Positions 1-64,000 of a stretch of 64,000 bases of DNA are shown here, piece by piece. The stretch is taken from the NCBI GenBank assembly GCA_026388015.1, contig JAPLKO010000053.1, positions 7,352 to 71,351 on the forward strand. Direction: 5' to 3'. Under the pieces are notes generated by a model. It worked only from the letters and a program-made list of their open reading frames with translations. It made no database searches and was not told where the DNA came from. Positions within the stretch are counted from its first letter, which is position 1. Each line of letters opens with the position of its first letter. This DNA comes from Candidatus Firestoneibacteriota bacterium (GTDB taxonomy: Bacteria > Oederibacteriota > D2-FULL-39-29). Made by a program: the position numbers and the translations under genes.

Positions 1-2
1 TT

Positions 3-413
3 TTGAAGGCTGAGGGTAACATCACCGGAGAGCTTGCGCTTGCAGAGAAGTTTGAAAACGTAAAGATTTTCAGAAATGACCAGACGCATCCGATGTTCAA
101 TAAAAAAGTAAGAATGGAAGAGCTTAAGAAAAATGCTGAACTTCTTTTTAAGGAAGCAAAAGAAATAATAGCAGGCGGAAAATATGACCTCGTGGTGCTT
201 GATGAAATAAATAATTGCTTGTTTGGCGGGCTTATTAGCACGGAGGAGATGCTCAAAGTTATGAAAGAAAAACCGGCGGAGGTTGAACTGATTTTGACCG
301 GAAGAAGTGTTCCTCAGGAGATAATAAAAAAAGCGGATCTGGTTACGGAGATGCTGGCAATAAAACACCCGTATAATAAAGGGGTAGAGGCGAGGAAAGG
401 AATAGAGTACTAA
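3..413 (+). CDS. cobO: cob(I)yrinic acid a,c-diamide adenosyltransferase (CobA/BtuR type). C-terminal part only, truncated at the 5' end by the window edge.
   Basis: Translation carries the CobA/BtuR C-terminal signature YDLVVLDEI...LILTGR...HPY. It sits directly upstream of cobT-cobU-cobS. Confidence 0.75.
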   Translation: MKAEGNITGELALAEKFENVKIFRNDQTHPMFNKKVRMEELKKNAELLFKEAKEIIAGGKYDLVVLDEINNCLFGGLISTEEMLKVMKEKPAEVELILTGRSVPQEIIKKADLVTEMLAIKHPYNKGVEARKGIEY

Positions 414-414
414 T

Positions 415-449
415 AAGTACGAAGTACGAGGTACAAAGTACGAAGTAAA
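415..449. repeat. Tandem heptamer microsatellite: about 5 copies of AAGTACG (AAGTACG AAGTACG AGGTACA AAGTACG AAGTAAA).
   Basis: Read directly in the cobO-cobT intergenic spacer. Each unit contains the self-complementary GTAC. Confidence 0.8.
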
Positions 450-462
450 AAGAAATAGGAAA

Positions 463-1533
463 GTGCGAAATATTTATAAGGGAGAAAGTATGCAAATAGG
501 AAGGCACGATGTGAAGATAGTAGGTATAGATAAGGCATTACTGGTGGAGACGCAGAAGCGGCTGGATAACCTTACAAAACCGCTTGGGAGTTTGGGGCGG
601 CTGGAAGAGCTTGCGAAAACAGTTGTAGCTATAACGGGAAAGAAGAATCCGGTGTTTAAGAACAAGGCAATCGTTACAATGGCTGCTGATCATGGGATTT
701 CACGGGAGGGGGTTTCGGCTTATCCTATGGAAGTGACTCCTCAGATGGTGCTTAACTTTATAGGGGGCGGCGCGGGGATAAACGTACTTGCGAGGCATGT
801 CGGAGCGAAAGTTATCATAGTGGATATGGGAGTTAACTATGATTTTAAAGGCGTAAAAGGGTTGATAGATAAAAAAATCGGTATGGGTACTAAAAGTTTT
901 ACAAAAGGGTTCGCTATGACAAGAGAGGAGGCTATTAAAAGCGTAGAAGCGGGAATAGATGTCGTTCTTGCCGAAAAAGAGCTGGATCTTGTGGGAACCG
1001 GGGATATGGGGATAGGAAACACCTCGCCGAGCGCGGCTATTACTTCTATATATACAGATAAACCTGTGGCGGACGTTACAGGGCGGGGAACAGGGATAGA
1101 TGATAAGAGCTTGAAAAACAAGATAGAACTTATAGAAAAAGGTGTTGCGTTAAATAAGCCTGACAAAAAAGATGCTTTGGACGTTCTTTCAAAAGTCGGC
1201 GGCTTTGAAATAGGCGGTTTGGCCGGTGTTATTCTCGGCGGAGCGATGCGGAAGGTGCCGGTAATTATAGACGGTTTTATCTCCACCGCGGCGGCGCTTA
1301 TTGCGGTAAATATAGAACCAAAAGCCGGAGAGTATCTTATCTCCTCGCATAACTCTGTAGAAAACGGGCATCGCTATGCTTTGGAATATTTAAAGCTTAA
1401 ACCGATATTAAATCTTGAGCTCCGGCTCGGGGAGGGTACGGGAGCGGCGCTTTCGATGAGCATTGTTGAAGCGGCGGTAAAGATACTGAACGAAATGGCA
1501 ACGTTTGAAGGGGCGGGAGTGAGTAGCAAGTAA
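463..1533 (+). CDS. cobT: Nicotinate-nucleotide--dimethylbenzimidazole phosphoribosyltransferase. The start is more likely the ATG at 490, which has a GGGAGA RBS.
   Basis: Has the GDMGIGNTS motif and the overall CobT architecture. Length is 356 aa. Confidence 0.9.
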   Translation: MRNIYKGESMQIGRHDVKIVGIDKALLVETQKRLDNLTKPLGSLGRLEELAKTVVAITGKKNPVFKNKAIVTMAADHGISREGVSAYPMEVTPQMVLNFIGGGAGINVLARHVGAKVIIVDMGVNYDFKGVKGLIDKKIGMGTKSFTKGFAMTREEAIKSVEAGIDVVLAEKELDLVGTGDMGIGNTSPSAAITSIYTDKPVADVTGRGTGIDDKSLKNKIELIEKGVALNKPDKKDALDVLSKVGGFEIGGLAGVILGGAMRKVPVIIDGFISTAAALIAVNIEPKAGEYLISSHNSVENGHRYALEYLKLKPILNLELRLGEGTGAALSMSIVEAAVKILNEMATFEGAGVSSK

Positions 1534-1568
1534 ACGTTATGAACAAAATTTGTATCGGAGAATAGACT

Positions 1569-2105
1569 ATGAAAGATTGTCGGAAAAATAAATTTATTTT
1601 TATTACCGGCGGAGCCAGGAGCGGGAAATCTTCGTTTGCGGAGAAGCTGGCTTTGAAGAAAGCAAAAGATAGAGTGTATATTGCCACTATGCAGGGATTG
1701 GATGAAGAGATGAAGGAAAGAATAGCTTTGCATAAAGAGCAGCGAGGCCCGAGTTGGAGCACAATAGAGGAGCCGCTTGAACTTTTATTTGCTTTGAAAA
1801 ATAATGACAAGAAAGGCCGAGTGCTTCTGATAGACTGTCTTACCCTCTGGGTTTCAAACAAAATGATGAAAGGACATAAGGAAAAAGAGATATTAAAAGC
1901 GGCGGAGAGTATTACAATGTACTCCGCGGCAGCAAAAGCTTCTGTTATTGTTGTTTCAAATGAAGTCGGGATGGGGCTCGTCCCTGATAATAAATTAGGA
2001 AGGGACTTTAGAGATATTCAGGGGAGAGTTAACCGGATTTTTGCGGAGCGGGCGGCAAAAATGTACTTTGTCGTTTCAGGTGTACCGCTGGAGGTAAAAA
2101 AGTGA
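1569..2105 (+). CDS. cobU: Bifunctional adenosylcobinamide kinase / adenosylcobinamide-phosphate guanylyltransferase
   Basis: P-loop FITGGARSGKSSFAE matches the CobU/CobP signature. Length is 178 aa. Confidence 0.9.
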   Translation: MKDCRKNKFIFITGGARSGKSSFAEKLALKKAKDRVYIATMQGLDEEMKERIALHKEQRGPSWSTIEEPLELLFALKNNDKKGRVLLIDCLTLWVSNKMMKGHKEKEILKAAESITMYSAAAKASVIVVSNEVGMGLVPDNKLGRDFRDIQGRVNRIFAERAAKMYFVVSGVPLEVKK

Positions 2106-2827
2106 GAAGCTTTTTTATAGCTTTGCAGTTTTTGACAAGTATTCCTTTTAAAATGAAAAATATTAAAGCAGCCGAGCTTCCCGGTTCCGTTACGTATTAC
2201 CCTGCAGTCGGAGCTATTGTCGGAGCAGTTCTTGCGTCTTCCTGCTTGTTTTTTAACGTTTTCTTTTCACAGTTTATTTCGCCCTTACTTACGCTCGGTG
2301 TATATATTTTAATTACCGGCGCTTTGCATATTGACGGGTTTGCCGATACCGTAGACGGTTTATACGGGGGAAGGACCAAAAAGGATATTCTTAGAATAAT
2401 GGCGGACAGCGCTACCGGCGCAAAAAGCGTGGTCTGGGTTGTATTTATTATAGCTCTAAAAGCCATTATATTGATTACGCTTCCGTCAAACAGGCTATAT
2501 CCAGCGCTTTTACTTTTTCCGGTCCTCGGGCGGTATTCAATAACGCTTCTAATGAAATACTCCTCCTATGCAAAAGAACAGGGACTCGGCAAAGTGTACT
2601 GCAAAAACGTTACAGGTGTACAGTTCCTAATCCTCAACGTCTTTACCGTTCTTTTTTTAATGCTTTTTGGTCCATTAGGTCTTGTTGCTTTTATTGCCGT
2701 AGTTTTTGTTGCATTTATTATAAAAACATATTTTGAAAATAAATTGGGAGGCGTCACGGGAGATGTCTTTGGTTTTTCGGTTGAAGTCACAGAAGCTGTT
2801 GCGTTATTAATTTTTACAATAAAATAA
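2102..2827 (+). CDS. cobS: Adenosylcobinamide-GDP ribazoletransferase (cobalamin 5'-phosphate synthase)
   Basis: Polytopic membrane protein with the HIDGFADTVDG motif. Its start overlaps the cobU stop. Confidence 0.9.
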   Translation: MRSFFIALQFLTSIPFKMKNIKAAELPGSVTYYPAVGAIVGAVLASSCLFFNVFFSQFISPLLTLGVYILITGALHIDGFADTVDGLYGGRTKKDILRIMADSATGAKSVVWVVFIIALKAIILITLPSNRLYPALLLFPVLGRYSITLLMKYSSYAKEQGLGKVYCKNVTGVQFLILNVFTVLFLMLFGPLGLVAFIAVVFVAFIIKTYFENKLGGVTGDVFGFSVEVTEAVALLIFTIK

Positions 2828-2890
2828 TATTTTTATGAGTGGAATCAGAAAATCTTGTAATCGATGGAATCTATTTAAGGAGGCTGTAAC

Positions 2891-4714
2891 ATGAAAAAGT
2901 TTTTACTCGTACTGTTGCTTGCGGTTTTAGTTTTTGGTGAGGAAGGAAAAATAAAATCCGAGAATAGTTATTTTCAACTGGATGATGTTGTGGTTACCGG
3001 CTCCAGAGTAGAAAAAGCTCTAAGGGAGGCTCCCGGATCTCTGGTCATTGTCGATGACGCCAGAGTAAAAAATGGCGGAGATAAAAATGTAGGTCTGGCA
3101 ATATCTGATATTCCCGGAGTAGACTCCGGAAAAGTCGGTACCATCGGGCAGACCCAAAGCGTTATGATCCGCGGAATAGGATCGGAAGGTACTTTGGTTC
3201 TGATAAACGGAGTGCGCTTAAACTCCTCCTATCAAGGTTTAGTCGATTTTTCTTCGCTTCCGATAGACAACATAGAAAGGATAGAAGTTTTAAAAGGTCC
3301 GGCCTCTTCGCTTTACGGCGCGGATGCGGCGGGCGGAGTGATAAATATTATTACAAAAAGCCGTGCAGAAAAAAAGGTGATGGAATTTTTAGCCTTGTAC
3401 GGTTCTTTTTGCACCTTAGACCTTAGGGCTTCTTACGCGGATAAAATAGGCGCTCTCTCTTTGAACGTTTCCGGTTCTTATCTCACCGCTTCCGGGCAAA
3501 GAGAGAATAGCGATGTTTTAAGCAAGAATCTAAACCTTTCCCTTGCTTATGACTTTACAAAGAAGCATACTTTAAAAACATTTTTAACTGCCTACAAAAG
3601 TGACAGCGGAGCCCCGGGTTCTCTTTCTTGGCTTACGCCGTTAGATCGGCAGCAGCTTGAAAGATCAAGCGTAGGTTTTGACTATAGCCTCCCTCTTACC
3701 GAGGATTCGGATCTTAAACTAAAGATAAACGGCAATAAAAACATCTTGAATTTCTATCAGCCTGGAGTCGCGACTTTGAGCGAGGAGAGAAATGTTTTTA
3801 TGGAAACCACCTATACTTATGATTTTGGCGGGATAAATATTATTACGGCAGGAGTGAGCGGTAACTACAGTGTAAATGAGCAGAATTTTATGGGTGATCA
3901 TAATGCGAATTCAAAAGCTATTTTTGCCCAGGACATTTTTGACCTTCTCGGCTCCTGGATATTTACGGCTTCCGCCCGTTATGACAGTCATTCGGTTTAC
4001 GGAGACTCTTTCAATCCTATGTTTGCACTTGTTTATAACATCGAAGACGGGGTGCAGATTAAAACATCTTACGGTTCTTCTTTCAGAGCTCCGACATTCT
4101 CCGAGCTTTATGCAACCCCGGCTATGGGCGGTCCGGGAAACCCGGCGCTTGAACCCCAAAAAACTTATTCTTTTGAAGCAGGCTTGAACCTAGAGTTTGG
4201 CCGAACGGCAGTACTAAGAACCACATATTTTAACAACCAGATTAAAAATCTTATAGAGTGGGCCCCTGTAGACCCTACCTACCTAACCTCTTTTGACTGG
4301 ACTCCTTCAAATGTGGGAGAGGCGGAGACCTATGGAGTAGAATCGGAGTTAAAAATAATATTCGCCGAAAACCTTAGTGTTTTTTTCGGACACACTTGGC
4401 TGGTTACTTTGAATAAGGTTACCGACCTGGAGCTTATGTACAGGCCAAAAAACAAAGCAAATCTTGGTATTTCTTATAACCTGTGCGGTCAGAAAATAAA
4501 ATTAGATGCGGAGTATTATGATTTACGGCGGGCGGGTTCGGGTTCCCGGCTTCCCGGCTTTATTACCCTGTGTGCAAAGGCAGAACTGACGATTATAAAA
4601 GAAATAGCGCTGGTTTTTTCGGCTAACAATATTTTGGATATTGCTTATGTTCTAAGAGAAGATTATCCTATGCCGGGGAGAACCTTGAATGCCGGGCTGA
4701 AATTTACTTTTTAA
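2891..4714 (+). CDS. btuB: TonB-dependent outer membrane receptor, BtuB-like cobalamin receptor
   Basis: Signal peptide, a TonB box/plug (DDVVVTGSRVEKALREAPGS) and a C-terminal aromatic residue (ends ...LKFTF). It is positioned in the cob salvage operon. Confidence 0.8.
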   Translation: MKKFLLVLLLAVLVFGEEGKIKSENSYFQLDDVVVTGSRVEKALREAPGSLVIVDDARVKNGGDKNVGLAISDIPGVDSGKVGTIGQTQSVMIRGIGSEGTLVLINGVRLNSSYQGLVDFSSLPIDNIERIEVLKGPASSLYGADAAGGVINIITKSRAEKKVMEFLALYGSFCTLDLRASYADKIGALSLNVSGSYLTASGQRENSDVLSKNLNLSLAYDFTKKHTLKTFLTAYKSDSGAPGSLSWLTPLDRQQLERSSVGFDYSLPLTEDSDLKLKINGNKNILNFYQPGVATLSEERNVFMETTYTYDFGGINIITAGVSGNYSVNEQNFMGDHNANSKAIFAQDIFDLLGSWIFTASARYDSHSVYGDSFNPMFALVYNIEDGVQIKTSYGSSFRAPTFSELYATPAMGGPGNPALEPQKTYSFEAGLNLEFGRTAVLRTTYFNNQIKNLIEWAPVDPTYLTSFDWTPSNVGEAETYGVESELKIIFAENLSVFFGHTWLVTLNKVTDLELMYRPKNKANLGISYNLCGQKIKLDAEYYDLRRAGSGSRLPGFITLCAKAELTIIKEIALVFSANNILDIAYVLREDYPMPGRTLNAGLKFTF

Positions 4715-4913
4715 TAACGGCAGAAAAATAGTAATCTTCAAAATTTAGAAATATAAGCATCGGTCTTTCGGTAAACAAGGCAGCTCTTTTATTAGATGAA
4801 AATAGATTTTGCCTGTCTTCATAGGCGCGCATGCTGCTATTTTTGTCGTGCTTTCCTTGAATCCCGTAATAAAATAGGAACAGACCACGCTTCTTGGTCT
4901 GCTTCAAAAACTG

Positions 4914-4941
4914 TTGACATTCTTCTGCAAAGTGATATACT
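4914..4941 (+). promoter_or_regulatory. Sigma70-like promoter: TTGACA, 16-nt spacer, TATACT
   Basis: Read directly from the sequence, about 65 nt upstream of the decarboxylase ATG. Confidence 0.4.
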
Positions 4942-5004
4942 TTACTACAAAGTTGATATCTAAATAAGAAATATTTATATTGCCCTTTTTGGGCGGGAGC
5001 TGAA

Positions 5005-6540
5005 ATGGATTTTTATGAAAGACAGCTAAAGACCCCGTTGTTTGACGCTGTTGTTAACTACGCCAAGAAGAAAAAAATATCTTTTCACACGCCCGGGCAC
5101 AAACACGGGGACGGTATTCCTAAAAAATTCAGAGATTTTGTTGGCGCCAAGATATTTGATATTGACCTTACGCTCCTTGAAGAAGTAGATTCTCTGCAGG
5201 ATCCGAAAACCGTAATCAAAGAGGCGCAGAAGCTTGCGGCGGAAGCTTACGGCGCAGATTTTTCCTTTTTACTGGTAAACGGAACGACAATAGGCAATCA
5301 GGCTATGATTTTATCCTCCTGCATGCCGGGCGATAAGATAATAATTCCTAGAAATGCCCATAAATCCGTAATAGCGGGAGTTATCTTGAGCGGCGCCATC
5401 CCGGTCTATGTCTATCCACAATTCGACAAAGAACTCGGTATTATTACAAATATTACGGCAAATGACGTCGAGGCTAAACTGAAAGAACACCCGGATGCGA
5501 AAGCAATACTGGTAACCAATCCCACGTATAATGGAATTACAACGGACATAAGAGAGATTGTAAGAATAGCTCATAACCATAAAAAAATAATAATGGTAGA
5601 TGAAGCACACGGCCCGCATTTAAAGTTTCATCCGGACCTGCCCACATCTGCAATGGAAGCAGGCGCCGATATGTGCGTCCAAAGCAGTCATAAAATCATT
5701 TCGGGAATGACGCAGGCTTCGATGCTTTTTGCAAGAAAAAGTGTTGACTTGCTGAAATTAAAAAGAATTCTTCAGCTTCTGCACACGACCTCGCCTTCAT
5801 ATATACTGATGGCTTCACTGGATGTTGCCAGGATGCAAATGGCGACTCAGGGAAGAGAGATTCTTTCAAAAGTAATTGCTTTGGCGGAAGAAGCAAGAAA
5901 AGGAATAAAAGCTCAGGGCATCGGCTGTTTTGGTCGTGAAGTAATCGGGCGTGAAGGTGTTTTTGGTCTTGATGTTACAAAACTCAATATCGACGCAACC
6001 GGGATCGGTAATACCGGCTATGAGGTGCAAAAGCTGCTTAATAAGAAATTCAATATTCAGGTGGAGTTTGCCACCCCGACAAGTTTGTTGGCAATAATTA
6101 CACTGGGAAACACAAAAAATGATATATATAAGCTTAACTATGCGCTTAAGGATATTAAAAAGAATTATGTTAAAAATGAAAAAGTTGTAAATGCCATAAA
6201 AAGTGTTCAGTTTCCAAATATTGTTTCCGATGTGGTTTTGACGCCTCGCGAAGCCTCTTTTTCCATTACCAAAAAAGTTCATTTTAAAGATTCAATCGGC
6301 ATGATAAGCGCCGAAGTGGTTTGCCCGTATCCTCCGGGTATTCCTCTCTTAGCGCCCGGCGAAAGGATTACCAAAGAAGTCTATGATTATGTTATGTTTT
6401 TAAAGGAAATGGGGACTATTATGAACGGTCAGGATGATAAAAATCTCAATTTTATCAAGGTTGTTCAAGAAGCTAAACAACAACACGAATTAACTAATAA
6501 TATACTTGAAGTTAGCAAGATAATAGGGTACAAAGGATAG
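5005..6540 (+). CDS. Orn/Lys/Arg decarboxylase family protein (PLP-dependent). Likely an arginine or lysine decarboxylase.
   Basis: PLP-lysine context SSHKIISGMTQASMLF. Length is 511 aa, typical of the family (B. subtilis SpeA-like). Confidence 0.8.
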   Translation: MDFYERQLKTPLFDAVVNYAKKKKISFHTPGHKHGDGIPKKFRDFVGAKIFDIDLTLLEEVDSLQDPKTVIKEAQKLAAEAYGADFSFLLVNGTTIGNQAMILSSCMPGDKIIIPRNAHKSVIAGVILSGAIPVYVYPQFDKELGIITNITANDVEAKLKEHPDAKAILVTNPTYNGITTDIREIVRIAHNHKKIIMVDEAHGPHLKFHPDLPTSAMEAGADMCVQSSHKIISGMTQASMLFARKSVDLLKLKRILQLLHTTSPSYILMASLDVARMQMATQGREILSKVIALAEEARKGIKAQGIGCFGREVIGREGVFGLDVTKLNIDATGIGNTGYEVQKLLNKKFNIQVEFATPTSLLAIITLGNTKNDIYKLNYALKDIKKNYVKNEKVVNAIKSVQFPNIVSDVVLTPREASFSITKKVHFKDSIGMISAEVVCPYPPGIPLLAPGERITKEVYDYVMFLKEMGTIMNGQDDKNLNFIKVVQEAKQQHELTNNILEVSKIIGYKG

Positions 6541-6620
6541 TCATTTTGTAAAATCACGGATGTTAGATTTAATTTGGCTGACCCCGAACGAAACATTTAA
6601 TAGAAAGGAGGAATACGAAA

Positions 6621-6758
6621 TTGCTTTTTTGCTGCGACGAATGCTCACACTACGAAATTTGCAGCGAGTCGGGAACCCTGCTTGACGGCTGCTGTAAAAA
6701 ATGCGTTTACTATAATGATTGCCATATCGAGGAGATATCAGATGAAGAAGAAGAGTAA
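6621..6758 (+). CDS. Unannotated 45-aa cysteine-rich small ORF with a TTG start: MLFCCDECSHYEICSESGTLLDGCCKKCVYYNDCHIEEISDEEEE. Its stop overlaps the dksA start.
   Basis: A perfect SD (AAAGGAGG at 6604-6611) lies 9 nt upstream of the TTG at 6621. The motif CCx2Cx5C is duplicated and the tail is acidic. The ORF ends at TAA 6756-6758, 17 nt into the dksA coding frame. Confidence 0.35.
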   Translation: MLFCCDECSHYEICSESGTLLDGCCKKCVYYNDCHIEEISDEEEE

Positions 6759-7155
6759 AACAATCACTAAACTTAAGAAAAAAAAGGTCGTCAAGGCCAA
6801 GCCAATAAAACTCGCTTCGGCAGAGATTAAAAAATTTAAGGCGCTATTGCTTGCTCAAAAGATAGAGCTTATAGAAGAGTTAAACAAAAATCTAAATGAC
6901 AGCAAAAAAATAGATTTTAATGAAGTTAAAGACTCTGTAGATCTTGCAAGTGACACCTATGATACGGAATTTCTTCATAACTTAAGCGCTACCGAAAAAA
7001 AACAGGTTGAAGATATTGATGAGGCGCTTAATAGAATAGCCTCCGGAACTTTCGGAGTTTGCGAAAATTGCAGTAAAAAGATTAATAATAATCGACTGGT
7101 TGCGTTGCCGCAGGCAAAACTATGCATTGCTTGCCAGCAAAATGTGGGCGGTTAA
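6742..7155 (+). CDS. dksA: DksA/TraR family C4-type zinc-finger transcription factor. The ORF track starts at 6682; the start at 6742 is preferred.
   Basis: C-terminal CENCSKKI...CIACQQ zinc finger. A GAGGAG RBS sits 8 nt upstream of the ATG at 6742. Confidence 0.8.
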   Translation: MKKKSKTITKLKKKKVVKAKPIKLASAEIKKFKALLLAQKIELIEELNKNLNDSKKIDFNEVKDSVDLASDTYDTEFLHNLSATEKKQVEDIDEALNRIASGTFGVCENCSKKINNNRLVALPQAKLCIACQQNVGG

Positions 7156-7177
7156 GTTCGCAGCACGGGGCTGATAA

Positions 7178-9739
7178 ATGGCAGGTAAAAAAAAGAAATT
7201 GTTTTTGATAGACGGTAACTCCTACCTCTATCGAAGCTACTATGCCATAAAAAATTTAAAGACTTCAAAAGGCGCGCCGACCAATGCAGTATTCGGGTTT
7301 GCGCGTCTTTTATTTAGAATACTTAAGGTGTACAAACCGGAGTATCTCGCCTTTACCTTTGACACTAAAGGACCTACTTTCCGCCACAAGGCCTATAAAG
7401 ATTATAAAATTCACAGAGAGCCTCCGCCCGAAGATCTGATAGCCCAGATGCCTGTAACAAAAGATCTTATAAAAGCTTTTAATATGCCCTCTTTTGAACT
7501 TCAGGGATATGAAGCCGACGATATAATAACCTATCTGGCAAGAAAAGGGGAGCAGGCGGGGTTAGAGGTGCTGATTTTAACCGGGGATAAAGATTTACTT
7601 CAGCTGGTTAATGAAAACATTAAAATTATGAGCGCAAACAAAGAGGATTATATTTATGATGCTGCAAAAGTAAAAGAAAAATACGGAATAGAACCGTTAC
7701 AGATGATAGATTTTCTGGCTCTGCTCGGGGATGCGAGTGATAACATACCCGGAGTGGACGGTATAGGGGAAAAGACGGCGTCCGAGCTTCTTAAAGAGTT
7801 TAAAGGTCTGAATGATATATATTCCAACATAGAAAAAGTAAAAAGCGACAAATTAAAGGAAAAATTGCTTAAAGGTAAGGAGTCGGCCTACTTTAGCAGA
7901 CAGCTGGCTACTCTCATTGAACCTCCTCTGGAGATAACCATAGAAGAGCTCGTTTCTAAAATTCCGGATGCCGCAGCTGTACTTGCAAAGCTGGGCGAAC
8001 TGGAGTTTGGCTCTATGCGGGAGGAGTTTAAGAAACTCGGTTTTTCACCGGTAGAAAGCGGGGAAGTAAACCTTTTTTCCGAAGAGAAGAAAGCTGAGTC
8101 AAATATTTTAGAAGTAACAGGTAAAGAGCAGACCGCTGAGGTGTACAAAGAGATTAAAAAATCCGGTAAAGCGGCCGTAAGTTTGCAGGACGGAAAGATT
8201 CTTTTTTCTTATGCCGCGGGTAAGGGGCACAGATTAGAGGTAAACAGAGGTTTAACGGATACTCTCCTTGCAGATAAGGAGCTCTCTCTTTCTTTCTTTG
8301 ATTACAAAGAGTTTCTTAAAGTTTATGACGGTGCAGTTACCAAGGGTGAGGTTTTTGACTGCCGGCTTGCGGCTTACCTGTTAAATCCGGACCGGGGCAG
8401 CTATATGCAGGGGGAGATAATATTCAGTTATCTGGCAAAAAATCCGGCGGAAAAAGAAGAAGTCTGTTTTCTGCTCGAACTTAAAGATGCGCTAAAAAAA
8501 GAGTTAAAGGAGCAGAAGCTTCTGGAGTTATTTGAAAAAATAGAGATGCCGTTAGTGCCGGTGCTTGCTTCTATGGAAAAGCACGGGATCAAACTGGACC
8601 TTCAACATCTAAAGAAACTCTCCGTAGAGCTCGGGAAAACACTGGAGGGGCTGATTAAAAACATCTACGGTCTGGCCGGGGAGGAGTTTAATATTAACTC
8701 TTCGCAGCAGCTCGGAAAAATATTATTTGAAAAACTTAAACTGCCGGTGGTAAAAAAGACGAAGACCGGTAACTCCACCGATGTAGAAGTTTTAGAAGAG
8801 CTTGCCGCAAAATCTCCTCTTCCCGCCTTTTTGCTGGAGTACAGACAGTTAACGAAACTTAAAAATACTTATATTGATTCTCTGCCGTTACTTGCCGACA
8901 AAGAGGATAAAGTTCATACGACGTTTGAGCAGACCGGCGCGGCAACCGGGAGACTCTCCAGTCTTAATCCTAATATTCAAAATATTCCCGTAAGAACGGA
9001 AGTCGGTAAAGAGATAAGAAGGGCTTTTACGGCTTCCGAAAAAGGCTGGAAGCTCATATCTGCGGACTACTCCCAGATAGAGCTGCGTATTCTCGCGCAT
9101 TTTTCAGGAGATAAAAATCTGATTGATGCTTTTGAAAAAGACGAAGATGTGCACAGCCGGACGGCGGCAGAGATATTTAAAATAAAAAAAGACGCCGTAA
9201 CCGGTGACGAAAGGCGCATTGCCAAAACAGTTAATTTTGGTATAATCTATGGCATCTCTGCATTCGGCCTGGCAAAACAACTGAAGATAAGCCGTACGGA
9301 AGCGCAAAAATATATAGACAGTTATCTCGAAAACTACCCGGGTGTTGATAGGTTTATGCAGGAGGCCAAAGAAAAGGCGAAGAAACAGGGCTTTATCGAG
9401 ACCCTCCTCGGAAGAAAGAGGTATATTCCGGATATTGAAAGTAAAAATAAGAATACCCGGGAGTTCGCCGAAAGAGTTGCTGTTAATGCGCCGATTCAGG
9501 GTTCGGCATCGGATATTATTAAAGTTGCAATGGTTAAACTTTACGGTATAATGCAAAAAGAGGTTAAGAAAGGGCGTCTTCTTCTGCAGGTGCATGATGA
9601 GCTTATTCTGGAGTGCCCGGAAAAAGATGTTGAGAGCCTTAAAAAGCTTGTAAAAGAAACGATGGAAGAAGTAATAAAACTGAAAGTACCGCTTAAAGTG
9701 GATGTTAACTCGGGGGATAACTGGCTTGAGTGCAAATAA
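7178..9739 (+). CDS. polA: DNA polymerase I
   Basis: 5'-3' exonuclease N-terminus. Polymerase motif B is RRIAKTVNFGIIYG and motif C is QVHDELILE. Length is 853 aa. Confidence 0.95.
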   Translation: MAGKKKKLFLIDGNSYLYRSYYAIKNLKTSKGAPTNAVFGFARLLFRILKVYKPEYLAFTFDTKGPTFRHKAYKDYKIHREPPPEDLIAQMPVTKDLIKAFNMPSFELQGYEADDIITYLARKGEQAGLEVLILTGDKDLLQLVNENIKIMSANKEDYIYDAAKVKEKYGIEPLQMIDFLALLGDASDNIPGVDGIGEKTASELLKEFKGLNDIYSNIEKVKSDKLKEKLLKGKESAYFSRQLATLIEPPLEITIEELVSKIPDAAAVLAKLGELEFGSMREEFKKLGFSPVESGEVNLFSEEKKAESNILEVTGKEQTAEVYKEIKKSGKAAVSLQDGKILFSYAAGKGHRLEVNRGLTDTLLADKELSLSFFDYKEFLKVYDGAVTKGEVFDCRLAAYLLNPDRGSYMQGEIIFSYLAKNPAEKEEVCFLLELKDALKKELKEQKLLELFEKIEMPLVPVLASMEKHGIKLDLQHLKKLSVELGKTLEGLIKNIYGLAGEEFNINSSQQLGKILFEKLKLPVVKKTKTGNSTDVEVLEELAAKSPLPAFLLEYRQLTKLKNTYIDSLPLLADKEDKVHTTFEQTGAATGRLSSLNPNIQNIPVRTEVGKEIRRAFTASEKGWKLISADYSQIELRILAHFSGDKNLIDAFEKDEDVHSRTAAEIFKIKKDAVTGDERRIAKTVNFGIIYGISAFGLAKQLKISRTEAQKYIDSYLENYPGVDRFMQEAKEKAKKQGFIETLLGRKRYIPDIESKNKNTREFAERVAVNAPIQGSASDIIKVAMVKLYGIMQKEVKKGRLLLQVHDELILECPEKDVESLKKLVKETMEEVIKLKVPLKVDVNSGDNWLECK

Positions 9740-10331
9740 AAATATCGTAATAGGTGTTACCGGCGGGGTGGCTACCGGAAAAAGTACGGTAGTACAGCTC
9801 CTAAGAAAAGATTTCAAATACTTGACAAGCGCCGATGAGAAAGCCCATCAGATAGTGAAACCGGGTAAACCGGCATATAAAAAAATAGTAAAAGCATTCG
9901 GCCGGGAAATTCTTGCCAAAGACGGCACCCTGGACAGAAAGCTTCTGGCAAAATGTATCTTTGCCTCTCCTGCAAAAAGAAAACGCCTTCAAAATATTAC
10001 GCATCCCGAAATCATTTCAGAGATGAAGAGGGATATAGCGAGATTTAAAAAGAGATCCACAATCGTTCTTTTTGAAGCGCCGCTTCTTTTTGAGGCCAAA
10101 ATGGAAAAGCTTGCGGATATAATTATAGTAGTTGCCTCCTCTGTAAAAAACCAGCTGAAAAGATTCGCAAAAAAAGGCCATACAAAAGCGGACACGTTAA
10201 GAAGAATAAAAAGCCAGATACCTTTAAAGACAAAGATAAAAAAAGCGGATATGGTGATTTATAATGACGGAAGCTTAAAAGAGCTGAAAAACTCCGTTAA
10301 GAACCTTGCGGTTATCTTAAAAGAACTTTAG
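9702..10331 (+). CDS. coaE: Dephospho-CoA kinase. The start could be the TTG at 9726; the ATG at 9702 overlaps the polA 3' end.
   Basis: P-loop GVTGGVATGKSTV. polA-coaE is a conserved gene pair. Confidence 0.9.
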   Translation: MLTRGITGLSANKNIVIGVTGGVATGKSTVVQLLRKDFKYLTSADEKAHQIVKPGKPAYKKIVKAFGREILAKDGTLDRKLLAKCIFASPAKRKRLQNITHPEIISEMKRDIARFKKRSTIVLFEAPLLFEAKMEKLADIIIVVASSVKNQLKRFAKKGHTKADTLRRIKSQIPLKTKIKKADMVIYNDGSLKELKNSVKNLAVILKEL

Positions 10332-10342
10332 AAGGAATAAAC

Positions 10343-10696
10343 ATGCCTGAACATTTTCAAACAGAAAGAAGCGCTTTAATAATTAAGCCTTTAGCCCCGT
10401 ACTGGGAGTGGGCAAACTCCATAGAAGACGGTATTCCGCCGGAACAAAAAGGTTTTAACGGTACGGAAAAAGACCATACTGTTTATCTTATCCCGGTTTC
10501 CTCGCCCGAGATGATGGAGAAACACGTAAAAGAACTCTTTCCCAAAATATTTGAAGAGGAATTAAAAGCCTGGTGGACCAACGAAAACGACTGGCCAAAA
10601 AACCGCACCTATAAGATGTTTAAAAAATGGTTTGAAGTAAGTTTCGCGCACGCGGTGTATGATAAGGTAGAACAGTCCGCAGAAATAAAGAATTAA
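10343..10696 (+). CDS. Hypothetical protein (117 aa)
   Basis: Intact ORF preceded by an RBS. No family recognised. Confidence 0.4.
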   Translation: MPEHFQTERSALIIKPLAPYWEWANSIEDGIPPEQKGFNGTEKDHTVYLIPVSSPEMMEKHVKELFPKIFEEELKAWWTNENDWPKNRTYKMFKKWFEVSFAHAVYDKVEQSAEIKN

Positions 10697-10713
10697 TAAT
10701 TTCAATTATTTTT

Positions 10714-11316
10714 CTACAGTACTCCCAGTTTTGCAAGTTCCCGGCGAAGTTGCTTAATATTCTTGTACTTTATTGCTTTTAGACCGACCAGTTCCGCGGC
10801 GTCTACAAACTCTTGAATATCATCAATGTAAACGCATTCTTCCGGCTTGTACCCGGTTAATTTGACAGCTTTTAAATAGATTCCAGGGTGTGGTTTCATA
10901 ATACCTTCCTTATAAGAAAGGACCCCGGTCTCAAAGACTGTTTTTAAAGGCATTTTCTTTAAGACGGTTTCAAAATGTATGATGTTTGTATTTGAGAGAA
11001 AAACAAATTTGTATTTTTTCTTTAGCTTTACATAAAGATTAAAGACCGGAGCAATCAGAGTAAAAATATCCGCAAAGATATCCTTAAAATCCTTATAAGA
11101 GAGCGTAAGTTCAAATCGTTCTTTAACCAGCCTGTAAAACTCCTTTGGCGCAAGCTCTCCGCGGTCAAGACTTATATCAGTTTTATTTCTATAGATGAAA
11201 TTATATACATCCTCAGGCGCGCATTTTGCAAGCTTTGCAAGCCTTCTGCAGGAGATACTATGGTCAAAATTCACAAAAACCCTGCCCAGGTCAGAAATAA
11301 TAGCTTTTATAATCAT
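10714..11316 (-). CDS. HAD-superfamily hydrolase. The ORF extends to 11352; the start is more likely the Met at 11316.
   Basis: HAD motif I-like IISDLGRV, motif II FLSNTN and motif IV YIDD. Confidence 0.7.
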   Translation of the reverse strand: MIIKAIISDLGRVFVNFDHSISCRRLAKLAKCAPEDVYNFIYRNKTDISLDRGELAPKEFYRLVKERFELTLSYKDFKDIFADIFTLIAPVFNLYVKLKKKYKFVFLSNTNIIHFETVLKKMPLKTVFETGVLSYKEGIMKPHPGIYLKAVKLTGYKPEECVYIDDIQEFVDAAELVGLKAIKYKNIKQLRRELAKLGVL

Positions 11317-11602
11317 GTAAAACAGAATACCACGAACAAAAATATTTATCAAGAAATCTCTTCCACCGCAGGATTTAGAATTGGAGATATAAAAACCCGA
11401 TATTGTACATACCCGGCACTTTTGATGCTATCCTCTAAGCGGCAGAAGTTTATGTCAGAAATTGTGAAAAAGGTAGGACCTTAAATACCGGAGACTCTTA
11501 CTTTTGCCTGCCGCAGAGAAAAGATATAGTGGCATAATTAATATCCTTCTTGTATAATTGATAAGCGACACTGCATATAAATAAAGGGCATCGGATATTA
11601 TA

Positions 11603-12022
11603 ATGAGTGATTTTGGAGTGAGCATAGAAAAAAGAAACGCTCTGGAAGCCCGGATGAGAAAGTACGGTATTAAAGAGGGCGAATTTATTGAGAAGTTTCT
11701 TCGCTCCGGCGGCCCAGGCGGGCAGAATGTAAATAAGGTAGAAACCTGTGTTTACTTGAAACATCTGCCGACGGGTACAGAAGTAAAATGCCAAAAAGAA
11801 AGGTCGCAGGCAAAGAACAGGTATTTTGCAAGGAAGATTCTTGTAAATAAGATTGAAGCAAAACTACTGGGTAAACTTTCAGCGGAATCAAAACTGGCGT
11901 ATAAAATAAAAAAACAAAAAAAGAGAAGAAACAGAAGGGCCAAAGAGAATGTGTTGCGGGAAAAACGGATTAACTCCGGCAGAAAAACATTAAGAGCAAA
12001 AAACATAAATTTATCCGAATAA
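11603..12022 (+). CDS. arfB: Peptidyl-tRNA hydrolase ArfB (alternative ribosome-rescue factor, RF-1 domain protein)
   Basis: [16 protein letters not shown] motif plus a basic C-terminal tail ([12 protein letters not shown]). Length is 139 aa. Confidence 0.8.
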
Positions 12023-12114
12023 ATTATCAACTCGATATTAAGGAAGCAGAAAATAATTATACAGAACAAATACTGTTAACAAAATTATGAAAGAAGGATA
12101 AGCAAATAAGTAAC

Positions 12115-12672
12115 TTGGAAAAAAAACCTATACACATAGAAAACACGGTGTTCGTAGTTATCGACTTTGAGACCACAGGCCTAAGTGTAAAATACGGTGA
12201 TGATATCTGTGAAGTAGCGGCAGTCAGGCTCTTAAACGGAGAGATTACAGACAAATACAGTAAGCTTGTTAACCCCGGTTGTCCCATATCTCCGGGTGCT
12301 TCTGCTGTAAATAATATAACAGATGATATGGTAAAAAGCGCCCCCAGGTTTAAGGAAATATGCGAGGAGTTCCTAAGTTTTATTGGAACCGGGGTTATTG
12401 TGGGTCATCACTTGCCTTTTGATATGAGCTTTTTGAATGCAAAATTGAGTCAGCTTAGAAAGCCGCTGTTAGAAAACGACACTCTGGACACCTTGCGTCT
12501 TGCCAGAAAGACATGGCCCCACCTGCCTTCTTTTAAACTTCCGGACTTAAGACGCCAATTTTCCATAGAAATAAAAGACGAACACAGAGCTCTCGGAGAT
12601 GTAGTTGCTACAGCAGCGCTGCTTTGTAAAATACTTGAAAATTATAAGGAAAAAGGAAAGAAAGAAATATAG
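12115..12672 (+). CDS. DnaQ-like 3'-5' exonuclease (DNA polymerase III epsilon family)
   Basis: Exo I motif VVIDFETTGL and Exo III motif HRALGD. Confidence 0.8.
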   Translation: MEKKPIHIENTVFVVIDFETTGLSVKYGDDICEVAAVRLLNGEITDKYSKLVNPGCPISPGASAVNNITDDMVKSAPRFKEICEEFLSFIGTGVIVGHHLPFDMSFLNAKLSQLRKPLLENDTLDTLRLARKTWPHLPSFKLPDLRRQFSIEIKDEHRALGDVVATAALLCKILENYKEKGKKEI

Positions 12673-12796
12673 AATTTACATTCCCGGCAGGCAGTGCGGC
12701 GCTTTATTTGAAGAGTAATTTCTTCTTTGCGGAGTCTCGAGCTGAGAGCAAGCGCTCCGTGATGCAGCCAAAAAAATCCGAACCCAAAGCGTATTT

Positions 12797-14182
12797 CTAT
12801 CGTAATGTCAGTTTTTTTCCGAAAGTCAGATACTCGACAACTCTTTTTTTTGTTCCCGCTTCCGCATAAACTCTGAGTATGGGTTCCGTGCCTGAAGGAC
12901 GCAGAACCAGCCAGGATAGATCTTCCATCGTATATTTTGCACCGTCTTCACGACTGATACTCTTTACTTTTTTACCAAGAATGGTGGTCGGGTTAAACTT
13001 TTCTATGGTATTGAAAATATAATTCTTTTGTTCCGAGGGATACTTAATATCAAGTCTGTCATAGCAGAAGCTGCCATATTTATTTTCCAGATCTTTTAAT
13101 AATTCACTCGGTTTCTTTGCTGTCTCGGCGATCATCTCGAGGAGCATCAAGCCAAGGAGAATGCCGTCTCGTTCCGGCAAGTAGCCCTTTACGCCGATGC
13201 CGCCGCTTTCTTCCGCACCTATAAGGATATCTTCTTTTAGCATCAGGTCGGCGATATTTTTAAAACCGATAGGCGTGTAAAACCTTCTCAGGCCGTTTCT
13301 CCTGGCAATAACTTCGGCCGCTGAAGTTGTTGCGGTCGTTATGACTACTCCGCCCCGCAAGCCTTTACTTTTAAGAAGATATTCCATAAGCAGAGGCATT
13401 ATATGCTGGGTAGAATAAAATATACCTTTATCATCAATTATTGCAAATCTGTCTCCGTCGCCGTCCGTGACCAGACCGATGGCGGCTTTTTCTTTTTTTA
13501 CCGCGTCTTTTGCGTCTTTCAGTAAAAAATCAAGAGGTTCGGGTTTTATTCCGCCAAACATAGCATCCCGAAAGTGATGGAGAGGAAATAGTTTGAGTCT
13601 TGAATGCTTTAAGACTTCAAGCAGAAGACCCTGGGACGAACCATACATAGGCTCGATAATGACTTTGAAGCTGCTCTTGTTTATCTTCTTCATATCGACG
13701 AAGGTTTTAATAAAAGAAAGATAGGGGGTCGTTAAATCAGACGTTTTGTGCGCCTTTAAGCCTTCTTTAACTTTATTTTTAAAGAGGAAAGCCTCTACGC
13801 CATTAGTCTCTTCCTTTGTAGCGGAAGCCCCATTTGCCGTCTTTATTTTGAAACCACTGTATTCGTAAGGGTTATGAGAGGAGGTAATCATTATCCCAAA
13901 AAAAGCTTTTTTACTTACAACACCATACGAAACCGTCGGCGTCGTAACCGCAGCAGAGGAAAGAATAACTTGAAAACCATTTGAGGCTAGTATATCAGCC
14001 GTTATTGCCGCATATTTTTCTGAGAAAAAACGCAGGTCGTACCCTACGATAGCTTTTCTGTTTTTACCGCACACGGTCTTAAAGTAATCCGCAGTTGCTT
14101 GTGCGACGGCTCTTAAATTTACAAAGGTAAAATCCTTTGCTATTATTCCCCGCCAGCCGTCCGTACCGAATTTTATCTCCAT
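12797..14182 (-). CDS. Alpha-D-phosphohexomutase (phosphoglucomutase/phosphomannomutase family)
   Basis: Active-site serine loop GIMITSSHNPYEYSG. Metal-binding loop DGDGDR. Confidence 0.85.
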   Translation of the reverse strand: MEIKFGTDGWRGIIAKDFTFVNLRAVAQATADYFKTVCGKNRKAIVGYDLRFFSEKYAAITADILASNGFQVILSSAAVTTPTVSYGVVSKKAFFGIMITSSHNPYEYSGFKIKTANGASATKEETNGVEAFLFKNKVKEGLKAHKTSDLTTPYLSFIKTFVDMKKINKSSFKVIIEPMYGSSQGLLLEVLKHSRLKLFPLHHFRDAMFGGIKPEPLDFLLKDAKDAVKKEKAAIGLVTDGDGDRFAIIDDKGIFYSTQHIMPLLMEYLLKSKGLRGGVVITTATTSAAEVIARRNGLRRFYTPIGFKNIADLMLKEDILIGAEESGGIGVKGYLPERDGILLGLMLLEMIAETAKKPSELLKDLENKYGSFCYDRLDIKYPSEQKNYIFNTIEKFNPTTILGKKVKSISREDGAKYTMEDLSWLVLRPSGTEPILRVYAEAGTKKRVVEYLTFGKKLTLR

Positions 14183-14293
14183 AAAAAGCTCCCTGTAGGG
14201 CTAAGACTTCTTTGGCTAATTAAGATAATTTTAACATAAAGACTCCTGCATCTCAATTAGTTTTTCATAGATAATTATGGTAAAATAGGTCTT

Positions 14294-14881
14294 ATGGAAA
14301 AAACAATTGTTCTTGCCTCAACCTCCCCGAGAAGAAAAGAACTGCTAAAAAGAATGGGGTTAAGGTTTAAAGTTAGACCTGCAAATATTGAAGAAAATCC
14401 CGGCAGAACATTTTTGCGAAAAGCTCTTATGCGAGTTGCTCTGGAAAAAGCGGCAGCGGTAGCAAAACAGCAAAAGAAAGGTTTAATAATATCCGCGGAT
14501 ACGGTTGTTGTGTTTAAAGGGATTGTATACGGAAAGCCGGGAACTGTAAAGAAAGCAGTGAAAATGCTTTCAACTCTGAGCGGTGTTACGCAGAGCGTCT
14601 GGACTGCGGTTGCCATAATTGATAAATATTCGGAAAAAACAATGATTCGAACTGCTGTCTCTAAAATAAAAATGAAACATCTGTCAGAAACTGAAATACA
14701 ATATCTTTCCCGGAAAAATCTTGATAAGGCAGGCGGCTACGGAATACAGGAGGATGATAAGTTTCTCACTGTTTTAAACGGTTCGCGAACAAACATTGTA
14801 GGTTTACCGACAGAGTTATTATCCAAAATGCTGAAAAGTTTTGGCATATCTGCAAATGGAATTACAAAGTATAGATTTTAA
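14294..14881 (+). CDS. maf: Maf-like nucleoside triphosphate pyrophosphatase (septum formation protein)
   Basis: N-terminal LASTSPRRKELL signature. Length is 195 aa. Confidence 0.9.
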   Translation: MEKTIVLASTSPRRKELLKRMGLRFKVRPANIEENPGRTFLRKALMRVALEKAAAVAKQQKKGLIISADTVVVFKGIVYGKPGTVKKAVKMLSTLSGVTQSVWTAVAIIDKYSEKTMIRTAVSKIKMKHLSETEIQYLSRKNLDKAGGYGIQEDDKFLTVLNGSRTNIVGLPTELLSKMLKSFGISANGITKYRF

Positions 14882-15032
14882 AATTTTAAATCTATTCTCT
14901 CTTGTTGCTTGTCTGTGCCGTCCTTCTCCGTAAATAGCAGTAATTATTTAATAATCTTGAAATACTTATATTCCCAAGTTTTTGTAAGCCGTAACGCTAA
15001 AGAGTTCACCGGAAAAACCTGAAGAATCAAAT

Positions 15033-15056
15033 GTTGCAAGAATTGTTGCAAGAATT
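15033..15056. repeat. Perfect tandem duplication of the 12-mer GTTGCAAGAATT (2 copies)
   Basis: Read directly, immediately upstream of the tRNA-fMet promoter. Confidence 0.8.
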
Positions 15057-15059
15057 GTA

Positions 15060-15088
15060 TTGAAAACAGCCACTATAACTTGTATAAT
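15060..15088 (+). promoter_or_regulatory. Sigma70 promoter: TTGAAA, 17-nt spacer, TATAAT
   Basis: Near-consensus hexamers read directly. The tRNA 5' end lies about 29 nt downstream of the -10. Confidence 0.6.
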
Positions 15089-15116
15089 GTTACACCGTTG
15101 TTAAATATCATAAAAT

Positions 15117-15192
15117 CGCGGGGTGGAGCAGCTGGAAGCTCGTCGGGCTCATAACCCGAAGGTCGACCGTTCGAATCGGTCCCCCGCAACCA
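15117..15192 (+). tRNA. metZ: Initiator tRNA-fMet (anticodon CAT)
   Basis: Near-identical to the E. coli tRNAfMet I remember: CGCGGGG...GGGCTCATAACCC...GGTTCGAATC...CCCCGCAACCA. Has the C1:A72 mismatch, three G-C pairs in the anticodon stem and a CCA 3' end. Confidence 0.92.
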
Positions 15193-15202
15193 GATACTTC
15201 AA

Positions 15203-15240
15203 AAGGCATTGAAAATGCATTCCAATGCCTTTCTTTTTTT
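15203..15240 (+). terminator. Rho-independent terminator. Stem AAGGCATTG/CAATGCCTT followed by TCTTTTTTT.
   Basis: Perfect 9-bp stem and U-run read directly after the tRNA. Confidence 0.8.
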
Positions 15241-15309
15241 GAAAAGCCAAAATCCTCTGTTTTTTATGGGCTTTGCTTTTACCGTTAAATTATATTACAA
15301 TAGTAAGCA

Positions 15310-17154
15310 ATGAAAATAGATAGATATAAAAGATTGCCAGAGCTTGACCCTTTCAAACTTTCAAGAGAAAAATATACGCTTCTGTTTGAAACAGGTTACG
15401 CTGATAAAGCCAACAGAAAAAGTTATTTGTTCTCAAGACCGCATTATGTTATAAGGGCCTATGACCATACCGGACTGATAAGAGCCTTTCGAAAAATAGA
15501 GGAATACTCCAAAAAGTATTATCTTGCGGGTTATCTTGCTTACGAAGCCGGCTATTATTTTGAAGAAGATATATTTTTGCCTGAAAAAACAAGTAAAACC
15601 CCCCTGTTGGAGTTCTTTGTGTACAAAAAAGCCGCCTATTTTGATCATATTTCCGGAAAAAGCAAAAACTTGCGGCAGTTTCTTTTAACCAAAAGTAAAA
15701 AAATTGAAAATGTCTGTTCTGTAGAAAAACCGCAGATCGGCATAAATTACGGTTCCTACAAAAAGCAAATAAACCGGATCAAGAATTATATTAGAAAAGG
15801 CGATACCTATCAGGTGAATTTTACGGACAAAATACATTTCAAGTTTAAAGGAAACAGTTATGACCTATATAATGAACTCAAAAATAAGCAGAGAGTCTCT
15901 TACGGGGCATACCTAAATCTTGACCAAAGCAAAATACTGTCACTTTCTCCCGAGCTTTATTTTAGTCTGAAAGACGGTGTTTTGACAGCGAAACCTATGA
16001 AGGGTACGATTGACCGGGGAAAAGATATTTTTGAAGACAGGAAAAGAATTAGAGAGCTAAAATACAGCATCAAAAACCGGGCCGAGAATATAATGATTGT
16101 TGATATGATAAGGAACGATCTGGGTAGAATCTGCATCAATGGCTCGGTAAAAACCTCAAAAATATTTGAAGTTGAAAAATATAATACGCTCTTTCAGCTT
16201 GTAACTACGGTGTGCGGCAAACTTTTTCCGGGTACATCTTATTACGATATATTTAAGAGTATTTTTCCCGGAGGTTCTATAACGGGCGCTCCAAAGATCA
16301 GAACTATGGAAATAATACGTATGCTTGAAAAGAATAAAAGACGGATATATTGCGGGGCGCTTGGCATAATTTTCCCCGGGAAGAAGAGGGCTGTATTTAA
16401 TATTCCCATAAGAACGGTCCAAATAGAGCGCAGCTGCGGAGAAATGGGCATAGGCGGGGGCATTGTTTGGGATTCTTCACCGAAAAGCGAATATCAGGAA
16501 GCTCTTTTAAAGTCAAAATTTCTAACGGTAAAGCCGGCAGAGTTTTGTTTGCTCGAAACCATACTTTGGAAAAATAAATACTTCTTACTTGCCGGACACT
16601 TATCAAGACTCAAAGCTTCGGCCGAATATTTTTCTTTTCCATTGGCGCTTGATAAAATAAAGAAAAAACTTAAGGAAAAAGAAAATAGGTTTGAGAAACA
16701 TCTTGCTTACAAAATACGTCTGTTTGTTTCAAAAACCGGAGCAGTTAATCTCGAGGCGGCTGTAATACAAAAGGAAAATACCGCAAAAAAAATACTGATA
16801 TCCTCGATACGCGTAAACAGCAAGGACCCGTATTTATACCATAAAACAACAAAAAGATCGTTATATGATACAGAGAGAGGGCGATATGTCAAAGGAGACA
16901 TACTGGATGTTTTGTTCCTAAACGAAAACAAAGAAATAACAGAAGGCGCAATATCAAACATATTTATTGCAAAGAATGGACGATCTTATACCCCGCCGGT
17001 ATCTTCCGGACTTCTTCCGGGTGTTTACAGGTCTTATTATATAAAGAAGACAGCTGCCCTGGAAAAACCGCTGTTTCTAGATGATCTCAAAACGGCTGAT
17101 AAAATAATATTAACTAATTCGGTCAGGGGCGCAAGTCTAGTGACTCTCGTCTGA
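15310..17154 (+). CDS. pabBC: Aminodeoxychorismate synthase component I fused to aminodeoxychorismate lyase (PabB-PabC fusion)
   Basis: N-terminal half is a chorismate-binding enzyme (GDTYQVNFT, PELYF, GAPK). C-terminal half has the class IV aminotransferase/ADC-lyase fold. Length is 614 aa. Confidence 0.8.
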   Translation: MKIDRYKRLPELDPFKLSREKYTLLFETGYADKANRKSYLFSRPHYVIRAYDHTGLIRAFRKIEEYSKKYYLAGYLAYEAGYYFEEDIFLPEKTSKTPLLEFFVYKKAAYFDHISGKSKNLRQFLLTKSKKIENVCSVEKPQIGINYGSYKKQINRIKNYIRKGDTYQVNFTDKIHFKFKGNSYDLYNELKNKQRVSYGAYLNLDQSKILSLSPELYFSLKDGVLTAKPMKGTIDRGKDIFEDRKRIRELKYSIKNRAENIMIVDMIRNDLGRICINGSVKTSKIFEVEKYNTLFQLVTTVCGKLFPGTSYYDIFKSIFPGGSITGAPKIRTMEIIRMLEKNKRRIYCGALGIIFPGKKRAVFNIPIRTVQIERSCGEMGIGGGIVWDSSPKSEYQEALLKSKFLTVKPAEFCLLETILWKNKYFLLAGHLSRLKASAEYFSFPLALDKIKKKLKEKENRFEKHLAYKIRLFVSKTGAVNLEAAVIQKENTAKKILISSIRVNSKDPYLYHKTTKRSLYDTERGRYVKGDILDVLFLNENKEITEGAISNIFIAKNGRSYTPPVSSGLLPGVYRSYYIKKTAALEKPLFLDDLKTADKIILTNSVRGASLVTLV

Positions 17155-17164
17155 GCGCTCATAA

Positions 17165-17180
17165 TGTGAAGATAATCACA
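17165..17180 (+). promoter_or_regulatory. Rex operator 1: TGTGA-AGATAA-TCACA, a perfect palindrome
   Basis: Matches the Rex consensus TTGTGAnnnnnnTCACAA. It lies about 130 nt upstream of the hndA-like gene. Confidence 0.7.
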
Positions 17181-17246
17181 ATATAGCTCTTGTTTTACGC
17201 ATGTATCTGCTATTGCAGTAAACATTTAGTCATAAACAGATTTATA

Positions 17247-17275
17247 TTGACATTAATATAGCAATTTATTATAAT
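17247..17275 (+). promoter_or_regulatory. Consensus sigma70 promoter: TTGACA, 17-nt spacer, TATAAT
   Basis: Perfect hexamers and spacing read directly. The -10 abuts and overlaps Rex operator 2. Confidence 0.75.
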
Positions 17276-17292
17276 TGTGACATAAATCACAA
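17275..17292 (+). promoter_or_regulatory. Rex operator 2: TTGTGA-CATAAA-TCACAA, perfect 18-bp consensus
   Basis: Exact match to the Rex box consensus. It overlaps the -10/+1 region, a classic repressor position. It shares the 13-mer AATCACAATATAG with operator 1. Confidence 0.8.
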
Positions 17293-17308
17293 TATAGAGG
17301 GAGAATTT

Positions 17309-17788
17309 ATGGTAAAAAAAGATAAGCTGCAGGCAGATTTGGAAGGGCTTGTCAAAAAGTGGAAGGACAAGAAAGGCAACCTGATAATGATTCTTCATAG
17401 CATTGAAAACATTTACGGGTATGTTCCTAGGGATACGTCCATAAAATTGTCCAGACTTCTTGATGTGCCTTTGGCAAGAATCTATGAAGTGATTACTTTT
17501 TATAATTATTTTAAGTTAGAGCCTCCCGCAAAACACAATGTTGCCGTTTGTATGGGGACCGCATGCTACCTGAAAAATGCAGCATCGCTAATAGAGGAAA
17601 TCGAAAAGATCCTTCACATTAAAGAAGGTCAAAGCACTAAGGATGGGATGTTTCATCTGGATGTTGTGAGATGCCTTGGCTGCTGCGGCTTGGCTCCCGT
17701 AATGATGATAGACGAAAAAGTCTACGGAAAGGTTAAGAAGAGCGAGATTGTGGATATTTTATCCAAGTACGTGAAGGAAGAGGAATAG
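17309..17788 (+). CDS. hndA: [FeFe]-hydrogenase diaphorase subunit, NuoE-like [2Fe-2S] protein (HndA/HydC-like)
   Basis: CMGTACYLKN...VRCLGCCGLAPV thioredoxin-like [2Fe-2S] motif. Confidence 0.85.
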   Translation: MVKKDKLQADLEGLVKKWKDKKGNLIMILHSIENIYGYVPRDTSIKLSRLLDVPLARIYEVITFYNYFKLEPPAKHNVAVCMGTACYLKNAASLIEEIEKILHIKEGQSTKDGMFHLDVVRCLGCCGLAPVMMIDEKVYGKVKKSEIVDILSKYVKEEE

Positions 17789-17791
17789 TAT

Positions 17792-18136
17792 ATGAAAAAA
17801 ATTACAAAAGAAGATATAGAAAAAGTAGATCCCTCAAAAAAAGATCTGGGTAAAAACTGGATTAAGGTCGGAATGAGTACGTGTGGAGTTGCCGCCGGTG
17901 CAGATGAAGTCTATGCGGCCTTAATTGATGAAGCAAAAAAAAGAAATATTGAGATAGATATTAGAAAATGCGGCTGTCAGGGCGCCTGCTCGGTGGAGCC
18001 GCTGGTGGAAGTGAACGTGGAAGGTCTGCCCAAAGTTCTCTACGGTAGAGTTACCAAAGACGTTGCCGTCACCATTCTTGAGCGCCATGTGAGGAATAAG
18101 AAACTGCTACATGATTATATTTTCGAAATTAATTAG
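17792..18136 (+). CDS. hndB: Small thioredoxin-like [2Fe-2S] ferredoxin subunit (HndB-like)
   Basis: GMSTCGVAAGADEV...CGCQGACSVEP pattern. Length is 114 aa. Confidence 0.75.
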   Translation: MKKITKEDIEKVDPSKKDLGKNWIKVGMSTCGVAAGADEVYAALIDEAKKRNIEIDIRKCGCQGACSVEPLVEVNVEGLPKVLYGRVTKDVAVTILERHVRNKKLLHDYIFEIN

Positions 18137-18151
18137 AAAAGGACGAGAGCT

Positions 18152-19894
18152 ATGGAAAAGAAAATAATATATATAAGAGATACGGACTCCGCCCAGAAGG
18201 AACGCATTAATGACTACTTTACACTCTTCTCAAATGAACTGAGAGACGCAAATCTTCTGGAGCAGGTCCAGCTTGTGAAAGTAGCAGATATCGGCTTGTA
18301 TGAAAAAGGCGTTGCGGTTAAGATTATACCGGAAAACATTGTTTATAGCGGAATAAAAACCACTGATGTTAAAGAAATAGTGGAAGAAACAATTAGGGGT
18401 GGCAAAATAATCAAGGATTTGCTTTGCGGAAAAAAATCAAAACAACTGAGAGCGGTTCTTAAAAACTGCGGGTATATAGACCCGGAAAGCCTGGAAGATT
18501 ATATTGCTGCAGGCGGCTACAAGGCTCTGGTTAAAGTTCTTACGGAGATGAAGCCGGAAGCAGTGGTGGAAGAGCTTAAAAAAAGCGGACTTCGCGGCAG
18601 AGGCGGCGCCGGCTACCCCACCTGGATGAAATGGAATTTTGCCCGGGGAATGAATTCTCCGGAAAAATATGTTATCTGCAACGGCGACGAAGGAGATCCC
18701 GGCGCGTATATGGACAGGAGCGTACTTGAAGGAGATCCTCATTCCGTTTTGGAAGGTATGATAATAGCCGGCTACACCATCGGTTCTACAAAAGGGTACT
18801 TCTATATTAGAGCAGAGTATCCTCTTGCCGTGGAAAGGGTTCAGAAAGCGATAGATCAGGCGACTTCTGCAGGACTTCTGGGCAATAATATTCTGGGGAG
18901 TAACTTTAATTTTGAGCTCGAGATAAGACTGGGAGCGGGCGCCTTTGTCTGCGGTGAAGAAACATCTCTGATTGCTTCAATAGAAGGTAAGCGGGGGACT
19001 CCGCATCCCAGGCCGCCCTATCCTTCGGTTAAGGGTCTTTGGGGAAAACCAACAATCATTAATAATGTAGAGACCCTGGCTAATATACCATTGTTAATTG
19101 CCGGCGGCGGAACAAAATTTGCCTCAGTCGGAACAGAAAAAAGTAAGGGCACAAAAGTATTTGCGCTTACGGGAAAAGTAAAAAACTCGGGTTTGGTTGA
19201 AGTTCCCATGGGTATAACTCTACGTGAGATTGTTTATGACATCGGGGGCGGAATAATTAATAATCGCGACATTAAGGCGATTCAGACCGGCGGTCCCTCC
19301 GGCGGGGTCATTCCTCAGGAGTTTCTGGATACTCCAGTAGACTACGAAAACCTCGGCAAACTCGGCTCCATCATGGGCTCCGGCGGCATGATAGCAATAG
19401 ATGATACCGATTGCTTGGTAGATCTGGCAAAGTTCTATCTTGAATTTTGCGTTGACGAATCCTGCGGTAAGTGCGCGCCCTGCCGTCTCGGAGGCTACCA
19501 GCTTCTTCAAATACTTAAAAAAATATCCGGCGGTAACGGAGAACTTGAAGACTTAAACAGGCTAAAGAAAATTTCCTACGCTATGCAAAAAGCTTCGCTT
19601 TGCGGTTTGGGTCAATCAGCTTCCAATCCGGTATTCTCAACAATAAGATACTTTGAGGAAGAATACAAAAGGCACATTGTTGATAAAAAATGCCCGGCCG
19701 GAAAGTGTAAAGCGCTTATTAGTTTTAAGGTAATTTCTGAAAAGTGCAAGAAGTGCGGGCTTTGTATGAAAAACTGTCCGGCAAATGCTATTACGGGAAG
19801 CCGCGAAGCCGGCTATATTGTTGATTCGCAAAAATGTATCAAATGCGGTGTTTGTTTTGATGTCTGCAAGTTTAAAGCCGTGATGAAGGAGTAG
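18152..19894 (+). CDS. hndC: NuoF-like NAD(P)H-binding FMN/[4Fe-4S] subunit with a C-terminal 2x[4Fe-4S] ferredoxin domain (HndC/HydB-like)
   Basis: [12 protein letters not shown] (FMN/NADH site), a CGKCAPC cluster motif, and C-terminal [12 protein letters not shown]...[11 protein letters not shown]. Confidence 0.9.
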
Positions 19895-19899
19895 GATAA

Positions 19900-21651
19900 A
19901 TGTATAAAATGATAGAAGCTAAAATTAACGGTATCACCGTGGAAGTCAAAGAAGGGACGACAGTCATGGAGGCGGCCAAAAAAGTCCAGATTAAAATACC
20001 GACACTTTGCAAGCACCCGGACCTTCCGCCTTCCGCCGCCTGCGGTCTTTGTATCGTAAAGGTGAAAGGTTCCAATAAAATGCTTCGCGCCTGTTGTACT
20101 CCGCTTGAAGACAAGATGGAGATAACCACAAATGATCCGGATATTGTAGAGGTAAGAAAAACTGTTTTAGAGCTGATAATCTCGAATCATCCTAATGACT
20201 GTTTGAAATGCGGTCGTAACGGTAATTGCGAGCTTCAGAGTATGGCGGCAGATTTTGGTATTCGCGAAGATGTTTTTGGAAAGTTCCTCCGGGATATTCC
20301 TATAGATTCATCAACCGGTACTGTTGTTCTCGAGCCTTCAAAATGCATTCTTTGCGGACGCTGTATAGAAGTCTGTCAGAATATGCAGGATGTTTGGGCT
20401 CTCTCTTTTCTTGAGAGAGGACTTGATACCAGAATTTCCCCGGCCGGAGATATTAAACTTTCTGAATCTCCCTGTGTTAAGTGCGGCCAATGCTCAGCAC
20501 ATTGTCCTACCGGCGCAATATTTGAAAAAGATGATACACAGCTGGTCTGGGATGCGCTTAAGAATCAGGATAAATATTGTGTAATTCAGATAGCTCCCGC
20601 AGTCAGGGTGGCCATAGGCGAGGCGTTTGGTGCTACAGGCAAGAACCTTACAAAAAAGCTTTATGCTCTATTCAGAAGAATGGGATTTAAGGCGGTTTTT
20701 GATACCAACTTCGGTGCTGATGTTACAATTATGGAAGAAGCAAGCGAATTTGTAGAACGCTTTGTTCATAAAAAAAGCGAACTGCCTTTGATTACTTCCT
20801 GCTGTCCGGCGTGGGTTGACTTTATGGAAAAGTTTCATTCCGACATGATAAATCATTTCTCCACCTGCAAATCCCCGCACGAAATTGTTGGTACACTTTC
20901 TAAAACTTATTATGCGGAGAAGGCGGGGGTTGATCCGTCTAAGATTTATATGGCGTCTGTAATGCCCTGCACGGCAAAAAAATATGAGATTACCAGATCC
21001 GATGAGATGTTTGCTTCAGGTTATCAGGATATAGATGTTGCCATTACAACGCGCGAACTTGCGCGCATGATAAAACAGGCGGGAATAGATTTTATGAATC
21101 TGCCTGACGAAGAAGCGGACAGTTTGCTCGGTGATTATACCGGTGCAGGTGTTATCTTCGGCGCGACCGGCGGCGTTATGGAAGCAGCTCTTAGGACGGC
21201 GTACAATCTTGTTACAAAAAAAGAACTGGAAGATGTCAATTTTGTAAACACAAGAGGACTGGAGTTCATAAAGGAAGCAGAAATAGACATAGAAGGGACA
21301 AAAGTCAAGATTGCCGTTGCGCACGGACTTTCACATGTCGAAGAAGTTTTGGAAAGAGTGAGACAGGCAAAGAAGGAAGGAAAAGAAGTTCCTTATCACT
21401 TTATTGAGGTAATGGCTTGCCCCGGCGGTTGTGTCGGCGGCGGCGGTCAGCCCTATAATGTAACGGACAGTCTAAGATTAAAAAGAGCTTCTGCAATCTA
21501 CCAGGATGATAAAGAAAAAACAGTGCGCTGTTCGCATAATAATGTATATGTAAAAAAACTGTATAAAGATTTCCTGGGAAAACCACTCGGGGAGAAATCT
21601 CATAAGCTTTGTCACACCGAGTATAAGGCAAGACCGATTTACGTAAGATAA
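19900..21651 (+). CDS. hndD: [FeFe]-hydrogenase catalytic subunit, group A bifurcating/NAD(P)-linked type (HndD/HydA-like)
   Basis: H-cluster motifs TSCCPAWV, MPCTAKKYE and EVMACPGGCVGGGGQP. N-terminal [2Fe-2S] and [4Fe-4S] ferredoxin domains. Confidence 0.92.
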   Translation: MYKMIEAKINGITVEVKEGTTVMEAAKKVQIKIPTLCKHPDLPPSAACGLCIVKVKGSNKMLRACCTPLEDKMEITTNDPDIVEVRKTVLELIISNHPNDCLKCGRNGNCELQSMAADFGIREDVFGKFLRDIPIDSSTGTVVLEPSKCILCGRCIEVCQNMQDVWALSFLERGLDTRISPAGDIKLSESPCVKCGQCSAHCPTGAIFEKDDTQLVWDALKNQDKYCVIQIAPAVRVAIGEAFGATGKNLTKKLYALFRRMGFKAVFDTNFGADVTIMEEASEFVERFVHKKSELPLITSCCPAWVDFMEKFHSDMINHFSTCKSPHEIVGTLSKTYYAEKAGVDPSKIYMASVMPCTAKKYEITRSDEMFASGYQDIDVAITTRELARMIKQAGIDFMNLPDEEADSLLGDYTGAGVIFGATGGVMEAALRTAYNLVTKKELEDVNFVNTRGLEFIKEAEIDIEGTKVKIAVAHGLSHVEEVLERVRQAKKEGKEVPYHFIEVMACPGGCVGGGGQPYNVTDSLRLKRASAIYQDDKEKTVRCSHNNVYVKKLYKDFLGKPLGEKSHKLCHTEYKARPIYVR

Positions 21652-21655
21652 TAAA

Positions 21656-21704
21656 AAGGGCAAATTTATCGTGAATAATAGTGCACATAATTTGCCCTTT
21701 TTTG
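21656..21704 (+). terminator. Rho-independent terminator: 11-bp stem AAGGGCAAATT/AATTTGCCCTT with a large loop, then TTTTTTG
   Basis: Read directly after the hndD stop. Confidence 0.65.
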
Positions 21705-21871
21705 TTTATAGTGATAGAGTGACTATATATTGTGATACGACGCGCGCAACCATATAGTAAGTATTATTCTGTAATGCTTATTTTGGTTTGACAAATGCAG
21801 ATAAAACACCAAAAATACAATAATATTGACAGGTAAAAACAAATCCTATATAATGTGAAAGGTGGTACAAT

Positions 21872-22522
21872 ATGTCGGAATCTAAGAATTGTATATTAAG
21901 GCTTTGCAGATACAGACGGACCTTGAAAGATCTTAAAGAACTGGGATATGTGAAGATCTTTTCGGATAATCTCGGAGAAGCAACCGGTGTTACCGCCGCC
22001 CAGGTAAGGAAGGATTTTTCGCTCTTCGGTATTTCCGGAAATAAAAAGGGCGGCTATCTGATTGATAACCTTATCGAGAAGATAAATTCAATACTCGGCA
22101 AAGATGAAGTGCAGAAAGTTATCATGGTGGGTGCCGGAAATCTTGGCAGCGCTCTTGCCCGGTACCGAGGTTTTGAAAAAGAGGATATTGATATAGTTGC
22201 CGCGTTTGATGCCGATCCGGCCAAACAGGGTAAAATAAACAATATTCAGGTTTATCCGATAAAGGATGTTTTTGAATATGTCAGAAACAACAAGGTGCGA
22301 GTGGCTGTTCTTGCGGTTCCTGCAACAGTGGCTCAGGAAGTAAGCGAGATCCTTGTGTCCGCGGGAATAAAAGGAATTCTAAATTTTGCGCCGGTTACTT
22401 TGCGGGTGCCGGAAAGGATGGTAATAAATAACGTCAGTCTGGCTATAGAGCTGGAGAACGTTATCTACTATGTTAATGCTAGAGCGCGCGGCGAAAAACA
22501 AAAAAACGAGATTAACCCTTAA
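21872..22522 (+). CDS. rex: Redox-sensing transcriptional repressor Rex
   Basis: N-terminal winged helix (RLCRYRRTLKDLKELGYVKIFSDNLGEATGVTAAQVRKD) and a Rossmann fold VIMVGAGNLGSAL. A TTGACA-17-TATAAT promoter sits at about 21827-21855. Confidence 0.9.
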   Translation: MSESKNCILRLCRYRRTLKDLKELGYVKIFSDNLGEATGVTAAQVRKDFSLFGISGNKKGGYLIDNLIEKINSILGKDEVQKVIMVGAGNLGSALARYRGFEKEDIDIVAAFDADPAKQGKINNIQVYPIKDVFEYVRNNKVRVAVLAVPATVAQEVSEILVSAGIKGILNFAPVTLRVPERMVINNVSLAIELENVIYYVNARARGEKQKNEINP

Positions 22523-22642
22523 ACACCAAGACTCCCGTCTCTCTTTTTATTTTGTAAACATTCGCAGGTTTTCCTTCGGCAATTTCCTTTCAAATAAAAT
22601 AACTGTCAAATCAGATTTCATATTTTCAAAAGGAGCGTTACT

Positions 22643-25600
22643 ATGAACAGTCCGCTTGAAAAAGTAAAGGTACTGAAACAAAAAGCAATAAAGAGCAACA
22701 TTCCTAAATGGAACGCCGATATTCGGTTTAGTATTGGTATGTCCACCTGCGAAATAGCCGCAGGTTCAAAAAAAGTTTTAGCCGCCCTGCAGGAAGAGAT
22801 AAAGAAGAGAAAGCTTAAGGGTGTGTGTATAACGGAAAAAGGCTGCGCAGGCAGGTGTCATGTTGAACCTACGCTAGAAGTATTTGTTCCGGGAAGAAAA
22901 CCCGCAGAGTTTGAGAATGTCGATGAAAAGAAAGTAAAAAGGATTCTAGCGGAGTATGCTTACAAAAAAGTAAAGAGAAACAATAAAGTACTTCCTGCGC
23001 CTGCGGATTTTGGACATGAGTTTCTGACCGATCGTTCCGCCTATATTTTTGGAGATCTGGTAGAGTTCTCAAAACAAAAAAGAATGGCGCTAAGAAATTG
23101 CGGAGCGATAGATCCGGAATCAATCGATGATTATCTTTGTGTAAGAGGTTATGAAGCACTTGGAAAGGTGCTGACGGCTTACAAACCGGAGATGGTTGTA
23201 GAAGATATTATAAAATCAGGGCTCCGGGGTCGAGGGGGTGGGGGCTTTAAGACCGGCACAAAATGGGGCTTTGTTGCCGCACAGAATAATACTGTAAAAT
23301 ATGTTATCTGTAACGCCGACGAGGGTGATCCGGGCGCATTTATGGACCGGAGTATGATAGAGGGAGATCCGTTTAGCTTGTTAGAGGCTATGGCCATAGG
23401 CGGGTATGCGGTCGGGTCCAATGCGGGAATAGTTTATATACGCGCGGAATATCCTTTGGCAGTAAAGAGATTAAAAATTGCTATTGAAATCGCTAAGAAA
23501 AAGAACCTTCTCGGGAAAAATATTCTTGGAAGTGATTTTACCTTTGACGTAGATATCGTGCTTGGGGCAGGCGCTTTTGTTTGCGGTGAGGAAACAGCTC
23601 TTATCAATTCTATAGAAGGAAAGCGCGGAATGCCTATAACGAGACCGCCCTATCCTTCTGTAAAAGGTCTCTGGGGCCGTCCGACGCTTATTAACAATGT
23701 AGAAACCTGGGCAAATATTCCGTTAATCATACTTGACGGATGGGAATTTTTCTCTTCTGTCGGCACGGATAAATCGAGAGGAACCAAAGTATTTGCGCTT
23801 GCCGGAAAGATTAAGAACACCGGACTCGTGGAAGTTCCTATGGGTACGACTCTCGGAGAGGTTATCTTTGATATCGGCGGGGGCACTAAAACTGACGCAA
23901 AATTCAAAGCTGCGCAGACCGGCGGGCCTTCGGGAGGTTGTCTTCCCACCCAGTTTCTTAACACTCCTATAGATTATGATTCTCTTATCTCAGCAGGCTC
24001 TATTATGGGTTCCGGCGGACTTATTATTATGGATGAAAAAGATTGCATGGTGGATGTTGCAAAGTTCTTCCTGGAGTTTACCCAAGATGAGTCCTGCGGT
24101 AAGTGTACACCCTGCAGAGAAGGAACCAAAAGAATGCTCGAGATACTCGAAAGGATCACCGGCGGAAAAGGCGAAGAAGGCGATATAGAAAAACTTGAAA
24201 GACTCGGGAACAGCATAAAAAAAACTGCTTTATGCGGACTGGGGCAGACAGCGCCGAATCCGGTGCTTTCCACGATTAAATATTTTAGAAATGAGTATGA
24301 ATCCCACATAAGGGACAGAAAATGTAAATCCGCAGTTTGCGGCGAACTCTTTGTGTCGCCCTGTCAGCATACCTGTCCGGTAAACATAGATATTCCCGGC
24401 TTCATAGGAAATATCAGAGAAGACAGATTGAAGGACAGTATTGAATTGATCCTAAAAAGAAATCCTTTGCCTTCTGTTTGCGGCCGGGTTTGTCATCATC
24501 CGTGCGAAACAAACTGCAGAAGAGGGAAGATGGAAGAGCCTATCTCCATTATGATGTTGAAAAGATTTGCAGCGGATTACACTGCCGGAGATAAAGGTAT
24601 TGCGATAGAAAAATATAAGGGTAAAACCTTGAAGGCTTCCGTTGCAATAATCGGAAGCGGTCCGGCGGGTCTTTCTGCGGCGTATCACCTGGCAAAAAGA
24701 GGTTATCAGGTTACAGTTTATGAATCTGAAAAAGTAGCCGGCGGCATGCTTACTTTGGGTATTCCGGAGTACAGGTTGCCCAAAGATATAGTAGACCGGG
24801 ATATTAAACGTCTCATAAGCGCTGGTGTAAAAATAAAAACCGGCGTGCATTTTGGAAAGGATATATCTCTGAAAGATCTAAAGGATAAAGGCTTCCAGGC
24901 CGTCTTCCTTGCCATCGGTGCCTGGAAAGAAGTACCGCTTAAAATTCACGGTACGGATCTCTTTGGATTTATGGGTTCTCTTTCTTTCCTTAAAAACTAC
25001 AACACCGAAAAGATTGTGAAGATTAAAGGTGTCTACTCCATAGTAATAGACGAAGAACATAATATGCCGGTAACGGGCCAAAGGGTCGCAGTCATCGGAG
25101 GCGGAAATGCCGCTATGGATGTGGCGAGAACTTGTCTCCGTCTCGGTGCTTCCGAAGTTCATGTTGTATATAGAAGAGACCGCGCGGATATGCCAGCAAT
25201 TCCCGAGGAAGTTCACGAGTGTGAAAAAGAGGGCGCAAAACTGCATTTCCTTCTGATACCTAATAATATTAAAGGCAAATTCGGTAAGATTCAGGAGCTT
25301 GAATGCCTTCATACAAAACCGGGAGAGTTCGATGCTACCGGAAGAAGAAAACCGGTTCCTACGGAAGAGAAATTTGTTCTGCCCGTGGATATTATCATAA
25401 GCGCCATCGGCGGCAAACCCAACTGCGCCGAGCTTTCCAAGGATAAACTTATTATGACGGATTGGGATACGGTCTCTGTTGATAAAAGGACTCTGGCTAC
25501 GAATATCCCGTGGGTTTTTGCCGGAGGGGACGTTGTTACCGGAGGCGGTACGGTTATAGAGTCTGTGGCAGACGGTGAAAAGGCGGCAATTTCCATCGAT

Positions 25601-25849
25601 AGGTACCTTCAGGGAAAAAGAGGCGATGAACTTTTCAGAGACCGTTTTGTGGTTAAAGGGGAAAGAAAAGTCGTTTCGTATATTGATCCTGCAAAAGAAG
25701 TAAAAGAAAAAGCGAGAATAAAGCATGCTAAGCTCACTATGGAAAAACGTTTGCAGGCTTTCACAGAAGTAGAACTCGGCTATACAAAGAGCCAGGCTAT
25801 GGAAGAGTGTGACCGCTGCTTACGCTGCGATAAAAAGGAGGTTGAATAA
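22643..25849 (+). CDS. 1068-aa three-module fusion: HndB-like [2Fe-2S] domain, then NuoF-like FMN/NAD(H) module, then GltD/NfnB-like FAD/NAD(P)H module
   Basis: N-terminus GMSTCEIAAGSKKV. Middle GLRGRGGGGFKTG plus CGKCTPC. C-terminus has a GltD Fe-S region (CQHTCPVNIDIP...CHHPCETNC) and two dinucleotide folds (AIIGSGPAGLSAAY and VAVIGGGNAAMDVA). Confidence 0.85.
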   Translation: MNSPLEKVKVLKQKAIKSNIPKWNADIRFSIGMSTCEIAAGSKKVLAALQEEIKKRKLKGVCITEKGCAGRCHVEPTLEVFVPGRKPAEFENVDEKKVKRILAEYAYKKVKRNNKVLPAPADFGHEFLTDRSAYIFGDLVEFSKQKRMALRNCGAIDPESIDDYLCVRGYEALGKVLTAYKPEMVVEDIIKSGLRGRGGGGFKTGTKWGFVAAQNNTVKYVICNADEGDPGAFMDRSMIEGDPFSLLEAMAIGGYAVGSNAGIVYIRAEYPLAVKRLKIAIEIAKKKNLLGKNILGSDFTFDVDIVLGAGAFVCGEETALINSIEGKRGMPITRPPYPSVKGLWGRPTLINNVETWANIPLIILDGWEFFSSVGTDKSRGTKVFALAGKIKNTGLVEVPMGTTLGEVIFDIGGGTKTDAKFKAAQTGGPSGGCLPTQFLNTPIDYDSLISAGSIMGSGGLIIMDEKDCMVDVAKFFLEFTQDESCGKCTPCREGTKRMLEILERITGGKGEEGDIEKLERLGNSIKKTALCGLGQTAPNPVLSTIKYFRNEYESHIRDRKCKSAVCGELFVSPCQHTCPVNIDIPGFIGNIREDRLKDSIELILKRNPLPSVCGRVCHHPCETNCRRGKMEEPISIMMLKRFAADYTAGDKGIAIEKYKGKTLKASVAIIGSGPAGLSAAYHLAKRGYQVTVYESEKVAGGMLTLGIPEYRLPKDIVDRDIKRLISAGVKIKTGVHFGKDISLKDLKDKGFQAVFLAIGAWKEVPLKIHGTDLFGFMGSLSFLKNYNTEKIVKIKGVYSIVIDEEHNMPVTGQRVAVIGGGNAAMDVARTCLRLGASEVHVVYRRDRADMPAIPEEVHECEKEGAKLHFLLIPNNIKGKFGKIQELECLHTKPGEFDATGRRKPVPTEEKFVLPVDIIISAIGGKPNCAELSKDKLIMTDWDTVSVDKRTLATNIPWVFAGGDVVTGGGTVIESVADGEKAAISIDRYLQGKRGDELFRDRFVVKGERKVVSYIDPAKEVKEKARIKHAKLTMEKRLQAFTEVELGYTKSQAMEECDRCLRCDKKEVE

Positions 25850-25850
25850 C

Positions 25851-27638
25851 ATGGAAAAGAAAATGATTAACCTCATAATTGACGGAATAGCGGTTAAAGT
25901 ATCTGAAGATTCAACGGTTATGCAGGCTGCGGATTCGGTCGGTATTCATATTCCGAGACTTTGTTACCATCCGAGACTTTCAAGTGTCGGCGCCTGCCGG
26001 GTGTGCGTTGTTGAAGTAGACGGCGCAAAAAACTTTCCGGCATCCTGTGTTACCGCGGTATTTGAAGGGATGAAAGTAAAAACAAATACTCCCGCCATAA
26101 GGGAAGCAAGAAGGGATGTTGTTGAGTTAATCTTGGATAATCATCCGAAGGAATGTCAAATCTGCGAGCGGAACAACAATTGCGAACTGCAGCAGCTCGC
26201 AACCACCCTCGGGGTGGAGGATTATTTTTACGCCGGCGAAAGAAAACAGTTCCCGATAGACAGCTCTTCTTGTTCTATCGTGAGAGACCCTGATAAGTGT
26301 ATCCTTTGCGGAAAATGCGTAAGGGTTTGTTCCGAGATTCAGGGCGTCAATGCGCTTTCCATATCTGCGAGAGGCTATAAAACCAATGTAGGTCCCGCTT
26401 ATAATATGGATATGAAAGACAGCGTTTGCATTAACTGCGGACAGTGTACGCTGGTTTGTCCCACCGCAGCGCTTACGGAAAAAGACGGCATTAAGGAAAC
26501 GTTTAAAAATCTGAGTAATCCGGATAAAGTATGTATAGTTCAGATTGCCCCGGCGGTAAGAGTTGCAGTCGGCGAGGCGTTTGGTTTTGCTCCCGGTACG
26601 GATAAAACATACGAGATGGTGACAGCTCTCAGAATGATGGGTTTTAAAGTTGTTTTCGACACCCAGTTCTCGGCGGACCTTACCATAATAGAAGAAGGTC
26701 ACGAGTTCATAAAAAGACTTACAACAGGCGGAAAACTTCCGATGTTCACCTCCTGTTCTCCGGGGTGGATCAAGTATCTGGAAACGTTCCATCCTGAGTT
26801 TATTGAAAATGTGTCTACCTGCAAATCACCGCAACAGATGATGGGTGCGTTAATAAAGACTTTCTATGCAAAAAAAGTCGGAATTGATCCCGCAAAGATT
26901 TTCTCTGTTTCCATAATGCCTTGCACGGCAAAAAAATATGAGTGTGCAAGGCCGGAGATGAATTCGAGCGGCTTTAGAGATGTTGACGTAGTGCTCACGA
27001 CCAGAGAACTTGCGAAGATGATAAAACAAGCCGGAATAAAATTCACGGAATTGAAGAAGGGTGAGTTCGATGAACCCCTGGGTGAATCAACGGGTGCTGC
27101 TCCTATCTTTGGCGTTACCGGCGGAGTAATGGAAGCGGCCCTGCGTACTGCGTATGAAGTTATAACAAAAAAAGAGCTCCCTTCTATTGATTTTAAAGAT
27201 GTCAGAGGCTTAAACGGCATCAGGGAAGCGATAGTGGATGTGGCCGGCACTAAAGTAAGCGTTGCCGTGGTAAACGGTCTGGCGAATGTGCACAAGCTCC
27301 TGACGGAAATAAAAGAAGGAAAACGTAAATATCACTTTGTGGAAGTTATGACTTGCCCCGGAGGTTGTATCGGCGGCGGCGGGCAGATCTATCCTCAGGG
27401 AGATATTGAAGCGATGGATAAAAATCTTTACACTCAGCGGTCCGACGGGCTTTATGATATTGATGAAAAGAAAAAGCTCCGAAAGTCTCACGAGAATCCG
27501 CATATAACGGCTGTCTATAAAGAATTTTTACAGAAACCGCTTGGAGAGCTTTCACACAAATTACTTCATACGCATTATCACAAGGCCTGCCCGAAAGGCG
27601 TGCCGTCGGAAGTCAGAGATACCGTGAGCATCGGTTAA
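25851..27638 (+). CDS. Second [FeFe]-hydrogenase catalytic subunit, paralog of hndD. The start is at the internal ATG 25851; the ORF track starts at 25809, overlapping the upstream gene.
   Basis: H-cluster motifs TSCSPGWIKY, MPCTAKKYE and EVMTCPGGCIGGGGQ. A GGAGG RBS lies before 25851. Confidence 0.9.
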   Translation: MEKKMINLIIDGIAVKVSEDSTVMQAADSVGIHIPRLCYHPRLSSVGACRVCVVEVDGAKNFPASCVTAVFEGMKVKTNTPAIREARRDVVELILDNHPKECQICERNNNCELQQLATTLGVEDYFYAGERKQFPIDSSSCSIVRDPDKCILCGKCVRVCSEIQGVNALSISARGYKTNVGPAYNMDMKDSVCINCGQCTLVCPTAALTEKDGIKETFKNLSNPDKVCIVQIAPAVRVAVGEAFGFAPGTDKTYEMVTALRMMGFKVVFDTQFSADLTIIEEGHEFIKRLTTGGKLPMFTSCSPGWIKYLETFHPEFIENVSTCKSPQQMMGALIKTFYAKKVGIDPAKIFSVSIMPCTAKKYECARPEMNSSGFRDVDVVLTTRELAKMIKQAGIKFTELKKGEFDEPLGESTGAAPIFGVTGGVMEAALRTAYEVITKKELPSIDFKDVRGLNGIREAIVDVAGTKVSVAVVNGLANVHKLLTEIKEGKRKYHFVEVMTCPGGCIGGGGQIYPQGDIEAMDKNLYTQRSDGLYDIDEKKKLRKSHENPHITAVYKEFLQKPLGELSHKLLHTHYHKACPKGVPSEVRDTVSIG

Positions 27639-27653
27639 AGGAGGAAATAAAAA

Positions 27654-28184
27654 ATGAATACGTGTACCTGCGCTCCTGAATTAAAAGAAAAAGAAAAACA
27701 AGACGGTTTAAAAGAATTAAAAGATTTTATAAAAACCGGTAAACAGCTCCACGATAAACAGGGTGCGTTAATGAACGTGCTCCATAAGGTTCAGGAGATA
27801 TTCGGCTACATACCGAGAGAAGCTATGGATGTGGTCTCGGAAGAACTCTGTGTCCCTACAGCTCATATTTATGGGATGGCGACGTTCTATAACTTCTTCT
27901 CGCTTAAACCCAAAGCCAAGTACCAGATTTATGTCTGTAAAGGTACAGCCTGCTATGTGGCCGGGGGAGCCAGGCTTCTGGAACGTATCGAAGACGAGCT
28001 TAAGATAAAGCTTGGCGATGTTACTCCCGATGGGCTATTTGGCCTTGCTATTACAAGGTGTCTCGGCTGCTGCGGTCTTTCTCCCGTAGTTCAGGTAAAT
28101 GATGAAGTGTTTGTAAGACTTGTTCCGGAAAAGATCCCCGGTATTCTGGATAAGTTCAGAAAAATGGAAAAGAAAACGAAATAG
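27654..28184 (+). CDS. NuoE-like [2Fe-2S] subunit of the second hydrogenase complex
   Basis: CKGTACYVAGG...TRCLGCCGLSPV. Confidence 0.85.
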   Translation: MNTCTCAPELKEKEKQDGLKELKDFIKTGKQLHDKQGALMNVLHKVQEIFGYIPREAMDVVSEELCVPTAHIYGMATFYNFFSLKPKAKYQIYVCKGTACYVAGGARLLERIEDELKIKLGDVTPDGLFGLAITRCLGCCGLSPVVQVNDEVFVRLVPEKIPGILDKFRKMEKKTK

Positions 28185-28208
28185 GGCGGTAGGGTAAATG
28201 TTATTCCA

Positions 28209-28238
28209 GGGGCCGGCAAAAAACCGGCCCTTCTTTTT
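28209..28238 (+). terminator. Rho-independent terminator: GGGGCCGG-CAAAAAA-CCGGCCC then TTCTTTTT
   Basis: GC-rich hairpin plus U-run read directly after the operon. Confidence 0.8.
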
Positions 28239-28303
28239 AATGCTTCCTTTTTCATGTAAACCGTAAAAATCACACAAATATTTAATCTGTATGACATTTA
28301 TCA

Positions 28304-29080
28304 TTGAAAAACCGTTTGATAAGCATATATAATATAGTAATGAAGATGAATTTATCTGTAACCGAGAAAAAAATATACAAAAGGCAGATAATGCTTTTTG
28401 GAGAGAAAGGGCAGAAAAACCTTAAAAAATCAACTGTTTTTATAGTTGGTGCCGGAGGCCTTGGAAGCGCTGCTGCTTTTTACCTTGCCGGGGGCGGAGT
28501 CGGGAGAATCATAATTGTTGACTCCGATAAAGTGGAGCTTTCAAATCTCAACCGGCAGATACTGCATGGATTTAGAAGGGTAGGAAAAAACAAAGCGCTC
28601 TCGGCGCAAACTACACTTCGAGCCTTAAACGGTAATATTAAAATTGAGTCTGTCACAGAAAGAATAACGGCTGCAAATATTGATAAATACGCAGGCAAGG
28701 CGGATCTCCTTCTTGATTGTCTGGATAATTTTGAGACGAGGTTTGTACTTAACGAATACGCATTTAAAAATAAAAAGCCTCTTATTTTTGGAGCCATCTT
28801 CGGGTATTTTGGTCAAATTGCCTTTATAAGACCCGGAAAAAGTTTTTGTCTGGCTTGTCTCTTTGAAGGTTCACCGGCAAAAGGAGTTTTTCCGGTAGTA
28901 GGCGCAACCCCAGGTGTTATCGGTTCGCTTCAAGCTATGGAAGCGATAAAATATCTTTCGGGTGCCGGCAGTAATCTGAACAGCGAGCTTTTGACGTGGA
29001 ACGGGTTGAAGCAGGAGTTCCGTAAGGTAAAATTTAAAAGAAATTCACACTGCAAAGTATGCAGGAAGGAAAAAAAATGA
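28304..29080 (+). CDS. ThiF/MoeB/HesA-family E1-like adenylyltransferase. The true start is possibly the Met at about 28340-28346.
   Basis: Nucleotide-binding loop VFIVGAGGLGSAAAFYLAGGGVGRIIIVD. C-terminal CLAC...CKVC zinc motif. Confidence 0.8.
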   Translation: MKNRLISIYNIVMKMNLSVTEKKIYKRQIMLFGEKGQKNLKKSTVFIVGAGGLGSAAAFYLAGGGVGRIIIVDSDKVELSNLNRQILHGFRRVGKNKALSAQTTLRALNGNIKIESVTERITAANIDKYAGKADLLLDCLDNFETRFVLNEYAFKNKKPLIFGAIFGYFGQIAFIRPGKSFCLACLFEGSPAKGVFPVVGATPGVIGSLQAMEAIKYLSGAGSNLNSELLTWNGLKQEFRKVKFKRNSHCKVCRKEKK

Positions 29081-30444
29081 GTTTTATAGATGAAGCAAGG
29101 ATACTTAAGGTCCTCGAAAAAACCAAAGAACCTGATGTTAAGCTGGCTGAAAGTGTTATTAACAAAGCCAAAGAAAGAAAAGGCCTGAATCTCGAAGAGG
29201 TCGGAGTGCTTATAAATCTTAAGGACCCGCGCCTTCTTAAAGAGATGTTCGACACAGCTGCTAAAATTAAAGAGGAGATCTACGGCGAACGGCTTGTTTT
29301 TTTCGCGCCGCTTTACGTTTCTGATTTTTGCGTGAACGACTGCGCCTACTGTAATTTTCATCAGACGAACAAATCTCTAAAGCGGAGCAAGCTTACGCTT
29401 GAACAGGTGAGAGAGCAGGTTAAAATACTTATCAACATGGGGCATAAGAGAGTGCTTCTTGAGTTCGGCGAAGATCAAAAAGAAAACCCTATCGATTATG
29501 TTGTTGATGTGATAAATGAGATCTATAAAGTGAAAACGGAAAAAGGAAGCATCCGCAGGGTTAATGTAAATATTGCCGCAACGACCGTGGAAAACTACAA
29601 AAAAATAAAAGCGACGAACATCGGGACGTATCAACTGTTTCAGGAAACGTACCACCGCCCTACATATGAAAAACTGCATAAAGGTCCTAAAGGTGATTAT
29701 GACAGACAGCTTACAGCCCAGGATAGAGCGCTTGAAGCGGGGATTGATGACAGAGGCCTCGGAGTTCTCTTCGGACTTTATGATTGGAAGTTTGAAGTGC
29801 TCGGGCTTATTGCCCATGCGGAGCATCTTGATAAAGTCGGCGGTGTCGGGCCGCATACCATATCCGTACCAAGGCTCTGTGAAGCGCCTACGGTAAAATA
29901 CATTCCGGAGCACCCTGTATCAGATGAAGATTTTTTAAAGATAATTGCCATACTTCGTCTTGCTGTCCCGTACACCGGTATGATAATATCGACCCGAGAA
30001 ACTCCCGAGATTAGAAGAAAAGCTTTTAAGATCGGTATCTCCCAGACTTCCGCAGCTTCGGTAACTTCTACCGGCGGTTATGGAAAGAAGATGGATTCCG
30101 TACAATTCACTTCGCATGATCCGAGAAGTCTTGAAGAAGTGATCAAGGATGCACTGAAAGACAAGCTTTTACCGTCCTTTTGCACCGCCTGCTACCGTTT
30201 GGGCAGGACGGGAGAGGATTTTATGTATCTTTCCAAACCCGGAGAAATCCATAAGTTCTGCCGCACGAACGGTCTCCTGACTTTTGCGGAGTACCTTGAA
30301 GATTTTGCTTCGGAAGAGTTGAAAAAAGAAGGTTATAATGTTATCAGGTACTACATGGATAAAATTGACGAACCGGAACTTCTTCAAAGAGCAAAAGAAG
30401 GATTAGCAAATATCAGACAAGGGAAAAGAGATATTTATTACTAG
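29059..30444 (+). CDS. hydG: [FeFe]-hydrogenase maturase HydG (radical SAM tyrosine lyase). The start is likely the Met at 29077.
   Basis: Radical SAM CVNDCAYC near the N-terminus, plus the HydG-specific C-terminal auxiliary cluster motif CTAC-x22-C (Cx2Cx22C). The 461-aa length is too long for ThiH. Confidence 0.8.
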   Translation: MQEGKKMSFIDEARILKVLEKTKEPDVKLAESVINKAKERKGLNLEEVGVLINLKDPRLLKEMFDTAAKIKEEIYGERLVFFAPLYVSDFCVNDCAYCNFHQTNKSLKRSKLTLEQVREQVKILINMGHKRVLLEFGEDQKENPIDYVVDVINEIYKVKTEKGSIRRVNVNIAATTVENYKKIKATNIGTYQLFQETYHRPTYEKLHKGPKGDYDRQLTAQDRALEAGIDDRGLGVLFGLYDWKFEVLGLIAHAEHLDKVGGVGPHTISVPRLCEAPTVKYIPEHPVSDEDFLKIIAILRLAVPYTGMIISTRETPEIRRKAFKIGISQTSAASVTSTGGYGKKMDSVQFTSHDPRSLEEVIKDALKDKLLPSFCTACYRLGRTGEDFMYLSKPGEIHKFCRTNGLLTFAEYLEDFASEELKKEGYNVIRYYMDKIDEPELLQRAKEGLANIRQGKRDIYY

Positions 30445-30464
30445 AAAAAATCCATAGAAGGGGA

Positions 30465-32873
30465 GTGTTTTTGCCTGGCGCCTCATCCAACATATTTGAT
30501 ATCTCAAAAAACATCATCGTTTCCGCTCCTGCGGGATCTGGAAAAACGGAAAAACTCGCCAGACGGTATATCGCACTCCTATCTGCGGGCGTGGGACCCG
30601 AAAGAATTCTTGCCATTACTTTTACGGAAAAAGCTGCCGCTGAAATGAAGGAGCGTATTCTCCGTATCTTAAAAACGGAAAACCCGGAACTTTACAAAAC
30701 CATTATAGAAAAAATATTTTTGATGAGAATCTCTACCATTCACAGTTTTTGCCTGGGACTCTTAAAGCGGTTTGCGTTTGAGCTAGATCTGGATCCGAAC
30801 TTTGAAATAGTTGATCCGAAAGACTCCGGGCTTATCGAAAACGTGCTCTCCTTTTCGTTTACCAGAATTATAGAGCTGAAAAAAGAAAAGGGCGAGGATA
30901 ATATGGAGGTGTTAAGAGAGCATCTTCTTGAACTTACTTCAAGGTACGGCTGGGGTAAATTAAAAGAAACCGTGGAAAAGTTATTTGCGCTAAGACCTGC
31001 TACTCTGGTGGGGCGCCCCAAGCCTCTTGATATCTCCAATTTTAAGAAAGCGCTATTTTCTGCCGTGACGGCGATTAAGGAACTGGAGTATTTTAGAGAA
31101 AATTACGGTGATTTACTAAAAGAAGAAGCTCCGGAAAAGATTATATATGCAGTAGATACGGTTAAGGATCTCCTTCTTACGACCGGAGGGATTCCGAGAA
31201 AACAGCCGCCCAGAGGTTTGAAGCTTAAAATCACCAAAGAAGAATATTTTACTGTTAACGAAAAAATATTTGTGCTTTATAATGAGGCTAAAAGGTTCGC
31301 ATATAATACAGAGCTTAACCGGTTTTACGATATTTTCATTTTTTGTAATGCAGAATATAAAAAGAAAAAGAAAGAGCTGAATGTTCTGGATTTTAATGAT
31401 CTCGAATACCTCACGTACGATCTGCTTAAAAATCACGAAGGAGTGGATAATATACTTTTTGCGTTTGACGAGCAGACGGACCATATTTTTGTGGACGAAT
31501 TCCAAGATACAAACTTTCTGCAATGGGCGATAATAAATAAACTGACGGAGGAGTGGCGCTCCGGGCAGGGAAGTAAAAGGGAGGGCGGGATTACGCCGAC
31601 GCTTTTTATTGTAGGGGATGAGAAACAGTCCATCTTCGGGTTTAGGAGTGCAAACGTCGAGGTGTTTGAAACGGCGGCTATGGAGATGCAGAAGTGGTAC
31701 GGGAAGGACTTTATATTTCAGCAGGTGGCGGAAAACTACCGGAGCGGTATAAATATTATAGATTTTGTTAACAGAACTTTTGCACGGATAATGCAAAGAG
31801 GCCGGCTTGGGCCGAAATGGAGAACTCAATACGAGAGCTTTAATGCTATTAGAGGAATAACAGGAAAGGTGGAACTTCTTGAAACAAAAAAAGGTGAAAA
31901 TGAGAATCAAAACGAGGCCGAAAATGTGGCAAAAAGGATTGGCGAGCTGGTCGGTAAAGAGGATATATATGTAAGAGGCGCGGATAACCGGGAAGTAAAA
32001 AGAAAGGTCAAACAGGGGGATATTGCGATTCTTCTTAGAAAACGTACCCACCTGGCAGATTTTGAAGAGGCATTAACCAAGAAAAAGGTAGATTACGTTG
32101 TGGTTAACGGTCTCGGTTTTTACCAGCAGCCGGAGATTATTATAATAAGAGCGCTCCTTTTCTCCTTGCTTGAGCCGTCGGATGATTACAACCTCTACTT
32201 GCTTCTTAAAAGCAGAATATTCTCCGTAACCGATGAACAGATATTTGAGATGATCTCCCGGGAGGGGCTTACATTTTACGATAAGATTAAAGCAAATAAA
32301 AAATTAAAAATAATACTGGAGCATGCAGCTCTTATTAACGATCTTCCGCTTAGCCATATTCTTGAAAGCTTTATGGAAAAAACAGAAGGGTGGAAAATTT
32401 TCTGGGAAAAGCAGAGGGCAGCGAACATTAAAAAGTTTATTGAAATTGTCCAGAATTTTGAAACCCGGGGTGATTCTTTTCAAGATATAAGGGCTTACTT
32501 TGAAGCGAGAGTTGAAAAAGATGAAGAACCGAAAGCAAACGTGAACACCGAGGATACGGATGTGGTTAAGATAATGACCGTGCATACCGCCAAAGGGCTG
32601 GAGTTTCCGGTGGTGTTTTTTGTAAGGATGGGGGAAGAGCTCAGAAAAGACAGAGACTCCATAAAGATAAATGAAGGCAGGGAGAGTACGGGAATTCTCT
32701 ACTGTCCCGATAGGAAGATTAGAGAGCAGGTGGATGAATTTAAGGAGCTGGCCTTAAAAGAAGAGGAAGAAGAAAAAAGAATATTTTATGTTGCGGTCAC
32801 AAGAGCGAGAGACCTTCTTGTACTTTCGGGAGTAAGAGACGAGAAGAATAAAGGTTTCTGGAAATACTTATAA
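30465..32873 (+). CDS. UvrD/PcrA/AddA-type superfamily-1 DNA helicase
   Basis: Walker A SAPAGSGKTEKLARR. Motif VI region VHTAKGLEFPVVFF. Length is 802 aa. Confidence 0.8.
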   Translation: MFLPGASSNIFDISKNIIVSAPAGSGKTEKLARRYIALLSAGVGPERILAITFTEKAAAEMKERILRILKTENPELYKTIIEKIFLMRISTIHSFCLGLLKRFAFELDLDPNFEIVDPKDSGLIENVLSFSFTRIIELKKEKGEDNMEVLREHLLELTSRYGWGKLKETVEKLFALRPATLVGRPKPLDISNFKKALFSAVTAIKELEYFRENYGDLLKEEAPEKIIYAVDTVKDLLLTTGGIPRKQPPRGLKLKITKEEYFTVNEKIFVLYNEAKRFAYNTELNRFYDIFIFCNAEYKKKKKELNVLDFNDLEYLTYDLLKNHEGVDNILFAFDEQTDHIFVDEFQDTNFLQWAIINKLTEEWRSGQGSKREGGITPTLFIVGDEKQSIFGFRSANVEVFETAAMEMQKWYGKDFIFQQVAENYRSGINIIDFVNRTFARIMQRGRLGPKWRTQYESFNAIRGITGKVELLETKKGENENQNEAENVAKRIGELVGKEDIYVRGADNREVKRKVKQGDIAILLRKRTHLADFEEALTKKKVDYVVVNGLGFYQQPEIIIIRALLFSLLEPSDDYNLYLLLKSRIFSVTDEQIFEMISREGLTFYDKIKANKKLKIILEHAALINDLPLSHILESFMEKTEGWKIFWEKQRAANIKKFIEIVQNFETRGDSFQDIRAYFEARVEKDEEPKANVNTEDTDVVKIMTVHTAKGLEFPVVFFVRMGEELRKDRDSIKINEGRESTGILYCPDRKIREQVDEFKELALKEEEEEKRIFYVAVTRARDLLVLSGVRDEKNKGFWKYL

Positions 32874-32970
32874 AAAAAGCACGATTAAGGAATGACAACT
32901 TGTTATTAACGGGAAAACAACGCTGTGATATTTATTGAATAAAACTCCTCAAATAGCAACTAATCGATAG

Positions 32971-33378
32971 TCAATAGTGCTTATTTCTTTTTACGGGATC
33001 TTGTTTTTTTATTTTCGCACCAGAGGTTTTCTTGCTTTTTTCGAATCTTTCCAGGAGTAAGGCTAAGAGGCTCCCGAGAAACGTTAGGAGCGTGGTAAAC
33101 GGGCTTTTGATATTTTCAATGGAAGTCCTTACGCTTTTTACGGCTTCTTCCGCGGCAGCTATCACGCTGCCCACTTTTGAAATATTTTCTTTTGCTTTTC
33201 CGAGTATCTCCAGAAAGTTCTCTTTAACTTTCCCGACCAAATCGTTAAAATTATGTAAAAGAACACCGATGCTTTTTATGGTCTTTCGTAGCTGAAGCAG
33301 GACCAGAATAATTACAAAGGTCACAAGAAGTACACAAACTGCGCTTATTACCAGAAAAATTTTTAGAACTGGCTCCAT
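32971..33378 (-). CDS. Small membrane protein: N-terminal TM helix plus coiled coil, DUF948-like
   Basis: Hydrophobic N-terminus and overall architecture. The call is by resemblance only. Confidence 0.45.
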   Translation of the reverse strand: MEPVLKIFLVISAVCVLLVTFVIILVLLQLRKTIKSIGVLLHNFNDLVGKVKENFLEILGKAKENISKVGSVIAAAEEAVKSVRTSIENIKSPFTTLLTFLGSLLALLLERFEKSKKTSGAKIKKQDPVKRNKHY

Positions 33379-33644
33379 AAAAACTCCTTTGTTGCGGCAT
33401 TAGAAGACGCATAACCATTCTATTGCAAGAAAGGGCAAATTTCAATGAAATATTAAATTAAAAAACGGGTAATCGGTAAAAACACAGAAAAAAACATATT
33501 ATCGCGTAGTTGAAGATTATTATGAAACACAGACACTCCGGACCTGACATTGAAAAACCGCCTAAAAGCCTGATTGACAAAGATTCATTTCTATAATATA
33601 CTTAATGTGTTGAATAAAGATGTCAAAAACTGTACGGAGGATTT

Positions 33645-35477
33645 ATGAAAAAAGCTATTCTGCTAATGCTTGGGATGATTTCTGCTTGTGCGCTTTACGG
33701 CGAGGAATTTTCGACTGCAAAAATAACCGCAATTACAGGAGTGGTAGAAGTGGCAAAAGTTGCGGAAACAGGGAAAGAACAGGTATGGTTACCCGCAAAA
33801 TTGGATATGCTGCTCTCTGAAAGCGAAGATATACGGACGAAGGAAGGCAAAGCTGAGTTAACCTTCGAAGACGGCAGTAAAATAAGACTTAGCGACAGCA
33901 CCTCCTTGTCGCTTGCTAAAATGAAAGATAAAGAGCAGAAAGGCGACGCTCTGGTAAAACTCTGGGCCGGCAAGATAAGAGCAAAATTTACGGTTCAGAA
34001 AGAAAAGTCTACTTTTCAATTACAGACAAAAAACATTGTTGCGGCTGTAAAGGGTACCGACCTCGTTCTTGATGCCGATTTTAACGGTGGTTTTCTTGAG
34101 GTAATTGAAGGAATTGTTTCGTTCATTGATTCTCTTACAAAAAAAGAGCTCTTTGTTAAGGCCGGAGAAAAGGCTTCTTATGCCGGCGCCTTCCAAGGTA
34201 ACCCTGAAGGAATGAATCAAGAAGAAAAAGATAAACTTGAAGAAGAATGGAACGGTAAAGAAAAGAAGCCGGCTGGAGAGAAAAAAGCTCCGGAAGCTCC
34301 GGTTTTGGCGCCAAGGGAAGAGGTAAAGGCGCCCGAGGCTCCCGCCGGAGAAGGTCTCGGCGCAAGTTTTGGAGCTGTTTCTATAGACGGCAAGACCTAC
34401 TATATGATGAGCTTTCTCTTTGAGCTTTCTTTAGGTAAAATCGCGGCAGGATTTGACGTAAGATTGCTGTGGAATGACGACGGCATTAGAGAAGACGACT
34501 GGAAGGATTGGCAGAGGTCTCTGCAGAGTATGTTTAAATATATCCGGTATGGCGTAAAGGGAGAGCCGGTTTATCTTAAGCTCGGGGTTCTTGATAGTAC
34601 TTCTCTAGGTCACGGTTTTCTTGTCAGAAGGTATTCAAATGTTGGCATAGATGTTTACAAGCGCACTTTTGGTCTTGAGCTGGATGTGAAACCGGGCGCG
34701 TTTGGACTTGAAGGCTTTACAAATGACATTATGTGGGGTCGCTTATATGCAGGCCGTTTTTACTGGGATCTTCTACCAAACTTCCTTCAGGCTGGTGTTA
34801 CCGGGGTTTATGATTTCAATCCGAATAAGGATAGATTTAAACTCGTTGGCACCAACAAAGTTGCCTTACCGGACTCCGGACCTCTTGTTGAATATGGCGT
34901 AGACATAGGTTTTTCTCTTATTAAAACCCCTCTTTTAAGTGTTTTAGTTTATGCGGATTATGCGCTCCTACGCGATGGCGGGGAAGGTTTTGCGGCGCCG
35001 GGTGTTATGGGAAAAATTGCAATATTTGATTATCAGCTTGAATACAGATCTCTTCAATCAAACTTTATAGCAGGTCTCTTTGACTACATCTATGAAGATC
35101 GCCGGCCGATAAATCTTGCGGCTTTACCTTTGGGAGAGAGATTAAAAGGTATCTTTGGCCAGCTTAGCGCGGCTCCCGTTTCCTGGTTGACCATGATTAT
35201 GGCTTATGAACAATATGAAGGCTCAAAGCCTTATGTCAGGGCAGAGGTCTGCTATAAAGGCAGATTTATTCCGAAGATTTCTGAAGTTGCTGTCGGTTAC
35301 GAACAAAAGGATATTGATACTATTTCAATAAAAAGTCCAAATACGGTAGCTTACGCAAGAGTCGGTATGGAAATGGCGCCAGGTGTAATCTTTCTATTTA
35401 CAATGAGACAAACTTATGATGACGCCGCAGATGTTTTCAAAAGATCAACAATGATGGCTATGCAGATGAAATTTTAA
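33645..35477 (+). CDS. Secreted protein: N-terminal FecR-like domain, Pro/Ala/Lys-rich linker, C-terminal putative outer-membrane beta-barrel
   Basis: Signal peptide. FecR-domain-like block (AAVKGTDLVLDADFNGGFLEVIEGIVSF). Linker KAPEAPVLAPREEVKAPEAP. Ends ...MQMKF with a terminal Phe. Confidence 0.5.
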   Translation: MKKAILLMLGMISACALYGEEFSTAKITAITGVVEVAKVAETGKEQVWLPAKLDMLLSESEDIRTKEGKAELTFEDGSKIRLSDSTSLSLAKMKDKEQKGDALVKLWAGKIRAKFTVQKEKSTFQLQTKNIVAAVKGTDLVLDADFNGGFLEVIEGIVSFIDSLTKKELFVKAGEKASYAGAFQGNPEGMNQEEKDKLEEEWNGKEKKPAGEKKAPEAPVLAPREEVKAPEAPAGEGLGASFGAVSIDGKTYYMMSFLFELSLGKIAAGFDVRLLWNDDGIREDDWKDWQRSLQSMFKYIRYGVKGEPVYLKLGVLDSTSLGHGFLVRRYSNVGIDVYKRTFGLELDVKPGAFGLEGFTNDIMWGRLYAGRFYWDLLPNFLQAGVTGVYDFNPNKDRFKLVGTNKVALPDSGPLVEYGVDIGFSLIKTPLLSVLVYADYALLRDGGEGFAAPGVMGKIAIFDYQLEYRSLQSNFIAGLFDYIYEDRRPINLAALPLGERLKGIFGQLSAAPVSWLTMIMAYEQYEGSKPYVRAEVCYKGRFIPKISEVAVGYEQKDIDTISIKSPNTVAYARVGMEMAPGVIFLFTMRQTYDDAADVFKRSTMMAMQMKF

Positions 35478-35572
35478 TAAAGCAAACTTGAAGCATTAAA
35501 TTCGAAATTCGAAAGCAGGAAGATGGACAGACTCCGGGTCTTTTTAGCCGGGGTTTGTTTTTGGGAGGAGAG

Positions 35573-35902
35573 ATGAACAAAAAAACAGATATTCGCGGAA
35601 AAGTTTTTAATACCAAGGAGTTTGCGGAGTATCAGAAGTCAGCGGTAGTGAGCCGTGAAGTGATAAACAGAAAGACGGGTACGGTGACGATATTTTCTTT
35701 TGCGAAAGGGGAGGGACTGAGCGAGCATACTGCGCCTTTTGACGCGCTTGTTTGTGTTCTTGACGGGAAAGTAAAAATAACAATAGAAAAAAAAGCCTGT
35801 ATAGTAAAACACGGGGAATCAATAATACTTCCTGCAGGAAAGCCCCATGCGCTAAAATCCATTACAAAATTTAAAATGATGCTCGTAATGATCAGATCAT
35901 AA
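35573..35902 (+). CDS. Cupin-domain protein. The ORF track starts at 35555.
   Basis: Small cupin-2-like beta-barrel pattern (GLSEHTAPFDALVCVLDGKVKI...GESIILPAGKPHAL). Confidence 0.6.
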   Translation: MNKKTDIRGKVFNTKEFAEYQKSAVVSREVINRKTGTVTIFSFAKGEGLSEHTAPFDALVCVLDGKVKITIEKKACIVKHGESIILPAGKPHALKSITKFKMMLVMIRS

Positions 35903-36030
35903 ACAGGATAATCTTTATGAGACCAATTTCCGGATTAATAGATATAAGAATAAGACTCGGCGCCGGCCTTATTTCACTTCAAAAAAACCCGGGAAAACTG
36001 TCATGCCTTTCGAGAGGAGTGGAGGGTTAA

Positions 36031-37233
36031 GTGCTGGATTTGCTTGTAATAGGGGGTGGACCTGCCGGTATAATGGCGGCAATAACCGCAGCCGGAAAAA
36101 ATAAAAATGTCCTCCTGCTTGATAAAAACCCCTCTCTCGGGCGCAAACTGCTTGCCTCCGGCAACGGAAAGTGCAATCTTTCAAATTCTACTCTGGTTCC
36201 TGATAACTACTTTGGAAACAAACTCTTCCTGAAAAATATATTCGCTAAGTTCAACAATAAAACTCTGGATAATTTTTTTAAGAAAAGAGGAGTTCTATTA
36301 AAGACGGAAGAGTTCGGTCGGGTGCTTCCTTTTACGGAGAGTTCCGCAAGTATCCTTGATTGCCTGCAGGAAGAGATTGCAGTAAATAAAGTTATGGTCA
36401 AAAACAGCGAGCAGGTGCTTTCTATAGAAAAAAATGAAAATATCTTTACGGTGAAGACCGGTAGAGGTGTCTATGAAACCAGAAATATACTGATAGCCGC
36501 AGGGAGTTCCGCCTACCCGCAGCTTGGCAGTACCGGTTCGGGGTACGAGCTGGCGGGAAACCTCGGTCATACCATCAAACCTCTCCGGCCTGCTCTTGTC
36601 CCGCTTGAGCTTGAGGGTAACTGGTTTCATAAGCTTCAGGGTGTGCATGTTGACGCCGGGATATTTATAGAAAAGAATGGGAAAAAAAAAGATTACTTTG
36701 GTGAGCTTCTTTTTACAAAATATGGAATCTCCGGACCTGTTACTTTGGATGCCTCACTTTCTATAATTGACGGAATTAAAGAGAGAGCAGAGGTCTATTT
36801 AAACCTGCTTCCGGTTTACGAAGATTTTATTCATCCTGAACTTAAGGCAATGCTCTCTTTCAGGCCGGAAAAAACTATAGTTGCTTTTCTCTCGGGCTTT
36901 CTGCCAAAAAAAATTGCCGTTCATCTTTTACCTCAGATGGAGATTGACCCGTTGACAAAAGTCAAAGATCTTAGCCGGGAAGATATAGAAAAGATATTTA
37001 ATACACTACGTAATTGGCATGTAAAAGTAATAGGCCCGAAGTCTTACTCCGAAGCAATGGCTGTTGCCGGGGGAGTCTCGACAGATGAAATAAGCGCTGA
37101 TACAATGGAGTCAAAGCTGGTTCCCGGAGTTTATTTTGCCGGTGAAGTAATTGACGTGGTCGGTGAATCCGGTGGTTTCAATATCCAGTTCGCTTTTTCA
37201 AGCGGCTATATAGCGGGAAAGTCAATTAAGTAA
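36031..37233 (+). CDS. HI0933-family NAD(P)/FAD-dependent flavoprotein (BaiN-like), with a GTG start
   Basis: N-terminal LLVIGGGPAGIMAAITAAG dinucleotide fold. Length is 400 aa. Confidence 0.75.
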   Translation: MLDLLVIGGGPAGIMAAITAAGKNKNVLLLDKNPSLGRKLLASGNGKCNLSNSTLVPDNYFGNKLFLKNIFAKFNNKTLDNFFKKRGVLLKTEEFGRVLPFTESSASILDCLQEEIAVNKVMVKNSEQVLSIEKNENIFTVKTGRGVYETRNILIAAGSSAYPQLGSTGSGYELAGNLGHTIKPLRPALVPLELEGNWFHKLQGVHVDAGIFIEKNGKKKDYFGELLFTKYGISGPVTLDASLSIIDGIKERAEVYLNLLPVYEDFIHPELKAMLSFRPEKTIVAFLSGFLPKKIAVHLLPQMEIDPLTKVKDLSREDIEKIFNTLRNWHVKVIGPKSYSEAMAVAGGVSTDEISADTMESKLVPGVYFAGEVIDVVGESGGFNIQFAFSSGYIAGKSIK

Positions 37234-37481
37234 AGTAGATATTAAAAAGATGTACCCTTTCGAAAGAGCATTGCGGCACCCACATCTGGGTTTTTGCAGA
37301 TTTCAGAGGCGGCCAGCACAAAGGCCGGGTAGGGAGTAACTGGAAGGGCGTTTTCACCCGTGACCGTCACCCTAAACTTTTAGCCCATACCCTAAGAAAA
37401 CACTGGAAAGGGAAATAAACCGAGAATTGCAGAGAAATAAGGTTTCTTTACCATATTATAGTAACTCACTATAAAATAAAT

Positions 37482-37727
37482 TTGACAGAGAAGCTTAATT
37501 CGAGACAGAAAAAAGTTATCACCCGTATGTTGGAAGCAGGACCCGGAGGATTTACCGGAGGTTTGACAACAAGAAAATATGCAGGTCTTACAAAAACCAG
37601 CCGTGCTACAGCCTTCAGGGAAATCTCTGATATGCTTGATAAGGGTGTCCTTTATCATCTTCCGGGAAAAGGCCGTAACGTTCATTATGAACTGAAAATT
37701 AATGGAGAGAGTGGAGACAGGTTTTGA
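37482..37727 (+). pseudogene. Remnant encoding only the C-terminal winged-helix of a Fic-family protein
   Basis: The translation NSRQKKVITRMLEAGPGGFTGGLTTRKYAGLTKTSRATAFREISDMLDKGVLYHLPGKGRNVHYEL matches the Fic-protein C-terminal wHTH. The Fic catalytic domain upstream is absent and that frame is closed by stops. Confidence 0.5.
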
Positions 37728-37801
37728 CCAAAAAAATGGACGATTAATCTGACAGGTGAGGTTCTTATTGTCCGAATGTAAATGTAAAAGGAGATTGAAG
37801 A

Positions 37802-38290
37802 ATGTTAATAAGAAAGGCCACAGCAAAAGATGCTCTTGCGATAAGTAAAATATATAATTATTATATTAAGAATACGGTTATTACTTTTTAAACAAAGGTG
37901 GTGCCGCCTGCGGAAATAAGACGAAGAATGAAGATTGGGTCACCTTTAAAGCATCCCTGGATAGTCGGAGTCGTTGATGGGAGAGTGGTCGGATATGCTT
38001 ATTTCGATAAATTCCAGTAAAGAGATACTTACAGGTATTCAGTTGAACTTACGGTATATTTGGACAACATGGTTCGTGGTCAAGGTTACGGAAAAGCGCT
38101 ATACGGCCATCTTATATCGATGCTAAAGAAAACTGATGTTGCGGTAATGATCGGAGGCGTAGCTCTGCCAAATGAAGCAAGTGTCAAACTGCATGAATAT
38201 TTCGGTTTTAAGAAAGTTGCTCACTTTAAGAAAGCTGGTTTTAAACTTAAAAAGTGGATTGACGTGGAGTACTGGGAAAGGATAGTTTGA
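37802..38290 (+). pseudogene. GNAT-family N-acetyltransferase (phosphinothricin-acetyltransferase-like). The reading frame is collinear but interrupted by two in-frame TAA codons at 37889-37891 and about 37997-37999.
   Basis: With the two TAA codons removed, one frame gives a full-length GNAT (MLIRKATAKDALAISKIYNYYIKNTVITF*TKVVPPAEIRRRMKIGSPLKHPWIVGVVDGRVVGYAYFDKFQ*RDTYRYSVELTVYLDNMVRGQGYGKALYGHLISML...). There are no frameshifts. Confidence 0.6.
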
Positions 38291-38440
38291 GGAGTGGAAG
38301 AGAATATATAGCAAGGAAAATAGTGAAAAACTGTTCCTTTTATCTTTGTTGACACAGAAACTCGCCTATGCTATTATTATCTCAGAAAGTAGGCATGCGC
38401 GTTTAAATTAGTTAGTGATAATAATCCGTATTGGAGTGAT

Positions 38441-39760
38441 ATGAGCGCAAAATTTAAAATTAATATCGCTTTTGTTTTCCTCTTTTGTTTTCTTTTCGTT
38501 TTTACCTCCCTGCACCTGTATGCTCAAGAAACAGAAAAAGTAGTTTACAAGTTTAAGTCTACAAACAGGATGGAGCTTGATAAGCTTTTGGCAAAATATA
38601 AAGACAAACCTTGGGAAATTAAGGCTATTTTTGAAAATGATGACGGGCATATCGGTACTTTCGGAGTTGGAGATAGGATAAGAGAAAAACCGGGCGACGG
38701 CTTTTTGCGTTTTAGTATTGGGCCGGTCGGTCTTGACGGTGAGGGATATTTTGTTCAGACAAAAAAATTATCCAATTTCTTGAAAGTTGTTGCTGTCATG
38801 TGTCTTATGGATAAGGGCAAAGTTGTAGAGAAAGTACCACTTACTATCGACTATTGTTGAACGGGCCTTTCCCCGTACGCCGTGCGCGTACCCTCAAACT
38901 TCCCTCCGGGGCGGCACCGGATATCAGTAACCTATAAAGGCAAAGAGGTAAAGGTGCCTGAACGTCATTTTACTTTTGATGTAGAAAATCCTAACTATGG
39001 AAAATCACAGGTAGATTCTGATACTCAATCGCTTCAGAGAAAGCATGCCGGAGCTGTTGTTGAAGTATTTCAGCAGGGGCAGGATTGTACTTCTTTGCCT
39101 GTTAAAAAGTATGAAGGGTGTAAGGATGTTTGGATTAACTCTTTAGGTCTTAACCACGGAAAGAGTATTTATCTTAAAGTCGGGAAGTATAGTGTCGACA
39201 TGAAATCTTTAATCAAATATGATCTCTCCAAACTTCCTAAAAATGCAAAAATAGAGGGCGCATATCTAAAAATGTATTCATTCAATATTTCCTACGCAAA
39301 GGATATGCCGGTTTACCGGATGCTTTCGTCCTGGGGGGCCGGGACCGGGAGCGACTCTATTGTGTTGGATAATCTTGTTTATGAATATGAAAAAGTGAAA
39401 TTTGGAACTGTCCCGAAGGAAGGTGAGTGCAGCTGGACGTACTCTGAAAAACCGGAAAAATGGGAAGGGGTCGGAGTTTCTAAAACCGGAGAAGACCGTG
39501 AAGGTGCGGCGTTGGATAGGGCGCGTGAAATTCCGGAAAAAACAAAAATAGCAGTAAAGGATGAGGCGAGGGGCTGGGTATCTTGGGATGTTACAAAAGC
39601 TGCAAAAGAATGGGTTTCCGATCCGGAGAATAATTTTGGTGTACTTTTAGAAAAAAAACTTGAGGGAAAAGATGTATATACTCAATTCTTATCTTCTGAT
39701 CATTATGATAAACCGTTCCGTCCGAAACTTATAATATTCTATAAGACCGATAAAAAATAG
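38441..39760 (+). CDS. Secreted protein with an N-terminal domain and a DNRLRE-type C-terminal domain. It is encoded by two collinear ORFs joined by a single in-frame TGA at 38858-38860, making it a candidate selenoprotein (...DYC-U-TGLSPY...) or else a nonsense-disrupted gene.
   Basis: ORFs 38441..38860 and 38882..39760 share a frame and only the TGA separates them. The signal peptide is on the first ORF only. No RBS precedes the second ORF. A SECIS-like hairpin lies at 38875-38891. The second half shows DNRLRE-domain-like blocks (IKYDLSKLPKNAKIEGAYLKMYSF; WVSDPENNFGVLLE). Confidence 0.45.
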
Positions 39761-40124
39761 ATAAAGAACTACCTGGGATAATTCCTGTAGAACTGAAAGC
39801 CGAACCGTCCCCGCCTGTGTTTCCCTTCAATGAACTCTCTAATGTTTTAACTATAGATGCCTTTTTCTCTTGTTCTGGCAGGTATTTACTGAAACACCGC
39901 TCTGTTTTACTATTTATTCAGCTATTTTCCCTCAGCCTGCCATAATATATCAGCCTTATTATCATACAAATTTGATTTGTTGTTTTTGTCGCTCTTGGTA
40001 TTGTATAATTGTTATAATATTTTACCGGGTTTTGGGACAGGTCTAAGTGATTGTGGACACCGCTAATACGTCAGATAATTCAATAGAAACCAATAAATAT
40101 TTCCTGAAAATTGGAGTTGTTTGA

Positions 40125-41702
40125 ATGAAGATAAAAGTCAATCTATCAAAGCGCAAACGGATAATGCAACGGTCAAAAAAGCTCGGGCATTGTATTTGTG
40201 ACCCGAAAAAGCATTGTCCTTGTGATGTCTTTATGAAAAAAGGGCTTTGTCCCTGCGCGGGTGAACGTCCGGAGCCGACCGATATTTCCAATATTCAGCT
40301 TACCAAACTTGTACATAATGCAGGCTGTGCTTCAAAAATTCCTGCTTCAGACCTTGAAGCTCTTCTTGCAAGGTTACCTGTAGTTTCTGATTCGGCTATT
40401 ATTTCAGGGCTGGCGGCAGGTGATGATGCGGCTGTCTATAAAATAAACGACACAACAAATCTTGTTCAGACCGTAGATGTATTTACCCCCTGTGTTGATG
40501 ATCCGTATGCTTTCGGAAAAATCTGCGCCTGTAACTGCCTTTCGGATATATACGCAATGGGTGGAGTGCCCCGTACGGCTTTAAGTATTCTGGCTTTTCC
40601 GGTTGAAACTCAGGATAAAGAGATAATGTACTTGATGCTAAAAGGCGCTATGGAAGTGCTGCAGGAGGCCGGATGCAGTTTGCTCGGCGGCCACAGTATA
40701 AAAGATGAGGAGATAAAACTTGGTTTTGCAATTACAGGTACTATTGATACGGGAAAATCGGTATCTCTTGAAACAGCAGTTGATGGCGACGTGTTGGTGC
40801 TGACCAAACCTATAGGAACAGGCGTGTTAACATTTGCAAATCAGATAGAGCGCAAAAATGAAAGAGGAGTTGCAGCGGCGGAAATTTCAATGATGACTCT
40901 AAATAAAGCGGCTGCGGAGGCTATGATTGCAACCGGAGTTTCGGCCTGTACGGATATAACCGGGTTTGGTTTGTACGGGCACCTGGCTCGCATGATGCGC
41001 CATTCAAAAACTTCGGCAAGAATATTTACAAACACTCTGCCTGTTTTTGAAGGGGCACTTGAACTTTTAAAGGAAGGGGTGATTCCCGGGGCGAACGAAA
41101 GAAATGCCGAGTTCGTCGGGGAAGATCTTCTTGCCGGAAAAACTGTCAGTGAAGAGTATAAAAATATCGGATTTTCTTCCGAAACATCAGGCGGGTTGCT
41201 TATCTCAGTGCCTGAAAATAAATATAAAACCCTTGCAGCTGAACTAAAAGAGCGTAATGTTACTTTTGCTGTTATCGGAGAGGTCTTTTCCGGCAAGCCG
41301 GGAGTTATAAAACTTGATAATATCAAAGGCAAAGGAGAAGAGATGAAACATCAAAAAAAAGAGGAAAAAGGTTGTTGCTGTTCGGAGTCTGATTGCGCAG
41401 AGGCCGGAATGAGCGCCGGAGGAACGAGTACGGTTCCTGCCTCCATAAAAGCATTTGGCGAGCTTCTTGCTTCTGTAACTGCAACTGGGAAAATTGATAA
41501 ACGCGTAAAAGAGCTGATTGTTTTTTCTCTTGTGGTTCTACAGCGCTGTGAGTCCTGTGTTGATTTGCATTATACAAAAGCCCTCGGTATGGGTATCACA
41601 AAAGAAGAGCTTGACGAGGCTGCCTGGTGCGCTATTTTGATCGGCGGCGCTCCTGTAAAAATGTGCTATGCGACTTTTTTGAGCAAACGTAACAGCAAAT
41701 AG
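40125..41702 (+). CDS. selD: Selenide, water dikinase (selenophosphate synthetase, Cys type) with an N-terminal Cys-rich extension and a C-terminal AhpD/CMD-like CxxCxxxH domain
   Basis: SelD core: LVHNAGCASKIP aligns with the E. coli HGAGCGCKISP region, on an AIR-synthase-like fold. N-terminal extension HCICDPKKHCPCDVFMKKGLCPCAG. C-terminal about 125 aa carry CESCVDLH, the AhpD-type CxxCxxxH. Confidence 0.8.
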   Translation: MKIKVNLSKRKRIMQRSKKLGHCICDPKKHCPCDVFMKKGLCPCAGERPEPTDISNIQLTKLVHNAGCASKIPASDLEALLARLPVVSDSAIISGLAAGDDAAVYKINDTTNLVQTVDVFTPCVDDPYAFGKICACNCLSDIYAMGGVPRTALSILAFPVETQDKEIMYLMLKGAMEVLQEAGCSLLGGHSIKDEEIKLGFAITGTIDTGKSVSLETAVDGDVLVLTKPIGTGVLTFANQIERKNERGVAAAEISMMTLNKAAAEAMIATGVSACTDITGFGLYGHLARMMRHSKTSARIFTNTLPVFEGALELLKEGVIPGANERNAEFVGEDLLAGKTVSEEYKNIGFSSETSGGLLISVPENKYKTLAAELKERNVTFAVIGEVFSGKPGVIKLDNIKGKGEEMKHQKKEEKGCCCSESDCAEAGMSAGGTSTVPASIKAFGELLASVTATGKIDKRVKELIVFSLVVLQRCESCVDLHYTKALGMGITKEELDEAAWCAILIGGAPVKMCYATFLSKRNSK

Positions 41703-41714
41703 GAGAAGAGTTTA

Positions 41715-42947
41715 ATGCCGGAATGTAAAAAGAATAAATGTTGCGCCGACATAAAAAAAGATGAGACTGCCGATTGTCCTATAAATTATTTCCAGAACCA
41801 GGTGGAGAATTCACTGGATTATGCAGAGTCTATGAAAGCTGAAGGAGCCAAAATTGTCGGTATTATGTGTGAATACACTCCGCGTGAGTTAATCATGGCG
41901 GCAGGGGGTGTGCCGGTGTGTCTTTGCGGAGGTTCAGTCGAGATGGTTGAGCCGGCGGAAAAGGTTTTGCCTGCGAATCTATGCCCTTTAATAAAATCCA
42001 CGTTTGGCTTTAGTCTTTTGAAAGAAAACCCTTTTCTGGAAATGTCAGATCTTCTTGTTGCCGAAATCACTTGTGACGGGAAGAAAAAGATGTATGAACT
42101 TTTAGCAAAGATGCATCCTTTGCACGTGCTTGAACTTCCGCAAAAACCGGAGGATAAAGACGCTTTCAAGCACTGGGTGGCGGAACTTAACAAATTGAAA
42201 ACCGCACTGGAACAAAGATTTTCTGTTAAAATCACTGCTAAAAAATTAAAAGAAGCTGTCCGGGTTATGAACAGGGAAAGAAAATTAAAACGAGAACTGG
42301 CAGCTCTTATGAAATCCGATAATCCGCCGCTTACGGGCCGTGAACTTCTTGATATGAAAAGTTTGATCTCCGGAATGCCCGAGGATTTTAAGCAGTATGA
42401 GAAAGCCTTGAAAATGCTTCCGGGTAGAAAGATTAAACCTGCCGCGGGCAAAAGAGTAAGAGTGCTTTTGACCGGAGTCCCTATGCCTCATGGAGCGGAG
42501 AGGGTTATGGATATCCTTGAAGAAAACGGCGGGCTGGTGGTTTGCCAGGAAAACTGTACCGGGTTAAAACCGATTTTAGAGGATGTCAAAGAGAATACGG
42601 GGGATCTCCTTACAGCAATTGCCAAAAAATATTTTAATATACCCTGTTCTGTTATGACGCCGAACAAGAAAAGACTTGTTCAAATCAAACAGCTTGCGGC
42701 AGAATATAAAGCTGATTGCGTTATTGAAGTTATCTGGCGCACCTGTATAACTTATGATGTGGAGTCTGTGCTGGTCAAAAAAATGACGGAAGAGGAGTTA
42801 AACCTCCCATATTTAAAAATTGAAACTGATTACTCGCCTTCTGACACTGCCCGTATAGCGCTAAGAGTGCAGGCATTATATGAGACTGTCAAAGGCAGAA
42901 AGAGTTCCGGAAGATTTGAAAAGAAAAAAACAAGAAAGGGAAGATAA
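41715..42947 (+). CDS. HgdB/BcrC-family protein (2-hydroxyacyl-CoA dehydratase-like / double-cubane-cluster protein type)
   Basis: Cys-rich N-terminus. About 410 aa. It is translationally coupled to a BadF/BadG/BcrA/BcrD-type activase downstream. The family call is by architecture and memory. Confidence 0.55.
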   Translation: MPECKKNKCCADIKKDETADCPINYFQNQVENSLDYAESMKAEGAKIVGIMCEYTPRELIMAAGGVPVCLCGGSVEMVEPAEKVLPANLCPLIKSTFGFSLLKENPFLEMSDLLVAEITCDGKKKMYELLAKMHPLHVLELPQKPEDKDAFKHWVAELNKLKTALEQRFSVKITAKKLKEAVRVMNRERKLKRELAALMKSDNPPLTGRELLDMKSLISGMPEDFKQYEKALKMLPGRKIKPAAGKRVRVLLTGVPMPHGAERVMDILEENGGLVVCQENCTGLKPILEDVKENTGDLLTAIAKKYFNIPCSVMTPNKKRLVQIKQLAAEYKADCVIEVIWRTCITYDVESVLVKKMTEEELNLPYLKIETDYSPSDTARIALRVQALYETVKGRKSSGRFEKKKTRKGR

Positions 42948-43723
42948 TGTATTTTGCCGGAGTGGATGCGGGATCCCGCACTATAAAAGTGGTAATTATT
43001 AAAGGGTCTGATTTAACCGTTTCCGGTTTCGGTATTGTTGATCAAGGGGTAAGACAGGCAGTTAAAGCAAAGGAGCTCCTTGATAAAGTAATCCGTAACT
43101 CAAAAATAAAAATTAAAGATATCGGAGGAATTGTTGCCACGGGTTACGGAAGGAACGCTTTAAGCTGGGCGGACAGTAAAGTAACCGAGATCACCTGTCA
43201 GGCGTATGGAGTAAAGCAGGAAATACCCAATGCTCGTATGATAATTGACATCGGTGGACAAGATAGTAAAATAATTCATCTGGACTCAAATGGTATCGTC
43301 AACGATTTTGTTATGAATGACAGGTGCGCAGCCGGAACAGGCCGTTTTCTTGAAGTTGTTGCGGATAGGCTTGAAATAAAACTTAAGGATATCGGCAGAT
43401 ATTCGGATAAAGCCGCATCTCCTTCGAAAATAAGCAGTATGTGTGTAGTTTTTGCTGAAGCCGAAATAGTGGGCCTTCTTGCTGCTGAAGAAGCCCCGGA
43501 AAATATTTTGGCCGGGGTTCAAAACTCTATTGCAAAACGTATATGCATTATGGCCGGTTCAGGTTTTAAAGGGCCGGTTGTTTTTACCGGAGGCGTTGCG
43601 CTTCTTCCCGGCATGAAAAAAGCGCTTCAGGACTGTTTGGAGCATTCTATAAACGTTGTAAAGACTCCGCAATTTACCGGAGCTTTTGGCGCGGCCTTGC
43701 TGGCGGCAAAAGATAAATATTAA
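42947..43723 (+). CDS. BadF/BadG/BcrA/BcrD-family ATPase (HgdC-like activase / CoA-substrate-specific enzyme activase)
   Basis: N-terminal YFAGVDAGSRTIKVVII actin-fold phosphate-1 motif. Length is 258 aa. Its start overlaps the upstream stop (TAATG). Confidence 0.7.
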   Translation: MYFAGVDAGSRTIKVVIIKGSDLTVSGFGIVDQGVRQAVKAKELLDKVIRNSKIKIKDIGGIVATGYGRNALSWADSKVTEITCQAYGVKQEIPNARMIIDIGGQDSKIIHLDSNGIVNDFVMNDRCAAGTGRFLEVVADRLEIKLKDIGRYSDKAASPSKISSMCVVFAEAEIVGLLAAEEAPENILAGVQNSIAKRICIMAGSGFKGPVVFTGGVALLPGMKKALQDCLEHSINVVKTPQFTGAFGAALLAAKDKY

Positions 43724-43831
43724 GCAGTTAATAAAAAATAGTATATAATATATCTGTTATCATAGAAAAAGCCTTGTTGTAATTTAAGCAATTGTGAAAT
43801 ATTTCTAAATAGATTATTAGGGAGGTGTTTA

Positions 43832-45316
43832 GTGCCTGGTGACGCTCGCAGTCTTCAAAACTGTCGCGGGACTGATAAGGTTCCGGGTGGGTTCAATTCC
43901 CATACACCTCCGCCAATTTCAGAGTTACTGAAAAAGATCCCTTCCGTTTCGCTGCTTTTGGAAACATTGGAACTCCAAAAGTTGTCAAAAAGATTCGGCG
44001 GCGAGATACTTAAATCGGAGCTTCGCCTGCTTCTTGAAGAGTTAAGGAATAAGATTAAAAACGGTAAAAGCTGCGGTATTCCGGAAATAAATAAAATAAC
44101 GGAACAGCTCGAGACCCGCCTGACACGTTTTACCTCTCCCGAAGGAAGAAGAGCTATTAATGCTACAGGAATACTACTCCATACGGGACTTGGTCGTTCA
44201 CCTTTATGCAGTGAAGCCCTCGAAGCGCTTGCAGGAATGGGGACGTACTCTCTTTTACAAGCTGACCTTGCGTCGGGAAAACGCTCGTTGCGCGAGGAAA
44301 AAATAGAAAGGATGCTTATCCGGCTGACCGGATGTGAAGCCGCAACCGTAGTAAATAATAATGCGGCGGCTACCATGCTCATTTTAAATACCTTAGCGGC
44401 CGGAAAAAAAGTTATTTTAAGCCGGGGCCAGCTTATTGAAATAGGCGGAGAGTTCCGCATGCCGGATGTGATGGCGAGAAGTTCCGTCATTATGCAGGAG
44501 ATCGGGACCACTAACCGGACGCACCTTAAGGATTACGAGAAGGCTATTGATGAAAATACGGGCGCTCTTTTACACGTGCATACTTCGAATTTCCGTGTAC
44601 GGGGCTTTTCCGGAACTCCGGACATTAAAGAACTTTGCAGTTTAGCAAAAAAATATAATCTTCCGGTAATTGACGATTTAGGGAGCGGAGCTCTGGTACC
44701 GCTTTCAAGATACGGCATTACAGATGAGCCTCTGGTTTCTGATTCGATAAAGGCCGGGAGTTCCGTAATATGTTTTAGCGGAGATAAGCTTATCAACGGA
44801 CCCCAGGCCGGAATAATTTGCGGGAAAAAAGAGTTTATTCAAAACATCAGAAAAAATCCGTTTGCCCGGATGTTTCGTGTTTGTAAGCTTACGCTTGCGG
44901 CGCTCGAGGCAACACTTGTGCATTTTGTAAACGATACACAGGGTGAAGCGCTTCCATTTTATAAGATGTTGACGATCTCTGCTCAAAATCTCGAGAAAAA
45001 AGCAAAACTGCTTGCTGATTTGGCCGGAAAGATTAAAGGGGTTAAAGCAAAAATAATAGATGATGTGTCTTATGTCGGCAGCGGTTCACTCCCGGATGAA
45101 GGAATACCGACGAAGGTTGTGTGTGTCAGCTTTGATAACGCAAACAAAAGTAAAAAGAGTATAGAAGAAATTGCAATATGCCTGAGGCTCGGAGTTCCGT
45201 CGGTTTTTTGCAGAGTAAAAGATGATGCGCTGTATTTTGATATGCGGACGTTATTTGACAAAGAGGAGAGGGAAATAGCAGAAGCATTAAGCAGTGTTAT
45301 GAAGGGTTGCTCCTGA
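43832..45316 (+). CDS. selA: L-seryl-tRNA(Sec) selenium transferase, with a GTG start
   Basis: PLP-lysine region CFSGDKLINGPQAGIICGKKEF. N-terminal INATGILLHTGLGRS. Confidence 0.85.
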   Translation: MPGDARSLQNCRGTDKVPGGFNSHTPPPISELLKKIPSVSLLLETLELQKLSKRFGGEILKSELRLLLEELRNKIKNGKSCGIPEINKITEQLETRLTRFTSPEGRRAINATGILLHTGLGRSPLCSEALEALAGMGTYSLLQADLASGKRSLREEKIERMLIRLTGCEAATVVNNNAAATMLILNTLAAGKKVILSRGQLIEIGGEFRMPDVMARSSVIMQEIGTTNRTHLKDYEKAIDENTGALLHVHTSNFRVRGFSGTPDIKELCSLAKKYNLPVIDDLGSGALVPLSRYGITDEPLVSDSIKAGSSVICFSGDKLINGPQAGIICGKKEFIQNIRKNPFARMFRVCKLTLAALEATLVHFVNDTQGEALPFYKMLTISAQNLEKKAKLLADLAGKIKGVKAKIIDDVSYVGSGSLPDEGIPTKVVCVSFDNANKSKKSIEEIAICLRLGVPSVFCRVKDDALYFDMRTLFDKEEREIAEALSSVMKGCS

Positions 45317-47247
45317 TGCCGGAGTATAAAATCAAAACCCCGGAAATTATACCGGTTATGATAGGTACAGCCGGTCATGTTGATCACGGTAAAACAGCTC
45401 TTGTTCGACTGCTTACGGGTTGCGAGACGGATATCCTGCCGGAAGAAAAAAAAAGAGGAATGAGCATAGACTTGGGGTTCGCGCCGTTTTTGCTGGACGA
45501 TAACAGGATGGCGGGGATTATCGATGTGCCCGGTCATGAAGATTTTATCAGGAACATGATTGCTGGCGCCTCATCCATAGATGTTCTTATTCTTATTATT
45601 GCGGCGGATGACGGGGTGATGCCCCAGACGATAGAACACCTGAAGATAATGAGCTTGCTTCAAACTCCTGAGGTTATGGCCGTAATTACCAAGATAGATA
45701 TAGTGGGTAAAGAGCGGCAGCAGGAAGTAAGTAACCAGGTTCATGAATTACTCAAAGAGTACGGTTTTTCCGGAGTTCCTGTTATTTTGGAATCGAATAT
45801 AACGGGGGAGGGGCTCGGAGAGGTCAGAGAAGAGGTAAATAAGCTGGTGTGCCGTATTCAGCGTCCAAAGGAGACAAAACCTTTCAGGATGAATATCGAA
45901 AGAGTTTTTTCGGTGAAAGGTTACGGTACGGTGGTTACGGGTATTCCTCTTTCAGGAAAATGCGTTATAGATGAGGAACTGGAGCTCTTGCCGGGTCCTC
46001 ATAGCGTAATCTGCCGCTCTATCCAGAAGTACAGTGTGGATTCTTCCGATGCGACTGCTCATGCCTGCTCAGCTATTAATCTGAGAGCGGCAAAACTACC
46101 TGAGATTGAACGCGGGATGACGCTCGCTTCGACCGGAGTCTATAGGAAAACTGTTTCAGCGGTTTTAAGTATAAAAAATGTTCATGAGTCGTTGCCGCTT
46201 AAACGGCGACAGGAACTGCGTTTTTGTTGCGGGACTTCCAACAGAATAGTTTTGAGTGTGTTGCTTGGAAAAAATGAAGTTTTGTCTCCGGGAGAGAATG
46301 GTTTTATACAGATAAAACTTTCCGAACCTGTCGTTTTAGCGGCCGGCGACAGGTTTATTTTAAGAACTCTCTCTCCTTCTGCGACAGTAGCAGGAGGCGT
46401 GGTTCTTTCTGCAAATCCTCCGGAAGGGAAGAAAAAAGCAAAAGTTGACACCGTTAAACTGGAAAAGGCGCGCATAGCTGCAGAGCAAGGCGACTATTTT
46501 TTTAGTGAAATTATAGCAGGTGGTTTTTCCGTGATAAACAAAAATGAGCTTGCTTTTCTTGTTCAGGAAGACGAAGAAAGCATAAAAATTGCAATTGAGG
46601 AGAAGATTAAAGCCGGCGTACTTATACCTGCCGGTAAAACACAGTGGATTATCAAAGACCGTATAGTTGAACTTGAAGAAAAATTAAGATTCTTGTTAAC
46701 GGCATATCACAAAGAAAATAAGATTTCTCGCGGCATGCCTTTTGCCGGGGTGTGCTCTTTTTTAGGGCTGGATAAAGAAAGCTATCCGGATTTGAGTAAA
46801 ATATTTGCCGGAAGCGGAGTTCTTTCGGTGCAAAGTGACTGTGTTTCTTTGAAAAGTTTTGCCGTTGAAATGACCGCAAAACAAAAGAATATCAGGGAAA
46901 AGATTATAGGGATGCTTTCGAAAGCCGAGAACTCCGCTGTAGCGCTCAATACTATTGAAGCTGAACTTAAAGTTGATATGCCTGAACTCAGGATTGTTAT
47001 GCGTTTTTTAACAGAAGAAGGGGTGATATATACTCTGGATAAATATGTAATTTTTTCTAAGGTAGTTATTAACGCTCTGGATAAGTTAAAGGAGCATTTT
47101 AAAAACGAAAGTACGGTTGAGTTGAGCCATTTTAGGGAGCTGACCGGACTTTCCAGGAATGTAGCCGTACCTGTTCTCGAATATTTTGATTCAAAAGGTA
47201 TAACGTGTCGAGAGGGAAAAGCTCGCAGGCTTGCAAATAAGAGTTAA
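45307..47247 (+). CDS. selB: Selenocysteine-specific translation elongation factor
   Basis: GTPase G1 motif GTAGHVDHGKT and G3 motif DVPGHE. Long C-terminal winged-helix extension; 646 aa. It overlaps the selA 3' end by 10 nt. Confidence 0.88.
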   Translation: MLLMPEYKIKTPEIIPVMIGTAGHVDHGKTALVRLLTGCETDILPEEKKRGMSIDLGFAPFLLDDNRMAGIIDVPGHEDFIRNMIAGASSIDVLILIIAADDGVMPQTIEHLKIMSLLQTPEVMAVITKIDIVGKERQQEVSNQVHELLKEYGFSGVPVILESNITGEGLGEVREEVNKLVCRIQRPKETKPFRMNIERVFSVKGYGTVVTGIPLSGKCVIDEELELLPGPHSVICRSIQKYSVDSSDATAHACSAINLRAAKLPEIERGMTLASTGVYRKTVSAVLSIKNVHESLPLKRRQELRFCCGTSNRIVLSVLLGKNEVLSPGENGFIQIKLSEPVVLAAGDRFILRTLSPSATVAGGVVLSANPPEGKKKAKVDTVKLEKARIAAEQGDYFFSEIIAGGFSVINKNELAFLVQEDEESIKIAIEEKIKAGVLIPAGKTQWIIKDRIVELEEKLRFLLTAYHKENKISRGMPFAGVCSFLGLDKESYPDLSKIFAGSGVLSVQSDCVSLKSFAVEMTAKQKNIREKIIGMLSKAENSAVALNTIEAELKVDMPELRIVMRFLTEEGVIYTLDKYVIFSKVVINALDKLKEHFKNESTVELSHFRELTGLSRNVAVPVLEYFDSKGITCREGKARRLANKS

Positions 47248-47348
47248 CTTTTCAAGGTCTAAATTGCAAGTGAGCTGTTTCCGTCTTAAGAATTTCATTG
47301 CCACAGTCTAATTAATGGTGAGTACAGAAATTCAGAATGCAGTTTTTC

Positions 47349-47378
47349 TTGACAGTAAATACGTTCTTATGCTATATT
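47349..47378 (+). promoter_or_regulatory. Sigma70-like promoter: TTGACA, 18-nt spacer, TATATT
   Basis: Read directly, upstream of the ilv leader. Confidence 0.45.
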
Positions 47379-47383
47379 CTGAT

Positions 47384-47482
47384 ATGCTTACTATAAAGGA
47401 AAATAAGTTCCAACCAAAAGGAGAGTTTCTTACCTCTTTGTTTTCTTTATTGGTAGTAAGCGTTTTGGTAGTAGTGGGCTGA
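47384..47482 (+). CDS. Putative ilv attenuator leader peptide (32 aa): MLTIKENKFQPKGEFLTSLFSLLVVSVLVVVG
   Basis: Short ORF ending in a Val/Leu run, 125 nt upstream of ilvD. The stop codon is embedded in the hairpin GTGGGC-TGAC-GCCCAC. An in-frame TTG with an AAGGAGAG RBS gives a shorter alternative (FSLLVVSVLVVVG). Confidence 0.5.
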   Translation: MLTIKENKFQPKGEFLTSLFSLLVVSVLVVVG

Positions 47483-47607
47483 CGCCCACATCTAATCCTA
47501 CATAATATAATACCCCCAAAAAACAAGCAAAACCTGAATTATATTAGATATTAGCAATGGTTTTTGATATAATCTAATTTGAAGCAGACTAAATACTAGG
47601 AGGAGCT

Positions 47608-49284
47608 ATGCGTAGTGATGCTATGAAGAAAGGCCTGGAAAAGGCGCCGCACCGTTCGCTTTTTAAGGCTTGCGGATACACAAATGAAGAGATTCAAAGG
47701 CCCATGATAGGTATCGTTAACTCCGCAAATGAGATAATTCCGGGGCACGTTCACCTTGATAAAATTACAGAGTCCGTAAAGAAAGGCGTTTTAATGGCAG
47801 GCGGGACGCCTATTGAGTTCGGAGTCATCGGGATTTGCGACGGTATAGCGATGAACCACGACGGAATGAAGTACTCCCTTCCGAGCCGCGAGGTTATTGC
47901 GGATTCTATTGAGTGCGAATGTATGGGACATCCTTTTGACGGGCTTGTCTTTGTACCGAATTGCGACAAGATAATTCCCGGAATGCTTATGGCGGCTGCA
48001 AGGTTAAATGTGCCTTCTATCTTTATTAGCGGCGGGCCTATGCTTGCGGGTGTAAGTAACGGAGTTAAGACGGACCTTGTGAAAGGAATGTTTGAAGGTG
48101 TCGGAAAAGTAAAAGCCGGCGAGATGACTATGGCAGAGCTGGACAAACTCGAAGATGTGGCGTGTCCGGGTTGCGGTTCATGCGCCGGAATGTTTACGGC
48201 TAATTCTATGAACTGCATAACAGAGGCTCTTGGTATGGGTCTTCCCGGTAACGGAACCATCCCTGCGGTTTACGCCGAAAGGTTACGGCTGGCGAAGTAT
48301 GCCGGTATGGAGATACTTGAGATAGTAAAGAAAAATATTAAGCCCCGCGATATTATGACGATGAAGGCGTTCGAAAATGCCATTACCGTTGATATGGCGT
48401 TTGGTGGTTCGTCTAACACTGCGCTTCACTTACTTGCGGTCGCTTCGGAGGCGGGAATAAATCTCGACCTGAAGAAGTTCGACGATATCAGTAAAAAAAC
48501 AAAATATATCTGCTCCTTATCTCCGGGCGGACCTCACTTCCTGGAAGATTTATATTTTGCAGGCGGGATCCCTGCGCTATTAAAAGTGTTGGCAGAGAAC
48601 AAAAGACTTCATCTAGACTGCAAGACTGTTTATGGAAAAAAGATAGGAGATGTGGTAAAAGGGGCAGAGGTGAAAAATTCAGATGTTGTGCGCCCCTGGA
48701 AAAACCCTTACAGACAAGAAGGTGGTATGGCAGTACTTTACGGGAATATTGCAAAAGGCGGATCTATAGTAAAACAGTCCGCTGTTTCCCCCGATATGAT
48801 GAAACATATAGGTTCTGCAAAGGTTTTCGACTCCGAGCAGAATACGATCAAAGCAATTCTCGGCGGCAAGATTGTTAAGGGTGATGTTATAGTCGTTCGT
48901 TATGAGGGACCGAGAGGCGGGCCGGGAATGCAGGAGATGCTTTCTCTCACCGCGGCGGTTGCCGGTATGAAAATTAAGGACGTTGCTTTGATTACTGACG
49001 GAAGATTTTCCGGCGGGACGAAAGGCGCCTCCATCGGACACATCTGTCCCGAAGCTGCAGACGGCGGCGAGATTGCAGTAATAAAAGACGGGGATATTAT
49101 AGAGATGGATATTCCAAACAGAGTACTTCGGGTAAAGCTTTCGGATAAAGAGCTGAAAGATCGGCTGGCAAAATGGGTAAAGCCGAAACCGAAAGTGACC
49201 TCCGGGTATTTGGCAAGATACGCAAAGATGGTCACCCCTTCAAATCAGGGGGCAATATTTAAGAAAGAGATTTGTGATTTATAA
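47608..49284 (+). CDS. ilvD: Dihydroxy-acid dehydratase
   Basis: [16 protein letters not shown] Fe-S motif. Length is 558 aa. Confidence 0.92.
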
Positions 49285-49329
49285 AAAAAATTATTTTATT
49301 CCGCATAAGTGCGGGACAGGGAGCTTAAA

Positions 49330-51018
49330 ATGAAGAAAAAAGGTGCAGAAATATTAATAGAATGTCTGGAAAGAGAAGGCGTTGATATTGTTTGGGGAAT
49401 ACCCGGAGGACAGGCCATCCCTATCTTTGATGCGCTTTTTGACAGCAAAAAAATAAAGTTAGTGCTGACAAGACACGAACAGGGCGCAGCTCATATGGCT
49501 GACGGTTATGCAAGGGCTACGGGAAAGATCGGGGTTTGCGTGGCTACTTCGGGACCCGGGGCTACGAATTTGGTGACCGGACTTGCAACTGCATATATGG
49601 ATTCCATTCCCATGATTGCAATTACGGCGCAGGTACCGACGAAGCTTATAGGTAACGATGCTTTTCAGGAAGCGGATGTTGTGGGTATTACTCGACCGAT
49701 TACAAAACATAATTATCTGGTAAAAGATGTCAAAGAGCTGGCAAGAACCGTCAGAGAGGCTTTTCATATTGCGACTACAGGAAGAAAGGGTCCGGTTCTT
49801 ATAGACCTTCCGTCGGATGTGGCAAAGACGGAAACCGAATTTGAATGGCCGGATAAAATTGTAATGAAGAATTACAGCCCTAATTATAAAGGTAATCCAA
49901 GCCAGATAAAAAAAGCAGCCGAAGAGATAAGTAATTCAAAAAAACCGTTTATTTATGCGGGCGGCGGTATACTTTCTTCCGGAGCGAGTAAGGAGTTGAA
50001 AGCTTTTGCCGAAAAAACCGGCGCTCCCGTCGGACTTACTATGCTTGGCCTGGGATGTTTTCCGGGAACGCACAGCCAGTTTGTGGGGATGCTTGGCATG
50101 CACGGAACCAGGGCTTCTAATCTGGCAATGAACGAGTCTGATCTTATTGTTGCTGTCGGAGCAAGATTTGACGATAGGGTTACCGGCAATCTTGCGCATT
50201 TTGCAAAAAAGGCAAAGATAATTCATATTGATATAGACCCGTCTTCTATCAGCAAAAGTGTTAAGGCGGATATTCCTATTGTAGGAGATGCGAAGAGCGT
50301 GCTTCCGGAACTCACCAAACAGGTCCTTCAAAGGAAACATTCCGAGTGGTGGGCCAAAATAGGCGAATGGCAGAAAAGTTTCCCTCTTCTTTATTCAAGA
50401 AAAGGCGCTCTTAAGCCACAGTATGTTATTGAGCAGATTTATGAAATGACCAAAGGCAAGGCGATAATCGTGACGGAAGTAGGCCAACATCAGATGTGGG
50501 CCGCACAATTCTATAAATACGACGCACCCAGGACATTTATCTCGTCCGGCGGACTCGGGACAATGGGGTTCGGACTCCCTGCTTCTATAGGCTCTCAGTT
50601 TGGAAAGCCGAATTCGCTCGTTTTTGATATTTCCGGAGACGGCTCTATTCAGATGAATATTCAGGAACTTATTATTGCGGTAGAGCATAAACTACCGATT
50701 AAAATAGTAATATTGAACAACGGCTATCTGGGGATGGTTCGTCAATGGCAGCAGCTTTTTTGGAAAAAGCGCTACTCGGGAGTGGATCTTTCTATACAGC
50801 CCGATTTTGTTAAACTTGCAGAGGCCTACGGCGCAGTCGGCATGAGAGTTACCAAAGAAGAAGAAGTGAAAGAAGCTCTTGAAAAGGCTATTAAAATTAC
50901 CGACAGACCGACGTTGATTGATTTTAAGGTTGCCCCGGAAGAAAATGTGCTCCCCATGGTGCCTGCAGGCGCAGCTATAACAGAAGCGATAGATTACAAG
51001 GATGTGGAACTAGCATAA
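49330..51018 (+). CDS. ilvB: Acetolactate synthase large subunit (TPP-dependent). The ORF track starts at 49309.
   Basis: TPP-enzyme N-terminus GAEILIECLEREGVDIVWGIPGG. TPP-binding region GDGSIQMNIQEL...NNGYLGMVRQWQ. Confidence 0.9.
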   Translation: MKKKGAEILIECLEREGVDIVWGIPGGQAIPIFDALFDSKKIKLVLTRHEQGAAHMADGYARATGKIGVCVATSGPGATNLVTGLATAYMDSIPMIAITAQVPTKLIGNDAFQEADVVGITRPITKHNYLVKDVKELARTVREAFHIATTGRKGPVLIDLPSDVAKTETEFEWPDKIVMKNYSPNYKGNPSQIKKAAEEISNSKKPFIYAGGGILSSGASKELKAFAEKTGAPVGLTMLGLGCFPGTHSQFVGMLGMHGTRASNLAMNESDLIVAVGARFDDRVTGNLAHFAKKAKIIHIDIDPSSISKSVKADIPIVGDAKSVLPELTKQVLQRKHSEWWAKIGEWQKSFPLLYSRKGALKPQYVIEQIYEMTKGKAIIVTEVGQHQMWAAQFYKYDAPRTFISSGGLGTMGFGLPASIGSQFGKPNSLVFDISGDGSIQMNIQELIIAVEHKLPIKIVILNNGYLGMVRQWQQLFWKKRYSGVDLSIQPDFVKLAEAYGAVGMRVTKEEEVKEALEKAIKITDRPTLIDFKVAPEENVLPMVPAGAAITEAIDYKDVELA

Positions 51019-51152
51019 TTGCTTTGCAGCGGGGATCATCCCGTAAAAAAGGCAGCAAACAGGGTTTGAAAAAGTAAACAGAGCTGCCAAAAGGCGTACA
51101 TTAGATTACGGAAATATGAAACATGATTTACTAACTGGATAAGGAGAAAAAT

Positions 51153-51656
51153 ATGAAACATACAATATCGGTATTGGTAGAGAATAAGCCGGGGGTGCTG
51201 GCGCGGGTAGTGGGGCTGTTTTCCGGCAGGGGCTTTAATATAGAGAGTTTGACCGTCGGGGAGACGGAGGATGTTTGTGTCTCCAGGATGACCATTGTGG
51301 TCGGCGGGGATGATATGATTTTGGAGCAGGTGAGCAAGCAGCTTAACAAGCTTGTCGATATAATAAAAGTAATAGATATGACTGAAAAGCAGTTCATTAA
51401 TCGCGAGCTTGCGCTTATCAAGGTGGCAGTTAACTCCGGAAACCGCGGAGAGGTAATACAGGTGGTAAACATTTTTCGGGGAAAGGTTGTAGACATAAGT
51501 TCTAAAACCTTTACCGTAGAAGTGACAGGCTCCGACGACAAGATAAATGCACTTATAGAGATCCTGTTGCCTTTTGGAATCAAAGAGATGGTGCGCACCG
51601 GCGCCGTAGCAATAAATCGCGAATGGCAGAAAGAAGAAACCAAGAAAAATAAATAA
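51153..51656 (+). CDS. ilvN: Acetolactate synthase small (regulatory) subunit, ACT domain
   Basis: MKHTISVLVENKPGVLARVVGLFSGRGFNIESLTV ACT signature. Confidence 0.9.
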   Translation: MKHTISVLVENKPGVLARVVGLFSGRGFNIESLTVGETEDVCVSRMTIVVGGDDMILEQVSKQLNKLVDIIKVIDMTEKQFINRELALIKVAVNSGNRGEVIQVVNIFRGKVVDISSKTFTVEVTGSDDKINALIEILLPFGIKEMVRTGAVAINREWQKEETKKNK

Positions 51657-51841
51657 AATAATATCACTTTTCGGCAGAGCCGGTTATCCGGAGCGTTATA
51701 TTTACCTTTGTTTTACAAGTGTTTACAGAAACAAAGTGCTGGCTTGCGTCGGGCCTGTAGTATAAATGGCTAGAAGTATAATTTTAAAAAGTGTATAATA
51801 AAATTAATATAAGCTTAAGCACAGAAATCAAAGGGGGCTAT

Positions 51842-52750
51842 ATGAAAAGAACAATAGTTGCGGTATTTGCTCTTGTTTTATTGTTTTCAGCGGGTTTTCC
51901 TGCGGCATCAAGATTCCAAACGGAGCTTCAAAAAAAAGCAGATGCATTTTCTTCCGAAAGACCGCTCTTGCTCCTGGCCTTCGATACGACAAGAGAAAAA
52001 AAAGAAGAATATACAACTGAAGTTTTTATACCTGATACGTCTTTTATGGGGAAAGTAAAAAAGTTTTTTACAAGAAAAGATTCGGGAAAATACAAAACCG
52101 AGACCATTATAAGAGATGTAAAAGTAACAGACCGGCTTAAGCTCTATAGCGAGAGTAAAAGAAAAATGCTGGAGGTGCTGGAGGTTTCCCCATCGGATAT
52201 TTATGTAAAAAGCAAGCGCATTTTTGACGGCGGTGACTTCTGGGATATAAAAAGAAAGGCAGGAAGCTCTATTGGTAAGATTAGCGTTGATTTTATTGCA
52301 GCAAGCGTTCTTCCGGACTGGTATTATATGCATAAAAAATATATTAAAGACGCCATGGAAATTGAAGAAAAGGTTGATGGAGTGACTTACAGGCTTATCA
52401 AAGGAAAAATGCGGTATTACATTAACAAAGACACTTGTCTGCCGGCGATAATTGAGTATGACGCCACGGAAAAGGAAAAAAAGGTGGTTAATAAAGTAGT
52501 TTTTGGCCCGGGCACTTTTAAACAGGGCAAGAGTGATATAGTAAGTAAAGTGTCTGTCTACAAAAACAACAAGCTGATCAAGAAGTACAATGTTTCGGTT
52601 CTAAATACGGTCGAGATGCTCAAAGACCAGGTCTTTGATCCTGAAACGCAAACAAGAGAAGTCAACAGACCGACTCAAAAAAGAAAAGTACCCGGTGAAA
52701 AAACAAATGAAAAGGTAAAGGATGTAAGAGCGGAGGAAATAAAAGAATAA
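51842..52750 (+). CDS. Hypothetical secreted protein. The ORF track starts at 51791.
   Basis: Signal peptide MKRTIVAVFALVLLFSAGFPAA. No recognisable family. Confidence 0.45.
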   Translation: MKRTIVAVFALVLLFSAGFPAASRFQTELQKKADAFSSERPLLLLAFDTTREKKEEYTTEVFIPDTSFMGKVKKFFTRKDSGKYKTETIIRDVKVTDRLKLYSESKRKMLEVLEVSPSDIYVKSKRIFDGGDFWDIKRKAGSSIGKISVDFIAASVLPDWYYMHKKYIKDAMEIEEKVDGVTYRLIKGKMRYYINKDTCLPAIIEYDATEKEKKVVNKVVFGPGTFKQGKSDIVSKVSVYKNNKLIKKYNVSVLNTVEMLKDQVFDPETQTREVNRPTQKRKVPGEKTNEKVKDVRAEEIKE

Positions 52751-52775
52751 CAAGGCTGCGCAAATAAAGATGTTA

Positions 52776-52805
52776 AGAGCGGCAGTTCTTGCCGCTCTTT
52801 TTTTA
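52776..52805 (+). terminator. Rho-independent terminator: AGAGCGGCA-GTTCT-TGCCGCTCT then TTTTTTT
   Basis: Perfect 9-bp stem plus U-run, read directly. Confidence 0.85.
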
Positions 52806-52957
52806 CCTGAAATAATTAGGGAAATAGTGCAGCCATAAAAAAAGCCTAAATTTAAAGGCCCGCCCTAGCTTCCTTTGTCCTTGCGCGGACAATATCAATT
52901 TTCGTATTGACTTACTGTGTTTTATAAGGTAAAATATTCGTTTTATAAGGCAAAAAT

Positions 52958-53482
52958 ATGATTTTAGATATAAGTAAGCAAAAAGAAGGAATTTCCTGTT
53001 TTGATATTATTGAACCTGCTGCAAAGCTTGGATTAATTGACACAGATGAACTCAAATATATAGGTCCCGTTAAAGCTAATATAGAATTTAATAATTTGGT
53101 GGAAAAATTTGCGGTAAAAGGTCGGGCAAAAGCCGGTTATGAAACTGTTTGCGCCCGTTGCGGCAAAGCTTTTAAAGGGATGCTTAACGTAGAGTTTGAT
53201 TATAAGTATTTAAAAAACACCTCTACTGAAAATGGACAGATAAATAAAGCCGGCCTTGACGAAGAACGCCTAAAAGGAAATGAATTGAATCTTGGCGAAG
53301 ACATAAGGCAGGCTGTTTTACTTGAGATTTCTGAAAAAACTGTTTGCCAAGAAAAATGCAAAGGTCTCTGCCCGGGTTGCGGCAAGAACCTGAATGAATC
53401 AAATTGTTCCTGTAAAGAGGGAAATAAGGCCCCCTTCGCAGACTTAAAGAAGCTTTTAAGAGAAAAGAAAGGAAAAAGGTAA
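52958..53482 (+). CDS. yceD: YceD/DUF177-family protein (23S rRNA accumulation protein)
   Basis: C-terminal CxxC...CxxC (CPGCGKNL...CSCK). It sits in the conserved position immediately upstream of rpmF. Confidence 0.7.
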   Translation: MILDISKQKEGISCFDIIEPAAKLGLIDTDELKYIGPVKANIEFNNLVEKFAVKGRAKAGYETVCARCGKAFKGMLNVEFDYKYLKNTSTENGQINKAGLDEERLKGNELNLGEDIRQAVLLEISEKTVCQEKCKGLCPGCGKNLNESNCSCKEGNKAPFADLKKLLREKKGKR

Positions 53483-53492
53483 GGAGGAAATT

Positions 53493-53666
53493 ATGGCAAA
53501 TCCAAAGAGAAGATTTTCTGCATCAAGAAGGGATCACAGAAGGTCCCAGTGGAAATTAAAAAGTCCGGGTTTATCTGTTTGCCCGCAATGCAAACAAAGC
53601 AAGCTCCCTCACAGGGTTTGTGAAAATTGCGGTTATTACGGAAAAAAAGAAGTATTGGATGTCTAG
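53493..53666 (+). CDS. rpmF: 50S ribosomal protein L32. Below the ORF-track size cut-off.
   Basis: MANPKRRFSASRRDHRRSQWKLKSPGLSVCPQCKQSKLPHRVCENCGYYGKKEVLDV. AGGAGG RBS. Conserved rpmF-plsX context. Confidence 0.9.
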   Translation: MANPKRRFSASRRDHRRSQWKLKSPGLSVCPQCKQSKLPHRVCENCGYYGKKEVLDV

Positions 53667-53705
53667 CCGCAGTCCTCGTTTTATTGAGGAAGTCCGGAAG
53701 ATTAT

Positions 53706-54716
53706 ATGAAAATAGCGCTGGATGCAATGGGTGGTGACAATGCGCCGGAAATAGAAGTTGAAGGCGCAGTTTTAGCCGCAAAAGAATTCGGTATTGAAGT
53801 CATTCTCGTCGGGGACAAACTCAGAATAGAGACCGAATTGCTGAAACACAAGACCAAAGACCTGCCAATTTCTATTGTGCATGCCTCGGAAGTTATTGGC
53901 ATGCATGAGTCTCCCGCTGAAGCATACAAACAAAAGAAAGATTCATCAATTGTTGTCGGCATGAAACTTGTTAAAGAGAAAAAGGCGGATGCTTTGATAT
54001 CGGCCGGCAATACCGGCGCAGTGATGGCGGCCGCGCTCTTTGAACTGGGAAGAATTAAAGGCGTTGCTCGTCCGGCGTTATGCACTTTTTTCCCGTCCCA
54101 AAGAGGACGGGCTCTATTCTTAGATGCCGGCGCAAATGCGGATTGCAAACCGAAACACCTGCAACAGTTTGCAGTCATGGCTTCGGTATATTTTAAATAT
54201 TTTGAAAAAGTGGAAAGCCCGAGGGTCGGTCTGCTCAGTATAGGGGAAGAAGAAACAAAGGGCAATGAACTTACAATAGAAGCAGCTAAGCTGATAAAAA
54301 CAACAAACCTAAATTTCATAGGAAATATAGAAGGCCGGGATATTCTTTCGGACAAGGCAGATATTATTGTTTGCGATGGTTTTGTAGGAAATATAGTTTT
54401 AAAGTTTGCCGAAAGTCTAGCCAGAAATTTCTTTAAAATATTAAAACATGAAGTCTCGGACAAAGGAATATTTATTTCTATAGGAGCCTTGCTGTTGAAG
54501 CCGGTCTTTAAAGGTATAATAAAAAAGACGGATTATGCGGAATATGGCAGCGCTCCGCTCCTCGGTATTAACGGTTACGTTTTTGTCGGTCATGGTAGTT
54601 CGAATGCAAAAGCAGTAAAAAATTCTTTTAAGACAGCTTCAAGAACCATAGACAGAAGTGTGCATATGCATATTGCCGAAGAAATTAGTAAACTTGGATA
54701 TAATGAAACGGAGTAA
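53706..54716 (+). CDS. plsX: Phosphate acyltransferase
   Basis: MKIALDAMGGDNAPE N-terminus. Length is 336 aa. Confidence 0.92.
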   Translation: MKIALDAMGGDNAPEIEVEGAVLAAKEFGIEVILVGDKLRIETELLKHKTKDLPISIVHASEVIGMHESPAEAYKQKKDSSIVVGMKLVKEKKADALISAGNTGAVMAAALFELGRIKGVARPALCTFFPSQRGRALFLDAGANADCKPKHLQQFAVMASVYFKYFEKVESPRVGLLSIGEEETKGNELTIEAAKLIKTTNLNFIGNIEGRDILSDKADIIVCDGFVGNIVLKFAESLARNFFKILKHEVSDKGIFISIGALLLKPVFKGIIKKTDYAEYGSAPLLGINGYVFVGHGSSNAKAVKNSFKTASRTIDRSVHMHIAEEISKLGYNETE

Positions 54717-54718
54717 AA

Positions 54719-55711
54719 ATGTCAAATATTTCTGCTAAGATAATAGGAGCCGGCTTTGGTGTTCCTGAAAAAATACTAACCAATAAAGACCTGGAAAAAC
54801 TTGTCGATACGTCTGATGAGTGGATTAAAAGCCGTACCGGCATGTCAGAGCGCCACATTGCTGATGCTAATACGGCGACCTCAGATTTAGCAACTATAGC
54901 TGCCTTAAGAGCTCTTGAAACGGCAAAAATATCGGCTGAAGAGCTTGATGTAATAATTGTAGGAACAGTTACAGGCGATATGTTTTTCCCATCCACAGCG
55001 TGTTTTGTCCAAAACAACATTAAAGCCGTTAAAGCCGCCGCTTTTGATTTAAGCGCAGCTTGTTCGGGTTTTATCTACGGGCTTTCTGTAGCCAAGGCTA
55101 TGATAGCCGCCGGCGAGGCAAAAACTATTCTTGTAATTGGCGCTGACTGTCTTTCAAAACTTACCGATTGGACGGACCGGAACACCTGTGTTTTATTTGG
55201 GGATGGCGCCGGGGCCGTAATATTACAGGCCACAGAAGAAGCGGCAGGTATACTCTCTACATATATATTCTCTGATGCTTCAAAGACGCATCTTTTACAG
55301 GTTCCAGGAGGAGGCTCGAGAAAGCCTTTCTCGGAAGAAGTATTAAAAGATAAATCCAATTATATTAAGATGGAAGGTAATGAAATATTCAAAAATGCCG
55401 TAAAAGGGATGGAGCGCGCTATTGATTCCGCTCTTGCAAAAGCAGGATTAAAATATGAGGATGTGTCTCTAGTAATACCTCATCAGGCAAATATTAGAAT
55501 AATAGAGTCAATAGCAAAGAGAATGAAGCTGCCTGCCGAAAAGGTCTTTATTAATCTTGATAAGTACGGTAACACCTCTTCTGCTTCAATACCGATTGCT
55601 ATTTCCGAGGCCTATGCGACAGGAAGACTTAAAAAAGGCGACATCCTTGTCATAACAGCGTTTGGAGGCGGCTTGACGATGGGTGCGTCCGTTATAAGGT
55701 GGTCTATATGA
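54719..55711 (+). CDS. fabH: 3-oxoacyl-ACP synthase III
   Basis: Active-site Cys in AACSGF. C-terminal GNTSSAS. Confidence 0.92.
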   Translation: MSNISAKIIGAGFGVPEKILTNKDLEKLVDTSDEWIKSRTGMSERHIADANTATSDLATIAALRALETAKISAEELDVIIVGTVTGDMFFPSTACFVQNNIKAVKAAAFDLSAACSGFIYGLSVAKAMIAAGEAKTILVIGADCLSKLTDWTDRNTCVLFGDGAGAVILQATEEAAGILSTYIFSDASKTHLLQVPGGGSRKPFSEEVLKDKSNYIKMEGNEIFKNAVKGMERAIDSALAKAGLKYEDVSLVIPHQANIRIIESIAKRMKLPAEKVFINLDKYGNTSSASIPIAISEAYATGRLKKGDILVITAFGGGLTMGASVIRWSI

Positions 55712-56622
55712 AAACGGCATTTCTTTTTCCGGGACAGGGTTCTCAATACGTCGGCATGGGTATGGAGTTTTTCGGAAAATTTTCCAAGGCAAAGAGCATC
55801 TATGATGCTGCGGACACCGCGCTTGGCCTAAAAATTTCAGATATTTGTTTTCTTGGTCCCGAGGAGATATTAAAAAGTACGGAAAATGCCCAGCCTGCTA
55901 TACTTACTACCAGCATAGCGATACTGCAGGAAGTTCTACCTTTTGTAAAGCCAGATGTTGTTGCAGGACATTCTTTAGGGGAATATTCTGCTCTGGTTGC
56001 GGCCGGCGTTCTTGATTTTTCCGAAGCGGTAAAGCTGGTTAAAAAACGCGGAGATTTTATGAAAGCTGCTTCCGGCGGAACTATGGCGGCCATCTTAATG
56101 CTTCCGAGAGAAAAAGTTGAACAGCTTTGTAAAGATGCGTCACGGATAGGCCTTGTAGCTCCGGCTAACTATAACTCTCCCGGGCAGATTGCGGTCTCGG
56201 GGACTAAAGAGGGCGTAGAAGAAATGTGCAAATTAGCCAAGACGGCGGGAGGAAAGGCTATACCTCTTGCGGTAAGCGCGCCCTTCCACTCTACTTTGCT
56301 TACAAGTGTGCAGGCTAAACTTGCCTTAGAGCTGGCAAATGCAAAGCTGAATAATCCGGAAATAGGCTTTATTGCCAATGTAACTGCAGATTATGTAAAA
56401 GAGGCAAGCGCGGTGCGGGAACTTCTGGTTAAGCAGGCTGTTTCAAGCGTTCTCTGGGAAGATACGATAAACAGGATGATAAAAGACGGGGTTGACCTGT
56501 TTGTAGAGGTAGGTCCGGGAAAAGTACTTTCCGGACTTGTTAAAAAAATTAAGAAAGACGCTCGCATCTATAATATAGAAAATACCGACACTCTGGACAA
56601 ATTTAAGACCGAAGTAAAATAA
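55708..56622 (+). CDS. fabD: Malonyl-CoA:ACP transacylase. The start overlaps the fabH stop (ATATGA).
   Basis: FLFPGQGSQYVGMG and GHSLGEYSA motifs. Confidence 0.92.
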   Translation: MKTAFLFPGQGSQYVGMGMEFFGKFSKAKSIYDAADTALGLKISDICFLGPEEILKSTENAQPAILTTSIAILQEVLPFVKPDVVAGHSLGEYSALVAAGVLDFSEAVKLVKKRGDFMKAASGGTMAAILMLPREKVEQLCKDASRIGLVAPANYNSPGQIAVSGTKEGVEEMCKLAKTAGGKAIPLAVSAPFHSTLLTSVQAKLALELANAKLNNPEIGFIANVTADYVKEASAVRELLVKQAVSSVLWEDTINRMIKDGVDLFVEVGPGKVLSGLVKKIKKDARIYNIENTDTLDKFKTEVK

Positions 56623-56747
56623 ATATTGAGCCGGTTTCAAGCAGCCGCTAAGCAGAATGCGTTCAAAAATTAATTCCGCAATTCATCCTTGTTCTGTATA
56701 TTTTGATTTCCTCTTGACTTTAATTTTTAAAGTTATATAATTTATAA

Positions 56748-57641
56748 ATGATATATGAAGAAATAACTGCAAATAAAAGAAAGACCGTTGTTTTGTTAAT
56801 TGCTTTTATAGCGGTAATATTAGTCCTGGGTTACATCTTTGGTAAAACAGCGGGTTTTGGGCTTTTTGGAATGTTGTTTGCGGCAAGCATTTCTTTGATT
56901 ATGGCCTGGGGCAGTTATTACTACAGCGATAAAATAGTTCTTTCTATGTCCCATGCTGTTTTGGCGGATCCTAAGGACCATCTGTATTTAATTAATACCG
57001 TGGAAGGACTTTGCCTGGCAGGCGGGTTGCCGAAACCGCAGGTTTATGTAATCTATGACGAAGCGCCAAATGCTTTTGCTGCCGGCCGGGACCCCGGGCA
57101 CTCTGCGGTAGTTTTTACCAGCGGCTTAATAGAAAAGCTGAACCGGCAGGAGCTGGAAGGCGTTATAGCCCACGAACTCTCCCACATTAGAAATTATGAT
57201 ATTTTAATATCCACTATTTCTGTTGTACTGGTAGGTACGGTTACCTTGCTTTCTGACTGGATGCTTCGCAATGTAAAATGGTCCAGACTCGGGGGAAAAG
57301 GTAGGGGAGAGGGAGGCTACTTCGGGGCTGCGCTTCTTATAGTTTCCGCACTCCTTGCTGTCTTATCTCCTTTGATCGCTCAACTGATGCATTTTGCCGT
57401 TTCCAGAAGACGGGAGTATCAGGCTGATTCTTCCGCCGCATTATTGACCAGATATCCTCCGGGGCTCGCCGCAGCGCTTGAAAAAATAGCCAAAGACAAG
57501 GAGTCTCTCGAAGTTGCCAACAAAGCCACCGCGCATCTTTTTATTGTCAATCCCTTCAAAAATATTAAAGGTGGGGCGGGCAAGCTATTTGACACCCATC
57601 CACCGATAGAAGAAAGAATCAGGATACTAAGGGCTATGTAA
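56748..57641 (+). CDS. htpX: M48-family membrane zinc metalloprotease
   Basis: Two N-terminal TM helices. HELSHIRNYD contains the HExxH motif. Confidence 0.85.
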   Translation: MIYEEITANKRKTVVLLIAFIAVILVLGYIFGKTAGFGLFGMLFAASISLIMAWGSYYYSDKIVLSMSHAVLADPKDHLYLINTVEGLCLAGGLPKPQVYVIYDEAPNAFAAGRDPGHSAVVFTSGLIEKLNRQELEGVIAHELSHIRNYDILISTISVVLVGTVTLLSDWMLRNVKWSRLGGKGRGEGGYFGAALLIVSALLAVLSPLIAQLMHFAVSRRREYQADSSAALLTRYPPGLAAALEKIAKDKESLEVANKATAHLFIVNPFKNIKGGAGKLFDTHPPIEERIRILRAM

Positions 57642-57892
57642 TGCCGCTGTCAGTTGGTTTTCTTGAATTTCCGCAGAAGGTCTTAGTTAGCGCGGTGAGA
57701 GAAATATCAGGGCCGCCGAAAAAAATTCAAAATACGGCAAGACATTCATTTTTCCAGTTTTTTGTGTTATAATTATAAGGATTCATTGGCTTGCAATGGG
57801 TTTACAGGGGCCTTGTTTGTGATAATGGCGGGAGTTTTTAGAACTGCGAAGAGGTGTTTTGCTTTTATATTATTTGGTTGGGAGGGTTAAAT

Positions 57893-58444
57893 ATGAGTTT
57901 AATAGTCTTGCCGGTAATTCTTGCGATGATAATAGGTTTTGCCATTGTTGCCGTTTATAACGGTCTGGTGACACGGCGCAACAGATGTGAAAACGCCTGG
58001 GCACAGGTGGACGTGCAGCTTAAAAAAAGAGCGGACTTGGTACCGAATCTGGTCGAGACCGTTAAAGGTTATGCTTCACACGAAAAAGGCGTATTTGAGG
58101 CGGTAACAAAAGCAAGAGCTTCAATAATGTCCGCCGGCTCTGTGGCCGATATGCAGACTGCTCAAAACGGACTTACTGCCGCTTTAAAAAGCCTGTTTGC
58201 TGTTGTGGAGGCCTATCCGCAGCTAAAGGCGGACTCGCAGTTTATTTTGCTGCAGGAACAACTGGACGGAATAGAGAGCAAGATTGCCTATGCCAGACAG
58301 TTTTATAATGACGAAGTTCTGGGCTACTCCAATACACTTCAGGTTTTTCCGACCAACATCATAGCCGGTATGTTTAACTTCAAAGCCAAAGATTACTTCC
58401 AGGTTGCAGAAGCGGAGAAGGAACCGGTAAAAGTAAAATTCTAA
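57893..58444 (+). CDS. lemA: LemA-family protein. The ORF track starts at 57854.
   Basis: N-terminal TM plus the YNGLVTRRNRCENAWAQVDVQLKKRADLVPNLV LemA signature. Confidence 0.8.
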   Translation: MSLIVLPVILAMIIGFAIVAVYNGLVTRRNRCENAWAQVDVQLKKRADLVPNLVETVKGYASHEKGVFEAVTKARASIMSAGSVADMQTAQNGLTAALKSLFAVVEAYPQLKADSQFILLQEQLDGIESKIAYARQFYNDEVLGYSNTLQVFPTNIIAGMFNFKAKDYFQVAEAEKEPVKVKF

Positions 58445-61400
58445 ATGGATGAAAATAAAACCGAGGGACTGCTTTTACAAAGCGAAGCGTACCGAAAACT
58501 CCTCAATAAAATAAAGGAAAACGAATTTGTCAGAATCAGCGGAATTAAAGGTTCCGCTGATTCTTTTTTTGCGTACTCTCTTAACAACGACACCTCCCGT
58601 CCGGTTGTCCTGATACTTCCTGATAATGATTCTGCTCTCAGGGCTTATTATGATTTGCTTACTTTTATGGAAGAAGGAGTGTTTGTTTTTCCCGCGGTGG
58701 AAGAACTTGAAGGCGTCAGACTTCCGGCTTCAAGTGAAATCATCGAGCAGAGAATCACGGGTCTTCGGGAACTTCTTCAGGATAATTTTAAAGCCGTAAT
58801 ATTTACCGGCGCCTCTTTTTTGCAGCCGGTGCCGAAAAGAAAACTATATGAACTCTCTATCTTTAAGCTTGAAACGGGTAAAGAGGTTAAACTTGTCGAT
58901 CTCGTTGAAAACCTTATTAAAATAGGGTATGCAATGGAATCCTATGTTGAAAAAAAAGGGGAGATCTCTGTCCGGGGAGGTATCCTTGATATTTACCCTT
59001 TTACGCAGGAAAAACCCGTCCGGCTGGATTTCTTCGGCGATACAATAGAAACTATAAGGAGTTTTGATCCGGTTACACAAAAGTCAATAAAAACGGAGGA
59101 GGAATTAGTTGTATATCCCGCAGCGGAAACTTGTTTTTCTGAAGGGGTAATTACGGAGTATCTTCCGGATGATTCTGTGATATATATGGAAGAAAATATT
59201 TTCGAAGAGAGTAAAATACCGGGAGTTAAAGCTTATGCCTCAATTTTAAGTACGCGCTTTGAAAACGCCGAGATCCTATTTAATATTAAGAGCAATCCTT
59301 CATTTAATGGCGATGCAGGGGAAGCTATTATACAGCTGGCAAAGCTGGAGGCTTCCGGAAAAAAAGTGTTTATACTGTTTAACAGTGCCGGCGAAAAAGA
59401 AAGATTCACAGAGCTGCTCTTAGACAGCAAAATATCTTTTGGAGGCGTGTATCTTGAGGGCTCTTTGCAGACCGGGTTTAACTTTGCCGAAGCGGGAGTC
59501 TGCTTTATAACGGATAATGAGATATTTGGCCGCTATGCCAACGCAAGGCCGGCTGCAAAAAGAAGAAAAAGATTTTTTAAAGAAGGCTCGCCGGTCAGCA
59601 ATATCTTTGAGATAAATACCGGAGAAGTCGTAGTACACGAAAACTACGGTATAGGAAGGTTCCTCGGCTTAAACAGTATAACGGTCGGCGGCGCAAAAAA
59701 AGATTTTGTTACACTTGAATATTTTAATAATGACAAACTTTATGTGCCGGTTGAAGATATTAACAAGATCCAAAAGTATGTAGGATTTGAAGAGAAACCG
59801 GTGCTTTCCAATCTCGGTACCTCGCAATGGGAAAAGGCAAAAGAAAAGGCAAAAGAAGATGTAAAAAAGATGGCGGCGGATTTGTTGGAGCTTTATGCGG
59901 CGAGGGAATCCCTCCCCGGATTCAGTTTTTCCGCGGATACGGAGTGGCAGAAAGAGTTTGAAAGTGCATTTATGTACGAAGAGACGGAAGATCAGCTCCG
60001 CTCCGTAAAGGAAGTGAAAGACGACATGGAAAAAGGAAAACCCATTGACCGTCTGGTCTGCGGGGATGTGGGTTTCGGTAAAACTGAAGTGGCTCTTCGG
60101 GCTGCTTTCAAATGCGCTATGGACGGGAAACAGGCGGCGTTTGTATGCCCTACAACTATTCTTGCCGAGCAGCATTATAATACGTTTAAGGAGAGGATGG
60201 CGGATTACCCCGTAAAAATAGAAATGCTCTCCAGATTCGGCAGAAAAAAAGAACATACAAAAACAATCGCAAAACTTAAAGCGGGGGGAGTGGATATCGT
60301 CATCGGAACGCACAGGCTCCTTCAAAATGATATTATTTTTAAAGATCTCGGAATGATAATACTGGATGACGAACAGAAGTTCGGGGTTGCGCAAAAGGAG
60401 AAGCTAAAAAAGTTAAAACAGAGTGTATACTGTCTGAGTTTGTCGGCAACACCTATTCCCCGTACCCTTTACCTCTCCCTTTCCGGGATAAGAGAGATAA
60501 GCAATATCAACACACCTCCGGCGGGAAGAATGCCGATTCAAACTTATATTATCGAGCATAACGATAAGATAGTAAAAGGAGCAATTCTAAAAGAGCTAAA
60601 ACGCGGGGGTGAAGTGTATTATGTGTATAACAAGGTAAAAACTATAAACCGCGCAGCGGAGAGACTGGCAAGGCTTGTCCCTGAGGCAAAAATAGCCGTT
60701 GCGCACGGTCAGCTTCCGGGGCCTCAGCTTGAAAAAATAATGATGGATTTCTACAAAAAAAAGTATAATGTTCTGCTTTGCTCCACCATAATCGAAGCCG
60801 GGTTAGACAATCCTTCTGCGAATACAATAATAATCGAAAATGCCGATGACCTGGGACTTTCACAATTGTATCAGCTCCGGGGACGGGTGGGAAGAAGCCG
60901 GGTGCAGGCTTATGCTTATTTTACGTATCCTGCGAAAAGGTCCCTCTCGGAAACAGCTATGAAACGGCTTAATGCAATTGAAGAGTGCGACGAACTCTCC
61001 ATGGGGTACTCCATAGCAATGAAGGACCTGGAAATACGGGGCGCCGGAAATATTCTGGGCCGGGAACAGCACGGCCAGATCGGCAGGATCGGTCTTGATT
61101 TATACATGAAACTTTTAAAAGAAGCGGTTAATATAGCCAAGGGGCTGAAAGAAACTCCCGTAGAGGAGAATATCCAGATAGATATTCAAACTAATGCCTA
61201 TCTTCCGGATTACTACATCAAAGACAGCTTCCGGAAGATTAATATTTATAAGGATATGATGGCGGCGGAAAGTTTTGCGGAAACCGAAAAAATAAAAGAA
61301 GAGCTTCTTGACCGGTTCGGAAGGCTTCCTCAGGAAGTAGAGAATCTCTTGAAAGTGGTTCGTATCCGTATTTGCGCAAAAGCCGCTTCTATTACGGGTA

Positions 61401-61528
61401 TAAGGGAAGAGGGAAGCAGCGTCTATTTTGAGATGAAAAAAGGCGGTAGAGGCTCTTTTAAGCCCTCTCCCGCCGGTAAATTGGAAGATACATTAAATTA
61501 TTTTAAGAGTTTGGCCGGATTAAATTAA
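58445..61528 (+). CDS. mfd: Transcription-repair coupling factor
   Basis: Helicase motif I GDVGFGKTEVALRAA, a DEQKFG region and a TRCF C-terminal domain. Length is 1027 aa. Confidence 0.9.
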   Translation: MDENKTEGLLLQSEAYRKLLNKIKENEFVRISGIKGSADSFFAYSLNNDTSRPVVLILPDNDSALRAYYDLLTFMEEGVFVFPAVEELEGVRLPASSEIIEQRITGLRELLQDNFKAVIFTGASFLQPVPKRKLYELSIFKLETGKEVKLVDLVENLIKIGYAMESYVEKKGEISVRGGILDIYPFTQEKPVRLDFFGDTIETIRSFDPVTQKSIKTEEELVVYPAAETCFSEGVITEYLPDDSVIYMEENIFEESKIPGVKAYASILSTRFENAEILFNIKSNPSFNGDAGEAIIQLAKLEASGKKVFILFNSAGEKERFTELLLDSKISFGGVYLEGSLQTGFNFAEAGVCFITDNEIFGRYANARPAAKRRKRFFKEGSPVSNIFEINTGEVVVHENYGIGRFLGLNSITVGGAKKDFVTLEYFNNDKLYVPVEDINKIQKYVGFEEKPVLSNLGTSQWEKAKEKAKEDVKKMAADLLELYAARESLPGFSFSADTEWQKEFESAFMYEETEDQLRSVKEVKDDMEKGKPIDRLVCGDVGFGKTEVALRAAFKCAMDGKQAAFVCPTTILAEQHYNTFKERMADYPVKIEMLSRFGRKKEHTKTIAKLKAGGVDIVIGTHRLLQNDIIFKDLGMIILDDEQKFGVAQKEKLKKLKQSVYCLSLSATPIPRTLYLSLSGIREISNINTPPAGRMPIQTYIIEHNDKIVKGAILKELKRGGEVYYVYNKVKTINRAAERLARLVPEAKIAVAHGQLPGPQLEKIMMDFYKKKYNVLLCSTIIEAGLDNPSANTIIIENADDLGLSQLYQLRGRVGRSRVQAYAYFTYPAKRSLSETAMKRLNAIEECDELSMGYSIAMKDLEIRGAGNILGREQHGQIGRIGLDLYMKLLKEAVNIAKGLKETPVEENIQIDIQTNAYLPDYYIKDSFRKINIYKDMMAAESFAETEKIKEELLDRFGRLPQEVENLLKVVRIRICAKAASITGIREEGSSVYFEMKKGGRGSFKPSPAGKLEDTLNYFKSLAGLN

Positions 61529-61535
61529 CACGCGG

Positions 61536-62723
61536 TCAGAAACTCATAGAAACACCTGCCGAAGCAGAGATTATCCTAAAGTTATATTTCACATAGTCCT
61601 GATACTTCATATTTGAATCAACGGTCGTATAGGACATTCCCGCGACTGCGTTAAAATTCTTATCCAGCGGATACTTAAAAGAAACGCCTAACGTGTTCTC
61701 GAGATCACACTGGTTTTCTCCGGTGTAGGCCCCGCCGCCGGTTCTTGCTTTTCTGTTGCCGTAATTTCTGACAAGAAGTTGATAAAAAATAGCCGTGTTC
61801 AGATTTCCCAGTACATTGAAAGAATAATAGGGTTTAAGCGCCAGACTGGCAAAGCTATAATAATTGTCCGTGTAAACAAGATTGTCTGAGTCGAAGATAC
61901 TGCCGTTTGAGGCGTAAAGCGTGTAGTCAGCATCCGTGCCAAAAAAAGTCTTATTGGCCGAAGGAAGCTGAAGCGAAAGAGAAAGGTAATGCGCTGCGTC
62001 GGCGCGCAAAGTGTCCGAGATGGCGCCCTGAGCAGTTCTTGTAAAAGCGTCCGGATAGTTTTTCAAAACAAGATTATAGGCCGCCTCCGCAAATATTTGC
62101 GAAAACATAGTTTTATAATTTACAGTAAAAGCCACGGCATTAAAATCCTTAGGGGCGGCTTCTTTTCCTCCTGTTAAAGCAGCTATTGTTGTGTTCGTGG
62201 AGCCAAGCGATGTATAGTTGGGATATTTTCTCTGGTAATACTTTATTCCGAAAGTCAGAGGGAGCGAGGTTTCGTTATAAAAACTGTTAAAAGAGACTGA
62301 CCCTGAAAAACCCAGATCGTACAGGTCGTAAAGGCCCTTACCGAAAGGCTCATCCTTTGTTTCCATATTGAAATTATATCTGGCGTCAAAAGAAAGTTTC
62401 CCTTCCAGCTCCTTGCTGAATTTATGCTTGTAAGCAATTGAACCGAGGTTGTTCATTCTTTTTAAGAATAAAGTCTCTTCTTCGATTACTCTTTCACTTA
62501 AGGAAATATTAACATTAAAGACGGGAAGGATATAATCTTCTTCAGAAAGTTTCATTGCCGGCATAAAAAAAAGCCAGCCGGAACCGGCATACCCTCCGCT
62601 GCTTTCTACTACAGAAGAGTAAGCCAGCCGGATATCCGCGTCAAAAATAGGGATAAGTTTGAACTCGGCCTTTGCGGATACTGCCAAAATAAATAACACA
62701 AAAAAAACAAAATACCTTCGCAT
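61536..62723 (-). CDS. Putative outer-membrane beta-barrel protein
   Basis: Signal peptide. Tyr/Asn/Ser/Phe-rich alternating pattern. Terminal ...SMSF. Confidence 0.5.
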   Translation of the reverse strand: MRRYFVFFVLFILAVSAKAEFKLIPIFDADIRLAYSSVVESSGGYAGSGWLFFMPAMKLSEEDYILPVFNVNISLSERVIEEETLFLKRMNNLGSIAYKHKFSKELEGKLSFDARYNFNMETKDEPFGKGLYDLYDLGFSGSVSFNSFYNETSLPLTFGIKYYQRKYPNYTSLGSTNTTIAALTGGKEAAPKDFNAVAFTVNYKTMFSQIFAEAAYNLVLKNYPDAFTRTAQGAISDTLRADAAHYLSLSLQLPSANKTFFGTDADYTLYASNGSIFDSDNLVYTDNYYSFASLALKPYYSFNVLGNLNTAIFYQLLVRNYGNRKARTGGGAYTGENQCDLENTLGVSFKYPLDKNFNAVAGMSYTTVDSNMKYQDYVKYNFRIISASAGVSMSF

Positions 62724-62795
62724 CCCAAACCTCCGTTGTAAAATAAAATATAAATTACAAATGACTGATTACAAAACAAGGCATTGCTTTGTTTT

Positions 62796-64000
62796 CTAAA
62801 AAAGCTCGCCGAATATTGCGGGTAAAACTATCAAGTCTATGGTACGGGGGCCGAACTCATTTGCTTTATAAATCATTTCCCAGGTAAGATTGCCTTTGTC
62901 AATATCTTTTAGAGGTTGAACCAGACCGGCGTCATTAATCAGATAAATATATTTTTCAAGAAATGTGCCGTCTTTGTAAGTGTCTTTGAAAAGTATTCCC
63001 CCGTCTGAGGTTAAAGAAGCTTTAGAAATATCATAGGGCAGCGTGGTTCCGGTAGACTCTCCGTCGGATATCACGTCAATTTTATTATTAAAATATTCTT
63101 CAGTAAACTTTTCTGTAGCAGCAGCATAGTTGTAATCGTGCCTCCATTTCATTTTATCATTAATTGAAAATTTTTCTTTAAAAGGCTGCTCCCACATTGG
63201 CTTGGTTAGATCCTTGTTCCACTCAGGATTTGAAAGCGCCACCTCATCAAGTATGACATCTCCGTAAGGATTTCTTATCGCCGCTGTTTCCTTCTCCAAA
63301 AAGTATTCAGGGCGATTCAATTTGTCAAACCACCCTTTCTGATTTTTAAGCGCGATTTTTACATCCATATAGTTTGGCGGAAGATTTTTATTGAAGGTAT
63401 CATTAATTTCAAAAGAGGAGATACCGGCGTTTGGTCCGCCTTCTCTTTTTGTAATGTTCAGCATCTGAAGCATTTTTGGTTCGGGGCGAAGGACATAGTT
63501 ATCCGTCCTTACTCTGTATCCGTGCATATCCATTGTTGTTTTTCCGAGCTGAACATCGGAGATTCTTTCAAGTAAATCCTGCTTGTCTTCCAGATTTGAT
63601 CTGTCTTTAAGCTCTGCCAGATCATTTCTAAGCTCGCGCAGCTCTTTGACTTCTTTTTCAATATCAGCTCCGCCAAGTCCCGGGGTTCTCGCGCCTGCGC
63701 CCGGCGCCGCCCTGCCCGAAAAATCAAAACCTTCTCTGACTCTATTAATTTCCGAAGGATCCATCTGTCTTGGATTCTCGAGCAGACCGTCCCTGAAAGC
63801 CGCTTTCTCATTTTCTCTTACGAAAAACTCTTTTTCTTTTAGCAAATCAGAAATCGCAACAACTCCTTCAAGTACTTGAAGTTCTGTCAATTCATTAGTT
63901 GTGTCCAGCGCAAACTCTGTTCCTTTAACGGCGGCTATAATCTTCGGGGATTGAACATCAAAAGAACCGCCTTGGCCTAATTTTACGACTTTGGCCTTAA
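62796..64000 (-). CDS. FecR-domain-containing hypothetical protein. The 5' part runs off the window edge.
   Basis: The reading frame continues to the window end. The out-of-track N-terminal part reads AAVKGTEFALDTTNELTELQVLEGVVA, paralogous to the FecR-like block of the 33645 protein. Confidence 0.5.
   Translation of the reverse strand, partial: KAKVVKLGQGGSFDVQSPKIIAAVKGTEFALDTTNELTELQVLEGVVAISDLLKEKEFFVRENEKAAFRDGLLENPRQMDPSEINRVREGFDFSGRAAPGAGARTPGLGGADIEKEVKELRELRNDLAELKDRSNLEDKQDLLERISDVQLGKTTMDMHGYRVRTDNYVLRPEPKMLQMLNITKREGGPNAGISSFEINDTFNKNLPPNYMDVKIALKNQKGWFDKLNRPEYFLEKETAAIRNPYGDVILDEVALSNPEWNKDLTKPMWEQPFKEKFSINDKMKWRHDYNYAAATEKFTEEYFNNKIDVISDGESTGTTLPYDISKASLTSDGGILFKDTYKDGTFLEKYIYLINDAGLVQPLKDIDKGNLTWEMIYKANEFGPRTIDLIVLPAIFGELF

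Follow-up and report, generated by a model that had tools for sequence, protein, structure and literature searches.

A conserved cysteine-rich micro-protein gene overlapping the start of dksA in Candidatus Firestonebacteria

Immediately in front of a dksA gene, the DNA considered here contains a short reading frame of 45 codons, eight of them for cysteine, whose last bases are at the same time the first codons of dksA. The locus raises the question whether this frame is a gene at all or merely the shadow of a longer DksA and, if it is a gene, what its product could do next to a regulator of RNA polymerase. The window, by which the whole analysed stretch of 64,000 nucleotides is meant, holds the following elements around this frame.

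Positions 6604 to 6611, plus strand: Shine-Dalgarno sequence of the small ORF, AAAGGAGG, followed by a 9-nt spacer and the TTG at 6621
Positions 6621 to 6758, plus strand: small ORF for the 45-aa Cys8 micro-protein, start codon TTG at 6621-6623, stop codon TAA at 6756-6758
Positions 6630 to 6662, plus strand: repeat 1, C4-C5-x2-C8-x5-C14, with all four Cys, E7 and Y11 invariant
Positions 6690 to 6722, plus strand: repeat 2, C24-C25-x2-C28-x5-C34, with all four Cys invariant and Y30 nearly so
Positions 6742 to 7155, plus strand: dksA, 137 aa, DksA/TraR C4 zinc-finger RNA-polymerase regulator (PF01258, 42.3 bits versus a cut-off of 24.9)

The small reading frame and its conservation

The 45 codons of the small ORF (6621-6758) encode MLFCCDECSHYEICSESGTLLDGCCKKCVYYNDCHIEEISDEEEE, stretches of which are MLFCCDECSHYEICSESGTLLDGCCK and CVYYNDCHIEEISDEEEE. 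The polypeptide comprises eight cysteines (positions 4, 5, 8, 14, 24, 25, 28 and 34) and two histidines (10 and 35). Its two CCx2Cx5C copies are offset by exactly 20 residues and have in common, beyond the cysteines, glutamates at +3 and +8 with an aromatic residue at +7. No signal peptide is present, the eight invariant cysteines lie within 31 residues, and the net charge amounts to about -11.4, with the cysteine core being acidic by itself (about -4.4). Coordinates and translation agree with an earlier sequence-only reading of this DNA, which had placed a TTG start 9 nt past AAAGGAGG and described 45 codons with eight cysteines in two CCx2Cx5C copies. The two histidines pointed out there are present as well, but H35 is conserved only in the Firestonebacteria clade, its position being taken by Lys or Arg in the divergent clade introduced below, while H10 is variable.

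The locus was compared with 23 loci encoding DksA orthologs, taken from genome and metagenome collections, and with four further loci of a more divergent clade (L031-L034), which were reached via the micro-protein peptide itself. Seven near-identical contigs of the same species are uninformative; one of them differs by one synonymous change and the exchange T19I. The small ORF is open and retains all eight cysteines in 35 of 35 loci, which belong to Candidatus Firestonebacteria and to the divergent clade, with the micro-proteins of the relatives compared being about 40-80% identical to the window copy. The family consensus reads M-L-[YF]-C-C-[DE]-E-C-x-x-Y-[ED]-x-C-[ST]-E-x-G-x-L-x-[ED]-[GE]-C-C-x-x-C-x-[YF]-[YF]-x-[DE]-C-[HKR] and is followed by the acidic tail.

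The nucleotide comparison of the small ORF comprised 18-20 distinct sequences. Within 18 of these, the variable columns at codon positions 1, 2 and 3 number 15, 19 and 37 of 39, respectively, and the small-ORF frame shows a mean pN/pS of 0.20, at a saturated pS of about 0.79, and no stop codons. The dksA frame upstream of the ATG at 6742 gives a pN/pS of 1.61 with stops in four of the 18 sequences, and the remaining third frame across the small ORF one of 0.95 with stops in all 18. TGC and TGT alternate at every cysteine position of the micro-protein, and several codons are used for its invariant Glu, Tyr and Gly residues. A start codon and a strong Shine-Dalgarno sequence are found at the same position in all loci. 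The start is TTG or GTG in all Firestonebacteria copies and ATG in the divergent clade, and in all Firestonebacteria relatives the Shine-Dalgarno sequence (AGGAGG, GGGAGG or AAGGAG) lies 6-9 nt before it.

The DNA directly upstream of the small ORF is made up of two elements.

Positions 5005 to 6540, plus strand: Orn/Lys/Arg decarboxylase gene (PF01276 at 6.4e-91), which precedes the small ORF in all loci
Positions 6541 to 6620, plus strand: spacer between decarboxylase gene and small ORF, variable and poorly conserved

Across the loci this spacer is between 3 and 267 nt long, and in distant relatives its nucleotide identity is 0.15-0.25 versus 0.68-0.79 for the small-ORF core. The identity of the micro-protein tracks that of DksA (57-75%) and PolA (49-86%), with decarboxylase and PolA identities to the window declining in parallel to 49-56%. 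Conservation of the frame upstream of dksA, on which the sequence-only reading had made its proposal depend, is thus found in every locus. Given the purifying selection at the protein level, the small ORF is a real gene whose amino-acid sequence is under constraint, and its product is presumably translated in vivo.

The start of DksA and the DNA shared by both genes

The dksA frame is open back to a TTG at 6682, which is where the mechanical list of open reading frames lets it begin, and one public annotation (P0014, 190 aa) likewise extends DksA upstream. The small ORF could accordingly be no gene, either a frame open by chance or the out-of-frame shadow of a DksA that starts at 6682, and the latter had been named beforehand as a finding that would dispose of the micro-protein. 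However, the 27 DksA orthologs aligned (54-75% identity, all from Candidatus Firestonebacteria or unnamed metagenomic sources) without exception share a Met-Lys-Lys start, which corresponds to the ATG at 6742. Hence dksA extends over 6742-7155, with AGGAG (6730-6734) 7 nt before its ATG, and its true start is 6742 and not 6682. The non-gene reading is further contradicted by the contrast in selection and stop codons between the two frames reported above, as well as by the low chance expectation of the double CCx2Cx5C motif, which on the basis of the six-frame cysteine frequency is about 4.5e-7 per 64-kb window. The motif did not arise in any of 200 shuffles of the window and is far from a chance event. 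A non-coding origin retains a negligible probability and is effectively excluded.

The product of 6742-7155 is a bona fide but divergent DksA. [quoted passage not shown] Scores with the NCBIfam DksA equivalog models are below the cut-offs (88.6 versus 105). The N-terminus of about 23 residues is polybasic, with a charge of about +11.5 for residues 1-25, and such a tail is absent from the solved DksA proteins, including E. coli DksA.

With the start of dksA at 6742, two further elements are shared by both genes.

Positions 6729 to 6734, plus strand: GAGGAG, serving as codons E37-E38 of the small ORF and as Shine-Dalgarno sequence of dksA, 7 nt before the dksA ATG
Positions 6742 to 6758, plus strand: 17-nt overlap of small ORF and dksA, in which the bases of D41-E45 and the stop codon give the dksA ATG and Lys codons in frame +1

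The overlap of the small-ORF stop with the first dksA codons, already noticed in the sequence-only reading, hence measures 17 nt in the window and recurs throughout the family, as dksA begins within the small ORF in all 35 loci. Firestonebacteria copies overlap by 17 or 20 nt, those of the divergent clade by 26 or 29 nt, and GAGGAG or an equivalent GGGGAGG is kept in the relatives. Small ORF and dksA form an overlapping gene pair: they are co-directional, the downstream start is embedded in the upstream gene, and the arrangement is conserved across relatives. The run of GAA and GAG codons for E42-E45, when read one base later, is the AAG-AAG-AAG that encodes Lys2-4 of DksA. The acidic tail of the micro-protein is therefore to be judged with some reserve: it is present as described before, but since the Shine-Dalgarno sequence, the ATG and the Lys-rich N-terminus of dksA are encoded by the same DNA, it is probably at least in part, and perhaps largely, a by-product of the embedded dksA signals or co-constrained with them.

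Coupling of translation between the two genes may be only partial, given that dksA has its own Shine-Dalgarno sequence. Termination-reinitiation has been demonstrated for overlaps of 1-8 nt, which are shorter than the 17-29 nt observed here. A programmed +1 frameshift joining the micro-protein to DksA was also considered and, judging from the sequence, rejected, as the GAG/GAA-TAA stop has no slippery site; the conserved Shine-Dalgarno sequence and ATG of dksA, which argue for independent initiation, likewise speak against a fusion.

The position of the small ORF across the Shine-Dalgarno sequence and start codon of dksA, together with its non-ATG start in all Firestonebacteria, would also be compatible with a cis-acting upstream ORF, that is, a leader peptide without function of its own, whose eight cysteine codons perhaps sense Cys-tRNA and thereby gate dksA. 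DksA belongs to the amino-acid starvation response, which would suit such a role. Contrary to what would be expected of a mere run of cysteine codons, it is the precise duplicated spacing that is conserved, and the low pN/pS of 0.20 includes selection on the non-cysteine residues E7, Y11, E16, G18 and Y30. Moreover, the mRNA around the dksA start (6590-6800) contains no conserved or unusually stable structure (z = 0.65) and has no Rfam match, and dksA can be initiated from a ribosome-binding site of its own. A purely regulatory leader is therefore considered improbable.

Family searches and predicted metal binding

An exact-sequence look-up of the micro-protein returned no record, and a word-indexed homolog search returned only one near-identical JGI protein. 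An exhaustive HMMER search covering 1.84 billion representatives, and a profile run against 5.8 billion proteins, retrieved only stand-alone proteins of 45-49 aa, which fall into 7 clusters; three long HMMER matches (P0030, P0032 and P0033) turned out to be tandem-repeat artefacts without the motif. The module was not found as a domain of a larger protein in these 1.84-5.8 billion proteins, nor were paralogs or unlinked copies found there or in the window, and plasmid and phage records contained no tblastn match. Some relatives have been deposited as 'hypothetical protein' (e.g. MEI7905572.1) by callers at JGI, NCBI and ENA. The description of the gene as unannotated consequently holds for this exact genome, for which there is no record, but not for its relatives. 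Taken together with the extended annotation of P0014, the small ORF is a clean example of a gene that is missed by annotation or masked by a wrongly extended downstream gene.

Pfam gave no match for the micro-protein or any of 22 family members even at E <= 10, NCBIfam gave none for the micro-protein, and a profile search of the PDB sequences yielded nothing. The AF2 model calculated from a 22-sequence alignment is of low confidence (pLDDT 61.8) and displays no clear hairpins, a result to be expected of a metal-dependent fold, and a Foldseek comparison of this model with the PDB produced only a meaningless match at E = 7. Of the likeness to a zinc ribbon or rubredoxin that the sequence-only reading had seen, the CxxC pairs C5-C8 and C25-C28 are indeed present, but no match to a Pfam or NCBIfam family, a PDB sequence or a known fold accompanies them. 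The family is previously undescribed and, as far as the searches reach, confined to Candidatus Firestonebacteria and one related clade. Cysteine-rich micro-proteins that bind metal are a known kind, as are coupled genes that overlap, but their combination and the twofold CCx2Cx5C motif are new. With a core of about 35 residues, at positions 1-35, this motif twice and no match to any known zinc-finger or Fe-S family, the micro-proteins are a compact target both for the biochemistry and for the design of metalloproteins.

A short, cysteine-rich peptide might also be the precursor of a RiPP of the SCIFF or ranthipeptide-like type, the more so as SCIFF peptides have about the same length. Yet NCBIfam, including the SCIFF model, gave no match, a leader/core organisation is not discernible, and the conserved neighbours (decarboxylase, dksA, polA and coaE) are housekeeping genes with no radical-SAM or other maturase among them. 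This origin is very improbable and, like the non-coding one, effectively excluded.

The presence of eight invariant cysteines within 31 residues of a cytoplasmic polypeptide without signal peptide suggests that the micro-protein binds metal. Most likely, the cysteines make up either a pair of tetrathiolate metal sites or a single, compact polynuclear thiolate cluster. Zinc or another mononuclear tetrathiolate site is given about an even chance, an Fe-S cofactor is possible though doubtful, and a cofactor of neither kind seems rather unlikely. In favor of zinc, there are two CxxC knuckles spaced by 20 residues and four more invariant cysteines, and two zinc ions fit in about 35 residues, as in RING, LIM and Gal4 domains. 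The 31-35 residues or so of the core would leave very little to shield two cubane clusters. In favor of Fe-S, CX2CX5C recurs as a ligand spacing of Fe-S proteins, and its only other occurrences in the window are in two [FeFe]-hydrogenases, within their PF10588 [4Fe-4S] region; these enzymes also show that the host is an anaerobe.

Among zinc proteins, the Cys-rich mini-domains of the Gal4 type, the cross-braced ones of RING and LIM type and that of DnaJ illustrate that 6-8 cysteines in about 30-45 residues can organise two zinc ions. The closest arrangement is that of Gal4 Zn2Cys6 (CX2CX6C-x6-CX2CX5-6C), with which the micro-protein (CX2CX5C-x10-CX2CX5C) shares the duplicated pattern. In contrast to Gal4-type proteins, an extra cysteine precedes each repeat (CC) and the spacings are off by one residue. 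Whereas Gal4 is basic, DNA-binding and fungal, the micro-protein is acidic, bacterial and stand-alone, and because of its acidic instead of basic character it is not a DNA-binding module. The spacing that defines the Gal4 type as a whole, CX2CX6CX5-12CX2CX6-8C, is not that of the micro-protein, no match to PF00172 (Gal4-type) was obtained at E <= 10 in 22 members, and the family is accordingly not assigned to the Gal4 type. Haloarchaeal CPxCG zinc-finger micro-proteins such as Brz likewise are stand-alone proteins of <=70 aa with paired cysteine motifs. Such small zinc-finger proteins are often encoded beside a regulator or regulated gene, on which they act (PMC2253796, PMC10117724). Unlike the micro-protein, the Brz-type proteins are archaeal and carry C(P)xCG pairs; they have no homology to the CCx2Cx5C family, and none is known to overlap dksA.

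Among Fe-S proteins, the CX2CX5C ligand spacing is found in NUBP1/Nbp35 (CX13CX2CX5C), RseC (CX5CX2CX5C) and SPASM domains (CX2CX5CX3C), where [4Fe-4S] clusters, or other Fe-S clusters sensitive to oxygen, are bound. It is also found in the HX3CX2CX5C motif (PF10588) of NuoG and [FeFe]-hydrogenases, whereas in the micro-protein it occurs twice. These Fe-S proteins take their fourth ligand from a residue 4-13 positions away or from another subunit, while in the micro-protein a cysteine is directly adjacent; furthermore, their motifs are embedded in large proteins without sequence homology to the micro-protein. The clostridial 2x[4Fe-4S] ferredoxin is similarly small, very acidic and internally duplicated with eight cysteines, but its CxxCxxCxxxCP motif is present twice over about 55 aa, compared with a core of about 31 residues here. 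Neither this motif nor a match to the Fer4 Pfam families was detected in the micro-protein. Matches to bacterial metallothioneins (SmtA/BmtA) were likewise absent from the 22 members at Pfam E <= 10.

These comparisons bear on the reading in which the micro-protein handles metal or electrons on its own (as a mini-ferredoxin, a rubredoxin-like carrier or a metallothionein-like buffer) and lies next to dksA for reasons of operon economy. It is small, very acidic and rich in cysteine, as are ferredoxins and rubredoxins, its CX2CX5C is a ligand spacing of Fe-S proteins, and the host is an anaerobe that has two [FeFe]-hydrogenases next to many Fe-S proteins. CC pairs, in addition, are typical of metallothioneins. 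Against this, none of the 35 loci lacks the link to dksA, not even in the clade of about 40% identity in which other neighbours have changed, and no copy detached from dksA was found in the databases searched or in the window. Two cubanes would not be shielded well by 31 residues, and CxxCxxCxxxCP is missing. We consider an independent metal or electron protein rather unlikely.

Gene neighbourhood and proposed role with DksA

Beyond the decarboxylase gene and dksA, two elements delimit the surroundings.

Positions 4914 to 4941, plus strand: promoter-like site ahead of the decarboxylase gene and candidate operon promoter, TTGACA-16-TATACT with extended TG, 11/12 matches, a consensus match only
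Positions 7178 to 9739, plus strand: polA, downstream neighbour of dksA, conserved only in the Firestonebacteria clade

In Firestonebacteria the gene order is TonB-dependent receptor, decarboxylase (PF01276), small ORF, dksA, polA and coaE, and in the divergent clade (L034) it is gmk, rpoZ, speD, speE, decarboxylase, small ORF, dksA and flp/tadE. Superimposition of the two orders leaves decarboxylase, small ORF and dksA as the conserved unit, a trio that is kept even where tad pilus genes (flp/tadE) replace polA. Synteny with dksA, proposed earlier as a check, is thus retained in all loci. Within the unit, the overlap with dksA is never missing, whereas the distance between decarboxylase gene and small ORF changes from locus to locus. 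No terminator-like site was detected between the decarboxylase gene and the small ORF.

The upstream neighbour deserves attention as a possible partner, since a decarboxylase gene adjoins the small ORF in every locus and is in this respect as constant as dksA. The micro-protein might act not on DksA but on this PLP-dependent enzyme or on the polyamine pathway, for example as an accessory subunit or a regulator of the antizyme type. In the divergent clade, the ATG of the small ORF follows only 3-12 nt after the decarboxylase stop codon, within a speD-speE-decarboxylase operon. In Firestonebacteria, by contrast, an unconserved spacer of 19-267 nt intervenes and the small ORF has its own Shine-Dalgarno sequence, whereas the overlap with dksA is universal. 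No cysteine-rich accessory subunit is known for this decarboxylase family. A role with the decarboxylase is therefore thought quite unlikely.

The reading favoured here, to which we give a slightly better than even chance, is that of a micro-protein with eight cysteines and predicted metal-binding capacity which is co-made with DksA and is its partner. The decarboxylase gene (arginine/ornithine-type), the small ORF and dksA would be transcribed together. Ribosomes finishing the micro-protein would pass the dksA AUG and terminate 14 nt beyond it. As the last 17 nt of the small ORF hold the dksA start and E37-E38 are at the same time its Shine-Dalgarno sequence, DksA synthesis would be tied in place and amount to that of the micro-protein. 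The product would most likely bind Zn(II), with an Fe-S cluster as the main alternative, and would serve DksA either as a chaperone or as an accessory subunit that responds to metal or redox state. The micro-protein may dock on the lineage-specific polybasic tail of DksA or on its Cys4 zinc-finger domain and in this way tune the amount of active DksA that reaches RNA polymerase.

DksA suggests itself as the partner because of the universal overlap, the enrichment of complex subunits among overlapping pairs and the opposite charges of the two proteins. For overlapping co-directional gene pairs in E. coli, subunits of heteromeric complexes account for 30.4% versus 6.8% (PMC10666635). The established protein partners of DksA are limited to RNA polymerase, besides DnaJ under oxidative stress (PMC6294903). 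A conserved, presumably co-translated Cys8 micro-protein that overlaps dksA across a whole candidate phylum points to an unrecognised layer of metal or redox control on the stringent-response machinery. A more far-reaching version, in which the micro-protein is a dedicated metal or redox sensor, possibly with oxygen-labile Fe-S clusters in this anaerobe, that binds the tail or finger of DksA and switches its access to the secondary channel of RNA polymerase, is held to be unlikely. Should this version be true, no earlier case of a protein partner dedicated to a secondary-channel regulator would be known, and the fold would be a new minimal one with two metal sites.

The cysteines of the DksA zinc finger are redox-active, and DnaJ, a zinc protein rich in Cys, services them (PMC6294903). 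This couple, in which one Cys-rich zinc protein acts on the Cys4 finger of DksA, sets a precedent for a thiol- or zinc-gated DksA. DnaJ, however, is a large general chaperone encoded elsewhere, while the micro-protein has 45 aa and overlaps dksA, and its interaction with DksA is a putative one. As for the charges, about -11.4 for the micro-protein stands opposite about +11.5 for DksA residues 1-25, and part of this complementarity is forced, as GAA and AAG are the same bases in two frames.

Annotation of the dksA start

The public gene call for the DksA ortholog P0014 (190 aa), at the related loci L011 and L022 (3796-3936), lengthens DksA by about 40 residues upstream. This extension runs across the small ORF of the cysteine-rich micro-protein but is read in the wrong frame (…AAVRNVYTIKIAMSRR…), and the micro-protein gene is thereby hidden. 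In the window the dksA frame is likewise free of stop codons back to TTG 6682. The open dksA frame spans the Cys core in 14 of the 18 distinct nucleotide sequences of the small ORF and thereby invites the mis-annotation.

DksA of this lineage carries a Lys-rich, low-complexity polybasic N-terminal tail (window 6742-6815 and orthologs, alignment A2), the length of which varies from roughly 25 to 50 residues across these sequences, whereas the solved DksA proteins are devoid of such a tail.

Upstream neighbourhood of the small ORF

The spacer of 80 nt preceding the small ORF (window 6541-6620) shows 58-72% identity among the closest relatives (equivalents in L008, L009, L018 and L019) and is unalignable in more distant ones. 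An internal promoter or a regulatory site peculiar to the clade could lie in this spacer, with TTGTAA near 6546 and TTAATT near 6569 as candidate elements spotted by eye.

In the divergent clade, speD (AdoMet decarboxylase) and speE (spermidine synthase) precede the Orn/Lys/Arg decarboxylase gene (L031 120-3051; L034 1819-5105), and in L034 gmk and rpoZ are also found ahead of it. With this gene order, the micro-protein gene and dksA come last in a polyamine-biosynthesis operon, which in L034 lies beside an RNA-polymerase subunit gene. In the window, the decarboxylase is preceded by:

463-4714, + strand: cobalamin-related genes (CobT-like PF02277, CobU, CobS) and a TonB-dependent receptor

No cobalamin riboswitch reaches the Rfam gathering score in the whole window.

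Further features of the window

43821-43911, + strand: tRNA-Sec gene (Rfam RF01852, 75 bits)
18152-21651, + strand: NuoF-like flavoprotein (Complex1_51K) and [FeFe]-hydrogenase large subunit
22643-27638, + strand: second cluster with the same two components

The tRNA-Sec gene lies at the start of what the ORF list gives as 43832-45316, and it implies that the host organism uses selenoproteins. Both hydrogenase clusters look like electron-bifurcating-type hydrogenases, according to which the host would be an anaerobic fermenter.

Follow-up and report, generated by a model that had tools for sequence, protein, structure and literature searches.

Probable Rex operators in the promoter region of a HydABC-type [FeFe] hydrogenase operon in Candidatus Firestoneibacteriota

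The locus described here lies in a window of 64,000 nucleotides (64 kb) of DNA from Candidatus Firestoneibacteriota, and the coordinates of its features are collected in Table 1. A gene for a PabB/PabC fusion protein is followed by a first hydrogenase operon, which codes for a NuoE-type [2Fe-2S] subunit, a small thioredoxin-like [2Fe-2S] protein, a NuoF-type FMN/NADH-binding subunit and the catalytic subunit HydA1; then come rex and a second hydrogenase operon, composed of a NuoF-GltD fusion, HydA2 and a NuoE-like subunit. Both HydA proteins pass the NCBIfam model NF040763 (“NADH-dependent [FeFe] hydrogenase”), HydA2 with 877.4 bits. HydA contains the domains PF02906, PF02256, PF13510 and PF10588, i.e., the H-cluster domain plus a NuoG-like N-terminus, and is encoded in one operon with a NuoF-like (PF01512, PF10589) and a NuoE-like (PF01257) protein, which is the composition of HydABC-type enzymes. 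Judged by these predicted subunits, operon 1 encodes a HydABC-type, NADH-linked [FeFe] hydrogenase. The enzyme is probably electron-bifurcating, a property that we infer from the subunit composition alone.

Operon 1 ends in a predicted intrinsic terminator, whose loop exceeds the length permitted in the pattern scan and which the scan therefore missed. This long loop carries CGTGAATAATAGTGCACA, and xGTGAA...GT(A/G)CA-like strings are found at the equivalent place in three related loci (L001, L002, and L003); these strings may reflect either a degenerate Rex-like element or mere conservation of the loop. As for operon 2, the NuoF-GltD fusion (1068 aa) joins an FMN/NADH module to a FAD/NAD(P) module similar to the small subunit of glutamate synthase, and this suggests a different nucleotide specificity of hydrogenase 2. 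The longest hydA2 ORF has its GTG start at position 25809 and shares 41 nts with the gene before it; thus, the real start is probably further downstream. Neither a Rex box nor a conserved promoter was found ahead of operon 2 in the 120-nt spacer that follows rex, and transcription from the rex promoter may extend into the operon. Directly after operon 2 there are a ThiF-family gene and a radical-SAM/BATS gene (ThiH- or HydG-like), at positions 28304–30444, while selA and selB, which code for selenocysteine machinery, are located further downstream (43832–47247).

Table 1. Position, strand and basis of the features found at the hydrogenase/rex locus (window coordinates).
Feature	Position	Strand	Basis and remarks
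PabB/PabC fusion	15310–17154		Pfam/NCBIfam scans; upstream of the control region
Distal Rex-type operator, TGTGA-AGATAA-TCACA	17165–17180	.	Direct read, pattern search; PWM 23.7 bits
−35 hexamer, TTGACA	17247–17252	+	Promoter scan; TTG invariant in 8 lineages
−10 hexamer, TATAAT	17270–17275	+	Direct read and promoter scan; TATA invariant in 8 lineages
Proximal Rex operator, TTGTGA-CATAAA-TCACAA	17275–17292 (core 17276–17291)	.	Direct read; predicted from sequence
Ribosome binding site (RBS), GAGGGAG	17297–17303	+	Direct read; 5 nt before the ATG at 17309
hydC-like, NuoE-type [2Fe-2S] subunit, first gene of operon 1	17309–17788	+	PF01257, E = 6.8e-46
Small thioredoxin-like [2Fe-2S] protein, 114 aa	17792–18136	+	PF01257, E = 3.2e-06
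hydB-like, NuoF-type FMN/NADH-binding subunit	18152–19894	+	PF01512, PF10589; TIGR01959-like
hydA1, [FeFe] hydrogenase catalytic subunit	19900–21651	+	PF02906; NF040763, 791.8 bits (cut-off 765)
Intrinsic terminator of operon 1, stem GGGCAAATT/AATTTGCCC then T-run	21658–21706	+	Read by eye
rex promoter, perfect TTGACA-17-TATAAT	21826–21854	+	Promoter scan, pattern search
Degenerate box, TGTGA-AAGGTG-GTACA	21854–21869	.	Abuts the rex −10 hexamer; PWM 10.9 bits
rex, redox-sensing repressor	21872–22522	+	PF06971, PF02629; NF003996
Hydrogenase operon 2 (NuoF-GltD fusion 22643–25849, hydA2 ORF 25809–27638, NuoE-like 27654–28184)	22643–28184	+	

The product of the rex gene was compared with protein family models and with solved Rex structures. 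It scores 232.5 bits against the NCBIfam equivalog NF003996 (cut-off 138), and NF003995 and NF003994 are likewise above their cut-offs. An N-terminal winged helix (PF06971; E = 4.5e-13, 49.5 bits, cut-off 27) and a C-terminal Rossmann-fold NAD(H)-binding domain (PF02629; E = 1.3e-19) were both recognized; residues 87–92 read GAGNLG, a GxGxxG motif aligned with the GAGNLG/GVGNLG of solved Rex proteins, and the match to the solved Rex of T. ethanolicus has an E-value of 6e-40. A gap-free alignment was obtained between the N-terminal domain and that of T. thermophilus Rex (T-Rex), and the recognition helix Q44-V45-R46-K47-D48 (QVRKD) is identical in the two proteins. The match with T. maritima Rex covers stretches of equal length (query 9–77, chain 11–79), giving an offset of +2, and by this offset in the matching coordinates R46 and K47 correspond to Arg48 and Lys49 of the T. 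maritima protein. These two T. maritima residues read the G and the G/A of TTGTGA (PMC8836258). On the evidence of these matches, the gene encodes a bona fide Rex; it is located between the two hydrogenase operons, 4.58 kb downstream of the operator region, in agreement with the distance of about 4.5 kb given in the initial annotation.

The intergenic region ahead of operon 1 contains two palindromes with the core TGTGA-N6-TCACA. Direct reading of the DNA bore out the positions first assigned to them, 17165–17180 for the distal and 17275–17292 for the proximal one. Within the 64 kb window the core occurs exactly twice, at 17165–17180 and 17276–17291; the number of perfect cores expected by chance is 0.01, two or more were present in 0 of 100 shuffles, and no extra site appeared in the window when one mismatch was allowed. 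The Rex consensus of the literature is TTGTGAA-N4-TTCACAA (as quoted in PMC6391272 and PMC5317091), and each site agrees with it at 12 of the 14 specified positions. The deviations concern the inner A/T positions, which read TGTGAa...aTCACA in the distal and TGTGAc...aTCACA in the proximal site; in addition, the distal 18-mer is ATGTGA...TCACAA, with A in place of the outer T. Therefore, the claim that both sites are perfect Rex boxes is correct for the 5+5 core, not for the whole 18-bp box.

A position weight matrix (PWM) derived from related loci has mostly A/T at the inner position, as in the Rex motif, and general AT-rich flanks around the boxes (TTWW-TGTGA...TCACA-WWAA). With the PWM built from the other loci, the proximal and the distal site obtain the same score of 23.7 bits, while the maxima in shuffled sequence range from 6.7 to 20.3 bits. 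This search yielded no other Rex target in the window: the next matches, at 57545, 14221 and 43793, are within the shuffle range, and those checked among the next-best matches adjoin unrelated genes (an M48 peptidase gene and selA). The spacing between the half-sites was controlled in 1.86 Mb of related loci, which contain 47 perfect boxes with N6 vs. 0 to 2 with each of the spacers N2–N5 and N7–N10.

The proximal palindrome is fused to the promoter of operon 1. As the initial annotation had it, this promoter consists of a perfect TTGACA and a perfect TATAAT separated by 17 nts (12/12 in the promoter scan), and the T at 17275 both closes the −10 hexamer and opens the proximal 18-mer. A pattern search for TTGACA-17-TATAAT returned two perfect matches in the 64 kb window, this promoter and that of rex. 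The proximal operator with its promoter is found 33 nts upstream of the HydABC-type operon. Transcription is predicted to start 6–8 nts after the −10 hexamer, i.e., near 17282, and relative to this predicted start the operator would extend from about −7 to +11, so that it overlaps and follows the promoter elements. In Caldicellulosiruptor, Rex represses a bifurcating [FeFe] hydrogenase from sites that overlap the promoter or lie downstream of it (PMC8579813), and the position of the proximal operator fits repression by occlusion as shown for that genus. The region was also inspected for RNA elements. The Rfam search of the region gave no match at E ≤ 1, and the predicted 5′ UTR has no stable fold and contains one half-site only; thus, an explanation at the RNA level is unlikely.

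The rex gene has a promoter of its own, and the degenerate box that abuts the −10 hexamer of this promoter preserves the left half-site alone, since its right half overlaps the RBS. At most, this box is a weak autoregulatory site. Autoregulation of rex through it is unsupported: a single half-site is intact, the RBS takes the place of the other, and the score with the PWM falls inside the shuffle maxima. The promoter-box sequence is conserved in L001, L002, L003 and L084, a conservation that the RBS can explain. In a more distant Firestonebacteria-like lineage, palindromes with a 5-nt spacer are present upstream of rex (TGTGA-AAGTA-TCACA in L088, at about 10440–10465, and TGTGA-AAAAG-GCACA in L004, at about 14455–14480), and these do not fit the N6 geometry. 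Unlike many Rex systems, neither rex nor operon 2 has a convincing operator.

The closest genomes are metagenome-assembled genomes (MAGs) labelled Candidatus Firestonebacteria, with HydC proteins 90–92% identical and Rex proteins up to 96% identical to those of the window, and these Firestonebacteria relatives retain the order hydC-(2Fe2S)-hydB-hydA-rex-nuoF/gltD of the genes. Scans of genomes and metagenomes supplied eight distinct Firestonebacteria-like variants of the region upstream of hydC, which were aligned for footprinting. In all eight lineages the TTG of the −35 hexamer, the TATA of the −10 hexamer, the five bases of TGTGA and the five bases of TCACA are invariant. On the other hand, the N6 of the operator is different in every lineage (CATAAA, TACAAA, AAAGCG, AAATCG, AAAGTA, TATAAA, TTAAAG, and TGAAAG) and the 17-nt promoter spacer drifts as well. 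Invariant half-sites combined with drifting spacers are what one would expect if a palindrome bound by a protein is joined to a promoter.

The distal site has a more uneven distribution. It begins 10 nts past the stop codon of the pabB/pabC fusion gene and its centre lies approximately 110 bp upstream of the predicted start, too far for occlusion, so that it does not share the placement for repression predicted for the proximal site. Perfect copies are present in the window, L001, L003 and L086; L084 deviates by one mismatch, L002 has a degenerate version, and the L004/L088 lineage, which is also without pabBC upstream, lacks the site. In L001, the distal palindrome (9854–9883) extends to 12 bp per arm (CGTATTATGTGA / TCACATAATACG). 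Most likely, the distal site would bind a second Rex dimer, which would raise the local occupancy or block the read-through from the upstream gene; it may serve as an auxiliary operator or as a roadblock. A DNA loop joining the two operators is unsupported, since the distal-proximal spacing is 109–111 bp in five lineages (10.4–10.6 helical turns) and 93 bp in L003 (8.9 turns), with no consistent phasing.

The initial annotation had also drawn attention to an ATATAG extension that follows both operators and creates a shared 13-mer. The 13-mer, AATCACAATATAG, is indeed present at both 17174–17186 and 17285–17297. The extension is found exactly at the proximal site of L001 and as ATATAA in L086, and it is not conserved in L002, L003, L084, L004 and L088, nor at the distal sites. 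As it is not conserved beyond the closest relatives and fits only the general AT-rich flank, ATATAG or the 13-mer was rejected as a functional element.

The association between the box and rex was then considered across phyla, counting as a box any match with no more than one mismatch. Retrieval by HydC similarity provided 80 genome loci, 39 of which have rex near hydC. In these 39 loci, the density of boxes is 2.66 per kb in the 300 nts upstream of hydC or rex vs. 0.02 per kb elsewhere. With the Firestonebacteria-like loci left out, a box is present upstream of hydC or rex in 28 of the 35 genome loci that have rex vs. 2 of the 39 that do not; the corresponding counts for the metagenome loci are 18/18 and 5/45. 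Fisher's test gives about 1e-11 for each of the two sets, a significance overstated by the fact that the loci are related and the two sets possibly overlap, and the same optimism affects the values for the hydC upstream region alone (p = 4e-4 for the genomes, 2e-3 for the metagenomes). The effect is nevertheless very large. In the Fibrobacter-like loci L016–L019 (at about 9739–9965), rex is divergent from hydC and three near-perfect boxes lie in the shared 340-nt intergenic region, a multi-operator layout that may regulate both directions.

These data can be set against other explanations of the two palindromes. TGTGA-N6-TCACA is also the classical E. coli CRP consensus, a 5+6+5 core bound by an activator of the cAMP-receptor family, and the palindromes of the window could accordingly be operators of a CRP/FNR-family regulator instead of Rex. 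The identity of the core speaks for this possibility, as does the fact that the inner positions in the window depart from the Rex-specific TGTGAA/TTCACA. However, the box tracks the adjacency of rex across phyla and is often placed directly upstream of rex; the inner position is mostly A/T across the loci, as in the Rex motif; and the A-TCACAA half-site recurs in the experimentally validated Rex operator of T. maritima, so that the missing inner T is no objection to Rex. Moreover, nothing ties a CRP protein to these loci, whereas the linkage to rex is strong: tblastn searches with E. coli CRP and FNR found no homologue either in the window (best E-value 0.15) or in the 80 genome loci (best E-value 0.019), although a regulator gene in another part of the genome would have escaped this weak test. 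Altogether, we regard a CRP/FNR-type operator as very improbable.

For the distal palindrome, a further explanation is that it forms the tip of a weak terminator or 3′-end hairpin of the pabB/pabC gene. This would account for its start 10 nts after the stop codon and for its absence where pabBC is not the upstream gene, and the RNA from 17153 to 17191 can form an extended, imperfect hairpin of −10.9 kcal/mol, after which comes UUGUUUUA. Yet the fold is no better than that of shuffled sequences (z = −0.85, with 35 of 200 shuffles folding as well), the terminator scan lists nothing at this position, A and U predominate in the stem, and the short T-run is not conserved. Between lineages, it is precisely TGTGA-N6-TCACA that persists while the spacer drifts, as for an operator, and the PWM built from other loci scores the distal palindrome as high as the proximal one. 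A hairpin origin is thus unlikely, if somewhat less so than CRP/FNR control. Finally, short palindromes are many in AT-rich spacers, and both sites might be chance matches in intergenic DNA of this kind; the two sites found against 0.01 expected, the half-sites invariant at every position in eight lineages and the specificity of the boxes for N6 effectively refute this explanation. The assignment of the boxes to Rex, already proposed in the initial annotation, is supported by the same invariance in eight lineages, by the co-occurrence with rex and by the N6 specificity; the point to be kept in mind is that the core is common to the CRP family.

Taken together, the region 17155–17308 is very probably the Rex-operator/promoter control region of the HydABC-type hydrogenase operon and would constitute an NADH-responsive switch. 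Rex binding, the response to NADH, the direction of repression and the transcription start are proposed here by analogy with the established behaviour of the Rex family, in which Rex binds DNA in its NAD+-bound state and is released upon binding of NADH (PMC8836258). If the ratio of NADH to NAD+ is low, a Rex dimer on 17275–17292 would block RNA polymerase at the sigma-70-type promoter, preventing open-complex formation or promoter escape. As NADH rises, Rex would leave the DNA and the hydrogenase would be made; the enzyme could then dispose of surplus reducing equivalents as H2, reoxidising NADH. The whole locus might also be conceived as a two-tier hydrogen valve. Hydrogenase 1 would be kept tightly off by two high-affinity operators, the distal one, located just past an upstream gene that has no terminator, serving as an insulator or roadblock against read-through and not as a classical operator, and hydrogenase 2, possibly NADPH-linked, would be co-transcribed with rex from the equally strong promoter with its half-site, being either constitutive or weakly modulated by Rex. 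We consider this extended scheme speculative and rather doubtful.

Bifurcating hydrogenases under Rex control are already known from Caldicellulosiruptor and Thermotoga, with a further, inferred case in Caldithrix. The locus is therefore a well-supported but ordinary case, a clean instance of a known redox switch in a little-studied phylum and no new kind of system, and it leaves the understanding of Rex itself unchanged. What it adds is the extension of the NADH/NAD+-responsive Rex-hydrogenase switch to Firestonebacteria and, through the related loci, to MAGs labelled as Fibrobacterota, Omnitrophota, Elusimicrobia and Planctomycetota, all of them groups in which the switch has had no experimental genetics. 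The predicted operators could be used for annotating regulons in uncultured anaerobes and for predicting when such organisms release H2 in sediments and aquifers; furthermore, the region offers a compact, strong, redox-gated promoter/operator cassette.

The best described counterpart is that of Caldicellulosiruptor bescii and C. saccharolyticus (PMC6391272, PMC8579813), in which an NADH-sensing Rex, a palindromic operator overlapping or following the promoter of a HydABC-type operon and a rex gene in the hydrogenase neighbourhood are likewise found. These organisms are Firmicutes and their system was validated by EMSA, rex deletion and mapped starts, whereas the present case belongs to an uncultured candidate phylum and is known from sequence alone; the window adds the distal second operator and, downstream of rex, a second hydrogenase operon with the NuoF-GltD fusion. 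In Caldithrix abyssi (Cabys_3675–3679; PMC5317091), rex was also linked by bioinformatic inference, outside the Firmicutes, to a [FeFe] hydrogenase of the bifurcating type and to a TGTGAA-N4-TTCACA box. There, however, rex heads the operon, with a single box 38 bp upstream of it, while in the window rex comes after the regulated operon, with its own promoter devoid of a convincing box, and two boxes are at the hydrogenase promoter. Thermotoga maritima Rex was crystallised on the operator TTGAGA-AATTTA-TCACAA (PMC8836258), which shares the 6+6+6 layout and the A-TCACAA half-site with the window's sites, and the base-reading pair Arg48/Lys49 is conserved as R46/K47; according to Ravcheev et al. 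2012, as cited in PMC8836258, the regulon of this protein includes hydrogen production. T. maritima belongs to another phylum, and the sites of the window are better palindromes than this TM0201 operator. Lastly, the Rex operators of Streptomyces coelicolor and Staphylococcus aureus, TTGTGAA-W4-TTCACAA (PMC2883068), share the core and the logic of repression with those of the window and differ from them at the inner A/T positions, where they read TGTGAA...TTCACA.

Follow-up and report, generated by a model that had tools for sequence, protein, structure and literature searches.

Two paralogous [FeFe] hydrogenase operons on either side of rex

The window, the whole 64,000-nucleotide stretch of Candidatus Firestoneibacteriota DNA analysed here, contains two old, deeply separated paralogous group-A [FeFe] hydrogenase operons on either side of a rex gene; the anatomy, conservation and regulatory layout of this locus were directly observed. 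All eight open reading frames are intact at the coordinates given below, contain no internal stops and carry the domains that the sequence-only reading had assigned to them, as determined with Pfam and NCBIfam profiles. The paralogues of the two operons share no more than 46-59% identity, and each has equally close or closer relatives among enzymes from other phyla, which excludes a recent tandem duplication. The tandem layout recurs unchanged in a relative of 89% identity, where three independent metagenome contigs carry it; among relatives with a name, a Candidatus Firestonebacteria MAG is closest (77% identity). The H-cluster maturase gene hydG (29059..30444, + strand; TIGR03955, 551 bits, cut-off 312) is preceded by a ThiF/MoeB-like gene (28304-29080), and both neighbours are also present at loci L002-L004 and L087.

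Operon 1 comprises four genes on the + strand. hydC1/hndA (17309..17788) encodes a NuoE-like [2Fe-2S] subunit of 159 aa (PF01257, 6.8e-46; Cys 81, 86, 122 and 126), followed by a gene for an HndB-like small thioredoxin-like protein of 114 aa (17792..18136; PF01257, 27.5 bits). hydB1/hndC (18152..19894) encodes the 580-aa NuoF-like FMN/NAD(H) subunit, with Complex1_51K, NADH_4Fe-4S and two Fer4 domains at 526-577, and hydA1/hndD (19900..21651) encodes the 583-aa [FeFe] hydrogenase catalytic subunit (NF040763, 791.8 bits; L1 motif TSCCPAW), in which all three H-cluster motifs are present and whose best PDB relatives are 8a6t_A and 7q4v_A. The BfuBC core is complete: HydB1 provides the ligands of the B1 cluster (Cys 438, 441, 444 and 484) and of the Zn site (Cys 421, His 508, Cys 514 and Cys 519) as well as a C-terminal B3/B4 ferredoxin-like domain (8 Cys at 532-572), and C1 is also present. 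Because the N-terminus of HydB1 lacks the Cys motif, the B5 domain apparently comes from the separate HndB-like protein. The order NuoE-like, small thioredoxin-like, NuoF-like, HydA is the gene order of HndABCD in Desulfovibrio fructosovorans and of HydABCD in Caldanaerobacter. The proposal of an NAD(P)-linked, HydABC-type trimeric enzyme thus holds for the canonical bifurcating core of NAD/ferredoxin type, but the genes number four, in the Hnd arrangement, and not three.

Operon 2 encodes a genuine 1068-aa HydB fusion

Operon 2, also on the + strand, has rex directly upstream and the order hydB2-hydA2-hydC2 (B-A-C). The catalytic subunit gene hydA2 (25851..27638; NF040763, 877.5 bits) encodes a protein of 595 aa, with a start backed by the gene calls in L003 and L087, and the protein carries Fer2_4, NADH-G_4Fe-4S_3, Fer4 and Fe_hyd_lg_C domains together with all of the H-cluster motifs TSCSPGW, MPCTAKKYE and EVMTCPGGCIGGG. 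The L1 motif TSCSPGW was considered as an active-site defect and rejected, as most neighbouring A3-type genes share the motif, and so does the active HydA1 of A. woodii (7q4v_A). hydC2 (27654..28184) encodes a NuoE-like [2Fe-2S] subunit of 176 aa (PF01257, 3.2e-47) with Cys 95, 100, 136 and 140 for C1. The HydDB classification was proxied by NCBIfam and the nearest PDB relatives; both catalytic subunits fell into one subgroup (NCBIfam A6), with identical best PDB relatives, so that the check on subgroup went against a distinction at this level. The difference between the two enzymes is predicted to reside in HydB, not in HydA.

The fusion gene hydB2 (22643..25849) encodes Complex1_51K, SLBB, NADH_4Fe-4S, Fer4_20 and Pyr_redox_2 in one frame, which bears out the domain architecture expected from the sequence-only reading. 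Nothing was found in favour of an ORF created by mis-joined contigs or of a pseudogene in decay: the ORF has no internal stops and all its cofactor ligands are invariant. More than 120 full-length homologues (1000-1100 aa, 48-98% identity) were found, and many independent contigs, as well as the genomes of at least 55 species from many phyla, carry the same fusion, the contig scan being a sample and not a census. In most of the best 150 cluster representatives (50%-identity clusters), the fusion junction is spanned in one continuous match. Together with the matching layout on the three contigs of the 89%-identity relative, these results rule out mis-assembly, and we regard an artefact of either kind as extremely improbable. 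An AlphaFold single-chain model of HydB2 confirmed the fold (pLDDT 80, pTM 0.75); no solved chain spanning both halves of the fusion was found (query TM-score <=0.48).

Rex boxes, promoters and terminators

Two putative TTGTGAAnnnnTTCACAA-type Rex operators bracket the operon 1 promoter, in a locus that also holds the rex gene. Rex box 1, ATGTGAAGATAATCACAA (17164..17181, +), lies upstream of operon 1, has two mismatches to TTGTGAANNNNTTCACAA and is kept in the relative L003 although its flanks diverge. Rex box 2, TTGTGACATAAATCACAA (17275..17292, +; two mismatches), abuts the -10 hexamer of a perfect TTGACA-17-TATAAT promoter (17247..17275, +; 12/12 match), and both this promoter and box 2 are kept in L003. 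The number of Rex-box matches in the window (6, against 4.7 expected by chance) is uninformative, so that support for the boxes rests on their position and conservation. From this arrangement, Rex would repress operon 1 via the two promoter boxes, and operon 1 would be on when NADH accumulates. The intrinsic terminator of operon 1, GGGCAAATT...AATTTGCCC followed by T6 (21658..21703, +), was read from the sequence, and its stem is maintained by compensatory changes in L003; the consensus terminator scan overlooked it because its loop is long.

The rex gene (21872..22522, +) encodes a redox-sensing repressor of 216 aa (NF003996, 232.5 bits, cut-off 138) and has its own perfect TTGACA-17-TATAAT promoter (21826..21854, +; 12/12 match), kept in L003 and similar in L087. 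The candidate Rex box at this promoter was rejected: the only site has 4 mismatches and overlaps the ribosome-binding site, from which it could not be separated, although three species share it. No Rex box with <=3 mismatches was found from the end of operon 1 to operon 2, in line with the earlier remark that no strong box lies between rex and operon 2. A promoter, a terminator and a Rex box were looked for between these two, and none was found; rex and operon 2 look co-transcribed as a single unit, as had been suggested. The intrinsic terminator of operon 2 (28208..28232, +) has a T tail and a 9-bp stem in which 7 pairs are GC, and is the best-scoring site of the region.

HydB2 retains the NuoF-like core and lacks the B3/B4 domain

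HydB2 consists of a thioredoxin-like region (~26-108), a NuoF core (~150-556), a Zn linker (H555/C561/C566) and a permuted NfnL-like module (572-1063). The N-terminal thioredoxin-like (B5) domain, which retains three of four Cys, is a normal HydB feature; the HndB-like protein of operon 1 shows 39% identity with fusion residues 29-117. The HndB-NuoF-GltD "triple" fusion of the sequence-only reading is therefore a genuine fusion but no unusual triple, since HydB ordinarily has such an N-terminal domain. The core matches HydB at E = 1e-203. Among 24 fusion homologues of 49-89% identity, the B1 cluster ligands (C485, C488, C491 and C531) and the Zn (B2) site of three Cys and one His (C468, H555, C561 and C566) are invariant, and the Cys-to-His spacing of the latter, 87 residues, equals that of T. 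sibiricus NfnB (C437/H524/C529/C534). The FMN-site motif DEGDPGA[FY]MDR is identical in HydB1 and HydB2, an identity that falls short of proof of NAD specificity.

HydB2 has no Fer4 dicluster (B3/B4) domain; NADH_4Fe-4S ends at 555 and is followed immediately by Fer4_20, from 566. This absence sets operon 2 outside canonical Bfu as defined in PMC9304861, while the other Bfu features are present: the H-cluster motifs P1-P3 of BfuA, the FMN/NAD(H) fold and B1 of BfuB, C1 of BfuC, and the Zn site. The enzyme could be an uncoupled, dual-specificity hydrogenase that lost bifurcation along with B3/B4, like those of S. wolfei and S. aciditrophicus, its C-terminal cassette serving as an independent NADPH entry or exit. 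HydB proteins without B3/B4 are non-bifurcating and ferredoxin-independent, and the potentials of H2, NADH and NADPH lie so near one another that, at a suitable H2 pressure, thermodynamics does not demand coupling. Non-bifurcating homologues, however, lack the B2-B5 sites (PMC9304861), whereas here strong conservation preserves the Zn site, the C1 ligands of HydC and all but one of the four B5-domain Cys, and we consider an uncoupled enzyme unlikely.

A circularly permuted NfnL-like cassette in place of B3/B4

The NfnL/GltD-like cassette (24356..25831, +) has two [4Fe-4S] sites, an FAD site, an NADPH site and a C-terminal RCLRC tail. It begins 6 residues past the last Zn ligand, where HydB1 carries two Fer4 motifs, and is thus placed by its sequence exactly where canonical HydB has the ferredoxin-like B3/B4 domain. 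The cassette is collinear with NfnA (9bov_A, residues 102-567; E = 7.7e-105) and, through RCLRCD, with 9n5u_A and 8oh5_C, and its tail pairs in the alignment with residues 12-43, near the start of NfnB (4ylf_B). As judged from these alignments, it is of the circularly permuted NfnL type, as in NfnA/StnC, with the RCLxC motif after the FAD/NADPH domains. The complete GltD/NfnB-like module read earlier is thus present as an FAD/NAD(P)H module, though in a circularly permuted form when compared with GltD/NfnB.

Within the cassette, the ligands C574, C578, C613, C617, C621, C625, K640, C1059 and C1062 and the FAD motif GxGxxG (671-676) are invariant in the 24 homologues, as is the NADPH-type signature formed by GGGNAA (819-824) and YRR (843-845), the Arg pair of which we take to be part of the NADPH-type dinucleotide motif. 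A GxGxxA sequence has been read as the NADPH-type second dinucleotide motif (Kremp 2020). The expectation of an NADP(H)-linked second enzyme gains from this signature, but the FMN/NAD(H) site is intact, so that the enzyme is not merely one that uses NADP instead of NAD. K640 aligns with Lys-170 of Csac NfnA, a ligand of the cluster that takes electrons first from FAD, and with a Glu in T. maritima NfnB; it is the predicted non-Cys ligand of the corresponding cluster in HydB2.

NfnSL/NfnAB (5jca, 4ylf) and the GltD small subunit share the fold with two [4Fe-4S] clusters, FAD and NADPH (~41-43% identity over ~430 columns), but their first ~45 residues, with the CxxC pair, are N-terminal, whereas in HydB2 these are C-terminal, and they have Glu where HydB2 has Lys. 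The homologous FAD of NfnSL is itself bifurcating and the two clusters there pass electrons on to ferredoxin, which could therefore still dock on the HydB2 cassette. The operon 2 product would then be a four-substrate enzyme, a hydrogenase fused to an Nfn-type transhydrogenase, in which ferredoxin docks on the distal cassette cluster and FAD forms a second, Nfn-like bifurcating centre. This is the arrangement of the sequence-only reading and a speculation of the mSystems 2024 authors, who raised the possibility in PMC11406978, and the homology to NfnL/NfnB (E ~1e-94) speaks for it. It is weakened by the nature of the cassette, which replaces B3/B4, is of the permuted NfnA/StnC type and carries K640 in place of the Glu of bifurcating NfnL/NfnB. 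Furthermore, in NfnABC the FAD starts the electron path as NADPH entry point while B1-FMN-C1 bifurcates, and no NfnS-like [2Fe-2S]/FAD partner was found in operon 2 with Pfam. We therefore view a four-substrate enzyme as rather doubtful.

Proposed working of the second enzyme

We assign a probability of about 50% to the reading that operon 1 encodes a canonical NAD(H)/ferredoxin bifurcating enzyme and that operon 2 couples H2 to NAD(H) as well as NADP(H) via the cassette. Solved structures of Bfu enzymes show ferredoxin bound at the B3/B4 domain and place bifurcation at B1-FMN-C1; the FAD of NfnA/StnC has been described as the place where NADPH feeds its electrons in. The way in which we infer the subunits of operon 2 to assemble, to choose their nucleotides and to couple is as follows. 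HydB2 retains the bifurcating core, namely the FMN/NAD(H) site, B1 and the Zn site, with HydC as the presumed partner bearing C1. HydA2 would oxidise or make H2, with electrons travelling along B1-FMN-C1, and the branch that normally passes through B3/B4 on its way to ferredoxin would instead reach FAD and NADP(H) by way of the two clusters of the cassette. The second enzyme would thus link H2 to NAD(H) at FMN and to NADP(H) at FAD, the latter taking or sharing the place of ferredoxin. A more specific version, which we put forward tentatively as a possibility, is a ferredoxin-independent bifurcating/confurcating hydrogenase with NADP(H) as the low-potential partner (2 H2 + NAD+ + NADP+ <-> NADH + NADPH + 2 H+), the permuted cassette acting as a portable "NADP plug" that is joined, in many phyla, to formate dehydrogenases and further partners as well.

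Relation to known systems and significance

The HydA1 and HydA2 chains are closest to the HydA chains of the electron-bifurcating HydABC enzymes of A. woodii, T. kivui and T. maritima (7q4v, 8a6t, 7p5h). Operon 1 matches this family fully; HydB2 resembles it in its core, Zn site and B1, and HydC2 in its C1 ligands, but HydB2 has the FAD/NADPH cassette and lacks B3/B4. NfnABC/StnABC (9bov, 9n5u, 8oh5) have the same permuted cassette, Lys ligand and terminal RCLxC, and a BfuBC-type core. There, however, the cassette belongs to an A subunit without an H-cluster, and B3/B4 stays in subunit B to serve ferredoxin, whereas here the cassette forms the C-terminal part of subunit B and the A subunit is a true hydrogenase. 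A B'-A-C or C-B'-A module adjoins a true HydA in ~20 of the loci examined. The archaeal hybrid [FeFe]/[NiFe] hydrogenase, described in silico (Cell 2024, PMC11216029), likewise joins a HydB-type diaphorase to a glutamate-synthase-type domain, modelled on the glutamate synthase small chain, but it has a NiFe module, and its authors assigned the extra domain to ferredoxin, not NADP.

The architecture itself is not new. "Sub-type I" BfuABC group A3 [FeFe] hydrogenases are known, from sequence only, in Hydrogenedentota and other phyla, and their BfuB has DPD_II (2x[4Fe-4S]) and an FAD/NAD(P) domain in place of B3/B4 (mSystems 2024, PMC11406978). HydB2 fits this description, with a C-terminal DPD_II (Fer4_20) and FAD/NAD(P) domain on a NuoF-like protein and with HydA and HydC adjoining. 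It differs in the order B-A-C, an orientation ("BAC") called previously unreported in PMC11406978, in having rex directly upstream, in the lack of a separate BfuD/HndB gene in operon 2 and in a B5 domain with three of four Cys. Searches of full-text papers turned up no biochemistry of any NuoF-GltD hydrogenase, and the locus adds a biochemically uncharacterised case to an architecture already described in silico as "sub-type I BfuB". It is also a convenient test case, with a canonical and a cassette-bearing enzyme adjacent in one genome under different regulatory logic.

If the coupling is true, a widespread enzyme type would tie H2 to both pyridine-nucleotide pools without ferredoxin. Models of redox balance and NADPH supply in many uncultivated anaerobes would then change, and the current view that B3/B4 serves the Bfu core solely as an exit to ferredoxin would be put to the test. 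Should NADP(H) replace ferredoxin, H2 could keep a highly reduced NADPH pool charged and, in reverse, NADPH could drive NADH-derived H2 release at low H2 pressure.

Gene content of the two hydrogenase operons

All eight ORFs are in one orientation on the forward strand and contain no internal stops in the window sequence, and Pfam and NCBIfam agree on the domain content that the sequence-only reading had assigned to them. Operon 1 (17309-21651) encodes a NuoE-like protein (HydC1, 159 aa), a small thioredoxin-like protein (HndB-like, 114 aa), a NuoF-like protein (HydB1, 580 aa) and an [FeFe] hydrogenase (HydA1, 583 aa); it is a hydrogenase operon as proposed, with four genes rather than those of a trimeric enzyme. 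The rex gene (21872-22522) comes next; its product scored 232 bits, the curated cut-off being 138. Operon 2 consists of hydB2 (22643-25849), whose 1068-aa product contains Complex1_51K, SLBB, NADH_4Fe-4S, Fer4_20 and Pyr_redox_2 domains, hydA2 (25851-27638), encoding a second [FeFe] hydrogenase of 595 aa, and hydC2 (27654-28184), encoding a second NuoE-like protein of 176 aa. At its N-terminus HydC2 is longer than HydC1 by about 25 residues (27654-27740); this extension begins MNTCTCAPELKEK and includes two cysteines (C4 and C6).

Both catalytic subunits exceeded the cut-off (765 bits) of the NCBIfam "group A6, NADH-dependent" model, with 792 bits for HydA1 and 878 bits for HydA2, and the closest solved relatives of each were the HydA1 chains of the bifurcating HydABC of T. 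kivui and A. woodii. The three H-cluster motifs are complete in both proteins, the L1 motif reading TSCSPGW in HydA2 (26748-26768) and TSCCPAW in HydA1 (20794-20814). The serine variant predominates in the A3-type genes that were compared, and A. woodii HydA1 has it too; variation in this motif has likewise been recorded in PMC11406978.

In HydB1, the B1 ligands are C438, C441, C444 and C484, a three-Cys-one-His set is formed by C421, H508, C514 and C519, and residues 532-572 carry the two classical CxxCxxCxxxCP motifs of the B3/B4 ferredoxin-like domain. The N-terminus has no Cys motif, the thioredoxin-like domain residing instead on the separate HndB-like protein, and the C1 cluster is provided for by four Cys in HydC1. 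Judged by these residues, operon 1 encodes the complete core that is diagnostic of NAD/ferredoxin bifurcation in the literature on the bifurcating (Bfu) family.

The HydB2 fusion is genuine and widespread

In a collection of 5.8 billion proteins, the full-length relatives of HydB2 numbered more than 120, with lengths of 1000-1100 aa and identities of 48-98%. Three independent metagenome contigs of an 89%-identity relative share the order pabB, operon 1, rex, operon 2, thiF and hydG, and a 161-aa junction query was matched continuously in most of the best 150 representatives of 50%-identity clusters. These relatives, the three-contig synteny and the continuous junction matches rule out a mis-joined ORF, the check that had accompanied the claim of a single-polypeptide fusion. 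Full-length fusions were found in at least 55 genomes (contigs, one genome per species), including, among the matches listed, Omnitrophota, Armatimonadota, Halanaerobiales, Desulfobacterales, Anaerolineae, Dehalococcoidia, Bacteroidales, Verrucomicrobiota, Spirochaetes, Acidobacteriota, Planctomycetota and two archaea.

Five cluster representatives of about 650 aa (P0180, P0182, P0188, P0202 and P0226) have the fusion junction at residues ~90-240; the NCBIfam model PRK12771 ('NAD(P)-binding protein') likewise extends across the junction, spanning HydB2 residues 525-1062.

A permuted NfnA-type cassette replaces the B3/B4 domain

HydB2 was mapped using an alignment of 24 homologues at 49-89% identity together with comparison with solved chains. 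Residues 26-108 form a thioredoxin-like fold with 39% identity to the operon 1 HndB and retain three of the four canonical Cys (C36, C68 and C72); in the HydB2 clade, Ala takes the place of the second Cys in the CxxxxC pair, and Firmicute relatives have all four. Residues 150-556 constitute a standard HydB core (top PDB match A. woodii HydB, 1e-203), in which the B1 ligands C485, C488, C491 and C531 are invariant among the homologues. Also invariant are C468, H555, C561 and C566, which are spaced like the Zn (B2) ligands C437, H524, C529 and C534 of T. sibiricus NfnB.

The GltD-like part, hereafter the cassette, begins six residues past C566. It aligned collinearly with the NfnA/StnC middle domain (9bov_A 102-567, E = 7.7e-105; also 9n5u_A and 8oh5_C). 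When compared with NfnB/NfnL, a two-subunit enzyme, the cassette aligned in two pieces, the body with residues 45-462 and the last 32 residues (EKRLQAFTEVELGYTKSQAMEECDRCLRCD) with N-terminal residues 12-43 of T. maritima NfnB. The GltD/NfnB-like FAD/NAD(P)H module previously proposed is therefore present, in a circularly permuted layout as in NfnABC/Stn. Its Cys ligands (C574, C578, C613, C617, C621, C625, C1059 and C1062), the FAD motif GSGPAG (671-676) and the NADPH-type motif GGGNAA (819-824) with YRR (843-845) are invariant in the 24 homologues. So is K640, which aligns with Lys-170 of Csac NfnA, an unusual ligand of the cluster adjoining FAD, whereas NfnB has Glu at this position. An AlphaFold model built from the alignment was confident (mean pLDDT 80, pTM 0.75); Foldseek matched its N-terminal half to BfuB-type chains and its C-terminal half to NfnA/NfnL chains, and returned no solved chain spanning both halves (query TM-score ≤0.48).

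Predicted coupling of H2 to NAD(H) and NADP(H)

According to recent structures, bifurcation in Bfu enzymes occurs at B1-FMN-C1, with C1 swinging from FMN to B3/B4 and ferredoxin docking against the B3/B4 domain; HydB proteins lacking B3/B4 work independently of ferredoxin. HydB2 retains everything through the Zn linker, and in place of the B3/B4 domain it has two other [4Fe-4S] clusters leading to an FAD that bears an NADPH signature. In the simplest reading, the low-potential branch would end at NADP(H), replacing or adding to ferredoxin, and the operon 2 enzyme would couple H2 to both NAD(H) and NADP(H). We assign this coupled model, its anatomical part included, a probability of about 0.5. 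Given physiological potentials of -280 mV for NAD, -380 mV for NADP and -414 mV for H2 (PMC9304861), H2 at ~1 bar could reduce both nucleotides, and our own Nernst estimate puts the H2 pressure below which NADH and NADPH jointly could drive H2 evolution at roughly 100-150 Pa.

The NADPH signature agrees with the NADP(H) linkage first suggested for this enzyme, which had been extended to possible Nfn-like bifurcation with ferredoxin. That extension, in which ferredoxin is retained, is disfavoured by the Lys-type cassette, which favours, and does not prove, an entry/exit flavin of the NfnA kind over a flavin acting as a further bifurcation site; we consider this extension unlikely. An uncoupled enzyme using both nucleotides appears doubtful. 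The coupled NAD/NADP model is preferred.

Regulation and genomic context

Two Rex-type boxes (17164-17181 and 17275-17292), with two mismatches apiece, flank the operon 1 promoter, a perfect TTGACA-17-TATAAT; across the whole window, six Rex-box matches against 4.7 expected were not above chance. Both boxes and the promoter are kept in the 89% relative, the intervening DNA having diverged. A hairpin with a T-run lies 3' of hydA1, its stem preserved through compensatory changes, and rex has a perfect promoter of its own (21826-21854). Sequence scans of the rex-hydB2 gap (120 bp) found no promoter-like sites, terminators or Rex boxes; this gap is unconserved except for the ribosome-binding site, and the best terminator of the region is 3' of hydC2. 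The suggestion that no strong Rex box separates rex from operon 2 thus held: hydB2 looks co-transcribed with rex, with the putative Rex operators sitting at the canonical paralogue. The 17 nt past the rex -10 hexamer (GTGAAAGGTGGTACAAT; 21853-21871) are identical in one contig of the 89% relative (L003) and have one base changed in a 77%-identity Firestonebacteria MAG (L087). This stretch includes the ribosome-binding site and resembles a degenerate Rex half-site; rex may be autoregulated.

The L087 locus (6142-17016) has the order pabB, rex, histidine kinase, fusion-type hydB, hydA, hydC, two response regulators, hydF, hydE, thiF and hydG. Operon 1 is absent there, and therefore rex and the fusion-type operon are the constant unit in the lineage and operon 1 the variable one. 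The kinase is of the Cache/HAMP type; it, the response regulators, hydF and hydE are absent from the 64-kb window. A histidine kinase gene also precedes the fusion at another locus (L005). In the window, a ThiF/MoeB-like adenylyltransferase gene (28304-29080) overlaps the start of hydG (29059-30444), a position shared by L087 and all three contigs of the 89% relative.

In a deltaproteobacterial MAG (L025, 7464-15792), the NuoF-GltD fusion is followed by formate dehydrogenase alpha as two ORFs (11520-12590 and 12603-14219) and a formate transporter gene; we infer that the break is an in-frame selenocysteine codon. The cassette-bearing subunit therefore probably also serves non-hydrogenase partners. 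In the Promethearchaeota MAG Loki_b31 (L047, 5722-14782), the fusion lies between glutamate dehydrogenase genes without a hydrogenase, its neighbours including genes for a small 2Fe-2S protein and for a protein with a Glu_synthase domain. Predicted partners thus include a selenocysteine formate dehydrogenase and a glutamate-synthase-like gene set.

Elsewhere in the window, selenocysteine machinery occupies 40125-47247: selD (40125-41702; 525 aa, the SelD model covering only residues 59-365), selA (43832-45316) and selB (45307-47247), with a gene for a double-cubane-cluster reductase (41715-42947) and an ORF of 258 aa (42947-43723) separating selD from selA. At 463-4714, cobT, cobU and cobS (cobalamin lower-ligand and salvage) precede a TonB-dependent receptor gene akin to B12 receptors (212 bits, under the curated cut-off of 600), whose presence suggests a diderm cell envelope.

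Relation to known systems

A 2024 genomic study of Hydrogenedentota described "sub-type I" BfuB, with DPD_II and an FAD/NAD(P) domain in place of B3/B4 and with relatives in several phyla, and noted that biochemical data were lacking (PMC11406978). The study also termed a B-A-C gene order previously unreported. A HydB with a glutamate-synthase-type domain was modelled for archaeal hydrogenases in the same year (PMC11216029). In the 2022 review of the Bfu family (PMC9304861), the defining feature is a BfuBC core, invariant and containing six Fe-S clusters; operon 2 does not have this core. Among open-access full-text papers, we found no enzymology of a fusion-type hydrogenase. The fusion architecture is already known computationally, and the enzyme type is biochemically uncharacterised. 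The present analysis contributes the assignment of the cassette to a permuted, Lys-bearing NfnA/StnC type set directly after the Zn site, the apparent non-hydrogenase partners of the fused subunit, and its apparent co-transcription with rex in this genome, as against candidate Rex operators on the canonical paralogue. The locus is of value for a prediction that can be tested rather than for a newly discovered architecture.

Follow-up and report, generated by a model that had tools for sequence, protein, structure and literature searches.

Two collinear open reading frames (ORFs) on the forward strand of the window (the whole stretch of DNA analysed, 64,000 nucleotides long) raise the question of whether the TGA that separates them ends a gene or is read as selenocysteine (Sec). 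The ORFs, 38,441-38,860 and 38,882-39,760, lie in the same frame, and the sequence and the ORF listing bear out what an earlier note on this DNA had claimed, namely that the only stop between them is the TGA at 38,858-38,860 and that it directly follows a cysteine codon (TGT, 38,855-38,857, Cys139), as in ...PLTIDYC-[TGA]-TGLSPYAVRVPSNFPPGRH. From the comparisons described below, we consider it highly probable that 38,441-39,760 is one gene for an exported selenoprotein of 439 residues, plus stop, in which UGA specifies Sec140; this architecture is kept in 10 further loci and in full-length forms with cysteine in place of Sec (Cys-forms).

Anatomy of the reading frame

The upstream ORF encodes 139 residues and has a signal-peptide-like N-terminus, MSAKFKINIAFVFLFCFLFVFTSLHLYA|QE. 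The predicted Sec-type signal peptide (38,441-38,524, residues 1-28, cleavage at LYA|QE) was judged by eye, the n-region being positive, the hydrophobic core 18 residues long and the cleavage site AXA-like; the AlphaFold model places a helix over it at residues 6-30, and hydrophobic leaders are alike at the start of all homologs. Export as a lipoprotein was considered and rejected for want of a convincing lipobox. The ATG at 38,441 is preceded at a distance of 4 nt by a Shine-Dalgarno-like GGAG (38,433-38,436), read from the sequence, and further upstream lies a candidate sigma-70-like promoter (38,349-38,377; TTGACA-17 nt-TATTAT with an upstream TG), a consensus match only, with 11 of 12 consensus positions and the top score in the region. 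No comparable site was found between the TGA and the downstream part. The earlier note had described the downstream ORF as lacking a ribosome-binding site (RBS), which holds for the GTG at 38,882 but not for a later GTG at 38,954, preceded by AAGAGG, and it was this second codon that the gene caller took as the start of a 268-residue protein (P0001).

Residues 29-138 (38,525-38,854) were assigned to the N-terminal part of an Ig/filamin/macroglobulin-like beta-sandwich domain, residues 141-205 (38,861-39,055) to the rest of this beta-sandwich and a linker, including Gly142, His159 and an FTFDVENPxYGK motif, and residues from about 206 to 439 (39,056-39,757) to a DNRLRE/CBM96-like jelly-roll domain. 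The GC content is 72% in the 60 nt after the TGA, 27-57% elsewhere in the gene and 42% over the window. TGA is the rarest stop in the window (5/32 genes), and the gene at 38,441-39,760 is the only TGA-joined pair of ORFs of at least 80 codons on its coding (+) strand.

Conservation of the UGA and of the downstream hairpin

Outside the same species, word-index searches with the fused protein and with a family profile yielded hardly more than one protein (P0143); the homolog family was revealed by an exhaustive HMMER search, and a search for related loci with a 7-sequence alignment yielded one genome locus and three metagenome loci. Ten further loci, corresponding to nine distinct homologs with about 30-50% amino acid identity, share an architecture of signal peptide, N-domain, C-TGA or C-x-TGA and in-frame DNRLRE domain, in which TGA is the stop without exception and no start or RBS is conserved for the downstream part. 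With the window, the Sec loci for which DNA was available (L003, L004/L005, L011, L006/L007, L008, L012, L013, L014, L015 and L016) amount to 11, and two loci without DNA have called genes separated by the same 21-nt in-frame gap. L008, one of the loci with DNA, comes from the Planctomycetota MAG H5_PLA8. Among species-representative genomes, a Planctomycetota MAG is the only one in which a member was found. There seems to be an association of the family with PVC/Planctomycetota, and most of its members seem to have the Sec form. The HMMER search also returned 15 clusters of 268-358 residues that start at query residues 144-173, the signature of mis-called selenoproteins, several of these starts falling inside a conserved peptide (MPYAVSVPS, MLPYAVRVPS, VRVPS), and the N-domain-only ORFs P0002 and P0027 stop exactly at ...YC.

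The question of whether homologs carry Sec or Cys at this site, posed in the earlier note, was answered by an in-frame TGA in the same alignment column at the 10 further loci, hence 11/11 with the window, and by an invariant Cys in that column in five uninterrupted homologs, which read CCC (L009), CTC (P0056), CATC (P0091), CAC (P0051) and CGC (P0143). L009 is an uninterrupted open frame of 437 codons (433 residues from the first Met) with ..KGCCCGG... at the junction. In a 12-sequence full-length alignment, the Sec column (Cys/Sec), Gly142 and His159 are invariant. A near-identical strain (L001/L002) has SNPs elsewhere and retains both the TGA and the hairpin. Cys precedes Sec directly in 9/11 Sec loci with DNA, the window counted; L014 has C-G-U, with Cys at position -2, matching the CxC register of the Cys-forms, and L013, from a paralogous subfamily, has T-U and does not keep His159. 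The C-terminus of the 440-residue gene of L013 (...GGCG*) was considered as a further Sec site and rejected, its stop being TAG. Among detectable members the Sec-form outnumbers the Cys-form by about 15 to 5 clusters, which suggests that function depends on the selenol and that Sec is more than an optional improvement.

The hairpin reported in the earlier note downstream of the TGA is present on the forward strand at 38,875-38,891, with GTACGC (38,875-38,880) and GCGTAC (38,886-38,891) as stem and CGTGC (38,881-38,885) as loop. Its stem begins at the 15th nucleotide after the TGA (a distance of 14 nt) and its loop lies at 20 nt. RNAfold retained the hairpin in every sub-window tried, with a minimum free energy (MFE) of -8.0 kcal/mol alone and -11.4 kcal/mol with 43 nt of context. 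Compared with shuffles, the stability of the single sequence was unremarkable for a GC-rich patch (z = -0.3 to -1.2), so that the evidence is not the folding energy but the conservation. The spacing is identical in 11/11 sequences (the window and 10 loci), 66/66 base-pair cells pair, and seven double-sided compensatory changes, affecting 4/6 stem pairs, are spread over six sequences; 0/500 shuffles did as well as the observed pairing, and slid registers dropped to 8-70% paired. The loops are CGUG[CA] or GGUCC with invariant G and U columns (G38,882 and U38,883 in the window). Part of this conservation could be at the protein level, since the hairpin lies within coding sequence; the peptide that it encodes, PYAV[RS]V, is kept in Sec-forms only. 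In L009, the Cys-form for which DNA was available, the hairpin is degraded (-2.2 kcal/mol) and has lost the loop GU.

The consensus for bacterial Sec insertion sequences (bSECIS) of the Zhang & Gladyshev model, as summarised in PMC13188914, comprises an apical loop of 3-9 nt, an upper stem of 4-16 bp, a G within the first two loop positions followed usually by G or U, a distance of 16-37 nt from the UGA to the apical loop and an MFE of -7.5 kcal/mol or lower. The window hairpin falls within all of these bounds, with a 5-nt loop, a 6-bp stem, G-U at loop positions 2-3, 20 nt and -8.0 kcal/mol. Loop size, stem length and UGA-loop distance are the same in all 11 sequences, and two of the eight hairpins evaluated are, when bare, weaker than -7.5 kcal/mol (L006, -6.0; L008, -6.5). 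Rfam at gathering thresholds detected only the two tRNAs and no match to a SECIS model. The locus thus resembles bacterial genes with an intragenic bSECIS, of which E. coli fdhF is the prototype, in its in-frame UGA, downstream coding stem-loop, loop G followed by U and UGA-loop distance of 20 nt, and it is like bacterial selenoprotein genes in having Cys homologs and selA, selB, selC and selD in the genome. Unlike fdhF-type genes, it encodes a protein with no relation to formate dehydrogenase or to any catalogued family, and the SECIS of its family consists of a simple and very short hairpin (6 bp, 5 nt) at a strictly fixed spacing.

Selenium machinery and alternative readings

The selenium genes that the earlier note had placed downstream are indeed there. 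At 364 nt past the stop at 39,760 begins selD (40,125-41,702), encoding a fusion of a Cys-type selenophosphate synthetase with a CMD/AhpD domain (TIGR00476, 336.6 bits; AIRS, AIRS_C and CMD domains), and it is followed by a selA-like ORF (43,832-45,316), assigned from its translation and position, and by a selB-like ORF (45,307-47,247), assigned from its translation of 646 residues with a GTPase N-terminus and the G-domain motif GHVDHGKT. The gene for tRNA-Sec, which the earlier note had not noticed and had suggested looking for elsewhere in the genome, lies inside the window: selC (43,821-43,915, anticodon UCA) was found by ARAGORN and matched Rfam RF01852 with 75.1 bits (gathering score 47). 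The listed GTG start of selA overlaps selC, and the true start is therefore probably later. All of selA, selB, selC and selD are within 9 kb in this genome. At no other family locus were genes of the Sec machinery or a tRNA-Sec found beside the gene, so that the adjacency to selD appears incidental, and a functional link of the gene with the neighbouring sel operon was rejected on this ground. The neighbours at other loci are often carbohydrate-active (GH10, GH95, alpha-amylase, beta-helix, MR_MLE).

Comparative sequence analysis shows that there is one reading frame, that its UGA is conserved and corresponds to Cys in the Cys-forms, that a SECIS follows it and that the genome encodes the Sec machinery. 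In the proposed mechanism, translation of the mRNA would begin at the ATG at 38,441; at the UGA (38,858-38,860), SelB-GTP with Sec-tRNA(Sec), tethered by the hairpin at 38,875-38,891, would insert selenocysteine in place of termination, and the ribosome would then continue into the rest of the Ig-like beta-sandwich and the C-terminal DNRLRE/CBM96-type jelly-roll.

Insertion of Sec in bacteria competes with RF2 and is often inefficient, which lends some appeal to a gene with dual output, in which decoding is partial and selenium supply switches between the full-length protein and a truncated, secreted N-fragment of 111 residues, both of which matter. The truncated product would retain the signal peptide, but it would end before the last predicted beta-sandwich strands (E157-166 and E171-182) and so would probably not fold. 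The data can be explained without such a switch, which we regard as unlikely and which would in any case be compatible with decoding of the UGA as Sec rather than exclusive of it.

Gene callers everywhere annotate two genes, and on this reading, which we hold to be very unlikely, two operon genes are translated independently, a secreted N-domain protein ending at the TGA and a cytoplasmic DNRLRE protein starting at GTG 38,882 or 38,954, with the hairpin as an intercistronic stability or coupling element. The AAGAGG-N5-GTG at 38,954 does resemble an RBS and start, and TGA serves as an ordinary stop in this DNA (5/32 genes). Against it, both parts are always in one frame and the stop between them is always TGA (11/11 loci with DNA), uninterrupted Cys-forms have Cys exactly at the TGA column, and residues between the TGA and the possible starts are conserved as protein even in Cys-forms (Gly142). 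The called starts vary by locus (ATG, TTG or GTG at different codons), the downstream part has no signal peptide though its domain type is extracellular, and the predicted beta-sandwich domain would be split over two polypeptides.

A recent nonsense mutation, the alternative named in the earlier note, or a sequencing error, leaving a pseudogene of a Cys-type ancestor, would take only a single-base change from TGT or TGC to TGA, but has hardly any probability left. A second strain and nine other homologs, the latter at 10 loci in different metagenomes and a MAG, have kept the TGA; the downstream ORF shows no break and is evidently under purifying selection, and the co-evolving hairpin goes with the TGA in TGA-forms only. 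We exclude a recent mutation because the TGA is conserved across lineages at about 30-50% identity. Genome-wide reassignment of UGA to sense (Trp or Gly, codes 4 or 25) is negligible, given that the 64 kb contain no other long in-frame TGA junction on the coding strand, that 5/32 ordinary genes end in TGA and that a complete Sec system with a SECIS is present.

A predicted exported selenoprotein family and its possible function

The domain downstream of the TGA matched the DNRLRE model NF033679 with 77.1 bits (cutoff 34) and CBM96 (PF24517) with 35.4 bits (cutoff 26). Its predicted fold is a jelly-roll like that of solved CBM96 modules, and it matches chondroitin-sulfate-binding (PDB 8wab) and alginate-binding (7vbo) CBMs. 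In Pfam and NCBIfam r20 no model covers the N-domain or the junction, the generic DNRLRE_dom alone matching. The AlphaFold model is good for the C-domain and of low confidence for the N-domain and the Sec loop (pLDDT <50 at residues 137-145), for which reason we make no geometric statement on the Cys/Sec/His site. The fold predicted around Sec is a beta-sandwich with a C-U or C-x-U motif, not a thioredoxin fold bearing UxxC or CxxU; the Cys-form P0143 is the only member to carry a separate C-terminal Thioredoxin_7/DsbD-like domain.

Vicinal Cys and Sec occur in the C-terminal GCUG of mammalian thioredoxin reductase (TrxR). Cys-Sec (CU) dipeptides have also been described in SaoL (MerB-like), HgcA, SaoC, KCU-star and MbdU (Haft & Gwadz 2023; PMC13188914). 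The window protein shares with CU-dipeptide proteins the C-U followed by Gly (x-C-U-G-G), and the roles proposed for the CU motifs of the SaoL/HgcA/TrxR group are formation of a selenenylsulfide and binding of soft metals or organometals. It differs from them in placing the motif in a beta-sandwich loop behind a predicted signal peptide, rather than in MerB, a corrinoid protein or a flavoenzyme tail, and in that the partner Cys of the family shifts (C-U, C-x-U) or is absent (T-U). The C-U redox pair proposed in the earlier note therefore remains reasonable but unproven: a Cys lies beside Sec in most members, but L014 (C-G-U) and the paralogous subfamily (T-U) lack the adjacent Cys.

FdnG and [NiFeSe] hydrogenase are periplasmic selenoproteins. 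Further exported or envelope selenoproteins have been predicted, namely DsbA-like, DsbG-like, thiol:disulfide interchange, TonB-dependent receptor (FCYXU type), MtrB/PioB-like barrel and ExtKL cytochrome proteins (PMC13188914). As in these, Sec would lie outside the cytoplasm, and the Dsb-like ones are thiol/selenol redox proteins; but these examples are thioredoxin-fold proteins, barrels, cytochromes or Tat-exported metalloenzymes, whereas the window protein combines Ig-like and CBM-like domains with a Sec-type leader. Known DNRLRE (NF033679) and CBM96 (PF24517) domains occur as attachments to lyases or to large surface proteins, none reported with selenocysteine, and the DNRLRE domain of the window protein comes instead after a Sec-bearing Ig-like domain, with no recognisable catalytic domain. 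Among the 119 prokaryotic selenoprotein families in a catalogue of May 2026 (PMC13188914, Table 1) there is no DNRLRE/CBM96 family, and none of the papers searched paired 'DNRLRE' with 'selenoprotein'. To call extracellular selenoproteins as such undescribed would be too broad, exported selenoproteins having been predicted already; it is only the family that is new. Judged against that table and NCBIfam, the predicted proteins are a previously uncatalogued family of exported selenoproteins, with an Ig-like domain bearing a Cys-Sec site and a DNRLRE/CBM96 domain.

As to function, the predicted N-terminal signal peptide would take the protein across the cytoplasmic membrane, where the [C]-U-x-G loop (CxC/CxxC in Cys-forms) may act as a redox-active or soft-metal-binding centre on a scaffold whose C-terminal domain resembles modules that bind acidic polysaccharides. 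The thioredoxin-type domain of P0143, the CBM matches of the C-domain and the carbohydrate-active neighbours lend weak support to this tentative assignment, which we infer. The low confidence of the model at the N-domain and Sec loop, the shifting or missing partner Cys and the loss of His159 in the L013 paralog speak against it.

Annotation systematically breaks bacterial selenoproteins into two truncated genes, as this locus illustrates, and genes of this family could be re-annotated in metagenomes with the pattern [C]-TGA-N14-hairpin(CGUGN). The simple, fixed-register SECIS, with its natural compensatory mutants, makes a clean system in which to study recognition by SelB outside Proteobacteria. 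Each new family widens the known uses of selenium, and this one, from poorly studied polysaccharide-degrading lineages and behind a predicted signal peptide, sets Sec in an unusual fold context, an Ig-like beta-sandwich with a CBM96/DNRLRE module rather than a thioredoxin-like fold. We tentatively suggest, as a conjecture with a modest chance of being right, that the gene founds a selenoprotein family whose predominant and possibly ancestral state is Sec, and whose protein is exported through the Sec translocon to carry out selenium-dependent chemistry on or near extracellular acidic polysaccharides in Planctomycetota-like bacteria. If true, this could involve, for example, a selenol-based redox or lytic activity, or the capture of soft metals or chalcogens at the cell surface, and would extend the role of Sec beyond its usual repertoire of thioredoxin folds and metalloenzymes.

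Gene anatomy and selenocysteine machinery

The gene under study comprises a 139-residue N-terminal ORF (38441-38860, forward strand) and a downstream ORF (38882-39760, forward strand) in the same frame, with the TGA at 38858-38860 as the sole stop between them and a TGT codon (Cys139) immediately 5' of it, so that the sequence and the ORF listing bear out the earlier note, which had described two ORFs sharing a frame and parted by a single TGA after a Cys codon. A predicted signal peptide of classical type (MSAKFK-INIAFVFLFCFLFVFTSL-HLYA/QE) opens the first ORF, and towards the C-terminus comes a DNRLRE domain (NF033679, 77 bits; CBM96, 35 bits). A strong promoter-like site (38349-38377, forward strand) and a GGAG on the same strand precede the ATG at 38441; promoter scanning of the stretch that separates the downstream ORF from the TGA returned nothing of comparable strength. 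No other two long ORFs on the window's coding strand are joined by a TGA, TGA is the rarest stop in the window (5 of 32 genes, versus 20 for TAA), and GC content is 72% in the 60 nt 3' of the TGA and 27-57% in the rest of the gene, which together make a chance arrangement unlikely. Upstream, 37480-38290 holds only short gene remnants, namely an 81-aa ORF resembling a winged-helix tail (37482-37727) and a 76-aa GNAT fragment (38060-38290; PF13420 in the near-identical strain, L001), and is possibly a decayed region.

The Sec toolkit beside the gene is complete, with selD (40125-41702; TIGR00476, 337 bits), the tRNA-Sec gene selC (43821-43915; ARAGORN, and Rfam at 75 bits), whose presence had been left to be checked, and, after it, selA and selB ORFs. 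The mechanically listed selA GTG start (43832) falls within selC, which lies directly 5' of selA; the true start must therefore be farther downstream. SelD is a Cys-type enzyme (NAGCASK); its N-terminal extension is rich in Cys (CICDPKKHCPCD...CPC), and a CMD/AhpD domain bearing a CESC motif is fused to its C-terminus. Between selD and selC-selA-selB, 41715-43723 carries two genes, one for a protein like the 2-hydroxyacyl-CoA-dehydratase D-component (HGD-D, 345 bits) and one for its activase, of BcrAD/BadFG type; this is an unusual insertion into the sel cluster found in the same order in L001. No Sec-machinery genes or tRNA-Sec were detected in the flanks of homologous loci L004/L005, L006/L007, L014, L015 and that of protein cluster P0027. 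The placement next to selD is not shared by other loci, and we regard it as coincidental.

Predicted Sec-forms and Cys-forms of the family

Word-index searches retrieved the same species only, a near-identical strain (L001/L002) in which a few SNPs fall within the leader and upstream of it, while both the TGA and the hairpin are kept. HMMER, run exhaustively against 1.84 billion cluster representatives, yielded 15 clusters of 268-358 aa beginning at query residues 144-173, several of which open with the supposedly intergenic peptide of the window (MPYAVSVPS, MLPYAVRVPS, VRVPS), two N-domain-only clusters stopping exactly at ...DYC and ...GYC, and four full-length proteins crossing the junction (P0056, P0091, P0051 and P0143). 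This is the pattern expected of a mis-called selenoprotein family. The RBS-like AAGAGG-N5-GTG at 38941-38956 (GTG 38954), where a gene caller consequently placed the start of the 268-aa P0001, lies inside a conserved K/E-rich peptide (KEVKVPER).

Homolog DNA was examined for L003, L004 (the gene of L005/L010), L011, L006 (the gene of L007), L008 (Planctomycetota bacterium H5_PLA8, the sole match among GTDB species representatives) and L012-L016. Each of these loci has an N-domain ORF, leader included, that stops at a TGA, after which the DNRLRE ORF runs on in frame; two further loci, known from gene calls, likewise leave 21 nt, in frame, from one called gene to the next. The junction peptide is DYC-U-TGLSPYAVRVPS in the window and GFC-U-GGLLPYAVRVPS, GAC-U-GGMMPYAVSVPS, GAC-U-GGTMPYAVSVNS, GAC-U-SGLLPYTVRVPS, GFC-U-GGLTPYAVRVPS, SGC-U-FGTYAGAVSIPT, GCG-U-DGIYWYTVSVPS, GAC-U-SGTQPYAVSVTS and SNC-U-GGYIPYSVRVPS in homologs. 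Locus L009, with 47% identity over the junction region, consists of a single unbroken 437-codon open frame (433 aa from the first Met) reading ...FSKGCCCGGLVPYDARVPS..., and the other four Cys-forms read GSCTCWG, SCATCAG, GGCACGG and GGCGCAG. Homologs with Cys or Sec at this site, the check proposed in the earlier note, were thus found in both forms, with TGA at all the loci listed above for DNA and Cys in L009, P0056, P0091, P0051 and P0143. The Sec column is Cys or Sec without exception in a 12-sequence full-length alignment, with G142 and H159 likewise invariant; MAFFT aligns U to the second Cys of CxC, a register confirmed by the natural C-G-U of L014. G142 is encoded 3' of the TGA and 5' of the earliest possible downstream start, yet is conserved in proteins where this segment is certainly translated.

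Immediately downstream of the family member at L013 (JGI 3300041075), two further ORFs (3888-4736 and 4803-6125) are likewise joined by a TGA; their fused product is collinear with P0051 (BLASTP, 4e-24), its TGA aligning to the second Cys of the P0051 CAC. Its motif is T-U-G-G (HET-U-GG) and its hairpin is distinct (9 bp, GUUA loop, 27 nt 3' of the UGA). This is probably the Sec-form of the longer P0051/P0143 subfamily, and suggests that a sister subfamily, too, consists of selenoproteins and that the Cys next to Sec is dispensable.

The hairpin and competing explanations

The hairpin GTACGC/CGTGC/GCGTAC (38875-38891), with stem and loop 14 and 20 nt from the TGA, was the predicted structure in every folded sub-window, its energy being ordinary given the base composition there (z about -1), and conforms to each of the four bSECIS constraints given in PMC13188914 (section 5), which substantiates the SECIS-like element proposed at the outset. 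Eleven TGA-forms align gap-free, each with a 6-bp stem beginning 14 nt 3' of the UGA (11/11), standard pairs in 66/66 stem cells, and a CGUG[CA] or GGUCC loop in which G and U are invariant; energies across evaluated members range from -6.0 to -8.4 kcal/mol. Double-sided compensatory changes affect four of the six pairs (seven cells in total): G:C to U:A in L006 and L015, G:C to A:U in L008 and L014, G:C to U:A in L016, and both U:A to G:C and C:G to U:A in L013. None of 500 shuffles matched the observed pairing and compensation, and sliding the 3' arm by 1-3 columns lowered pairing to 8-70%. The encoded peptide PYAV[RS]V is conserved in TGA-forms only, and the same stretch of L009 has two mismatches, a loop without GU and an energy of -2.2 kcal/mol, which indicates a constraint on the RNA tied to the UGA.

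A selenium-dependent mix of truncated and full-length products is possible as an overlay on Sec insertion, but the data are explained without it and we consider it unlikely. Still less probable are two independent genes: the SD-like AAGAGG before GTG 38954, within a conserved coding stretch rich in K and E, is their sole support, and they would not explain why the frame never changes, why the stop is always TGA, why Cys-forms exist and why sequence 5' of any possible start is conserved, with called starts that vary and a modelled beta-sandwich that would be divided over two polypeptides. A nonsense mutation is excluded by TGA conservation over lineages only about 30-50% identical, and genome-wide UGA reassignment, the least credible, by the single long TGA junction on the coding strand and the five of 32 genes that end in TGA.

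Novelty and possible function

Among the 119 prokaryotic selenoprotein families catalogued in May 2026 (PMC13188914, Table 1), which include CU-motif families (SaoL, HgcA, SaoC, KCU-star and MbdU), none has a DNRLRE, CBM96 or disaggregatase-repeat domain. The earlier note's broad claim that extracellular selenoproteins were unknown is incorrect, as the same table lists predicted exported families (DsbA-like, DsbG-like, TonB-dependent receptor and MtrB-like barrel). NCBIfam r20 holds no model for this family, none of the papers searched links DNRLRE to a selenoprotein, and the nine new deep-Sep families all differ from it. We therefore rate the gene as representing a new family that uses an already known mechanism; the finding is solid and publishable but leaves the paradigm unchanged.

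AlphaFold, from a shallow alignment (mean pLDDT 77, pTM 0.76), modelled the N-terminal about 180 residues, with low to moderate confidence, as an Ig/filamin/macroglobulin-like sandwich; no Pfam or NCBIfam model matched this domain in Sec-forms or Cys-forms. The Sec loop (residues 137-145) has pLDDT below 50, and we make no claim on site geometry. P0143 (676 aa, Logan) has an extra N-terminal domain and, appended at its C-terminus, a CGVC-bearing Thioredoxin_7/DsbD-gamma-like domain, which hints at servicing of the CxC/CU site by a periplasmic reductant. Further functional hints are the Cys/Sec pair, adjacent or nearly adjacent, with a Gly after it, and neighbours at other loci that are often carbohydrate-active (GH10, GH95, alpha-amylase, beta-helix protein, MR_MLE). 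Such carbohydrate-related neighbours, also including Gluconate_2-dh3 beside MR_MLE, occur at L004/L005, L006/L007, L014, L015 and the P0027 locus. A redox role specifically for the Cys/Sec site is a tentative proposal, rated less likely than not; our best guess is that the protein would be exported and carry a redox (selenol/thiol) or soft-metal site on a glycan-binding scaffold.
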